Shown here in pieces: positions 1 to 43,678 of a DNA stretch of 43,678 nt. The notes beneath the pieces are model-generated. The model saw only the letters and a program-made list of their open reading frames with translations, was not told the origin of the DNA and ran no database searches. The position numbers and the translations under genes are program-made. The stretch's first letter is position 1. Each line of letters begins with the position of its first letter. The DNA lies in the sequence record DRR378314_949, one strand, 5' to 3'.

Positions 1-100
1 CGCTCGACAAAAACATCCCTGTTTTTGACGATCCCTGACCGCCCTCAACCCGTGCCTTGCTAATCATGGTGCCCATCGTTTCCTGCAAAACAAAAGGCCG
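1..100. repeat. Partial REP/MITE-like intergenic palindromic element (cut by window start)
   Basis: Hairpin TCGACAAAAACA-TCCC-TGTTTTTGACGA at 4-31 (11/12 paired) in non-coding DNA; resembles, from memory, dispersed Marinobacter intergenic repeats; only one copy is visible. Confidence 0.4.
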
Positions 101-157
101 AGTATACAGTCTGTGGAATGTAATGTGGTGCTGCCTGCAGCAAGATATATCTGTTTC

Positions 158-209
158 TTGACGTGTTAGGGCACTTGTCCTATAGATATAAATAGGACGG
201 TCGTCCTAT
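158..209 (+). promoter_or_regulatory. Sigma70 promoter overlapped by two palindromic TetR operators
   Basis: TTGACG (158-163), 17 bp, TATAGA (181-186); palindromes TAGGGCA-CT-TGTCCTA (167-182) and ATAGGACG-GT-CGTCCTAT (192-209). Confidence 0.75.
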
Positions 210-240
210 AGGTACCATCGAAGCACCCGGAAGCGGTTTC

Positions 241-834
241 ATGAGCGCCAAACAGACAAAAGATCACATCGTTGATGCTGCGGATCAGCTGTTCTACGAG
301 CAGGGTTTCGAGCACACGTCTTTTTCACAGATTGCGGATGCTGTAGGTATTTCGCGCGGGAATTTCTATTACCACTTCAAATCCAAGGACGAAATCCTTG
401 ATGCCGTCATCAATCTCCGTCTGGCTCGTACGGGGTCAATGCTGGAGGGATGGGAAATTGAAGGGGGCACACCCGCCGATCGGATTCGCTGCTTTATCAA
501 TATCCTGGTGCTGAACCGGGCCAAAATTAAGCGCTTTGGTTGTCCGGTCGGCACTTTGTTTACAGAGCTTGCCAAGCTGGAGCATCCGAGCAAAGACAGC
601 GCGAACGAACTGTTCACGCTGTTCAGGAACTGGTTGCGGCGGCAGTTTGAGCAGTTTGGCCGGCGTGATGATGCGGATGAACTGGCGATGCATCTCCTGG
701 CCGCGAGCCAGGGAGTGGCAACGCTGGCCAGTGCGTTTCAGGACGAAGATTTTATCAGGAGCGAGGTGGGTCGTCTGAACGACTGGCTTGCCTCGCTTGA
801 AGGCGAAAACAATACACAGCAGGAGGTGGTTTGA
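241..834 (+). CDS. TetR/AcrR family regulator (NemR/LmrA-YxaF-like)
   Basis: N-terminal HTH 'GFEHTSFSQIADAVGISRGNFYYHFKSKDEIL'; C-domain 'GCPVGTL'. Confidence 0.92.
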   Translation: MSAKQTKDHIVDAADQLFYEQGFEHTSFSQIADAVGISRGNFYYHFKSKDEILDAVINLRLARTGSMLEGWEIEGGTPADRIRCFINILVLNRAKIKRFGCPVGTLFTELAKLEHPSKDSANELFTLFRNWLRRQFEQFGRRDDADELAMHLLAASQGVATLASAFQDEDFIRSEVGRLNDWLASLEGENNTQQEVV

Positions 835-1121
835 TGTTCATTGTGAATTTGAGGTTTTCTGAGAACAAGAGCCAGGCCGGTTCGTTTATGGAGGGGCACA
901 ATCAGTGGATAAAGCGCGGCTTTGAAGACGGCGTTTTTCTGATGGTTGGCAGCCTCCAGCCAGGTCTCGGCGGATCTGTTATCGCCCATGGTGTCTCGAG
1001 GGAGGAGCTTGAAAGCCGGGTTAACGAAGATCCATTCGTGGCCGAGAATGTGGTTACCGCGGAACTGCTTGAAATCGAACCCAAAAAAGCCGATGAGCGG
1101 CTGAGCTTTCTTATGGGTTGA
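834..1121 (+). CDS. YciI-like small protein
   Basis: AGGAGG RBS at 821-826, TGATG overlap with tetR stop; 'H..W...GF..G.FL..GS' and 'EDPFV' motifs. Confidence 0.8.
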   Translation: MFIVNLRFSENKSQAGSFMEGHNQWIKRGFEDGVFLMVGSLQPGLGGSVIAHGVSREELESRVNEDPFVAENVVTAELLEIEPKKADERLSFLMG

Positions 1122-1152
1122 CCTCGTAGACTGACCACGAACTCCATGGTTA

Positions 1153-1200
1153 GCGGAGGCCCTCCGCGGCGGACAGCTTACACTGCTCCGCCGCCCGCTA
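1153..1200. terminator. GC-rich stem-loops between convergent genes
   Basis: GCGGAG-GCC-CTCCGC (1153-1167) and GCGGCGGA...TCCGCCGC (1166-1194). Confidence 0.45.
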
Positions 1201-1208
1201 TCCTCGCC

Positions 1209-2018
1209 TCAACCGAGATGTACGCTCCCTTCCATATAAAACGCAGCCTGGCCTGCGATGGCGACGCGGTCGCCTTTCAGTTCACACTTCAGAACGCCGC
1301 CCCTGGCGGAGACCTGGTTTGCCAAGAGGCTGGTTTTCCCCAGCCTCTCTGCCCAGTAGGGCACCAGAACGCTGTGTATGGAGCCGGTGACGGGGTCTTC
1401 GTCGATGCCGGCGCCGGGGGCGAAGTAGCGGCTGACGAAGTCGCAGTTCTGGCCGGGTGCGGTAATGATAACGCCCTGGTTGCCGAGTTCCTTGAGTTTT
1501 CGCATGTCCGGTTGCGCGGCTTTCACGGCGTTTTCGTCCTTCAGAATGACCATGTAGTTGGTGTCGTTGGGGACGAAATAGGAGATGTCCGGGGCGCCTT
1601 CCAGGGCTTCCAGAATGGGTGCGGGTGTCGGTTTTTGCTCGAAGGGCAGGTTGGGGAAATCGAGCACCAGCCAGCCGTCGTCGGTTTGTTTCACGCCCAA
1701 CGGGCCACTCTTGGATTGGAAGCGGATCTGTTCCCGGCTCCAGTTCAGCTTGTTGAAGATGGCCCACGCGCTGGCCAGGGTAGCGTGGCCGCAGAGCGGG
1801 ACTTCCACGCCCGGTGTGAACCATCGTATGTGGAAGTCGGCGTCTGCGCCCTCGGGCAATGGCACGAAGAAGGCGGTTTCGGAGAGATTGTTCTCCTGTG
1901 CCAGCGCTAACATAGTGTCATCTGGTAACCATTCCTCCAGAGGCATTACGGCGGCGGGGTTGCCTCCGAATACGTCGTTGGTAAAGGCATCGATCTGGTA
2001 AAGCGGTAGTGTTCTCAT
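1209..2018 (-). CDS. PhzF/YddE family isomerase/epimerase
   Basis: Motifs YQIDAF, GGNPAAV, NLSETAF, EVPLCGHATLA, EDPVTGS; start set at MRTLPLY with RBS and ATGA coupling. Confidence 0.93.
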   Translation of the reverse strand: MRTLPLYQIDAFTNDVFGGNPAAVMPLEEWLPDDTMLALAQENNLSETAFFVPLPEGADADFHIRWFTPGVEVPLCGHATLASAWAIFNKLNWSREQIRFQSKSGPLGVKQTDDGWLVLDFPNLPFEQKPTPAPILEALEGAPDISYFVPNDTNYMVILKDENAVKAAQPDMRKLKELGNQGVIITAPGQNCDFVSRYFAPGAGIDEDPVTGSIHSVLVPYWAERLGKTSLLANQVSARGGVLKCELKGDRVAIAGQAAFYMEGSVHLG

Positions 2019-2320
2019 AATATCCTCCCTGAGAAAGGTATAGCGTATCGGTGTGACCGCTGGGCGGCAAACTGGCCCAGCTCGGCGAGACTGTAAAAAT
2101 GAAGCTCTGGTAGCGAACTGGAATGGGTCAGTATCCAGTGCCTTGGGGCTACCTGGCTGATCACGAACCCGAGACTTTCCAGCCACTTCGATATCGTTTG
2201 AGCCGGTGGGACTCCAACGCCAGGAGCGAGGCTCTGACCCACCCCCAGAACATCCTTGCGGCTGGCCAGTGGCGGCGTATTCTTGTGGGGGTATAGCAGC
2301 GCTCTGTTGAATGCGGTCAT
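2015..2320 (-). CDS. Hypothetical protein (~101 aa) coupled to PhzF gene
   Basis: GAAGGAG RBS before ATG at 2320; stop overlaps the PhzF start (ATGA). Confidence 0.6.
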   Translation of the reverse strand: MTAFNRALLYPHKNTPPLASRKDVLGVGQSLAPGVGVPPAQTISKWLESLGFVISQVAPRHWILTHSSSLPELHFYSLAELGQFAAQRSHRYAIPFSGRIL

Positions 2321-2361
2321 GGTGAAACTCCTTCTTCTTGGACTCTGATCACCATTCTCCG

Positions 2362-2464
2362 CCGATACAGACAACCATAACAGATTCAGATATTGTGGTT
2401 TTGAACCGGTACAGGCCTTCTTATCGGGTATCTGTGCTGGTCAGAAACTGTTTGATCTGTACTG
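2362..2464. promoter_or_regulatory. Array of putative MocR operator repeats (CCNNNACAGAT-like)
   Basis: CCGATACAGA 2362, CCATAACAGAT 2375, CCGGTACAGG 2406 on +; inverted ATCTGTGCTGG 2430 and ATCTGTACTG 2455, between divergent genes. Confidence 0.65.
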
Positions 2465-2498
2465 CCTCCATTCCGGATTGATCTGGCAGGATGAAGCA

Positions 2499-3911
2499 AT
2501 GGGCATTCTCTATAATCAGGTAGCAGACCAGTTGCACGCATTGATTCGTGATGGGGTTTATCGCGAAGGTGAGCGGCTGCCTGGTGTTCGGGCGCTCAGC
2601 CGCCAATTTGGTGTGAGTGTGTCTACGGTGCTGCAAGCCCATCAGACACTGGAGGCCCGGGGCTATCTGGAAGCGCGGGAGCGTAGTGGTTATTTCGTGC
2701 ACCTGCCCCGGCGGGATACCCCCGAACCGGTGATGCAGAAGCACAGGGCCAAGCCGGTACCGGTGAGCGCCCGTGATATGGCGCTTGATCTCTGTGCCGA
2801 TGAAGAGAAGCGGATGGTCCCACTGGCGGCCGCCGTGCCACATCCCGATTTCCTGCCTGTGCGGCAGATTCAGCATGCCACCCTCTGGGCCGCTCGGCGT
2901 GGGCTGGAAACCCTGGACTATGCCTTTCCCGGCAAAATTGAGTATCGCCGACAGGTGGCACAGAGGATGGCTGCGCTGGGAATTATTACGACACCCGACG
3001 ATATCCTTGCCACCAATGGCGCCCAGGAAGCCATCATTCTCGCCCTGCAGGCGGTAACGTCACCCGGGGATATCGTGGTGGTGGAATCGCCCTCGTTTCC
3101 GGGCATTCTCCAGGCCCTGGACGTGGTCGGGCTTAGGGTGATTGAAGTGCCGACCCATCCGGCGGAGGGCTTGAGCCTTGAGGGACTGGAACTGGCGCTG
3201 GAACAGTGGCCGGTGAAGGCCTGTGTGGTGGTGCCCAATCACAGCAATCCCATGGGCGCGTGCATGTCCGACCTTCGTAAGCAGCAAATGGTGCGGATGC
3301 TGGAAGCGGCGGGCGTTCCATTGATTGAGGACGACATCTACGGCGATTTGTATTACGGCACGAATCGACCCAGGCCGGCGAAAGTCTTTGACACCACCGG
3401 CAACGTTATCTATTGCAACTCCTTCTCCAAGACCATCTCGCCCGGTTTGCGTCTGGGCTGGATGATGCCCGGTAAATACCTGGCCGAAGCACGTCAGCAG
3501 AAGTATTTCAGCAACCTCGGCACAGCGAGCGTGCCCCAGATTGCTGTGGCTCACTTCCTGGAGCAAGGCGGTTATGATCGTTACCTGCGTTCTGCCCGGC
3601 AGCGTTACCGCGAGGCCACGGACCGTATGCGCGCGGCAGTAGGGCGTTCGTTCCCGGAAGGCACGGCCGTCAGCCGCCCCCAGGGTGGATTCGTGCTGTG
3701 GGTTCAGCTTCCGGGCACGGTGTCTGGCACAGAGGTGTTCCGGCGGGCCCGTGAGGAGAACATTAACGTGGCTCCGGGTCTGATGTTCTCCACCACGGAT
3801 AAGTACGAAAATTGCCTGCGGCTGAATGGGGCCAATCCCTGGAGTGAGCGGGTTGAGCAGGCCATCGCCAGGCTGGGCGCCATCGCTACAGCGGTCGCTG
3901 CTGATGCCTGA
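2499..3911 (+). CDS. GntR/MocR family PLP-dependent regulator (YdcR-like)
   Basis: wHTH 'RLPGVRALSRQFGVSVSTV' plus aminotransferase domain 'IEDDIY' and 'SFSKTISPGLRLGW'. Confidence 0.93.
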   Translation: MGILYNQVADQLHALIRDGVYREGERLPGVRALSRQFGVSVSTVLQAHQTLEARGYLEARERSGYFVHLPRRDTPEPVMQKHRAKPVPVSARDMALDLCADEEKRMVPLAAAVPHPDFLPVRQIQHATLWAARRGLETLDYAFPGKIEYRRQVAQRMAALGIITTPDDILATNGAQEAIILALQAVTSPGDIVVVESPSFPGILQALDVVGLRVIEVPTHPAEGLSLEGLELALEQWPVKACVVVPNHSNPMGACMSDLRKQQMVRMLEAAGVPLIEDDIYGDLYYGTNRPRPAKVFDTTGNVIYCNSFSKTISPGLRLGWMMPGKYLAEARQQKYFSNLGTASVPQIAVAHFLEQGGYDRYLRSARQRYREATDRMRAAVGRSFPEGTAVSRPQGGFVLWVQLPGTVSGTEVFRRAREENINVAPGLMFSTTDKYENCLRLNGANPWSERVEQAIARLGAIATAVAADA

Positions 3912-3945
3912 CGGTGCTTTGCGCCGTTGTCTTCCCCTGGGCTCG

Positions 3946-3976
3946 GTGACAATCTGTCATTTCGTGACAATCTGTC
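3946..3976 (+). promoter_or_regulatory. Tandem palindromic repeat upstream of metalloprotein gene
   Basis: GTGACAATCTGTC twice (3946-3958, 3964-3976), 18-bp period; each contains GACA-ATC-TGTC. Confidence 0.55.
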
Positions 3977-4109
3977 CAATTTCTCGGGTTTTCGTCTTCC
4001 TTCCGTATTGAATTCGGGTTTAAACTGAGGTCTCTGATCAATTTTCGTACGCGCCGTTGCCGCTGTACGGTGAATGCCGCTCCATAATCACAACTAACCG
4101 GAGGCAGTC

Positions 4110-4943
4110 ATGACCATCAGTTCCACTCCCGAAGGCGTTTCGGTTACACCCCGTCACCTCCACTTCGATATCTCCGACGATCTGAAAACCCTATGGCATG
4201 GAAACGATGCGTTCCGCACGGCGTTTTTTAATGCGTTGTCGCTCCAGTTCCCCGATGGCGAGCAGCAGTTCATCAATGCAGTTCGGCTCTATCGGGACAA
4301 GGTGGACGACCCGAAACTGAAGGAGGAAATTCGCGGGTTTATTGGCCAGGAAGCGATGCATAGCCGTGAGCACAAGCACTACAACGAAGCGTTGAAGGCT
4401 CGCGGATACAAAATTGATGCCATTGATGAGCGTTTCCGCCGGCACATGGCGTGGGTGGGTAACCTGCCGCCCAGTCGACAACTGGCTGGAACCTGCGGTG
4501 CGGAGCATTACACAGCGGTATTGGCGAACGCGATCCTCCGTCACCCTGAATGGATGGAAGGGGCCACGCCCGACATGCAGAAGCTGTGGCGCTGGCACGC
4601 CATCGAGGAGACCGAGCACAAGTCGGTGGCTTTCGATGTCTACCGACACTGCGTTGGCAATGAACGCCTGCGCCGGATCGTGTTCCTGTTCGTAACATGG
4701 AATTTCTTCAAGTACACCTTCCTGAACACCTGCAGTCTGCTGAAAACCGACGGCAAGTTGTGGAACCTCGGCACGTGGATTGGCGGTATCAACTTTTTGT
4801 GGGGTAAGCCGGGAGTGTTGCGCAAGTGCATGCCGGACTTCCTGGCCTATTTCCGGGAGGGGTTCCACCCCTGGCAGCAGGATAACCGTGAACTGATCGA
4901 GAAAAACCTCAATGAACTTGAGTTGAAGCAACCCGCAGGCTAG
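4110..4943 (+). CDS. 'Predicted metal-dependent hydrolase' family protein with EXXH motifs
   Basis: FNALSLQFPDGEQQF, QEAMHSREH, AEHYTA, WHAIEETEHKSVAFD, GFHPW; GGAGG RBS. Confidence 0.85.
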   Translation: MTISSTPEGVSVTPRHLHFDISDDLKTLWHGNDAFRTAFFNALSLQFPDGEQQFINAVRLYRDKVDDPKLKEEIRGFIGQEAMHSREHKHYNEALKARGYKIDAIDERFRRHMAWVGNLPPSRQLAGTCGAEHYTAVLANAILRHPEWMEGATPDMQKLWRWHAIEETEHKSVAFDVYRHCVGNERLRRIVFLFVTWNFFKYTFLNTCSLLKTDGKLWNLGTWIGGINFLWGKPGVLRKCMPDFLAYFREGFHPWQQDNRELIEKNLNELELKQPAG

Positions 4944-5056
4944 CAGGGTGCTGAAATGTTGATCGCTTTGTGTAAGACTGGGCGCTGCCAATAACAATGA
5001 GAATAATACGAAGGGAAGCAACCAGCTGGAATAGCTTCCCGTAGCTGGAGGCCCCC

Positions 5057-6007
5057 ATGCGCGTTGGTCTTATCGTTGATTCTGCCTGCGATCTACCCTA
5101 TGAGTTCAGTCGCAAGCACGATCTGTTTGTCCTGCCAGTCACTGCTGTTATCGACGGCCAGACCTACATTGACGGTCACGACCCGGTCAGGACCCAGGAA
5201 TTCTACCAGAGCGGCTTGTTGCAGAAGGGCCACCACGCTGAAACCCACGCCTTTTCCGCAGAACAGATCCACGACCTGTTCATGGAGAAAATTGTCACGG
5301 AATTCGATGTCGCCATCTGCGAAACAGTGACCCGCTCCAGAAGCCTGATCTTTCAGAACGCGACGGAAGCCATGAACAGTGTGATGGGGCATTACCATGA
5401 GGCCCGCCACGCCGCCGGGCGTGAAGGTAAGTTCTCCATGCGAGTGATCGACAGCAAGCAAATCTTTGCCGGCCAGGGATTGCTGGCGGCTCACACCCTT
5501 CGTCTGATTGAACAGAAATTGTCGAAAAACGCGTTACGCAATGAAGTTGATACGTTCACCGACAAAATCTATACCTGCGTGATTCCCCGGGATTTGCACT
5601 ATATACGCGAACGCGCCCGCCGGCGCGGTGACAAGAGCGTGTCGGCTCTGGTGGCGTTTCTCGGCAAGGCGCTGAACATCACTCCGGTTATTTTCGGTCA
5701 GGGTGCTGAAGGGCAACCGGTTGCCAAAACCCGAAGTTTCGACGTGGCGGTGGAAAAAGTGATGAACTACGCCACGGCAAGGGTCGAGGCAGGCCTGCTG
5801 ACGCCCTATGTCAGCCTTTCCTGCGGCCTTACCTGGACCGACATTGAGGACCTTCCAGGCTTGAACCGCCTGCGTGACGCCTGTGAGAAGAACGGCGTTG
5901 AGCTTTTGCTGTCCCAGATGGGTATTACCAGCAGTATCTATATCGGCCCCGGCAGCCTGTGCCTGGCCCTTGCCGCGGAACCCCACGAGTTCAGCGATTT
6001 CCAGTAA
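5057..6007 (+). CDS. DegV family (fatty-acid-binding) protein
   Basis: 'IVDSACDLP' N-terminus, 'VIDSK', C-terminal 'IGPG'; GGAGG RBS. Confidence 0.88.
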   Translation: MRVGLIVDSACDLPYEFSRKHDLFVLPVTAVIDGQTYIDGHDPVRTQEFYQSGLLQKGHHAETHAFSAEQIHDLFMEKIVTEFDVAICETVTRSRSLIFQNATEAMNSVMGHYHEARHAAGREGKFSMRVIDSKQIFAGQGLLAAHTLRLIEQKLSKNALRNEVDTFTDKIYTCVIPRDLHYIRERARRRGDKSVSALVAFLGKALNITPVIFGQGAEGQPVAKTRSFDVAVEKVMNYATARVEAGLLTPYVSLSCGLTWTDIEDLPGLNRLRDACEKNGVELLLSQMGITSSIYIGPGSLCLALAAEPHEFSDFQ

Positions 6008-6164
6008 TTGGGACTATCGGGCATTCGGGAGGCGCCCCCGGCTTCTTGGCCCGCTCGCACACCAAAGCCTGTATCTTCGGCAAACGCAGCCAGTCGGGCT
6101 TCGTGTTAGCCTCATGTCGTTCTGATTCCAGACGCCCACTTCCAGACAGCACCGGACCCTGATT

Positions 6165-7199
6165 ATGACCAAAGGTAAAACGGATCTCGCCAATGCGTTG
6201 CTCGAGCAACACGTAAAACACGAACTGGCTTCCCTGAAAGGTGCCAAGTTACGGCGTTTTCTGGAAACAGAAGTGGATGAGCTGTTCGGCTACGCCGGCT
6301 CCGTCACTCTGAACCGGCTGACCTCGGTCGAACAGGTCATGGGTGTGATCCAGCGCATTGTGATCAACATGGAACTGGATGCCGGCATCCCGGAGCTGGC
6401 AGCGGAGATGGCCACGGAAGTGCTGAATGCGCCGGTCCAGAAGACCTCGCGGCTGCGGGATATTATTACGCGGGAGCAAGCCACGGGTTTTCTGGAGGAA
6501 GCCCTTGAGCTTCGGCAGCAGCGCGAGCGAGTGATCAGTGAAATCATGGCGCACCCTGTCTACCAGGAACTGGTATCCAATGTGGTGTATCAGGGCGTGG
6601 TGAATTACCTCTATGAGGACAACCTGATCACCAAGAGCGTTCCTGGTGTTGGCTCGATGATGAAGTTCGGCAAGCGCATGGCTAACAAGGCAGTGCCGGG
6701 CCTGGACGAGACGTTCGAACGCCGTTTCAAGGCCTGGCTGGCGGACAGCCTGCCGGGGCTGATTAGCCGCAGTGAACAGTTCCTGAACCGGGCGCTGACC
6801 GACGAAGAACTGCGGGACAGCGTGATGGCCGTCTGGGTATCCCTGGAAGACCGCACCATTGAAGAGCTGCACGAAGGGTTGGGCGACGTCCAGTTGCAGG
6901 AGTTTGTGGTGCTGGGATACGAGTTCTGGCTGCAGTTCCGCCAGACGGCGTATTTCGAGGGCTGCGCCCGAGCGGTGGTGGAACACCTGTTCACCCTCTA
7001 TGGCGACAGGCCGGTGATTGAACTGCTCGGTGCGGTTGGTGTTGATCGCGACGTGGTCATGGCAGAGGTGGATGCCTACGCGCTTCCGGTCATAGACGTG
7101 CTGCGGGAGGAGGGGTATCTTGAAGCCCTTATCCGCCGTCGCCTTTCCCCCTTCTATAAGTCGGCCGCGGCGAAAAAACTTTTGCAGCAGGAGTCCTAA
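6165..7199 (+). CDS. Hypothetical alpha-helical protein (344 aa)
   Basis: Long ORF with host-like codon usage; no motif recognised. Confidence 0.8.
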   Translation: MTKGKTDLANALLEQHVKHELASLKGAKLRRFLETEVDELFGYAGSVTLNRLTSVEQVMGVIQRIVINMELDAGIPELAAEMATEVLNAPVQKTSRLRDIITREQATGFLEEALELRQQRERVISEIMAHPVYQELVSNVVYQGVVNYLYEDNLITKSVPGVGSMMKFGKRMANKAVPGLDETFERRFKAWLADSLPGLISRSEQFLNRALTDEELRDSVMAVWVSLEDRTIEELHEGLGDVQLQEFVVLGYEFWLQFRQTAYFEGCARAVVEHLFTLYGDRPVIELLGAVGVDRDVVMAEVDAYALPVIDVLREEGYLEALIRRRLSPFYKSAAAKKLLQQES

Positions 7200-7232
7200 G
7201 CCCTCCTGCAGTCCCTGGTGGGGTGTTTGGCA

Positions 7233-7892
7233 ATGTGGATACCGACTGACCTGTTTTGGGCCTATCTGGTGGCTATTTCGCTGCTGACCGTGACGCCCGG
7301 AGTGGATACCCTGCTGGTGATGCGGAATGCCGGGCGGGGCGGATCGAATCACGGTTTGCGGGATGGCTGCGTGACCAGTGTGGGCATCTGCTGTGGGTTG
7401 TTTATCCACGCCACCCTGTCTGCCCTGGGTATTTCCATGCTGCTGGTGGAGACGGCCTGGGCGTTTACCGCGCTTAAATGGGCAGGTGCCTGCTATCTGA
7501 TCTGGTTGGGTTTGAGTTCGTTGCGGCAGGCCATGAAGCGTGTCCCGGCAACAGTCGCAACGCCGGAAGCCCATGAAGACTCGTCAGCTAACCCGGTATC
7601 TATCGCTGTGGCGTTTCGCGAGGGCCTGTTGTCCAACGTGCTCAATCCGAAAACCGCGCTGTTTTACATGGCGTTATTGCCCCAATTCATTGACCCGGCC
7701 GGAAACGCTTTCCAGCAATCGCTGTTCCTTGCGGCGATTCATTTTGTTCTGGCCATGGTGTGGCAGTGTGGGTTGGCGCTGGTGGTGGTCAAGTCCCGCC
7801 GGTTGGGCGTAGGGCAGGGTATAAAGCGCATGCTGAATGCTTTGACTGGCGGGTTCTTCGTGGCCATCGGGGCAAAGCTGGCGATGCAGTAG
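7233..7892 (+). CDS. LysE/RhtB family exporter
   Basis: 'LTVTPGVDTLLV', 'LKWAGACYLIWLG', 'GLLSNVLNPKTALFY...LPQF'. Confidence 0.92.
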   Translation: MWIPTDLFWAYLVAISLLTVTPGVDTLLVMRNAGRGGSNHGLRDGCVTSVGICCGLFIHATLSALGISMLLVETAWAFTALKWAGACYLIWLGLSSLRQAMKRVPATVATPEAHEDSSANPVSIAVAFREGLLSNVLNPKTALFYMALLPQFIDPAGNAFQQSLFLAAIHFVLAMVWQCGLALVVVKSRRLGVGQGIKRMLNALTGGFFVAIGAKLAMQ

Positions 7893-7906
7893 TGAAGTGG
7901 TGATGT

Positions 7907-7940
7907 ATGAAAAAGGGGAGCCTGGGCTCCCCTTTTTCAT
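7907..7940. terminator. Bidirectional rho-independent terminator
   Basis: Perfect 16-bp inverted repeat ATGAAAAAGGGGAGCC/GGCTCCCCTTTTTCAT between convergent lysE and fdxA. Confidence 0.9.
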
Positions 7941-7979
7941 GGCAACGCGCTGTTGATGGCAACGCGCTGAAACCAGCGA

Positions 7980-8303
7980 TTACTTTTCGAGGTACTGCAG
8001 CTTGTCTGGCTTGCCATCCCACTCTTCGGCATCTGGCAGCGGGTCTTTCTTTTCCGTGATGTTCGGCCACTTGCCAGCCAGGTCGGCGTTGAGCTCGACG
8101 AACTGCGTCTGATCCGCGGGTAGCTCGTCTTCCGAGAAAATCGCCTCAGCAGGGCACTCCGGCTCACACAGGGCGCAATCGATGCACTCGTCCGGATCGA
8201 TTACCAGAAAGTTCGGGCCTTCGTAGAAGCAGTCAACCGGGCATACTTCCACGCAGTCCGTGTATTTGCACTTGATGCAGTTATCAGTAACGACAAACGT
8301 CAT
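7980..8303 (-). CDS. fdxA: 7Fe ferredoxin I
   Basis: [51 protein letters not shown], typical of Azotobacter/Pseudomonas FdxA; adjacent to mutS. Confidence 0.97.
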
Positions 8304-8358
8304 AGTCAGTTTCCTGGTCCAGTAGTCAATCTCATCAGTGTAATAATAATTGCGCGAT

Positions 8359-8387
8359 ATTGTATTGAGCGGTCTGCCCTGTCGCAA
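8359..8387 (-). promoter_or_regulatory. Sigma70 promoter of fdxA
   Basis: TTGCGA-17 bp-TACAAT on minus strand. Confidence 0.65.
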
Positions 8388-8440
8388 GCGCTGCGGCGCA
8401 CTATCGTTATTACACAGATCAATTCTGCCGCCGAGTTCCG

Positions 8441-11074
8441 CTATTTTCTCAGTAGTTCTTTCAATTCGTACAGTCGGTTAAGGGCATCCCGCGGAGTCAG
8501 CCCGTCCACATCCAGATCGGCAAGGCATTCTTCCACTTTGCTGGGCTCCAGGCTGGCAAACATGTCTGCCTGCATAACCGGCTCGCTAACGCGAACGGCG
8601 CAAGGCTGTTTCTCGGGCTCAGCCGCCACCATGGCCGTATCGTCGGCAATCGGCCTGGCCGGCGAAGCACCGCCCTCAAGATGAGACAACTGCTCCTTGG
8701 CGTTGCGAATCACATCCTGGGGCACGCCTGCCAGCTTCGCGACCTGCAAACCATAGCTCTGGCTGGCGGGGCCGTCGTGAACGTTGTGCAGGAAAACGAT
8801 GGTGTCGTCGTGCTCTGTGGCGGTCAGGTGAACATTGACGGCATGCTCGAGCTCGTCGGCCAGTTGCGTGAGCTCGAAATAGTGGGTCGCAAACAACGTG
8901 TAGCAGCGAATGTGCTTGGCCAGGTGTTCCGCCGTGGCCCAGGCCAGGGAGAGGCCGTCGAAGGTGCTGGTGCCGCGCCCCACCTCGTCCATCAGGACCA
9001 GGCTGTATTCCGTGGCATTGTGGAGGATGTTGGCGGTTTCAGTCATCTCAACCATGAAGGTGGAGCGACCGCCGGCGATGTCGTCTGACGACCCCATGCG
9101 TGTGAAAATGCGATCCAGGGGCCCGATGACCACGCGGTTGGCGGGCACGTAGCTGCCGGTGTAGGCCAGCAGAGCAATCAGGGCCGCCTGCCGCATGTAG
9201 GTGGACTTACCGCCCATGTTGGGGCCGGTGATTACCAGCATGCGCCGTTGCTGGTCCATCAGCAGATCATTGGGTACGTAGGGATCGCTCAGCAGTTGTT
9301 CCACCACCGGGTGGCGACCTTCCTCTATATCGAAGCCGGGTGTGTCGCTGAACTCCGGGGCGTTGAAACGCAGGCTGGTGGCCCGCTCGGCAAAGTTGCT
9401 GAGCACATCCAATTCCGCCAGGGCCTGGGCAGCGTCCTGCAGGGGCGCCAGTTCGGCGGCGACGGTTTCCAACACCTCGTCGTACAGGGCTTTTTCACGT
9501 GCCAGGGAGCGGCTCTTGGCACTCAGGGCCTTGTCTTCGAATTCTTTCAGTTCCGGGGTGATAAACCGTTCGGCGTTTTTCAGGGTCTGGCGGCGGATGT
9601 AATCCACCGGGGCCTGCCCGGACTGGGCTCGGGTGATTTCAATGTAGTAGCCGTGTACCCGGTTATAACCGACTTTCAATGTACTGATCCCGGTACGCTC
9701 GCGCTCACGAGTCTCGACGTCCAGCAGGAACTGGCCGGCGTTCTCGCTGATGTTGCGTAACTCGTCCAGCTCTTCGTCAAAGCCTTCGCGGATAACGCCG
9801 CCATCCCGGATGACCACCGGGGGGTTGTCGATGATGGCCCGTTCCAGCAAGTCCGCCAGTTCCGGGTACTCGCTGATGGTGGTAGCGAGTTTTACGACAT
9901 GGTGGGAGTTGACCGGCGTCAGCGCCTTCTGAAGATCCGGCAGGGTCATGAAGGCATCCCTCAGGCGTGCCAGATCCCTCGGGCGCGCTGAACGCAGCGC
10001 CACACGGGCCAGGATCCGCTCGATATCACCGATGCTTTTCAGCAGGTCGTGAACCGGCTCGTAATGGAAGCCGTCCAGCAGCGCCGAAACCGCCTGCTGG
10101 CGTTGCTCAACCACGGTTACATCCCGCAGTGGCCGGTTCAGCCAGCGCCGGAGCTGGCGCCCGCCCATGGCAGTGGCGGTGCGGTCCATCACCCAGGCCA
10201 GGGTGTGCTGGGTTCCGCCCATCAGGTTAGTGTCGATTTCCAGGTTCCGGCGGCTGGTGGCGTCCAGGATCACCGCCTCTTCGCGCCGCTCGCGGCTCAA
10301 TTTGCGAATGTGAGGCAGGGCGGTGCGCTGGGTTTCCTTTGCGTACTGCAGCAGGCATCCGGCGGCGCAGATTGCCAGCGTGAGATCTTCGCATCCAAAG
10401 CCGGTCAGGTCGCGGACCTGCAGCTGCTGGGTAATCACCCGGCGTGCGGTGTCGGACTCAAACAGCCACGGGCCCTGTCGCCGAATGCCGGTATAGCCGT
10501 CCAATACATCCTGATAGGGGAAGTCCTCACTGATGAGTATTTCCGCGGGTCGCAGGCGCTGAAGCTCCCCTTGAAGACCTTCCAGGTCGTCCAGTTCAGA
10601 CACGGTAAAACGTCCGCTGGAGATGTCCAGAGAGGCGAAACCGAACTGCTCCCGGTGGCTGTAGATGGCCACCAGTAGGTTGTCCCGGCGGTCTTCCAGA
10701 AACGCGTCGTCGCTCAGCGTGCCCGGCGTCACAATGCGCACCACCTTGCGCTCAACCGGGCCTTTGCTGGTCGCCGGGTCGCCAATCTGCTCGCAAATGG
10801 CGATGGATTGACCAGCACGAACCAGACGTGCAATGTAACCCTCAGCGGAATGGTACGGAATGCCCGCCATGGGAATCGGGCTGCCACCGGACTGCCCACG
10901 GGCCGTCAGGGTGATGTCCATCAGCTCGGCGGCTTTTTTGGCATCCTCGTAGAACAGTTCGTAAAAGTCCCCCATGCGGTAGAACACCAGCTCATTGGGG
11001 TGTTCGCCCTTGATCTTGAGGTATTGCCTCATCATTGGGGTGTGGTGGGACAGATCGGTCTGGGCTGCTGACAT
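8441..11074 (-). CDS. mutS: DNA mismatch repair protein MutS
   Basis: [19 protein letters not shown], Walker [32 protein letters not shown]; alternative start at 11092. Confidence 0.98.
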
Positions 11075-11156
11075 GAACGGTTCCGGATCCATTGGCTTTA
11101 TATGAAGGCAGGGATTGTAAGAAAATAACCGCCATGATGAAACGAAGGAGATCATT

Positions 11157-11657
11157 ATGCCACTGACCGATGAGGCATTGGCGGAAGCAGGCACCCAATT
11201 GGCCGAGGTGTTGACGCAACGCGAGCTCACGATTGCCACCGCCGAAAGCTGCACGGGCGGATGGGTCGCCAAGGTGCTGACGGATCGTGCGGGCTCTTCC
11301 TCCTACGTTCTGGCGGGACTGGTGACCTACAGCAACGATGCAAAAAAAGCCTTGCTGGGTGTGACGGAACCCTCCCTTGGAGAGCACGGTGCGGTCAGCG
11401 AACCGGTTGTGCGTGAAATGGTTGCCGGTGCACTGGCGGCCACGGGTGCGGACGTGGCTGTGGCGATCAGCGGCGTGGCGGGCCCTGGCGGCGGCAGTGA
11501 GGACAAGCCGGTGGGCACCGTCTGGTTTGCCTGGGGCCGTTCTCCAGCCGACACCGAAGCCGTGGTGGAATGCTTCCAGGGTGACCGGGATCAGGTTAGG
11601 CGTCAGGCGGTTCTTTATGTGTTACAGGGGGTTAGGGGGTTTCTGCAAAACGTCTGA
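11157..11657 (+). CDS. pncC: CinA C-terminal domain / NMN deamidase
   Basis: [23 protein letters not shown]...KPVGTVW; AAGGAG RBS; upstream of recA. Confidence 0.93.
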
Positions 11658-11695
11658 AATGGAGGGGTTGGTCTTGCCCCCGTGTTGTGTTTTAA

Positions 11696-11715
11696 TACTG
11701 TTCAAATATACAGGA
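11696..11715 (+). promoter_or_regulatory. LexA (SOS) box of recA
   Basis: TACTG-TTCAAATATA-CAGGA, i.e. CTG-N10-CAG, ~90 bp upstream of recA. Confidence 0.9.
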
Positions 11716-11803
11716 GTCCGGTTTTTCCGGGTTCCGCAGTCCATGATTTTGGCCGCCGGGCTACCGTCCCGATAACGGCATTGGCGACAGAGGGTTTGCA
11801 ACG

Positions 11804-12853
11804 ATGGAAGACAACCGCAAAAAAGCACTGGGTGCAGCACTGAGCCAGATCGAACGCCAGTTCGGCAAGGGCGCCGTCATGAAGATGGGCGACCAGCCCA
11901 GGGAAGCGATCCCTGCGGTGTCCACCGGCTCCCTCGGCCTGGATGTGGCGCTGGGGATAGGTGGTCTGCCTTATGGTCGTATTTGTGAGATCTATGGCCC
12001 GGAAAGCTCCGGTAAAACCACGCTGACCCTGCAGGTGATCGCCGAGGCCCAAAAAGCTGGTAAAACCTGTGCATTCGTGGATGCGGAGCATGCCCTGGAC
12101 CCGGTCTACGCCGAAAAACTGGGTGTGAACGTGGATGAGCTCCTGGTGTCCCAGCCGGACACCGGTGAGCAGGCGCTGGAAATCTCTGACATGCTGGTGC
12201 GTTCCAACGCCGTTGACGTCATCATCGTTGATTCCGTGGCGGCACTGACGCCCAAGGCTGAAATTGAAGGCGAGATGGGTGACAGCCACGTTGGTCTCCA
12301 GGCCCGCCTGATGTCCCAGGCGTTGCGTAAGCTGACGGGTAACGTCAAGCACGCCAACTGCCTGCTGATCTTTATCAACCAGATCCGTATGAAAATTGGT
12401 GTGATGTTCGGCAGCCCTGAAACCACCACCGGCGGCAACGCCCTGAAATTCTACTCATCCGTTCGCCTGGACATTCGCCGCATCGGTGCCGTTAAAGACG
12501 GCGATGAAGTGGTGGGCAACGAAACCCGAGTGAAAGTGGTCAAGAACAAGGTATCTCCGCCGTTCAAGCAGGCCGAGTTCCAGATCATGTACGGCAAGGG
12601 CATCTACCACATGGCCGAAGTGCTCGATATGGGCGTGAAGGAAGGCTTTGTCGACAAGTCCGGCGCCTGGTACGCCTACAAGGGCGACAAGATCGGCCAG
12701 GGCAAGGCTAATGCCTGCAAGTTCCTGGAAGAGAACCTGGAAATCGCCAACGAAATCGAAACGGCGGTGCGTGACAAGCTGATGCCCAAGCCGGCGCCAA
12801 AAAATGCAGAGGCCGAGCAGGCTCCGACTGAGACCAACGAAGAACTACTGTAA
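11804..12853 (+). CDS. recA: Recombinase RecA
   Basis: [54 protein letters not shown]. Confidence 0.99.
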
Positions 12854-12865
12854 TCTCACTGCATT

Positions 12866-12919
12866 CCTTCCATCAACTTCACGAACCTGACGTTGATGGA
12901 AGGGGCCCCCCTTCCTTTT
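12866..12919 (+). terminator. recA terminator with overlapping alternative hairpin
   Basis: GGAAGGGG-CC-CCCCTTCC-TTTT (12898-12919); competing 12-bp IR CCTTCCATCAAC/GTTGATGGAAGG (12866-12903). Confidence 0.7.
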
Positions 12920-13084
12920 GCTGCACACTTCTAAAACGATGCTAGACTTACCGCTGGCGGAAACCCCACTCATGCGTCACATCAGCCTTACGGCATAGTA
13001 ATAACGGAATTCCTCAATCAGTGCATTCTTCACTGTTGGGACTTCGCGAAGTACGCAGGCACCTCTGTTGGAAAGGAACGCATC

Positions 13085-13101
13085 GGCAGGAAACCTGCCA
13101 A
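13085..13101 (-). promoter_or_regulatory. Possible sigma54 -24/-12 element divergent from the luxO-like gene
   Basis: Minus strand TTGGCAGGTTTCCTGC (GG-N10-GC); the site is also a palindrome GGCAGG-AAA-CCTGCC. Confidence 0.35.
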
Positions 13102-13317
13102 TGATAATTGTCGTCTTCATTAATGAGATAAAAAACGCCTCGAAGGGCTCGAAAAAGCCGAAGCGGCCAGTCACTCCAATGCCTGCTCTGATGGCGCTGC
13201 CATTACCAGAGTGGGGCAGATGGCAGAGGAGACGCTGGTCGCATATTTTGGCTATTGTTATCATGTCCAGGCATCTTGAACAACAGTGGTTGGATTCATC
13301 CAATAAGAGAAGTGATT

Positions 13318-14775
13318 ATGCTGAGTGATACTCGTCCACGCGTGCTTTTGGTGGAGGACTGCCCATTTAGCGCAATGGCCTATCAAATTTTTCTGCAGAG
13401 TGACTATGCTGTTCGATTTACCCATACCGGCTCGGAAGCTCTGGAGCAGCTAGCCCAGCATAACTTTGATGTGGTTATCACCGACGTCATGTTACCGGAC
13501 ATGAGCGGTCTGAGCGTTCTTGATAAGATTCAGGCTGAGATGCCTTCACTGCCGGTCATCGTAATCACCGCTCATGGTTCCGTTGATATGGTGGTTGACG
13601 CCATGCAGCGCGGTGCCAGCGACTTTATTTCCAAGCCGTTCGACGAGGCACGTCTCGAGGTCACGCTCAAAAACATCCTAGAAAAGCATAAGCTCGAAGA
13701 AGTTGTTCACCAGTACGAGAACGTCTACAGGCGTGACCATTTTCATCGGATGATCGGTGCCTCACTGCCCATGCAGAATGTTTACCGTATCGTCGAAAGC
13801 GCAGGGAAGAGCAATGCGTCGGTTTTTGTCACCGGTGAGAGCGGCACCGGCAAGGAATTGTGCTCAGAGGCTCTGCACGCGGAGAGCCCTCGGGCCAACG
13901 CACCTTTTATTGCTTTGAATTGTGCCGCAATTCCCCGTGATCTCATTGAAAGCGAAATATTTGGCCACGTGAAAGGCGCATTCACCGGGGCGTCGGCAGC
14001 TAGAGACGGTGCTGCTCTGCGAGCGTCTGGAGGTACACTTTTCCTGGACGAAATTGGAGAAATGCCGCTGGATCTTCAAAGCAAATTCTTAAGGCTGATC
14101 CAGTCGGGAACCTTTACGCCAGTGGGGGACAGTAAAGAGCTGAAAGTTGATATTCGCTTTATTTGCACTACGAACCGGGATCCGCTCCGTGAAGTGAAGG
14201 AGGGTCGTTTTCGTGAAGACCTGTACTACCGATTGCACGTAATTCCTGTTCATATGCCTCCATTGCGAGATCGTGGACGCGACATAATGCTGATCGCTCA
14301 GTCGTTGTTAAAACAATATGCAGAAGACGAGAAGAAGGATTTTCGAGGTTTCAGCAAGGATGTTGAGAAAGTCTTCATGCAGTATGACTGGCCCGGTAAC
14401 GTCCGGGAACTGAGCAATGTGGTCAGGAATGTGGTGGTTTTGAATGAGGGCAGTGTCGTTGACATGTCGATGCTGCCTAATCTGATTCAGTCTCAGAAGT
14501 CAAAGAGCAGCAGGGCATGGGCGCTTGGGAATAACCCTCCGGATTTTGGAAAAGTCGCTCTAGTACCCCGAACCGAAGGCGGTCTCGGTGAAGTTGCTGC
14601 TGCCATTCAGTCCAATTCAGGTAAACAGGAAATCCTCCCGTTCTGGGTTGAGGAGAAGCGCATCATCGAATCCGCCATTGAAAAGTGCGATGGCAATGTG
14701 CCGCGGGCTGCTGCCTTTCTGGAACTTGGTGTCTCAACCATTTATCGCAAGAAGCAGCAGTGGGATAAAGCGTAA
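13318..14775 (+). CDS. Sigma54-dependent response regulator, LuxO-like (REC-AAA+-Fis HTH)
   Basis: REC 'VLLVED...ITDVMLPDMSG...KPF'; GESGTGKE, FGHVKGAFTGA, FLDEIGEM, FREDLYYRL, WPGNVREL; LuxO-like C-terminus 'ILPFWVEEKRIIESAIEKCDGNVPRAAAFLELGVSTIYRK'. Confidence 0.93.
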   Translation: MLSDTRPRVLLVEDCPFSAMAYQIFLQSDYAVRFTHTGSEALEQLAQHNFDVVITDVMLPDMSGLSVLDKIQAEMPSLPVIVITAHGSVDMVVDAMQRGASDFISKPFDEARLEVTLKNILEKHKLEEVVHQYENVYRRDHFHRMIGASLPMQNVYRIVESAGKSNASVFVTGESGTGKELCSEALHAESPRANAPFIALNCAAIPRDLIESEIFGHVKGAFTGASAARDGAALRASGGTLFLDEIGEMPLDLQSKFLRLIQSGTFTPVGDSKELKVDIRFICTTNRDPLREVKEGRFREDLYYRLHVIPVHMPPLRDRGRDIMLIAQSLLKQYAEDEKKDFRGFSKDVEKVFMQYDWPGNVRELSNVVRNVVVLNEGSVVDMSMLPNLIQSQKSKSSRAWALGNNPPDFGKVALVPRTEGGLGEVAAAIQSNSGKQEILPFWVEEKRIIESAIEKCDGNVPRAAAFLELGVSTIYRKKQQWDKA

Positions 14776-14797
14776 ATTGCCCGAGAGTCAATATGAA

Positions 14798-14887
14798 TCC
14801 CATTTTGGGAATGGCACAATTTGAAATTTTCGAAATGACTATAAGTAACTGAGAAATAAATAGAAAAAATTTGGCATGCTAAGTGCT
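14798..14887 (+). promoter_or_regulatory. Sigma54 promoter with putative enhancer and IHF-like site
   Basis: TTGGCATGCTAAGTGCT 14871-14887 (GG-N10-GC); palindrome TCCCA-TTT-TGGGA 14798-14810; AT-rich IHF-like tract 14842-14870. Confidence 0.75.
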
Positions 14888-14921
14888 TTCTCCGAGGAAA
14901 GACCCTTTATCGGAGATTGTA

Positions 14922-16499
14922 ATGCCGCTGAAACATTTTTTCGGAAACCTTGCCGTCGGTAAGAAACTCGCTGCCAGCTTCGCCATCCTCCTCATTCTTC
15001 TCATCATCGTATCCGCAGTTGGCTATTCGTCGCTTGATGCCTATCACCGCGGCGTTTCGATTGTGAAGCACGCCAACGCCGCTGAAATTGACTTGCTGGA
15101 GGCGGAAAGAGACGAAAAAAACTTTGCAATCACACAGGACTTAAAATACATCAAGCGTGCCATCGAGTTCGTTGCTCACGCTGAAAGTGCGCTGATGCCT
15201 CTGGTTGAGATGAATGAGGCAGGCAGTAAGGACCGGCAACTGGCAGACCAGATTCTTGAGGGTACAAGATCCTACGAGGCTCTTCTTAAAAAGTACGAAA
15301 CGGCCATCTCAGAACCAGCAGACATCGTCAGACCCCTTGAAGAAGAAATGTACGCTGTAGCGACCAGTACCATCGATTTGATGGAAGAGTTGAAATACGG
15401 TGAGCGGGCACAGTTGCAGGAAACATATGACCTCGCGGTCGCAGAAATCCTTATCGTGACCATCCTGGCCCTCCTTGTTGCTATCGTTCTTGCATGGATA
15501 TTGACCCGATCAATCACCCAACCAATCAATGAAGTGGTAGATATTGCCAACAAGGTTGCCTCAGGCGATTTGACCGTGAATGTCCAAAGCCAGCGCGGCG
15601 ATGAATTCGGCCAGTTGCTTGCCGCTTTTGCTACCATGACAACCAACCTCAGAGAGTTGATTCGCGAGATCGATACCGGGGCGTCCAGTATTGCCTCGTC
15701 GTCGGAAGAGCTTTCAACGGTAACCAACCAGACCAGTCAGGGCGTCGCAGAACAACAATCCCAGACCGACCAGGTGGCCACCGCCATGAATGAGATGGTT
15801 GCGACGGTCAATGATGTGGCCAAAAGTGCAGAAGCTGCTTTTGAGGCTGCCAATCACGCCAGCGAAAAATCCAGTAAAGGTGAAAAGGCGGTCCGGGAAA
15901 CTCTGGATCTCGTTGCAGAGCTGAACAAACAAAGCGTTAATGTGATGGAACAGCTCAACGGCCTGCAAGCGGAAACCAACAACATTACGACTGTGCTGGA
16001 CGTGATCAAGTCGGTTGCCGATCAGACCAACCTGCTGGCGTTGAATGCTGCTATAGAGGCCGCCCGTGCTGGCGAGCATGGGCGTGGCTTCTCGGTAGTG
16101 GCCGACGAAGTGCGGTCACTGGCTCAGCGTACCCAAAGTTCCGCTGCCGAGATTGAAACCCTGATCAGCAACCTGGTTAGCAGTGCGGAAACATCGGTTT
16201 CCAGCATGGAGACTGGCAACAAACTTTCGGAACAGACTCTTGAGAGAGCACAACTGGCCGGCACTGTTATTCAGGAAATGGCGCAAGGGGTTGAGGAAAT
16301 CCGTCAGCACAACAGTCAGATTGCAACGGCTGCTGAAGAGCAGAGCTCTGTGGCGGAAGAGATCAATCAGAATGTAACTCTGATTCGAGATGTGGGTGAT
16401 CAGTCTGCGGCTTCCACCGCTCAGGTCTCTTCTGCCAGCGAAGAGCTGGCGCGACTTGCCGAAGGCCTCAATACGCAAATTGCCCGTTTCAAGGTGTGA
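14922..16499 (+). CDS. Methyl-accepting chemotaxis protein (2 TM, HAMP, signalling domain)
   Basis: [38 protein letters not shown] 'GDLTV...RGDEFGQL'. Confidence 0.96.
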
Positions 16500-16518
16500 T
16501 CCGGAAGTTACTTGACAC

Positions 16519-16551
16519 AAAGGGTCCGGCCCTTAATCGGGCCGGGCCTTG
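16519..16551 (+). terminator. Stem-loop after the MCP gene
   Basis: GGTCCGGCCC-TTAATC-GGGCCGGGCC-TT; short T tail. Confidence 0.6.
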
Positions 16552-16665
16552 TCCAGAATAAGCTTGACTACTGCGAGGGAACTGGCGATCTCCGCCTCGA
16601 AGAGTTAGATGTTTGGTGATTTTTGTCTGAAAGCGATGGCTTACCAACTTTAGAGTTCAGGAATC

Positions 16666-18450
16666 ATGAAACCACTAGAGGACAATGCCCGCCTCAATGA
16701 GTTGTATTCTCTCAACATTCTGGACGCGCTCCCCGAAGAGCGCTTTGATCAACATACACGCCTAGCGTCAATAATGTTCGATGTTCCTGCCGTCTTCATT
16801 ACTTTTACTGATCATGGGCGTGTGTGGTTCAAATCCAAAAGTGGGACCGAAACGCTTGAAGTAAGGCGGACAGGCAGCCTATGGCAGCACATTCTCGGTA
16901 CCGGCTTTCTGGAGATCAAGGACATTTTTGAAGATGAATTCTTCCGAAATCATCCGGCAGTCAAAGGCTTGCCCCCAATACGTTTTTACGCGGCCTCGGC
17001 TCTGCACGGCCCGACTGGTCAGCCTGTTGGAACTCTGTGCTTGGTGGATTACGTACCACGGCACCTCAGTGAAAATGACCGCGCCCGACTTGAGGCACTT
17101 GCTCGACTTGTGGAATCAGAAATCGAACGCGACATGGCTCTAAAGGATGATTGGCAGACCTTTCGAGATTCGACTTTACGGGATTCGTTTACCGGCCTGC
17201 CTGGCCAAATGCTACTGGAGGAAAATCTGGATGGCCTCATAAGAATGGCGGAGGCTGAACAGAGCCAGTTGGCCGTCCTGCATTTGCATGTAGAGAACTT
17301 TGACGCAATCGCTAGCCTGAGTGGAGGTGCTGGTTGGAATAGCGTGGTGCAAACGTTTGTTGACCGACTTGTAATGCATAATGAACATATACTGGGTTCA
17401 GGAAGGATCGCGCCAGACCGCCTTGCTCTGATCGTGCCTGTTGAATCAAGAACATCGACGTTGGCAATGGCACACCGGATACTGAGCACACTGGCTGAAC
17501 CTATTCAGTTCGCAGATCGTGATTTGCGCCCCGAAATCGGTATCGGCATCAGTGTTTATCCTGTGGACGGCACTAGGGCACATCTTCTGATAGATCTGGC
17601 ACAGCGCGCCTGTGTGTTTTCCCCTTCGCAGATCGATTTCTATGATGCCAGCGGAGAGGCCAGTGCAACGCGTTGGTATCTGATTCAGGATCGCCTTGGA
17701 AAGGCCATAATGAATCATCGGCTTACCCTGAGTTATCAGCCAATCTGGTCTGCAGACGGCACTCGTGTAATAAAGTTTGAAGCATTGGCTCGCTGGCAGG
17801 ATGAGGAATTGGGTGTGGTCAGCCCTAGCGAATTTGTACCCGTAGCCGAGAAGCATGCCGGGCTTTCCCACCAGTTAACCTACTACGTATTGCGTATGGC
17901 CTGTTTGGAGGCGCGGACCTGGCAAACGGATCCCCGCCATGAGCCGGTTCCTGTCGCAGTCAATATTCCTGCCGCAGAGTTTTACCGGCCAGAGTTCGCA
18001 CAATCGGTCCTAAATCTGCTCCATGAGGTTGACCTTGAACCATCCCGATTAACGTTGGAATTGACCGAAGAAAGCCTGATCCAGAATATCGATCAAACCA
18101 TCCTTACGATGGCGGAGTTATCGAGCCAAGGCATCAAGTTGGCGCTTGACGATTTTGGAACTGGCTATTCGTCTCTGAATCATCTCATCCGATTGCCCGT
18201 GGATACCCTCAAAATCGACAAGAGTATCGTTGACCCGCTGCCTGGCCACAAAAAAGGCCTGGAGATAGTATCTGGCTTCATCCGAATAGCCCATGCCATG
18301 GAACTTACAGTTGTTGCGGAAGGCGTGGAGCACGAGGCCCAGCGCCAGCTGTTGGTAAAACTTGATTGCGACATGATTCAGGGATATTTGCTAGGCCGAC
18401 CTGTAACTGCGGACAAAGTACACGAATTACTGACGAGTACGATCACCTGA
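16666..18450 (+). CDS. GAF + degenerate GGDEF + EAL protein (probable c-di-GMP phosphodiesterase)
   Basis: GAF 'ILDALPEERFD...IRFYA...GTLCLVD'; GGDEF position reads APDRL; intact FEALARW, DDFGTGYSSL, LKIDKS, VAEGVE, QGYL. Confidence 0.9.
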   Translation: MKPLEDNARLNELYSLNILDALPEERFDQHTRLASIMFDVPAVFITFTDHGRVWFKSKSGTETLEVRRTGSLWQHILGTGFLEIKDIFEDEFFRNHPAVKGLPPIRFYAASALHGPTGQPVGTLCLVDYVPRHLSENDRARLEALARLVESEIERDMALKDDWQTFRDSTLRDSFTGLPGQMLLEENLDGLIRMAEAEQSQLAVLHLHVENFDAIASLSGGAGWNSVVQTFVDRLVMHNEHILGSGRIAPDRLALIVPVESRTSTLAMAHRILSTLAEPIQFADRDLRPEIGIGISVYPVDGTRAHLLIDLAQRACVFSPSQIDFYDASGEASATRWYLIQDRLGKAIMNHRLTLSYQPIWSADGTRVIKFEALARWQDEELGVVSPSEFVPVAEKHAGLSHQLTYYVLRMACLEARTWQTDPRHEPVPVAVNIPAAEFYRPEFAQSVLNLLHEVDLEPSRLTLELTEESLIQNIDQTILTMAELSSQGIKLALDDFGTGYSSLNHLIRLPVDTLKIDKSIVDPLPGHKKGLEIVSGFIRIAHAMELTVVAEGVEHEAQRQLLVKLDCDMIQGYLLGRPVTADKVHELLTSTIT

Positions 18451-18495
18451 AGGAACCTTCTTGGGAAATGTATCTAAAAAAGGGGTGGAAAAAAA

Positions 18496-19488
18496 ATGAG
18501 CAATAAAATGAGTAGTGTTAACCAAAGGACCCAACTGGCTGGCGAAAACCGCATGGAACTCCTCATCTTCAAGCTTGGATACAATGACCAGCTTTTCGGG
18601 ATCAATGTATTCAAAGTTCGAGAGGTCATTCCCTGCCCGAAACTCACTGATGTTCCTCATGTGGGATCGCATGTCATTGGCATCACTAACGTGCGTGGCG
18701 AAACCATCCCTGTAATTGACATGGAAACTGCCACCGGCGTGACAGGTGGTTTACGCCAGGCTGCCGTAGTTCTCCAGAGCGAGACTGTCGCTGACGGTTC
18801 GGCCAGGCCATTACTCATTGTGAGCGAATACAACCAGAAAGTTCAGGCCTTCCTGGTTAAGAGCGTCGATCGCATAGTGAATCGTAGTTGGACGGACATA
18901 ACGCCCCCGCCAAGTTGTCTTCCCGGCGGGCATTATCTGACGGCAACGACCCAGTTAGAAGACACTATCGTGGGAATTCTTGATGTTGAAAGGGTTTTGT
19001 CGGAACTCGCGCCCGAGATGGACGGCAATCTATCTAAAACCGTATCCGAGAAAAGCCGACAATGGACAAACGATGGCGACGAGCTTTACCCCATACTGGT
19101 TATCGATGACTCCGCAGTAGCTCGACGGCAACTGACTCGCGTTCTTACCGATATGGGGCTGAAAATCGAAACCTTTAATGACGGCGAGCAAGCGTACCTT
19201 CATCTGGAACAGGTTGTCTCTGAGGGAAAATCGCTTTCGGATGTTTATCAGACCATTATTTCAGACATTGAAATGCCAAAGATGGATGGTTACACGTTTG
19301 TTTCAAAAGTAAAGGCTAATCCAGCCATGTCTGGTATTCCCATCGTTTTGCACAGCTCCCTTACTGGTGGGTTCAACAAGGCCCTGGTGGAAAAAGTCGG
19401 GGCCGATGGGTTTCTTGAGAAGTTTGATCCCGATAAGCTTGCGAACTTTGTTATGGAGACTGTCGGAGCGACCAGAGCCATTGGATGA
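18496..19488 (+). CDS. cheV: Chemotaxis coupling protein CheV (CheW-REC)
   Basis: RTQLAGENRMELLIF, FGINVFKVREV, DDSAVAR, SDIEMPKMDGY. Confidence 0.95.
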   Translation: MSNKMSSVNQRTQLAGENRMELLIFKLGYNDQLFGINVFKVREVIPCPKLTDVPHVGSHVIGITNVRGETIPVIDMETATGVTGGLRQAAVVLQSETVADGSARPLLIVSEYNQKVQAFLVKSVDRIVNRSWTDITPPPSCLPGGHYLTATTQLEDTIVGILDVERVLSELAPEMDGNLSKTVSEKSRQWTNDGDELYPILVIDDSAVARRQLTRVLTDMGLKIETFNDGEQAYLHLEQVVSEGKSLSDVYQTIISDIEMPKMDGYTFVSKVKANPAMSGIPIVLHSSLTGGFNKALVEKVGADGFLEKFDPDKLANFVMETVGATRAIG

Positions 19489-19631
19489 CGGTGTTCTTGC
19501 GCCAAGCGTGAATCACCATTGCTTTATAGATGCCTCCGAGCCAAAAACAATAACTGGCTGACGAGGCAACTGGAGACGTCAACGGAGAGCTTCTCTAGGC
19601 ACTGCTTATTGTCGGATGACCAGGGGGGAGA

Positions 19632-20224
19632 TGCCATGGCCGCCCTCAAGGGGGACGAGACCACATCCGAGATTGCCGCCCGCTTTCAGATCCAGCCAAC
19701 CATGGTCAACACTTGGAAGCGCGAGTTTCTCGAAAATGCCCCTGACCTCTTCGAGGGCAAGAAAAAGTCTGGCAAGCAGTCCGATGAACCTAACACGAAT
19801 GAGCTCTATCGCGAGATTGGCCGACTGACGGTGGAACACGACTTTTTGTCGCGTAAGCTCGATCAGTAAGCTGTCAACGGCGGTTGGCGATGATCGAGCG
19901 TGGCATCCCCAGGTCAGCATTTCGCGCCAGTGTGAGATGCTCAAGCTGAGCCCACATCGGTCTATTATGTCCCTCTTGAGCAGTGTCAGGAAAATCTGGA
20001 TTTGATGCGTCTGATTGACCAGCAGCGCCTGAAAACACCGTGCTATGGCTCTCGCAAGATGCGTGTTCACTTGGAGCACGAGGGCTATCAGCTCAACCGC
20101 AAGCCGGTGCACTAGCTGATGCGCACCAATGGGCATTCAGGCCGTGTACCCACGGCCCAGAACCAGCATTCCGGGCGACGGGCAAAAGATCTACCCGTAC
20201 CTGCGCAAAGGGCTGAAAATCGAC
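19632..20224 (+). mobile_element. Decayed IS3-family insertion sequence (orfA and 5' orfB remnants)
   Basis: OrfA 'AMAALKGDETTSEIAARFQIQPTMVNTWK...LYREIGRLTVEHDFL'; OrfB pieces 'SISRQCEML', 'YGSRKMR', 'IYPYL' with frameshifts and TAG at 20113-20115; no DDE core or IRs seen. Confidence 0.88.
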
Positions 20225-20234
20225 GTTGTTTGTA

Positions 20235-21221
20235 TCAGATGGGTAAATCAAGGGCTGCGTGATCAGGCAAGGAGGTAAAGGCGCCTGCTCGAGTGACTGC
20301 GTGAGCACCGCATGCGCTGGCGAATGCAAGAACGCTTTCCAATTGCTCTATGTTGCCACCAAGATCTTTAAGGCCATGCACGGTCGTATCCAATTCAGCT
20401 AGCTTATAAAGCAACCCCCCGACAAACGCATCACCCGCAGCAGTGCTGTCGACCATGGTGACCTTTGGCGGCTGGAGGGTGCCCTCAGCATGTGCCGTGA
20501 AGTAGCGTAGGGGTTTGTTGCCATTGGTAACGATAACCAGGATCGCACCAGCGCCAAGGATGTTGCCGACCACGGTCATTTCATCCTGATTACGGCATAA
20601 AAAATCCAACTCTTCTGCGGATAGTTTGATGATATCCGCCTGTTGGATAGAATCCCAGATAACTGGGAAAGGGTCACTAGTTCCAGGCCAGAGATTCTGT
20701 CTCAGGTTGATATCGAAACTGATGAGAAAACCGGCACCCCGGGCTTTTCTGATTCCCGTTTGCGTGGCTTCACGAATGCTGGCGTCGGTCAGTGTATTGG
20801 AGCAGAAATGTAAAATTCCTGGTTCATCGAACCATCCGTCCTGAAATTCCTGCGGTTCAAAAAGTAGATCCGCCGAACCATCCCGATAAAATGCGAAGCT
20901 GCGCTCGCCGTTTTGGTCCAGAGATACAAACGCCAGCGCAGTTTTTCCGGCGCTGGTTTGCAGCAGGTAGTCGGTACGCACCTTCATCTGCTCCAGGGAC
21001 AGTTTAAGAAAATCGCCGAACATATCAGCCCCGACTTTTCCAGCGAAGTAACTTCGTCCACCCAGTTTCCCGATTGCCGCTGCGACGTTGGCGGGGGCTC
21101 CGCCAGGGAACTTGGTGAAATGTTCGCTATTTTCAGTGTCCTCAACATTGTCAGCGACTGAGCTCACGCAGCTCGAGAGCATGTCGATCAGGGCTTCACC
21201 GAATGAAATGACTTTCTTCAT
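20235..21221 (-). CDS. Fructokinase, PfkB family (MtlZ/ScrK-like)
   Basis: FGEALIDM, PGGAPANVA, GERSFAFYR, DSTAAGDAFVGG; TGATG coupling with pgi. Confidence 0.9.
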   Translation of the reverse strand: MKKVISFGEALIDMLSSCVSSVADNVEDTENSEHFTKFPGGAPANVAAAIGKLGGRSYFAGKVGADMFGDFLKLSLEQMKVRTDYLLQTSAGKTALAFVSLDQNGERSFAFYRDGSADLLFEPQEFQDGWFDEPGILHFCSNTLTDASIREATQTGIRKARGAGFLISFDINLRQNLWPGTSDPFPVIWDSIQQADIIKLSAEELDFLCRNQDEMTVVGNILGAGAILVIVTNGNKPLRYFTAHAEGTLQPPKVTMVDSTAAGDAFVGGLLYKLAELDTTVHGLKDLGGNIEQLESVLAFASACGAHAVTRAGAFTSLPDHAALDLPI

Positions 21222-22840
21222 CAATTCTGTTCCCTGGTGGATGTATGGTTGTCCGCCGCCAGTTGCTGTTTAACGAGCGTCATTAACCCCTCAGTCGAGC
21301 CGTCAAACACGGAGTCCTGGCTGTTCATGCTCTGGCTGATATCGGTGGCGAGCCTTTTGCCCAACTGCACCCCCCACTGATCGAACGAATTGATGTTCCA
21401 GATAACTCCCTGAACGAATACCTTGTGTTCATAAAGCGCAATCAGAGCACCCAGATTGCGGGGAGTCAGTTCCTCCATCAGCAGCGTATTGCTGGGCCTG
21501 TTGCCGGGACAACTGGCATAGCTCTCACGATTGCCTTGGTCGTCACCGGTCATGAACGCCCGGGCTTGAGCTAGCATATTGCTCAGCAGGGCAGCGTGAT
21601 GAGCACTGTCCTGCGCAGGGGGGGTCAGCGAGGCGATGAAGTCGATAGGCACCAAATGCTTGCCCTGGTGAAGCAATTGGAAAAACGCATGCTGACCGTT
21701 GGAACCAGTCTGACCCCAGACAATCGGGCCGGTGGCATGGTTGACCGGATTCCCCTCGACATCCACCGACTTACCATTGCTTTCCATGTCCAACTGCTGA
21801 AGAAACGCAGGCAGCTTGTGCATCGCCTGATTGTAGGGAATGATGGCCTGAGTGGCAGCCTCCTGAAAGTTTGTATGCCAGATACCAATCAAGGCCAGAA
21901 TCACTGGCATATTTTCCCGATAGGGCGCTTCAAAAAAATGCCGATCCATGGCAAAAGCTCCATCCAACAACGAGTCAAACCGGTCGTAGCCGATGCATAG
22001 AGCGATCGGCAATCCAATACTGGACCAAAGCGAATAGCGGCCACCGACCCAATCCCAGAACTCAAAAATACTTTCTGCCTGGATGCCAAATGACTCAGCC
22101 GCCGACTTGTTCGCGGTCGCGGCAACAAAGTGCGGAGCCATGCACGACTCATCCCCCCGCACGTGCTCAAGAAACCAGCGCTTGGCGGTGCTAGCGTTAA
22201 TCAGCGTTTCCTGGGTTGAAAAGGTTTTGGTGGACACGATGAATAGCGTGGTTTCAGGGTCGAGTCTGTTCAAAAGTCTCCGAATCGGTTGGCCATCCAC
22301 GCTGGAAATAAAGTGGAGATCAATATCGGCGTACCGGTAGTCGTCAAGCGCATCGCATACCATCGCCGGGCCCAGGTCGGAGCCACCAATACCAATATTG
22401 ACCACATCTTTAATCCGCTGCCCCATATACCCGCGCCATTGGCCATTTCTTACCTGATCCGTGAAGGTGCGTAGCTTGGCTAGAGCGACGCGAATGTCGG
22501 GCATGACATCTCGCCCGTCAGCCAACGCCGGGGCCTCGCCTTTGTAACGCAGCGCTGTATGCAATACTGGTCGTTTCTCGGTGACGTTGATGATCCCACC
22601 GGAAAACATCTGCTCACGTCGTTCAGCCAACGCAGAGCCTTTCGCCAGTTGGAGCAGTGCTTCCAACGCGACGTCGGACACTTTGTTCTTCGAGTAATCC
22701 AGAAATAACTCCTCGAACCGAAGGCTCATTTTCGCAAACCGATCCGGGTCTGCCGAAAAGTAATTCTCAATCCGGTCGTTGCGCGTTTCGGCGGCCAGAT
22801 TTTCCAGCCTGGCCCAGGCGCTGGTTTGTTCCATTGTCAT
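21221..22840 (-). CDS. pgi: Glucose-6-phosphate isomerase
   Basis: NIGIGGSDLGP, WDWVGGRYSLWS, QQLDMESNGK, GQHAFFQLLHQG, SFDQWGVQLGK. Confidence 0.96.
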   Translation of the reverse strand: MTMEQTSAWARLENLAAETRNDRIENYFSADPDRFAKMSLRFEELFLDYSKNKVSDVALEALLQLAKGSALAERREQMFSGGIINVTEKRPVLHTALRYKGEAPALADGRDVMPDIRVALAKLRTFTDQVRNGQWRGYMGQRIKDVVNIGIGGSDLGPAMVCDALDDYRYADIDLHFISSVDGQPIRRLLNRLDPETTLFIVSTKTFSTQETLINASTAKRWFLEHVRGDESCMAPHFVAATANKSAAESFGIQAESIFEFWDWVGGRYSLWSSIGLPIALCIGYDRFDSLLDGAFAMDRHFFEAPYRENMPVILALIGIWHTNFQEAATQAIIPYNQAMHKLPAFLQQLDMESNGKSVDVEGNPVNHATGPIVWGQTGSNGQHAFFQLLHQGKHLVPIDFIASLTPPAQDSAHHAALLSNMLAQARAFMTGDDQGNRESYASCPGNRPSNTLLMEELTPRNLGALIALYEHKVFVQGVIWNINSFDQWGVQLGKRLATDISQSMNSQDSVFDGSTEGLMTLVKQQLAADNHTSTREQN

Positions 22841-22865
22841 CGTTGTTCCTACGGTCTGAGCGGTA

Positions 22866-23969
22866 TCAGGCGGCTATACGGCTGAGTTTCCGGATCGCGC
22901 GGCCTTGTTTATCGAACAGGTGGCATTCCGAAAGGTCCAGGCTCAAACCAAGCGTCGCGCCATGCTCGCATTCGTATCGGCCGGGCATCCGCACAGTAAT
23001 CGTCTCGCCAATGCTGGTTCTGACGTAGCAAAAGGTGTCGCTGCCAAGGTTTTCAGCAATGTCGAGCTGGCCGTTTAGTGGGCTCTCGTTAGGGTCGGTC
23101 ATTTGAATATGCTCGGGGCGCACACCCAGTTCAACCGATTCACCTTCGTTTAGAGTTTCGCCTGACACCGGTACCCGGAGCTGAGCACCGGAGTCCAGCG
23201 CGACGGTTACTCCAGAGGGTTCCAGGGCTTTTATGGTGCCCCGCAGAAAGCTCATCTTCGGCATACCCAAAAAGCCGGCGACAAAACGGCTTTCCGGGAA
23301 GTGATAAAGATCCACCGGCGAGCCAATCTGTTCGATCTGCCCCTGATTCATCACCACCACTTTATCTGCCAGGGTCATGGCTTCAACCTGATCATGGGTG
23401 ACGTAAACCATGGTAGCTTCCAGGTCATGGTGTAGGCGTGCAAGCTCCAGCCGCATCTGAACCCGCAACGCTGCATCCAGGTTGGACAGTGGCTCGTCAA
23501 ACAAAAAGACCTTGGGCTGTCGGACGATGGAACGGCCAATGGCAACCCGCTGACGTTGCCCGCCCGAAAGCTCTTTGGGTTTGCGATCCAGCCAGGGCTC
23601 AAGTTCAAGAATGCGCGCAGCCTCCGCAACTTTGGCGTTGATGGCGTCTTTGCCTTCTTTAGCTAGCTCCAATGCAAACGACATATTCTTGCGAACGGTC
23701 ATGTGTGGGTACAGGGCATAGCTCTGGAATACCATCGCCAGATCGCGCTTGGCTGGGGCCAGTTCGGTGATTTCCCGGGTGTCCAGATAGATGCTGCCGC
23801 TGGTGACATCCTCGAGGCCGGCAATTGAGCGCAAGAGTGTCGATTTTCCACAACCTGAAGGCCCTACAAAAACCACAAACTCGTTGTTGTTAATTTCGAG
23901 ATTGATGCCTTTCAGGATCTCCGTGTTGCCGTAGGATTTCCTGAGATTTTCTATTGTGAGATTTGCCAT
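22866..23969 (-). CDS. mtlK: Polyol ABC transporter ATP-binding subunit (MtlK/SmoK)
   Basis: GPSGCGKST, LSGGQRQR, FLFDEPLSNLDA, C-terminal TOBE-type domain. Confidence 0.9.
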   Translation of the reverse strand: MANLTIENLRKSYGNTEILKGINLEINNNEFVVFVGPSGCGKSTLLRSIAGLEDVTSGSIYLDTREITELAPAKRDLAMVFQSYALYPHMTVRKNMSFALELAKEGKDAINAKVAEAARILELEPWLDRKPKELSGGQRQRVAIGRSIVRQPKVFLFDEPLSNLDAALRVQMRLELARLHHDLEATMVYVTHDQVEAMTLADKVVVMNQGQIEQIGSPVDLYHFPESRFVAGFLGMPKMSFLRGTIKALEPSGVTVALDSGAQLRVPVSGETLNEGESVELGVRPEHIQMTDPNESPLNGQLDIAENLGSDTFCYVRTSIGETITVRMPGRYECEHGATLGLSLDLSECHLFDKQGRAIRKLSRIAA

Positions 23970-23980
23970 GGAATGCTCCG

Positions 23981-24814
23981 CTATTTAACAGCGCCAAAGG
24001 ACAGGCCGCGAACGAGTTGCTTCTGACTTATCCAGCCAAAAATGAGAATGGGTGCACAGGCTAGCGTGGAAACGGCCGACAGCTTCGCCCAGAACAGGCC
24101 CTCGGGGCTGGAGTAGGACGCAATCAGCGCAGTCAGTGGCGCCGATTCTGATGCGGTCAGGTTTAAAGACCAGAAGGCTTCGTTCCAGCTCAGGATCAGA
24201 GATAGCAGAACTGTCGCTGCGAGCCCGCCCTTGCTCATTGGTATTAGCACCCGCCACATTTCCTGTAGCAGGCTGGCGCCGTCCATACGCGCTGCCTCCA
24301 GGACTTCTTTGGGGATTTCCTTGAAATAGGTGTAGGCCATCCAGATCATTATCGGCAGGTTAATCATGGTGTAGATGATGACCAGGCCTGTCAGGGTATC
24401 CAGCAAGCCGGTATCGCGGAATAGCAGGTATATAGGTACCAGCACACCGACCGGCGGCAGCATTTTGGTGGACAGCATCCAGAGCAGGGTTGCTTTGGTT
24501 CGTTTGGTTTCAAAAAACGCCATGGAGTACGCCGCAGGCACCGCCAGCATCATGCCGATGATGGTTGAACCAAATGCCACAACCACAGAGTTCCAGGCAA
24601 AATGGAAATAGTCACTGCGCTCATTTACAAGCGCGTAGTTCTCCAGAGTGGGGGTGAAGAATAGCTGGGGTGGCGTTGCAAAGGCGTCAATCTCCGTTTT
24701 AAAACTGGTCAATATCATCCAGAAAATTGGAAAGAAGATGATCAGTGCGACGAGCCAAGCCAATGACCCACAGATTACAGTGGTCAGACGCCGACGTTGT
24801 TTAAGGCTAAGCAT
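23981..24814 (-). CDS. mtlG: Polyol ABC permease (MtlG/SmoG)
   Basis: 'LLWMLSTKMLPPVGVL', EAARMDGA, 'SSPEGLFWAKLSA', 'LVRGLSFGAVK'. Confidence 0.9.
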   Translation of the reverse strand: MLSLKQRRRLTTVICGSLAWLVALIIFFPIFWMILTSFKTEIDAFATPPQLFFTPTLENYALVNERSDYFHFAWNSVVVAFGSTIIGMMLAVPAAYSMAFFETKRTKATLLWMLSTKMLPPVGVLVPIYLLFRDTGLLDTLTGLVIIYTMINLPIMIWMAYTYFKEIPKEVLEAARMDGASLLQEMWRVLIPMSKGGLAATVLLSLILSWNEAFWSLNLTASESAPLTALIASYSSPEGLFWAKLSAVSTLACAPILIFGWISQKQLVRGLSFGAVK

Positions 24815-24831
24815 GGAAATACCTCGGTAAC

Positions 24832-25782
24832 TTATTGTTTTTCAGTCAGACTCTTTCCGACCAACCGGATCAGAAAAATGGCTGCAATATTGGCCAGAAT
24901 TACTGCAATCACACCGCCCGCAGAGGCCAGCCCTACATCAAACTGAAGCAGCGCCTGACTGAAGATCAGGTACGCCAAATTGGTGGTTTCAAAACCGGGT
25001 CCGCCCTGGGTTGTGGTGAAAATCTCAGCGAAAACAGACAGAAGAAAAATCGTCTCCAGCATCACCACCACGGCAATGGGGCGAGCCAGGTGCGGCAGCG
25101 TCAGATGGTAGAAAAGGGCCCAGCGACCGGCACCATCAAGACGCGCCGCCTCCTGCTGTTCCTGGTCGAGCGATTGCAGAGCGGTCATGAGCAGCAAGAT
25201 GGCAAACGGCAACCAGCGCCAGGACACGATCACAATGATCGAGAACATCGGAAACTCGGCGAACCAGTCAATAGGCTGGGCACCGAAGAATCGCCAGACG
25301 GCCGCAAGCACGCCGGAAACGGGATGAAGCAGCAGATTCTTCCAGATCAGCGCTGTTACCGTTGGCATGATAAAGAACGGCGAAATAAGCAGAATCCGTA
25401 CAATTCCCCTTCCCTTGAATGCCTGATTGACGAGTAGCGAGATCAGCACACCGAAAACCACGGTAATAAACAGAACCGAACCGACCAGCAGCAGGGTGTT
25501 GCCCATGCCAGAAAAAAAGGAAACCCCCTCAACAAAGAACTCGTAGTTCTCCAGCCCGACGAAATTATTGGCGCCAGGGTTGAGCAGGTTGTATCGAATG
25601 GTGGAGAAATAGATGGTCATGGACAGCGGTACGACCATCCACAAGAACAGCAGAATCACCGACGGCGATACCATCAAACCACTGATTCTTGACTTATTTC
25701 GGACTGTTTTTTGTTCGCTGGGGCTGTCCTGACCAGGCACCTCGGAATCGATGGCGTGCCTATTATTGGCGGTAAACTTCAT
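24832..25782 (-). CDS. mtlF: Polyol ABC permease (MtlF/SmoF)
   Basis: 'LWMVVPLSMTIYFS', 'PFFIMPTV', EAARLDGA, 'QALLQFDVGLASAGG'. Confidence 0.9.
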   Translation of the reverse strand: MKFTANNRHAIDSEVPGQDSPSEQKTVRNKSRISGLMVSPSVILLFLWMVVPLSMTIYFSTIRYNLLNPGANNFVGLENYEFFVEGVSFFSGMGNTLLLVGSVLFITVVFGVLISLLVNQAFKGRGIVRILLISPFFIMPTVTALIWKNLLLHPVSGVLAAVWRFFGAQPIDWFAEFPMFSIIVIVSWRWLPFAILLLMTALQSLDQEQQEAARLDGAGRWALFYHLTLPHLARPIAVVVMLETIFLLSVFAEIFTTTQGGPGFETTNLAYLIFSQALLQFDVGLASAGGVIAVILANIAAIFLIRLVGKSLTEKQ

Positions 25783-25845
25783 AATATGTGTTCCCGAAAC
25801 CTGAGGGAGGCCGGCGGCGCCCCCTTTTCCGTTTTGTTTTTAAAG

Positions 25846-25874
25846 TACGGGAGGGCTGGCTCAGCCCTCCCGTA
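25846..25874. other. Intercistronic stem-loop between mtlE and mtlF
   Basis: Perfect 13-bp stem TACGGGAGGGCTG-GCT-CAGCCCTCCCGTA; usual position for an element stabilising binding-protein mRNA. Confidence 0.75.
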
Positions 25875-25881
25875 TCGGGTT

Positions 25882-27252
25882 TCAGTTTTCGTCATCGGGT
25901 GTGATCTTGAGTACTGAGCCAGACAGGTTGTAGCCTGCCCGTTTCATTTCCCGGGTGGTTGTCGCTTGCGCGGCCTGAAGAGCCTGGTCAACAGACATGG
26001 AACCGGCCAGTGCGCCAGACACCAGCTTACCCACCTGGGTACCTATGGCCTGAAACTCCGGAATGGAGACCAGTTGCACACCGGTGTAGGGAACGGGCTT
26101 CATGGTGGCATCGTTGGCGTCTGCCAACTTCATGGCTTCCAGCGTTCTGGCCGCAAACGGGGCTTCTTCCATGTACGCCGCGTTTTCATAGGTTGAGGTA
26201 CGGGTGCCTGGCGGGATATTGGCTATGCCGTCCTCTTCAGCTACCAACTGGCTGTATTCCTTGGAAGTAGCCCAGGTAATAAAGGTCTGTGCGGCCTCTT
26301 TGGAATCGGAGCTTGCGGGAATAGCGAGTGCCCAGGACCACAACCAGCCGGCGCCTTTAGCAGTCTTCTGCTTGGGCGCCAGGGCAAAGCCAACCTCATC
26401 AGGCACCCGGCTTTGCTCTGGATCGGTCAGGAAGCTGCCTGCAACAGTGGCATCCACCCACATGGCACACTTGCCGCTGTTGAACAGGGCCAGGTTTTCA
26501 TTAAAGCCATTGGAGGTGGCGCCGGGAGGGCCGTAGTTGCCCAGCAGATCCACGTAGAAATCAATGGCGTTATTCCAGGCGGAGCCGGTGAATTCAGGCT
26601 TCCACTGCTCATCGAACCAGCGCGCACCAAAGGTGTTAGCGATGGTGGTGACCAAAGCCATGTTTTCGCCCCAGCCCGCCTTGCCACGCAGGCAGATACC
26701 ATATTGGCTCTGGTCAGGTTTGTGCAACTCTTTGGCAAACGACCGTACCTGATCCCAGGTGGGCTGATCGGGCATTGAGAGTCCGGCTTCCTCGAACAGA
26801 TCGGTGCGATAATAGGTCATGGAGCTTTCGGCGTAGAACGGCAGCGCATACAAGTTGCCATCGACCGACAGGCCACTCCTCACAGATGGGAAAATATCAT
26901 CCACGTCATAACTTGCTGGCAGATCCTCCAGGGGCGTCAGCCAACCCTTGTCGCCCCAGATCTGGGTCTCGTAGAGCCCGATGGTCATCACATCGAACTG
27001 ACCGCCGTCGGTCGCAATGTCCGTCGTCAGGCGCTGACGCAGTACGTTTTCTTCCAGCACTACCCAATTGAGTTTGATGTCCGGGTTTGCTGCTTCAAAC
27101 GCGTCTGACAAACCCTTCATGCGAATCATGTCGCCATTATTAACTGTTCCAATGGTGACGGTTGTTTCGGCGGTGGCAACGGTTGGCGCGGAGGCCATGG
27201 CTGAGGCCATGACAGCAGCGGCGGTGTATCGGAGATAGGTGTTTTTGATCAT
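25882..27252 (-). CDS. mtlE: Mannitol/sorbitol/arabitol ABC substrate-binding protein (MtlE/SmoE)
   Basis: Signal peptide; 'TVNNGDMIRM', 'LEENVLRQRLTTDIAT.GGQFD', 'GICLRGKAGWGEN', 'WLWSWALAIP'. Confidence 0.93.
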   Translation of the reverse strand: MIKNTYLRYTAAAVMASAMASAPTVATAETTVTIGTVNNGDMIRMKGLSDAFEAANPDIKLNWVVLEENVLRQRLTTDIATDGGQFDVMTIGLYETQIWGDKGWLTPLEDLPASYDVDDIFPSVRSGLSVDGNLYALPFYAESSMTYYRTDLFEEAGLSMPDQPTWDQVRSFAKELHKPDQSQYGICLRGKAGWGENMALVTTIANTFGARWFDEQWKPEFTGSAWNNAIDFYVDLLGNYGPPGATSNGFNENLALFNSGKCAMWVDATVAGSFLTDPEQSRVPDEVGFALAPKQKTAKGAGWLWSWALAIPASSDSKEAAQTFITWATSKEYSQLVAEEDGIANIPPGTRTSTYENAAYMEEAPFAARTLEAMKLADANDATMKPVPYTGVQLVSIPEFQAIGTQVGKLVSGALAGSMSVDQALQAAQATTTREMKRAGYNLSGSVLKITPDDEN

Positions 27253-27323
27253 TTTCGAACCTCTGCTTATTGTTGGAGTAGGTCGATATCGGTTTTTTGG
27301 AAGCGCGCGAATCATGCCACTCC

Positions 27324-27386
27324 ATTACAAGCCCAATCCGGAAAATGAACAAATACATACTTCAGCGATTTTATATACTTTCTTGC
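27324..27386 (-). promoter_or_regulatory. mtlE promoter with MtlR-type operator
   Basis: GCAAGAAAGTA-N19-GTATTTGTTCATTTTC; TTGTTC-17 bp-TGTAAT; near-identical block upstream of lamB. Confidence 0.8.
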
Positions 27387-27435
27387 TTCTCTCGAGTCGG
27401 TTTGCTTCTCGGTGCTATTAAATAAAATTTTTTTA

Positions 27436-27448
27436 TATCAATTTCTTA
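27436..27448 (+). promoter_or_regulatory. IHF binding site
   Basis: TATCAATTTCTTA matches WATCAANNNNTTR exactly, preceded by an A/T tract. Confidence 0.65.
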
Positions 27449-27525
27449 GAGAGTTCGCGAAATGTTACGGAGCGTAAGTTTGCCGTAGATGATTGCCAGA
27501 AAGTATTGGCCAGAAAGCAGTTTCC

Positions 27526-28422
27526 TCATGGTCGGTAGAGTGCGTCGAGGGACGTTCTACGATATTCCGACGGTGTCATTTTCTTTTGGTCAAAAAAGCG
27601 CCGGTTGAAGTTGGCGATATTGTTAAAACCTGTCAGAAAGCAGATTTCAGTAATCGGCTCATCACTGTGAGCCAGCCATTCACACGCCTTGTTGATTCTC
27701 AGGTTATTGACGAACTCGATGAACCTGTGCCCCGTCGATTTTTTGAAGAATTTGGAGAAGTAGGTCGGACTCATGTGGACGTGGGCCGCAACTTCCTCAA
27801 GCGAAATTGTGCTGTTGTAGTTCTCAAAAATATAGTTCACGGCACTGTTGAGGCGATTGAGGATTCTCTGGTCCATGATGGGAAGGTAGGTAGCTGATGA
27901 GAGCACGCGATAATCCTGCATCGTGGCCAATAACTCAATTAATTCCCAGAATCGTGTCAGGCGGCGGAATCCGCGTGAATCGGCAATTTCTTCGAACAAC
28001 TTCAGGATGTCTGGTCTTTCTTCGATGTTGAGAAACTCAATACCGTACCGGGCACGGTTCCAGAATGGGGTCAGGGCACGCGCTTCCGGGAATACTGATT
28101 CGCAGTTACTGACAAGGCCGGGGGAGAAATTAACAACTCGATCTCGCAGCGCTACCTGATCATCTTTGGCGATCTGGCTGATCCAGTTGTGGGGTAGGTT
28201 GGGGCCCACCAGAACCAAACTGCTCGGGGCAAAATTACCGATGTAGTCACCCACAAACATCTTGCCTGACGTTGCCACGATCAGATGCAGTTCGTATTCC
28301 TCGTGGTAGTGCCAACGCACGAGCGAACTTGGGTATCCGTGATCAAGATACCGAATAGACTCATCGCCCTGTTGGTCGACCCATTCGAATTCCGGCTGTA
28401 TGCGTTGTTTGTTGTTGTTCAT
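27526..28422 (-). CDS. mtlR: AraC family regulator, MtlR-like
   Basis: 'RWHYHEEYELHLI...GKMFVGDYIGNF...GPNLPHNWIS', C-terminal 'GFNNIANFNRRF'; GGTGAGG RBS; located in the mtl cluster. Confidence 0.88.
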   Translation of the reverse strand: MNNNKQRIQPEFEWVDQQGDESIRYLDHGYPSSLVRWHYHEEYELHLIVATSGKMFVGDYIGNFAPSSLVLVGPNLPHNWISQIAKDDQVALRDRVVNFSPGLVSNCESVFPEARALTPFWNRARYGIEFLNIEERPDILKLFEEIADSRGFRRLTRFWELIELLATMQDYRVLSSATYLPIMDQRILNRLNSAVNYIFENYNSTISLEEVAAHVHMSPTYFSKFFKKSTGHRFIEFVNNLRINKACEWLAHSDEPITEICFLTGFNNIANFNRRFFDQKKMTPSEYRRTSLDALYRP

Positions 28423-28608
28423 GCGTTTCCTCACCTGCCTTTCGTGCGTGCAATTCAGTCAAGCTGACGCTGAGCTTTGAAGCCAGTGATACTTTCTGGT
28501 AATCGCCGAATGCCAAGCCTTTCTGCCTACGCCCGAATTAAGTCTACAACCGTCTGATATAGATAGTTTTCATATCATGCGCCCAGAGTGTTTTTAATGC
28601 CAGCGGAG

Positions 28609-30048
<1,440 letters not shown>

Positions 30049-30066
30049 ACAGTCTCCACCAGCCTT

Positions 30067-30110
30067 GGCGGGTACAGTCGACCTTCTCTGTCGACTTGCC
30101 CGTCCTTTTT
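30067..30110 (+). terminator. Internal terminator-like hairpin after lamB
   Basis: GGCGGGTACAGTCGAC-CTTCTCT-GTCGACTTGCCCGTC followed by CTTTTT. Confidence 0.7.
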
Positions 30111-30159
30111 CGCTGTTAGGCAACAGCTCGTTCCGTGTGCGGATAAGGGAATATCTTCG

Positions 30160-30834
30160 ATGAAAGCCTTGTTTTTTGACTGCGATGGCGTGCTGGTAGA
30201 CAGCGAGTCTCTCGCTGAGGCTGTGCTGGCGGAGCGAATAGAAGAATGGTTGCCCGATTTGAAACCGGATGTCGTTCTGAGGGAGTTGCCGGGAATGACA
30301 ACAGGAAACAGTCTCAGATATCTGGAGGCCCTCAGCAGCCATTCGTTGCCTCACAACGCCACAAACATGGTTGAAAAGGCGATTGACGCCCGGCTCAAGC
30401 AGGAGCTTCGCGCCGTTGAAGGGGTGTCTGAAATCATCTCCCGATTGACTCTCCCAATGGCGATAGTTTCCAACTCCAGTTGGCGGCGTGTAAAGAACTC
30501 TCTAGCCACTACCGGTCTCGATAGGTGGTTGAGCCGAGTCCCGGTTTTTAGCGCACAGCAGGTTCTGCATCCCAAACCAGATCCAGGTATTTATCGGCTG
30601 GCCGCTCGGACCTTGTCAAGACGACCGGCCGATTGCCTGGTATTGGAAGACAGTGTCTCCGGTGTCACCGCAGCTTACGCTGCAGGTATGACTGTCATCG
30701 GATTTATAGGCGCGAGTCATGTGCTGGATCAATCTGCTCATAGCAAAAAACTGTCGCTGGCCGGCGCATGGAGAACCATTGGCGCAATGAAGGATCTCGA
30801 ATCCCTTGTGGCTGAATGGTGCGACAACCACTAA
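30160..30834 (+). CDS. HAD-IA family phosphatase
   Basis: FDCDGVLVDSE, VSNS, KPDPGIY, LEDSVSGV. Confidence 0.9.
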   Translation: MKALFFDCDGVLVDSESLAEAVLAERIEEWLPDLKPDVVLRELPGMTTGNSLRYLEALSSHSLPHNATNMVEKAIDARLKQELRAVEGVSEIISRLTLPMAIVSNSSWRRVKNSLATTGLDRWLSRVPVFSAQQVLHPKPDPGIYRLAARTLSRRPADCLVLEDSVSGVTAAYAAGMTVIGFIGASHVLDQSAHSKKLSLAGAWRTIGAMKDLESLVAEWCDNH

Positions 30835-30881
30835 TCACTCCATTACGACTCACATCAACATGACTCAAGGAGTTCCCGTTC

Positions 30882-32363
30882 ATGACAGCATTGAGTACCG
30901 CCACCCTTGAACAGCTCAGCAGCGATATCATCGTCCCCGGTTACGATCGGGATGCAGTCACGGCGGGCATTGTCCACTTCGGAGTGGGTGGTTTTCACCG
31001 AGCACATCAGGCAGCCTATATTGAGGAACTGATGCAGCAAGGTCAGGCGATGGATTGGGGGATTGTCGGCGTTGGGGTCATGCCCGGCGACCGTGCCATG
31101 CAAGAAGCCCTGATGGCACAGGACTGCCTCTACACCATGGTCGTCAAGCATGCTGATGGCCGAATTGAGCCGAAGGTGATCGGCAGTCTGATTGATTATC
31201 TGTTCGCGCCTGACAACCCTGATGTGGTCATCGAACGTATGGCTGACCCGGCCATCCGGATTGTGTCCCTGACCGTGACAGAAGGGGGCTACAATATTCA
31301 CCCGGTGACCGGCGAATTCAACGCCGATCATCCTGACGTGCAACACGATCTTGCCGAACGCAAGCATCCAAAAACTACCTTTGGGCTGATCAGTGAAGCC
31401 CTGAGGCGGCGCCGTGAGCGGGGCCTACCACCATTTACCGTGATGTCCTGCGACAATATCCCTGGCAACGGCGATGTGGCCCATCATATGTTCATCGCGT
31501 TTGCCCGTCTTCTCGATCCGGAACTGGCACATTGGATTGAGCGGGAAGTCGCATTTCCCAATTCCATGGTGGATCGCATAACCCCTGTCACCACCCAAGC
31601 AGACATTACGGAACTCAAACATCGCTTTGACCTTGAAGATCGCTGGCCCGTGGTTTGTGAACCCTTCACCCAGTGGGTGCTGGAGAACCGGTTTGTCAAC
31701 GTGCCCCCGCCGCTGGAACAGGTTGGCGTTCAGCTCGTTGACGATGTGGAGCCCTATGAACTGGTCAAGCTACGCTTGCTTAACGCCAGCCACCAGGCGC
31801 TGTGCTACTTCGGTTATCTGAGCGGTTATCGCTATGCCCACGAGGTATGTCAGGACCCGCTTTTCGTGGATTTCCTGCTGGCTTACATGGAGCGCGAAGG
31901 CTCTCCGACACTGCCGGAAGCACCTGGGGTGGATCTCGATGCCTACCGCCGGACCCTGATCAAACGGTTCGCCAACCCGGAAATCCGGGATACCCTGGTA
32001 AGACTCTGCGCGGAAAGCTCGGACCGCATCCCCAAATGGTTGCTGCCGGTCATCAAGAAGCAACTGGAGACCGGCGGCGAAATGCACCGTGCGGCCGCCG
32101 TTGTGGCCAGTTGGGCCCGCTATGCCGAGGCCATCGATGAATCCGGCAATCCCATCGACGTGGTTGATCCGCTGAAAGACAACCTGAAAGCCATCGCTGC
32201 CAATAACCGGGAAAACCCTTTGGCGTTTATCGAAAATCGTACTCTGTTTGGCGATCTGGCCGATCATCAACGCTTTCGAGACGCCTACCTGGCAGCCCTG
32301 GAAAAACTCCACGCAGAGGGGGCTCGTGCCACCGTGGAAATGTTGGTGAGAGGCGAGCTGTGA
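30882..32363 (+). CDS. mtlD: Mannitol 2-dehydrogenase (long-chain polyol dehydrogenase; family also oxidises D-arabitol)
   Basis: GIVHFGVGGFHRAHQA, SLTVTEGGY, SCDN, FPNSMVDRITP, KLRLLNASH. Confidence 0.92.
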   Translation: MTALSTATLEQLSSDIIVPGYDRDAVTAGIVHFGVGGFHRAHQAAYIEELMQQGQAMDWGIVGVGVMPGDRAMQEALMAQDCLYTMVVKHADGRIEPKVIGSLIDYLFAPDNPDVVIERMADPAIRIVSLTVTEGGYNIHPVTGEFNADHPDVQHDLAERKHPKTTFGLISEALRRRRERGLPPFTVMSCDNIPGNGDVAHHMFIAFARLLDPELAHWIEREVAFPNSMVDRITPVTTQADITELKHRFDLEDRWPVVCEPFTQWVLENRFVNVPPPLEQVGVQLVDDVEPYELVKLRLLNASHQALCYFGYLSGYRYAHEVCQDPLFVDFLLAYMEREGSPTLPEAPGVDLDAYRRTLIKRFANPEIRDTLVRLCAESSDRIPKWLLPVIKKQLETGGEMHRAAAVVASWARYAEAIDESGNPIDVVDPLKDNLKAIAANNRENPLAFIENRTLFGDLADHQRFRDAYLAALEKLHAEGARATVEMLVRGEL

Positions 32364-33859
32364 GCGGTATTTACGTAGGTGTTGATTGCGGCACCCAGAG
32401 CACCAAAGTGGTGGTCATTGATGTGGAGCAGGGCGCTATTCTGGGAGAGGGCTCTCGCCCCCATCAATTGATCGAAAACGAGAGTGGTCGACGGGAACAG
32501 GATCCTGAAACATGGATGGCCGCTTTTTACGGCGCCTTTGGCGATGCGGTAAAGAGCTCTGGCATTGATCGGCAGGCAATTCGGGCCATTGGCGTATCCG
32601 GCCAACAACACGGCATGGTCGCCCTGGATGAGCATGGCCAACCTGTGCACCCGGCCAAGCTCTGGTGCGACACGGAGACAGCTAGACACAACGCCAGTCT
32701 GGTTGGGCGACTTGGTGGTGAGGCCGGCTGTCTCGACAAGCTGGGGCTAGTGCTACAAACCGGCTACACCGCTTCAAAAGTAGCCTGGCTGCGGGAGCAG
32801 CATCCCAGTGCCTACCGGCGTATTCACCATATTCTGTTGCCTCACGATTACCTGAACTACCGGTTAACCGGTAACTGCGTTGCTGAGGCAGGCGACGCTT
32901 CGGGCACGGGGTATTTCGATACCCGCACGCGGCAGTGGCGTCACGATGTGTTTTCTGAAATAGCGCCCGAACTGGACGCCGAGAGCGTGCTTCCGCGATT
33001 GATCGCTTCCCATGAACCTGCTGGAACCGTGCAGCCGTCGGTCGCCGAACAGCTTGGCTTACCTGAGGGAGTGCTGGTATCCAGCGGCGGTGGCGACAAC
33101 ATGATGGGTGCCATTGGCACGGGCAATATCGAGCCGGGACTGGTGACGCTCAGTCTAGGCACATCGGGCGCTATTTATGCGTTCTCTGACAGGCCGGTTA
33201 TTGCCGACAACCCCATGGCCGCCAACTTTTGTGCCAGTAGTGATGGCTGGTTGCCATTGGTGTGCACCATGAACGTCACCTCTGCCACGATGGCTGTTCG
33301 TAACCTCTTCGACCTGGATCTGGGGACCTTCGGCCAGCGGGTGGCCTCGGCGCCCGCTGGTGCCGAAGGTGTGATCATTCTGCCATTCTTTAACGGCGAA
33401 CGGGTGCCTATGTTGCCCAACGCAAAGGCCAGCTTTCTGGGACTGAACAATGTCAATGCAACCCAGGCTAATCTCTGCCGCGCGGTCGTCGAAAGCGCGA
33501 CGTTTGGCCTGCGCTATGGTCTCGAATTGCTGGGCAATCTGGCCCGGGACGCTCGTCAGATCCGCCTGATCGGGGGCGGTGCGAAAAGCGCGGTCTGGCG
33601 TCAGATCGTTGCTGACATTCTTGGAGTAGAGGTCATCTCTCCGAACGTCAATGAGGCCGCCGCACTGGGAGCCGCTATCCAGGCCGCCTGGTGTGACGAG
33701 ACCCGGCGGGATAGCACGGCGACGCTGACAAGACTGTGCGACAGCATGGTACGGCTGGATAAAGAAACCTTAACCAATCCGGATTCCGAGACCCAAGCGG
33801 TCTACCAGGACATCTACAGGCGCTATCGCAACGCCCTGGAAGATCTTCACGGTGTTTAA
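32360..33859 (+). CDS. xylB: Xylulokinase (MtlY/XylB)
   Basis: GVDCGTQSTK, SGQQHG, AKLWCDT, GGGDNMMGAIGTG, FFNGERVP; GTGA overlap with mtlD. Confidence 0.93.
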   Translation: MSGIYVGVDCGTQSTKVVVIDVEQGAILGEGSRPHQLIENESGRREQDPETWMAAFYGAFGDAVKSSGIDRQAIRAIGVSGQQHGMVALDEHGQPVHPAKLWCDTETARHNASLVGRLGGEAGCLDKLGLVLQTGYTASKVAWLREQHPSAYRRIHHILLPHDYLNYRLTGNCVAEAGDASGTGYFDTRTRQWRHDVFSEIAPELDAESVLPRLIASHEPAGTVQPSVAEQLGLPEGVLVSSGGGDNMMGAIGTGNIEPGLVTLSLGTSGAIYAFSDRPVIADNPMAANFCASSDGWLPLVCTMNVTSATMAVRNLFDLDLGTFGQRVASAPAGAEGVIILPFFNGERVPMLPNAKASFLGLNNVNATQANLCRAVVESATFGLRYGLELLGNLARDARQIRLIGGGAKSAVWRQIVADILGVEVISPNVNEAAALGAAIQAAWCDETRRDSTATLTRLCDSMVRLDKETLTNPDSETQAVYQDIYRRYRNALEDLHGV

Positions 33860-33903
33860 CCGCCGCAGGTTTTGGATGAAACCAACAACAAAAGGACAGT
33901 GAC

Positions 33904-34860
33904 ATGACTCAACTGGATGCACTCAAACAACATTCCATGGTGGTGGCGGATACCGGTGATCTGACCGCCATAAGGCGCTACGAACCCCATGATGCAACCA
34001 CCAATCCATCATTGATTCTAAAGGCGTTCGATTTGCCGGATCACCAGCGACTGATTGATGAAACGCTGGCCAGCGTAAAACGCGACGCCATCGACGCGAC
34101 AGCAAGTGTCGAGCAGGCAGTAGATCGTTTGTCCGTTGCCATTGGCGCGGAGATTGCGGGCATCGTTCCGGGGCGAGTGTCCACTGAAGTCGCTGCACGT
34201 CTGTCTTTTGATACCCAGGCAAGCATTCGCAAAGCACACGAACTGATCGAGCATTATGACCGCCTGGACGTGCCCAGGGAGAGGGTGCTGATCAAACTGG
34301 CCTCGACCTGGGAAGGAGTGCGGGCGGCCGAGGTACTCGAGAAGGAAGGTATTCAGTGCAACCTGACCCTGCTTTTCAGCGATGCCCAGGCTCAAGCTTG
34401 CTTTGATGCAGGCGTTTTCCTCGTCTCGCCTTTTGTAGGTCGGGTTACCGACTGGTACACCAGGGAAACCGGCCAGAACTTTACACCGGACAAAGATCCG
34501 GGAGTTGAGTTCGTCCGCGGCGTTTGCCAACTCGCCGATAAAGGAAATTACGAAACTGTGGTGATGGGTGCCAGTTTCCGAAACACGGGCCAGGTGCTGG
34601 CATTGGCCGGTTGCCCGCGTTTGACGATCTCGCCGGCGTTGCTTGAAGAACTCTCGGGACATGATGAATCAGTGGCATTAAAGCTCGCTAAAAACACTGC
34701 TGGCAAGAACTCGCAACCGCCCATAACTGAATCGGAGTTCCGCTGGAATCACAACGAAAATGCCATGGCCAATGAGAAATTGGCAGAAGGTATTCGGCGC
34801 TTTGCCGAGGACCAATTTCGACTGGAGGTATTGATCAACGAGCGACTCGCTTCTGTCTGA
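33904..34860 (+). CDS. tal: Transaldolase
   Basis: [47 protein letters not shown]. Confidence 0.96.
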
Positions 34861-34900
34861 ATATTTGAACACCTCATTTGATGTCTATAAGGGATATTCC

Positions 34901-36895
34901 ATGCCAACTCGATTCCAGCTCGCTAATGCTATTCGCGCTCTATCCATGGACGCCGTTCAAAAGGCAGGATCCGGGCATCCCGGTGCCCCGATGGGCATGG
35001 CCGATATTGCAGAAGTACTCTGGAACGGGTACCTGCAGCACAACCCGGCAGATCCTCATTGGTTTAACCGGGACAGGTTCGTACTTTCCAACGGCCACGG
35101 CTCGATGCTGCTTTATTCACTGCTACATCTTTGCGGTTACGACGTAACGATTGAGGACCTGAAAAACTTTCGACAGCTCCATTCCAGGACCGCTGGGCAC
35201 CCGGAACTGGGTTACGCGCCGGGAGTTGAGACCACAACCGGCCCGCTCGGCCAGGGATTGGCCAACGCTGTCGGAATGGCGCTGGCGGAGCGCACTCTGG
35301 CGGCCCGGTTCAATCGTCCGGGTCATACAATCGTGGATCACCATACTTATTGCTTCGCAGGCGACGGATGCCTGATGGAAGGAATTTCTCACGAGGCCTG
35401 TGCGCTGGCAGGCACTCAGGGTTTGGGCAAACTGATCACTATCTATGATGACAACGGTATTTCCATTGATGGTGATGTGGAGGGATGGTTTACCGACGAC
35501 ACTGCCAAGCGCTTCGAGGCCTATAACTGGCATGTAGTACCCGTTGTTGACGGCCATGATCCCGAAGAAATCCAGGCCGCCGTCGAACAAGCCCTGAACC
35601 AGACGGATAAGCCAAGCCTGATCATCTGTAAGACTATTATCGGGTTTGGATCTCCTAACAAGCAGGGCAGGGAAGAATGCCACGGTGCTGCACTTGGCGA
35701 GAGTGAGGTCGCCGCCGCTCGTCAGCAACTCGATTGGCCTCACCCTGCCTTTCAAGTGCCTGAAAACATCTACGCGAGTTGGAACGCAACTGAGGCCGGC
35801 CAAAACAGGCAGAAAGAGTGGGAAACAAAGTTGGCGGAATATGCCAGGGAATTCCCAGAGCTGGCTTCGGAACTCGAGCGCCGCATTAGAGGCACGCTGC
35901 CTACCAGCCTCAGCAGCGAAGCGATGATCAAGTCCGCTCAGGAAAAGGGCGAGAGCATAGCCAGCCGCAAGGCCTCACAGAGTTGTCTTAACCAACTGGG
36001 CCCTCAGCTTCCGGAATTAATCGGCGGCAGCGCTGACCTCGCTCCCTCAAACCTGACCTTTTGGAAAGACGCCCAGGCCATCAGTACGGATACGCCTGCC
36101 GGAAACTATCTGCACTACGGGGTACGGGAGTTTGGAATGGGTGCCATTATGAATGGCATCAGGTTGCATGGTGGCTTCGTGCCCTATGGCGCAACGTTTC
36201 TGATCTTTATGGAATACATGCGTAATTCGATACGAATGGCTTCTCTGATGGGCTTGCAGGCGATATATGTATTCACCCATGACTCAATTGGTCTGGGCGA
36301 AGACGGCCCCACACACCAGCCAGTTGAGCAGCTTACAAGCCTGCGCTCGACCCCGAAGCTCTCAACATGGAGACCCTGCGATGCGGTCGAGACCGCTGCC
36401 GCCTGGCATGCCGCGCTTCAGCGTTCCAACGGCCCCACCGCTTTAGTATTATCGCGACAAACTCTGTCTCATCAGATGCGAAACAGGCGGCAAGTTGAGG
36501 ATATCCAAAGAGGGGGCTATGTACTTGCCGACAGTGCGGAGGTTCCGGAACTGATTCTGATCGCTACCGGCTCGGAAGTCAGTCTGGCCATGGACGCAGC
36601 TAACCTTCTCAGGGAACAGGGCCGGGCCGTACGCGTCGTTTCCATGCCTTCAGTCGACCATTTTGAGCTTCAGGATACCGAGTATCGTGAGTCTGTGCTT
36701 CCATCTTCAGTTACCGCTCGCCTGGCAATCGAGGCCGGTCATCGTGACTTCTGGTACAAGTACGTTGGTCTGAAGGGCGCTATCGTAGGCATGAACGGTT
36801 TCGGCGAATCCGCACCAGCGGAGGATTTGTTCAAACAGTTTGGCTTTACTGTCGAGAATGTGGTGGAACAGGCCTCTGCACTGATTGAGAGCTGA
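34901..36895 (+). CDS. tkt: Transketolase
   Basis: [58 protein letters not shown]. Confidence 0.97.
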
Positions 36896-36943
36896 TGACG
36901 GCTTTAATGGGTTGCCTCTATCCATCCTGCGGGCTCCCGGACA

Positions 36944-38833
36944 CTAGGGCTCATCAACACGAAACTTCCTGGTGCTCTCGGCAAGCGCTTTCGCTTGTCG
37001 GGACAACTGATCGTTGAGGGTTCCGAGCTCATTACCAATTGACTGTGTCTCTGTGCTCTGGCTACGAATGTCTTCCATTTTGTGGGCAATATCGTCGGTG
37101 GTCACGGAGATTTCCTCCACCGCCACAACCACCTGTTCCATTTCCGAATTCAGCGTTTCGATAGACGTGGTGACGCCGCCCATGGCGTCGGCGATGCGGG
37201 AGGCGCTGCGTTCACCATCCCGGGCAAGGTCAAGACCGTCGGTTGTGAGCGTATCCATACGTTTGGTCTGTGTATTCAACTCGTCGATGATGCCAACGAT
37301 ATTCGTAGTTGCAGCAACGGTTTTGTGAGCCAGCGAGCGTACTTCATCAGCCACTACGGAAAAGCCACGCCCTTTATCACCGGCACGGGATGCTTCAATT
37401 GCCGCATTGAGAGCGAGCAGGTTAGTCTGGCCGGCCAGACCATTGATGACGTCAATAATACCCGTGACTTTTGCGCTCGCGTTCGTGAGTGACTGAACGT
37501 GGCTGTGGGTTTGCTGAATCATGGCGGACAATCGGCGGGTTGCTTCAGCGCTGCTCTCAACCACGTGGGCACCGGCGTGCGCCGATTCGTTGGCCGCCTG
37601 GGTTGATGCTCCGACTTGAGAGGTGCGGTTCGCGATATCGTTGATCGTGACGGAAATCTCCTGGCTCGCCGTGGCGGCCTGGACTGTCTGGGATTCCACT
37701 TGTGCGTTGTTGCGGGCCAGGCGCTGCATTGCTTTATCCAGCTCGCCGTGCACCTCCAGCAGGCTATTGGTGCTTCTGACGGTTTGGCGCATGAGATGTC
37801 CGATGTTGTCGATCATCTGATTGGTCGCCGCCCCGAGCTTGTTAAATTCATCATGCGGGTTTTTGCTAAGGGCCAGCTTCCCGGTGAGATCGCCGTTGGA
37901 GACGCGCGATAACAGGTTGATTACTCGGTTTAGCTGACGCACCAATGCGTTGGAGGTCAGTAAGAGAATCAGCATGAAAAGTGGAGTGAAGACGGCAATC
38001 GCTCCAAGACTGGCGGTTTTTGCAGAGGACTGTGAGGATTCCGCGGCGGCAATCGATTCGGCAACAAGCCCCGTCTCCAGCTCTTCAGCCTGGGCAAGAA
38101 CCTGTTGTTGGAGCTGCAACCCGGCGCGTTCAGCGCGCCTGTCGGCACCGACAAGTTTTTGGGTGAGGGCGTCAGCACGGTCGAACAGAGCTCGGTAGAC
38201 CTGTGTTCGATCGTCGACGACGCTACCCTCAAACGCATATTCCTTGATCTGTGCCTCCATATTATCCAGCGCTGCACGGGACTCCTCCCGAAAGGAACGT
38301 CCGAGACTGGCGAAATAGGCGGTGTTGGTGCGATAAATCTCAGTAAGTGCCTTATCAAAGAGGCTGAGTTCTAGCGACTCCAGTTCGTCGAATGCCGCAC
38401 CCAGTTTCTGACGGATCCCCTGGCTGTCAGCGGAGCCAAGCGCAGTGAACTGTTCGAGCCAGGCTTTCCGGGCTGCAACGTAGGCGCTGGTCCTTTGAGC
38501 GATCCCTTCCGCAGAATTTAGTGTGTCTGGATCATTCAGGCCAACAGCCTGCTGTTTGAGCCGTTCTGCATTGACGCTCAAGGTGTTTAAGCGTTTCTGA
38601 ACAATTTCGGCGTCACTGGTCGCATAGTTGCTCAACTGTTTCTCGAGCCGGTTCCAGTGGGTAACCAGTGTGACCGCCGCGTTCTCATAACGGGCCACTT
38701 CATGGATGAATTGATAGGACGACGATACGGTCTCAAAGCCCTGAAAGACGGTGACTGTGATAAACAATAGCCCCGCTGGCGCAGCGATAACCAGCGCGAG
38801 AAACTTTTGACGCCAAGACAGGTAGATCCGCAT
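36944..38833 (-). CDS. Methyl-accepting chemotaxis protein with large (~240 aa) helical periplasmic sensor
   Basis: Two TM segments, [38 protein letters not shown]. Confidence 0.94.
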
Positions 38834-38850
38834 ACCGCTACTTCTCTCAC

Positions 38851-38932
38851 TTATCGGCTAAAAGCTTAATAAATAGCATTGGATAGCGGAGCTTGCCTAT
38901 ACTCGTGGTCGCCAAGATATATACTTTCCTGT
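38851..38932 (-). promoter_or_regulatory. MCP promoter with MtlR-type box and sigma28-like -10
   Basis: ACAGGAAAGTATATA...AGTAT (22-bp period) at 38899-38932; GCCGATAA at 38851-38858. Confidence 0.55.
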
Positions 38933-38995
38933 TTCGGTAATGTGGTTCTAGAGGTACGGCAGGGAACGGGCGGGTGGCCAGTTGATAGGATGTAC

Positions 38996-39907
38996 TCAGG
39001 AAGCGGATTGGCAGTTGTTGTACCTGATGTCATTCGCCCAGCGTCGATAACAGGAAGGCGTCATTTCCTTGTGGGCAAAAAAATGCCGGTTGAAGTTGGC
39101 GATGTTGCTAAAGCCCACGTCAAAGCAGATCGCAGTGATCTGCATGTCAGAGTTAGCAAGGAGGTCACAGGCCCGAGCGATGCGAAGGCTGTTCACAAAC
39201 TCAATAAACCGGCGCCCCGTCGCCTTGCGGAAGAACTTCGAAAAGTAGTTCGGTTTCATGGAAAGGTGATCGGCAACGGCTTCCAGTGTTATGTTGTTTC
39301 GGTAGTGTTGCATTATGTAGTTTACGGCATCGTTGATTCGTGCGTTCACGTTTTCATCGCCCAGTTGGGTAAATTGTTCACTGGAAAGAAGCTGAAAATC
39401 ATTGGTCTGTGAAAGAATGTGCATTATTTTGAAGAAATCAGACAGTTTCAACAGCGGAGAGGCCGTTGCGATCTCAGAGATTAATTGGTGAACATGCTCA
39501 ATGAGTTGCGGGTTGTAAAATTCAATTCCGTAACGCGAATTTTGTAACAGAGTATCCAGCTCACCAACTTCAGGAAAGGTACTCTTTGACGACTGAACTA
39601 AATCATCGGTAAAAGTGACCACCTTGTCTCGTTCGGGGTAGACTTCATTATTGTCAGCCTGGGTAATCCAGTTGTGGGGCACGTAGGGACCGGTAAGTAT
39701 CAGTTGGCCTGGGTAAAAGTTACCGATATAGTCGCCGACAAACACTTTGCCGTGACTGTGAGTGATCAGGTGGAGCTCGTATTCCTCGTGGTAGTGCCAG
39801 CGCACAAGCGGGTGGGGGAATCCATGTTCACGATAAAGCACGGACTGAGTTTCCGTTGGAGTGATGAGTTCATATGACGGTTCTGGCGCAGCTATTTTTT
39901 TCATCAT
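38996..39907 (-). CDS. Second MtlR-like AraC regulator
   Basis: 'VRWHYHEEYELHLI...GKVFVGDYIGNF...PHNWI', 'GFSNIANFNRHF'; clear paralog of 27526-28422. Confidence 0.9.
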   Translation of the reverse strand: MMKKIAAPEPSYELITPTETQSVLYREHGFPHPLVRWHYHEEYELHLITHSHGKVFVGDYIGNFYPGQLILTGPYVPHNWITQADNNEVYPERDKVVTFTDDLVQSSKSTFPEVGELDTLLQNSRYGIEFYNPQLIEHVHQLISEIATASPLLKLSDFFKIMHILSQTNDFQLLSSEQFTQLGDENVNARINDAVNYIMQHYRNNITLEAVADHLSMKPNYFSKFFRKATGRRFIEFVNSLRIARACDLLANSDMQITAICFDVGFSNIANFNRHFFAHKEMTPSCYRRWANDIRYNNCQSAS

Positions 39908-40009
39908 GGAATACTCGATGGGCTTGCACTTATTCGGTGACGATTGATTGTTTTTATATCAAATGCGCCATAACAAAACGCTATTCGTACCTATTGGACG
40001 ATTAAGCTG

Positions 40010-40037
40010 AATTTAGCAACTAGCCGCTTTGTGTCAA
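40010..40037 (-). promoter_or_regulatory. Sigma70 promoter for the second AraC gene
   Basis: TTGACA-16 bp-TAAATT on minus strand. Confidence 0.5.
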
Positions 40038-40090
40038 GGTTTCGCAGGACCGTCCAGCAGTCTATCTGCGCAATTTCCTAACCATTTACC

Positions 40091-41443
40091 CTAGGTGAGG
40101 TTACTCTCATTTGACAACCGAAACCTTAGTCCCGGCTCGGCTCGCTCTGCTGTGAGGTGCCAACCATGCGCCGACGCAATCTCCTGACAAATCGATAAGC
40201 CCAGACCAGCCCCATGGTCTCGACGATGCTCGGCACGCCAGAAGCGTTCGAATAAGAGGGGAAGATGGACCGAATCGACGCCGGCCCCCCTGTCTCGCAC
40301 GGTTATTGTCTTGCTCTGGATCTCCACGCTGACCGATGTCTTCGCCGGCGCATGCTGAATAGCATTCTCCAGCAAATTTTTCAGCAGAGTGAAGCATGCC
40401 GAACGATCCGCCTTCCACCTCACGTCGCCGCCAGCAGCGCGAACCTTGAGGCGAACGTCCGCAGAGCCGGCCATGCGCTGCAAGTAGGAAGCGACCTCCT
40501 GGGCAACTTCCTGCACCGGCACAAGGGCGAAGTTGTAGTTTTGGGCCTCGCTTGCTTCAGCAAGGAGAAGAAGCTGCTGCACCTGCCGCGTCATGTATTC
40601 GACGTCGCTCAACAAAGAGTCGCCGTCGCTCCCTCCATCCTCTCTCAATTCGACCTGGGCGCGGATCAACGTGAGTGGTGTCTTCAGCTCATGTGCCGCG
40701 TTGGCGAGAAACTCCTGCTGTACGCGATAACCCCGTTCGAGACGTTCAAGGGCGTGATTGAAACTGTCGACCAGAGGGGCGATCTCCGTGGGAATTGTGT
40801 CTGTCTGCAGCCGGGCGTTGATGGAGATGGGGGAGATGGCCGCGGCGGATTCCGATACGTCCCGCAACGGCTTGAGGGTATAGCGCAGCGTGATGTAAGC
40901 ACACAAGCCGAAGGCGATAAACAGGACACTGCCGAATATTATGATGCCAGCCACTACCAATGGAAAAGCAGCGCCATAGAGGAGATCCACAAGCCTCGCA
41001 CTGGCAGCGAATTGTAGATGCCACATTCGGCCGGCATACTCGAGGGGCTGCGTGGCACCGAAAAAAGTGTTCCCCTTATGCTTGAAAGTAAAATTGCCGC
41101 GCTCCAACCGAAGAAGGCCGCCGCCGGCCAGCCAGAACTCCTTCCCTCTGCTTGAGAGGGCAGTCACCTTTCCGGCGTCATCCAGAACCCGATAGGCTGT
41201 TTCGCGGTATAACAACCAGGCGAGATCCTCTAGGCGGCGCGAGTCGATTCCCACGGGCCTACCATTACCGTCGAACTCGATATCGTCCGCCAGCCTCTCG
41301 GCGGCATCGGCCAGATCCATTCGCGCAAGCACATTGCTCTGAAGCAATATGACTGCAGCGATGACGAGCAGTGTAAGGCTGAGTACCACTCCTGCCACAT
41401 AGGCCAGTAGAATCTTCAGCCTCAGGCTATTGAACTGCATCAT
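40091..41443 (-). CDS. Sensor histidine kinase (2 TM, HAMP, HisKA, HATPase)
   Basis: H box FLANAAHELKTPL, N box NLLENAIQH, DRGAG, LFERFWR, GAGLGLSI; exact start uncertain (41440-41458). Confidence 0.93.
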   Translation of the reverse strand: MMQFNSLRLKILLAYVAGVVLSLTLLVIAAVILLQSNVLARMDLADAAERLADDIEFDGNGRPVGIDSRRLEDLAWLLYRETAYRVLDDAGKVTALSSRGKEFWLAGGGLLRLERGNFTFKHKGNTFFGATQPLEYAGRMWHLQFAASARLVDLLYGAAFPLVVAGIIIFGSVLFIAFGLCAYITLRYTLKPLRDVSESAAAISPISINARLQTDTIPTEIAPLVDSFNHALERLERGYRVQQEFLANAAHELKTPLTLIRAQVELREDGGSDGDSLLSDVEYMTRQVQQLLLLAEASEAQNYNFALVPVQEVAQEVASYLQRMAGSADVRLKVRAAGGDVRWKADRSACFTLLKNLLENAIQHAPAKTSVSVEIQSKTITVRDRGAGVDSVHLPLLFERFWRAEHRRDHGAGLGLSICQEIASAHGWHLTAERAEPGLRFRLSNESNLT

Positions 41444-42113
41444 CTTCGCGAAGCGCATACCCGAAACCTCTTACGTTGACGATCCGCTGGCACGAACCTA
41501 TGGCGAGCAGCTTGCGGCGCAGGCGATGCAGGGCCACGTCCAGAGCGTTCGGTGTGACCGCCTCGCTTAGTCCCCACGCCGCTGCTTCCAGTGCGCTGCG
41601 GCGCACCAGTTCTTTGGGCTTGAACAAGAGCAATTGCATGATGTGCAGCTCCGCCGGGGCGAGGGTGACGCTTTTGTCGTCGCTGCACAGCACCCCGGTT
41701 TCGGGGCGCAGGGTGAGATCGCCATGGCTGGGGTCGAATGGGTGAAATTCCACTGGGCGGCGCAGAAGGGCCCGGACACGCGCGACCATCTCGTCCATGG
41801 CGAAGGGCTTGGGCAAATAGTCGTCGGCACCTGCTTCGAGCCCCTGTACCCGGTCATGCAACGCATCACGTGCCGTCAACACGAGGCAGGGAATGCCAAG
41901 AGCCTCACTGCGGAGCTTTTTCAGCAGGAGGAGGCCATCCCCGTCCGGTAATCCCCTATCGAGAATCAATGCCTGATAGGGCATCTGCTTGACGGCAGCC
42001 CATGCGCCACTGATGTGGCCGGCTACATCGACGGCGATGCCGGCAGCCTCCAGCCCCTTGCACATCAGCCGAGCCAGCCGGTCGTGGTCCTCGACCAGGA
42101 GTATTCGGCTCAT
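41427..42113 (-). CDS. OmpR-family response regulator (QseB/PmrA-like)
   Basis: RILLVED, ILDRGLPDGDG, LTARD, GADDYLPKPF, wHTH 'LHRLRRKL...NVRGFGY'. Confidence 0.94.
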   Translation of the reverse strand: MSRILLVEDHDRLARLMCKGLEAAGIAVDVAGHISGAWAAVKQMPYQALILDRGLPDGDGLLLLKKLRSEALGIPCLVLTARDALHDRVQGLEAGADDYLPKPFAMDEMVARVRALLRRPVEFHPFDPSHGDLTLRPETGVLCSDDKSVTLAPAELHIMQLLLFKPKELVRRSALEAAAWGLSEAVTPNALDVALHRLRRKLLAIGSCQRIVNVRGFGYALREDDAVQ

Positions 42114-42937
42114 CAGAAGCGGTAGATATAGCCAAGGGTCAAGCTATTAGCGGTTGAGAGATCCACCAGTGGGCTATCCTTGATCTCATCCGCCAAGCCC
42201 GTCACTTGGATCTGCATGAGCACAGTATGGTGTCTTTTGAACATATAGATGCCACTCACCCCCGCCTCGATATTGGTAACGGACTCCCCCGTATACGCGG
42301 GGCGGTCGATACGAACCTCGCCGTCGCTAACGCCGAAATAGTAATCCACGGTCCTCTTATTCTGCCAGTTCGCCCCCAGATGCGGAATGAGTAAAAAATG
42401 ATAGCCGATGTGCCAAGTCCTCTCCAGGCTAAGGTTAACTACTTGGCCATTGCTGTTGTCTGAGGCGTCGGCAAGCCATTCAGCGCTGACATTAACCAGG
42501 TCGCTGCTCCACTCAATCTTCGCGCCCGCCCAAAAGCCGCCCTTGCGCTCACTCATGCCGTCGAGGATCGGGGCGTCGCCTTCCTCGTAACCGCTGCCGT
42601 CGTACTTGCCGACGATACCAAAATTGAGCCGTTGAGAGTCATGTATGTCGAAACTTGGCAGTTTGAACTCAATTCGGGGACCGAAGAGGTGAATGTACTG
42701 GTTCTCGACCTCAAGTAGAGGTATTAGCATGTTTTCCCGATCGATACCGGTGTAAGGCTCCTGCTGACTCGATTCGCCCAGCCCCAGCCCCCAAGTCGTG
42801 GTGGAGGACAACCTGGGGTCGGTTGGCTCCTGGGCCGTGGCTGTCACCGAGGCGCAGAGGCCAAAGGCGAGGTTTGAAACAGCAGTCATGCGGGAGGTGG
42901 AACCGCGGGTGACGGAGGCAAATGGGCGGGGCGACAT
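42113..42937 (-). CDS. MipA/OmpV family outer-membrane protein
   Basis: Signal-like N-terminus, 'WGLGLG', 'DYYFGV', 'IKDSPLVD', C-terminal YRF; TGATG coupling to the regulator gene. Confidence 0.88.
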   Translation of the reverse strand: MSPRPFASVTRGSTSRMTAVSNLAFGLCASVTATAQEPTDPRLSSTTTWGLGLGESSQQEPYTGIDRENMLIPLLEVENQYIHLFGPRIEFKLPSFDIHDSQRLNFGIVGKYDGSGYEEGDAPILDGMSERKGGFWAGAKIEWSSDLVNVSAEWLADASDNSNGQVVNLSLERTWHIGYHFLLIPHLGANWQNKRTVDYYFGVSDGEVRIDRPAYTGESVTNIEAGVSGIYMFKRHHTVLMQIQVTGLADEIKDSPLVDLSTANSLTLGYIYRF

Positions 42938-42984
42938 GAGCGGAATCTTCTATGGTTGAAAGAAGTTCACTCTCGCAGCCACCT

Positions 42985-43001
42985 ACTTACGGAAGACTTA
43001 C
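42985..43001 (-). promoter_or_regulatory. Putative OmpR-family direct-repeat box upstream of mipA
   Basis: ACTTAC-N5-ACTTAC (11-bp period), 48-64 bp before the start. Confidence 0.45.
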
Positions 43002-43092
43002 CGGATCCGCTCAATCGCTCCGAATCATCAGTGACATTTCTGAAAGGCGCATTGTCGGATAGTTGTTGTCTACTGATTAACGAGGATATCGT

Positions 43093-43366
43093 ATGCTCCC
43101 ATACACTGATGCCATTCCTGTTGTCGTCATGCCCCACCATCGAATTGTGGCAAGCATCAAGGTGGTTTCCAGCCACAAGTCCCCGCTGCTTAAGGTCTGG
43201 CTCGTTACCGCTACCACTCCCGCCACAATGCTCATTGGGTGTGCGTCGAGCATGCACGACGCCATACCCGAAACCCTGCTCGGCAGCTCCACGGTGCCTG
43301 TTGCCAGGCAATGCCATGCGCCGTTGCTCCGCGGCCGCCGACGCGGCGGTCGCCGAAACCGAGAAC
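43093..43366 (+). pseudogene. Possible 5' remnant of a lipoprotein gene divergent from mipA
   Basis: Lipobox-like 'MLIG-CAS' then 'DAIPETLLGSSTVP'; reading frame degenerates afterwards. Confidence 0.3.
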
Positions 43367-43539
43367 ACCGCGCGACAGTTTCTCGATAAAAACTCGTGCT
43401 GGATATCCGCAACGAGTTGCGGGAGACCGGCATGGATCCCGGACTGCTGGAACTGGGGATTACCGAGATGACGATCATGCAGAATATGAAGGCGACGATC
43501 GGTATCCTTCAGGAGCTGAAACAGTTGGGGGTGCGTATC
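43367..43539 (+). pseudogene. Frameshifted internal fragment of an EAL domain
   Basis: 'ARQFLDK' then frameshift in A5 run (43388-43392) to 'LVLDIRNELRETGMDPGLLELGITEMTIMQNMKATIGILQELKQLGVRI'; breaks off before the expected DDFG. Confidence 0.75.
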
Positions 43540-43678
43540 GGGGGGAGTCCACCCGTACCCAAGGCAGGGGTTTTACCTTGTTGTCAGACTTCCTGGCTGT
43601 GTAAGTCTAACCACAGACAGCTTGGTAGCACAGGGCGCGTCAGTAGACAGTGCGGCGCTCATGGCGGGTTGGCTTACG

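Follow-up and report, generated by a model that had tools for sequence, protein, structure and literature searches.

The window analysed here is a 43,678-nucleotide stretch of DNA from a Marinobacter-like bacterium, and beside its polyol cluster it carries a gene for a methyl-accepting chemotaxis protein of 629 residues (P0001; 36944–38833, minus strand, from the list of open reading frames and its translation). The receptor gene is flanked on one side by tkt (34865–36895, plus strand) and on the other by the gene for an AraC/XylS activator, AraC2 (38996–39907, minus strand), which is directly upstream in the same orientation. Over 288 residues AraC2 shares 49% identity with the MtlR encoded next to mtlE, in agreement with a preliminary description of this DNA that had placed the receptor gene between tkt and an MtlR paralog. 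GC content gave no indication of a foreign island, and a search of the whole window against Rfam returned no match.

An alignment of the receptor with 14 typed homologs begins at its residue 1, and its features, all on the minus strand, fit a class-I transmembrane chemoreceptor. A hydrophobic stretch at about residues 11–31 (38741–38803), lying inside a continuous model helix of residues 7–68, is the putative first transmembrane helix, and a putative second one at about residues 272–294 (37952–38020) lies within model helix 256–299; both were read from hydrophobicity and the structure model. Between them is a helical periplasmic sensor domain of some 237 residues (approximately 32–268; 38030–38740). 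The second helix is followed by a HAMP-like linker (residues 293–344; 37802–37957) that scores 19.7 bits against Pfam HAMP, under the 25-bit cut-off, a precomputed HAMP match being present in many homologs, and then by the signalling domain (residues 426–590; 37064–37558), which matches PF00015 MCPsignal at 127.3 bits against a cut-off of 34.6 bits (E = 7e-37). An NCBIfam search with the receptor gave matches to the cytoplasmic domain only, far under the cut-offs.

The sensor domain had been described beforehand as helical, HBM-like and about 240 residues long, and structure prediction bears this out: the model is all-helical (mean pLDDT 84.7) and is predicted to form two stacked four-helix bundles over that length, as in the ligand-binding domain of McpS from Pseudomonas putida KT2440 (PDB 2YFA/2YFB). 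McpS is the best structural match, and it shares the overall architecture of the receptor. Direct comparison with 2yfb_A gave a Z of 17.7 and an rmsd of 2.7 Å over 203 of 235 residues, the top four Foldseek matches were all McpS chains (E = 5e-3 to 1e-2), and in a wide structural search independent of Foldseek 2yfa_A ranked first among 48,161 representatives (Z 17.6). The next full-length match in that search was the TorS sensor in its complex with TorT (Z 14.5), which compared directly with the model gave a Z of 16.2 over 207 of 229 residues. TorS (PDB 3I9Y, 3O1H) has a similarly stacked double four-helix-bundle periplasmic domain, but it is a histidine kinase rather than a chemoreceptor and is 8% identical, so that the likeness is one of fold only.

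McpS has no detectable sequence similarity to the sensor domain (11% identity in the structural alignment), and the domain matches no Pfam family at E values up to 10, HBM (PF16591) included; PF16591 likewise gave no match to four receptor homologs at E values up to 0.1. A profile of the N-terminal 300 residues found weak coiled-coil matches only, and no solved sensor domain, among PDB sequences, and the 4HB_MCP and HBM clusters returned by the ESM Atlas at about 0.9 serve as leads only. A word-indexed search with residues 25–300 returned none of 8000 scored candidates at an E value of 0.001, a blank that is an artefact of the word index, since an exhaustive HMMER search with the sensor region gave 18 cluster representatives. 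To its nearest relatives the receptor is approximately 40% identical in the sensor domain as against 70% in the cytoplasmic part. Two sensor-domain positions that are 99–100% conserved in 115 homologs are altered in this copy alone (W201F and G207D) and, going by helix lengths only, would be located at the membrane-distal tip. Because the homologs found are 24–41% identical in the sensor domain, they say little about the ligand of this receptor. We also considered the genes neighbouring the homologs as a clue to the ligand and rejected them as variable and uninformative.

The regulator directly upstream belongs to the MtlR family. Its C-terminal double helix-turn-helix matches Pfam HTH_18 at 77 bits and HTH_AraC at 37.4 bits, and in a phylogeny of 34 regulators it is nested in a 16-row clade of mtlE-adjacent MtlR proteins (support 100/99). 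Its sister (support 97/94) is a regulator encoded directly upstream of mtlEFGK-mtlD-HAD-xylB. AraC2 retains 71 of the 75 columns that are invariant in the 13 other clade members, with positions of both recognition helices and of the effector domain at the N-terminus among them; two other clade members keep 71 of 76 (L045) and 71 of 80 (L050) clade-invariant residues. Its terminal branch, at 0.86, is the second-longest in the tree, so that a change of effector is possible. Among 401 genomes none of its relatives exceeded 60% identity, and a metagenome scan that returned 80 loci contained no ortholog, the best identity being 52%. The canonical regulator upstream of mtlEFGK is a separate gene, mtlR (27526–28422, minus strand; assigned by Pfam), whose product shares 77% identity with the regulator next to mtlE in Marinobacter maritimus, has recognition helices near-identical to those of AraC2 and is a possible cross-regulator. 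MtlR holds the usual place beside mtlE, and AraC2 is followed not by mtlE but by the receptor gene. The arrangement of regulator, approximately 160 bp and co-oriented target copies the mtlR–mtlE order of canonical loci. Genes of this family are commonly linked to polyol genes: the 80 metagenomic loci include relatives of MtlE in 38, MtlD in 49 and MtlK in 51, and 25 of 32 genomic loci have a gene for MtlE or an MtlD/XylB-like protein within 1.5 kb.

PMC4514859 describes the MtlR site of Pseudomonas fluorescens DSM 50106 as two 15-bp half-sites with a 22-bp period abutting the −35 element, each half-site comprising an A-box, 5 bp and a B-box, with 7 bp between half-sites, and names mannitol, arabitol and glucitol as inducers of MtlR/PmtlE. 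Two operators in the window fit this layout fully and were used for reference, one at the mtlE promoter (27353–27389, minus strand), where it is followed by conserved −35 and −10 hexamers, and one at the promoter of lamB-HAD-mtlD-xylB-tal-tkt (28606–28642, plus strand). The mtlE gene (25882–27252, minus strand; Pfam SBP_bac_1), read from an internal ATG with a ribosome-binding site, encodes a polyol ABC-transporter binding protein with a signal-peptide-like N-terminus and 71–77% identity to the MtlE of related loci.

Upstream of the receptor gene there is a 37-bp candidate operator of the MtlR family (38899–38935, minus strand), consisting of two direct 15-bp half-sites (38921–38935 and 38899–38913) with B-boxes 22 bp apart. 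The B-box pentamer is present as exact copies, in direct orientation, at 38921–38925 and 38899–38903. According to the preliminary description, a second pentamer stood at 22 bp here as in the mtlE and lamB operators; this is correct for the receptor promoter, but mtlE and lamB carry one-base variants at +22, and the exact copy in the mtlE operator is at +18, out of register. A promoter word said to be common to the receptor and mtlE genes was confirmed as an 11-base word that occurs exactly twice in the window, at 38918–38928 (minus strand) in the receptor promoter and at 27372–27382 (minus strand) in the mtlE promoter, with no further occurrence when one mismatch was allowed. Dinucleotide shuffles contained it 0.15 times on average, and at least two matches were seen in 2 of 100. 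An alignment sets the receptor element in register with the two reference operators of the window and with mtlE promoters taken from nine other genomes, and by eye the same operator layout can be seen at 18 metagenome loci.

We scored these sites with an independent operator matrix, built only from the mtlE promoters of the nine other genomes. The mtlE and lamB operators gave the best and second-best scores of the window (22.7 and 19.1 bits), and the receptor site scored 9.4 bits. This places it third among 32 upstream regions scanned in gene orientation, followed by scores of 6.2 and 2.9 and then of 0.2 bits or less. In the scan of the whole window it is sixth, and the sites above it include one of 11.3 bits at 11114 and one of 10.0 bits at 27819, inside the mtlR coding sequence, both of which are probably chance matches. 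On account of this ranking, the receptor site is as a sequence match moderate, not strong. When the 162-bp intergenic region was shuffled 5000 times with dinucleotides preserved, 9 of the shuffles reached this score; with a matrix that included the window's own sites the element scored 15.7 bits, which none of 5000 shuffles reached. In an MtlR operator an A-box lies 10 bp upstream of each B-box; the first one here is close to A-boxes of the window itself and to several variants from metagenomes, and the second is not. We tried the first A-box variant as a marker of the AraC2 clade and rejected it, as the same variant is found in 7 of those 18 metagenome loci, whose regulators are closer to MtlR. 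The mtlE and lamB operators are each preceded by an inverted distal half-site, which is missing at the receptor promoter.

Projection of the fixed operator, −35 and −10 spacing of the aligned mtlE promoters onto the receptor gene places a putative weak promoter core at 38870–38898 (minus strand), with a poor −35 at 38893–38898 and, separated from it by 17 bp, an AT-rich hexamer resembling a −10 at 38870–38875. The −35 hexamer conserved at the mtlE and lamB promoters is missing here and the projected −10 is poor, and a scan for consensus sigma-70 promoters found none upstream of the receptor gene. Such a sequence would be compatible with a promoter that depends on an activator, without being evidence of it. 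AraC2, by comparison, has a sigma-70-like promoter at 40010–40037 (minus strand; 10 of 12 consensus positions, 16-bp spacer, from the promoter scan), and the matrix found no MtlR-type box upstream of it (0.2 bits). In the interval from AraC2 to the receptor gene the scan detected nothing resembling a terminator.

One outcome named beforehand as refuting the proposal, homologs without linkage to mtl genes, is what the relatives found show. In flanks of up to 10 kb, mtl genes and MtlR-family genes are absent from all 32 homolog loci, and in each of them the 300 nt preceding the receptor gene lack a forward-oriented box core. Conversely, a receptor gene was found at none of the 80 metagenomic MtlR-family loci (flanks up to 6 kb) and at none of the 32 genomic ones (1.5 kb), and a metagenome scan with the N-terminal part of the receptor returned no relative. 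Short contigs of approximately 88% identity, from two soil-metagenome runs of two studies (records 6 and 13), span the start of the receptor gene, the intergenic region and the end of AraC2. Set against the receptor-homolog and MtlR-family loci, the AraC2–receptor pairing is so far unique, and without comparative support.

We tentatively favour, at a little under even confidence, control of the receptor by an MtlR-family activator, probably AraC2, that induces its expression. In favour of such control are the operator layout and its rank by matrix, the 11-base word shared with mtlE, the clade placement and conservation of AraC2, the link of its family to polyol genes, the gene order, the 88%-identical contigs, and the sigma-28-type promoter that three Marinobacter homologs carry and this gene lacks; the HBM-like fold, with its Z of 17.7 to McpS, was also counted towards this reading. 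Against it are the moderate operator score, the lack of the conserved −35 and of the distal half-site, the lack of any such pairing among receptor-homolog or MtlR-family loci, and the long branch of AraC2. The preliminary description had gone further and proposed that the receptor is wired into the catabolic regulon. The MtlR-family operator layout and the conserved AraC2 upstream argue for the wiring, but the adjacent paralog is a likelier regulator than MtlR itself, and membership of the catabolic regulon may therefore be too simple a description.

What the analysis shows is the anatomy of the gene, its fold class, the family of the regulator and the statistics of the operator-like element; from these we infer binding, induction, effector and ligand as follows. 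AraC2 would be made from its own sigma-70-type promoter, and as a dimer would bind the two direct 15-bp half-sites (38899–38935) abutting the weak promoter core. When loaded with its effector, which by family membership may be a polyol such as mannitol, glucitol or arabitol, it would recruit RNA polymerase, by analogy with what has been shown for MtlR at PmtlE in P. fluorescens. MtlR may act at the same site, and read-through from the AraC2 promoter may supply a basal level of receptor, which would feed the CheA/CheW/CheV pathway. The receptor element has the regulator family and operator layout of MtlR/PmtlE in common; it differs in that the target there is a transporter operon and here a chemoreceptor gene, that its A-boxes and −35 deviate, and that the regulator is a divergent paralog.

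It is also conceivable, if on the unlikely side, that this is an ordinary chemoreceptor that lies beside the polyol cluster by chance, with a non-functional element and with transcription by read-through or from another promoter; its ligand would then most likely be an organic acid, as for the HBM receptors known to us. The probably spurious sites at 11114 and inside mtlR score similarly to the element, both the −35 hexamer and the distal half-site of the true operators are missing, and no terminator-like site would stop transcripts coming from AraC2. The variable neighbours of the homologs, none with mtl genes, and the 112 MtlR-family loci, none with a receptor gene in the flanks examined, point the same way. 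However, the element is in the right strand and register and at the right distance from the start codon, ranks next after two true operators among the 32 upstream regions, has a score reached in few shuffles (9 of 5000), and is directly downstream of a conserved MtlR-family gene.

Less probable again, and in our view decidedly unlikely, is that AraC2 does control the receptor but with a diverged effector, so that the module responds to and senses another sugar or an unrelated metabolite. The branch length of 0.86, the identity ceilings of 60% in genomes and 52% in metagenomes, the low identity of the sensor domain to its nearest relatives (40% against 70% in the cytoplasmic part) and the W201F and G207D changes are what such a history might leave. 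Set against this, AraC2 keeps its 71 of 75 invariant positions much as L045 and L050 keep theirs, and its nearest relative stands directly upstream of a polyol operon.

Constitutive transcription by sigma-28, as a member of the flagellar and chemotaxis regulon, was considered and is thought improbable: an octamer at 38851–38858, 25 nt before the start codon, exactly matches the sigma-28 −10 consensus, and three Marinobacter homologs (L001, L002 and L004; 57% identical) have a complete sigma-28-type promoter approximately 110 nt upstream, but the gene here is without that promoter and has no −35 element at the spacing of those homologs, a start just past the octamer would remove the purine-rich ribosome-binding stretch, and of the four copies of the octamer in the window three are intragenic.

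The most economical guess at the chemoeffector of the receptor would be the polyol, acting either directly or bound to MtlE that docks on the sensor domain. Polyol sensing, direct or through MtlE, is plausible but unsupported, and MtlE as an indirect ligand carrier is a speculative candidate. The HBM-type receptors described in PMC6321045 and PMC4926252 argue against it, since their ligands are neither sugars nor polyols: McpK senses an organic acid, alpha-ketoglutarate, and CtpL of Pseudomonas aeruginosa phosphate through PstS. McpS was crystallised with malate and succinate (PDB entry titles). CtpL is in concept the nearest precedent, being a receptor tied to an uptake regulon that receives its signal by way of a binding protein. 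From the same two sources, this HBM-type chemoreceptor is stimulated by the ligand-loaded PstS of its cognate ABC transporter, and it is expressed more strongly when conditions induce that uptake system. There the system is phosphate under Pho control; here polyols under an AraC-type regulator would be its counterpart only as a proposal. TorS, whose fold the model resembles, senses its ligand only via a periplasmic binding protein (PDB entry title; PMC6321045).

A search of the full-text literature found no paper describing a polyol-binding chemoreceptor. In enteric bacteria, taxis towards mannitol depends on the PTS. The earlier statement that no characterised receptor has this arrangement can stand for polyols only, as receptors co-regulated with uptake or catabolism are known, CtpL with Pho being one (PMC4926252). 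The receptor genes of NahY and PcaY in Pseudomonas putida are reportedly under the pathway's own regulator, with taxis and catabolism induced together; their substrates are aromatic, and their regulators and sensor domains are of other families. McpS is not known to be tied to any pathway-specific activator.

The complete polyol-chemotaxis module, in which a diverged MtlR paralog induces an HBM/TorS-like receptor that reads polyol-loaded MtlE at its membrane-distal tip, is a long shot. Were it real, no earlier polyol chemoreceptor outside the PTS would be known to us, and no earlier case of an MtlR-family regulator that has passed from controlling transport to controlling behaviour; if the promoter proved unresponsive, the protein would be one more orphan HBM-like receptor. 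Most bacterial chemoreceptors are without a known ligand and gene context rarely helps, whereas here it gives a concrete and cheaply testable hypothesis, with named inducers (mannitol, glucitol and arabitol), a site of 37 bp, AraC2 or MtlR as the regulator acting on it, and MtlE as a possible carrier protein. Mannitol is a major storage compound of algae and fungi, and an induced taxis to it would matter for marine and soil heterotrophs locating such sources. For the regulator family, the receptor gene would be a case of how a paralog can exchange a transporter operon for a sensory gene as its target.

The receptor open reading frame (36944–38833, minus strand) encodes 629 residues and carries an MCP signalling domain at residues 426–590 (Pfam, 127 bits). 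A HAMP match at residues 293–344 scores 19.7 bits, below the 25-bit Pfam cut-off, and a hydrophobic helix stands on either side of residues 32–268, for which Pfam gives no match up to an E-value of 10. As the preliminary description had it, the gene lies between tkt (34865–36895), with which it is convergent, and an AraC-type paralog of MtlR, here termed AraC2 (38996–39907), which precedes it on the same strand after a gap of 162 bp and is 49% identical to the MtlR of the window. To its left is a complete polyol locus, in which mtlR followed by mtlEFGK-pgi-frk (20235–28434, minus strand) is divergent from lamB-HAD-mtlD-xylB-tal-tkt (28681–36895, plus strand). The RecA encoded in the window shares 91–93% identity with the proteins from three Marinobacter genomes and 81–82% with those from two others, and the host is therefore Marinobacter-like.

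The longest mtlE frame (25882–27315, minus strand) is 21 codons longer at its 5' end than the gene read from the probable start at 27252, which has a predicted ribosome-binding site and signal peptide, and it would overlap the inferred mtlE promoter; the final ~15 MtlE residues fall outside alignments to homologs. AraC2 is preceded on its strand (40091–42937, minus) by genes for a MipA-like protein, a response regulator of the OmpR type and a histidine kinase, which show no obvious connection with the polyol genes. Directly left of the polyol locus, 13255–19488 encodes a sigma-54 response-regulator activator, a second chemoreceptor with a HAMP domain (14883–16499), a GAF-GGDEF-EAL protein and CheV; no MtlR-type box was found upstream of any of these genes (scores ≤ −1.4). 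Pfam gives no match at an E-value of 1e-5 for two frames, at 19606–20136 (minus strand, 176 residues) and 6165–7199 (plus strand, 344 residues).

Relatives of AraC2 at an E-value of 1e-40 or better occur in 40 of 401 genomes of the order, the closest being a regulator (60% identity) encoded directly upstream of mtlEFGK-mtlD-HAD-xylB in genome G384. A maximum likelihood tree of 34 regulators nests AraC2 in a clade of 16 rows that holds the mtlE-adjacent regulators (support 100/99), where it groups as sister of the G384 protein (97/94) with a long branch of its own (0.86), while the window MtlR pairs with the regulator of Marinobacter maritimus (77% identity). These placements indicate that AraC2 is no recent copy of the resident mtlR. 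Of 75 columns that do not vary among 13 other members of the clade, it retains 71, in effector domain and recognition helices alike, and it looks functional from its sequence; its recognition helices are near-identical to those of MtlR, and cross-talk of the two regulators at one another's sites is plausible. The association of the MtlR family with polyol genes is close: an MtlE or MtlD/XylB-like gene lies within 1.5 kb in 25 of 32 genomic loci, and the 80 metagenome loci include relatives of MtlE in 38, MtlD in 49 and MtlK in 51. A chemoreceptor gene was found in the flanks examined of none of these 112 loci.

In Pseudomonas fluorescens, PMC4514859 describes an MtlR half-site as a 5-bp A-box, a 5-bp spacer and a 5-bp B-box, with 7 bp between two half-sites to give a 22-bp period, the whole spanning −72 to −36 and adjoining the −35 element. 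We aligned the regions upstream of mtlE at ten loci from other genomes. Nine have this layout followed by conserved −35 and −10 hexamers at fixed spacing, and one (L055) has no forward box. The window mtlE and lamB promoters are in register with the nine foreign sites, as is the receptor promoter except at the −35 hexamer, which is conserved in true MtlR operators but missing here. Both sequence features proposed earlier for the receptor promoter were borne out: the 11-base word shared with the mtlE promoter occurs exactly twice in the window (38918–38928 and 27372–27382; shuffle mean 0.15), and a second B-box pentamer sits 22 bp downstream of the first. Upstream of the mtlE and lamB operators there are also near-identical inverted distal half-sites (27492–27506, plus strand, and 28489–28503, minus strand), each 125 nt from its proximal operator between box starts, whereas the receptor promoter has none. 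The spacing is 126 nt in M. maritimus, and five Pseudomonas-type loci lack the element; it looks like the AraC-style looping sites, here flanking mtlR. Eight bases from the first half-site of the receptor operator recur inverted within the 3' end of AraC2 (39049–39056, plus strand), ~9 bp farther out than the distal half-sites, a match noticed by eye only that may be due to chance.

A matrix built only from the nine foreign mtlE sites was used to scan all window positions on both strands. The two top scores went to the window operators of mtlE (22.7 bits) and lamB (19.1 bits), in that order, which validates the matrix. The receptor site (38899–38935) scored 9.4 bits and ranked sixth, also behind one site adjoining mtlR and two others that are probably spurious. 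Among the 250-nt upstream regions of 32 genes, in gene orientation, it ranked third, ahead of mtlR (6.2 bits), the next region (2.9 bits) and the rest (≤ 0.2 bits). Dinucleotide shuffling of the 162-bp intergenic region reached the receptor-site score in 9 of 5000 trials, and when the window's own two sites were added to the matrix the score of 15.7 bits was reached in none of 5000. Given these scores, ranks and shuffle counts, the resemblance to an MtlR operator is real but moderate.

The expectation that homologs of the receptor be linked to mtl genes failed for the relatives found. Across 32 loci encoding sensor-domain relatives (flanks up to 10 kb, shorter at four), no MtlR-family gene and no relative of MtlE, MtlF, MtlG, MtlD, XylB, Tal, Tkt or LamB was found; five loci had generic ABC ATPases only (27–36% identity to MtlK), and neighbours vary between loci. 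No homolog has a forward box core within 300 nt upstream, and two have it reversed. In M. maritimus, a homolog of the receptor (57% identity) and an mtl locus are both present, on separate contigs. That locus, mtlR-mtlEFGK-mtlD-pgi-frk, has neither the receptor nor AraC2 nor the divergent operon, to which mtlD belongs in the window. The window thus joins the uptake of polyols with xylulokinase and additional enzymes of the pentose-phosphate pathway, suggesting that arabitol is used. In two soil-metagenome runs, each from a different study, short contigs cover the beginning of the receptor gene, the intergenic region and the end of AraC2, with 33 differences over some 290–300 bases, indicating that the adjacency exists in somewhat diverged relatives. 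That the box is fortuitous or non-functional and the proximity to polyol genes accidental would fit the unlinked homologs and the missing hexamer; with the shuffle counts and the rank among upstream regions on the other side, we consider this somewhat unlikely.

When residues 32–268 were compared exhaustively by HMMER with 1.84 billion cluster representatives, only 18 proteins came in at or below an E-value of 0.001, the closest with 40% identity. Over the full length, identity rises to 59% in relatives from Marinobacter and to ~40% in those from Pseudomonas and Stutzerimonas; with the nearest relatives, the sensor part shares 40% of its residues and the cytoplasmic part 70%. The sensor domain had been called HBM-like. 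It does not match the Pfam HBM profile, but its AlphaFold2 model (15-sequence alignment; all-helical, pLDDT 84.7, pTM 0.71) supports the fold: the four top Foldseek matches in the PDB are McpS ligand-binding domain chains (E 5e-3 to 1e-2), and VIA-align gives Z 17.7 for McpS (rmsd 2.7 Å, 203 of 235 residues), 16.2 for the TorS sensor (207 of 229 residues) and 14.5 for the TorS–TorT complex. A Foldseek-independent search of 48,161 representatives again placed McpS first (Z 17.6), with PcaY second (Z 14.9, over 132 residues only). We know of no precedent for direct polyol binding by an HBM-like fold. Indirect sensing through a binding protein has precedents in this fold class in TorS with TorT (PDB entry titles) and CtpL with PstS (PMC4926252, PMC6321045). 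That the receptor senses a polyol, directly or through MtlE, the transporter's binding protein, is doubtful. In the sensor part, 22 columns are conserved at ≥ 90% in 115 homologs, and the receptor departs at three of them; two of the changes are W201F, at a position with W in 99%, and G207D, where 100% have G. These departures and the long AraC2 branch would suit an AraC2-controlled module in which effector and ligand have both changed; set beside the retained effector-domain columns, such a change seems quite unlikely.

Scans found neither a consensus sigma-70 promoter ahead of the receptor gene nor a terminator-like site between it and AraC2, which has a predicted sigma-70 promoter at 40010–40037 (10 of 12 consensus positions). 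Constitutive expression by sigma-28 is very unlikely: three Marinobacter homologs have a complete sigma-28-type promoter ~110 nt upstream, and the receptor gene has a −10-like octamer (38851–38858, minus strand) located 25 nt ahead of the start codon and lacks a −35 element at the homologs' spacing.

From the family of AraC2, the order of the genes and the statistics of the operator-like site we tentatively infer regulation by AraC2, the likeliest of the readings if somewhat short of probable. AraC2, perhaps aided by MtlR, would occupy the two half-sites at 38899–38935 and, with polyol bound, would activate a weak promoter, so that the receptor would be produced when polyols are available.

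Co-induction of a receptor with uptake or catabolic genes is already known in kind, NahY and PcaY being induced together with catabolic genes. CtpL is a known chemoreceptor induced together with uptake genes (PMC4926252). No description of a polyol-binding chemoreceptor was found in the open-access literature searched. If the reading is true, the polyol substrate class, an MtlR-family paralog as regulator and an uncharacterised HBM-like sensor family would be new.
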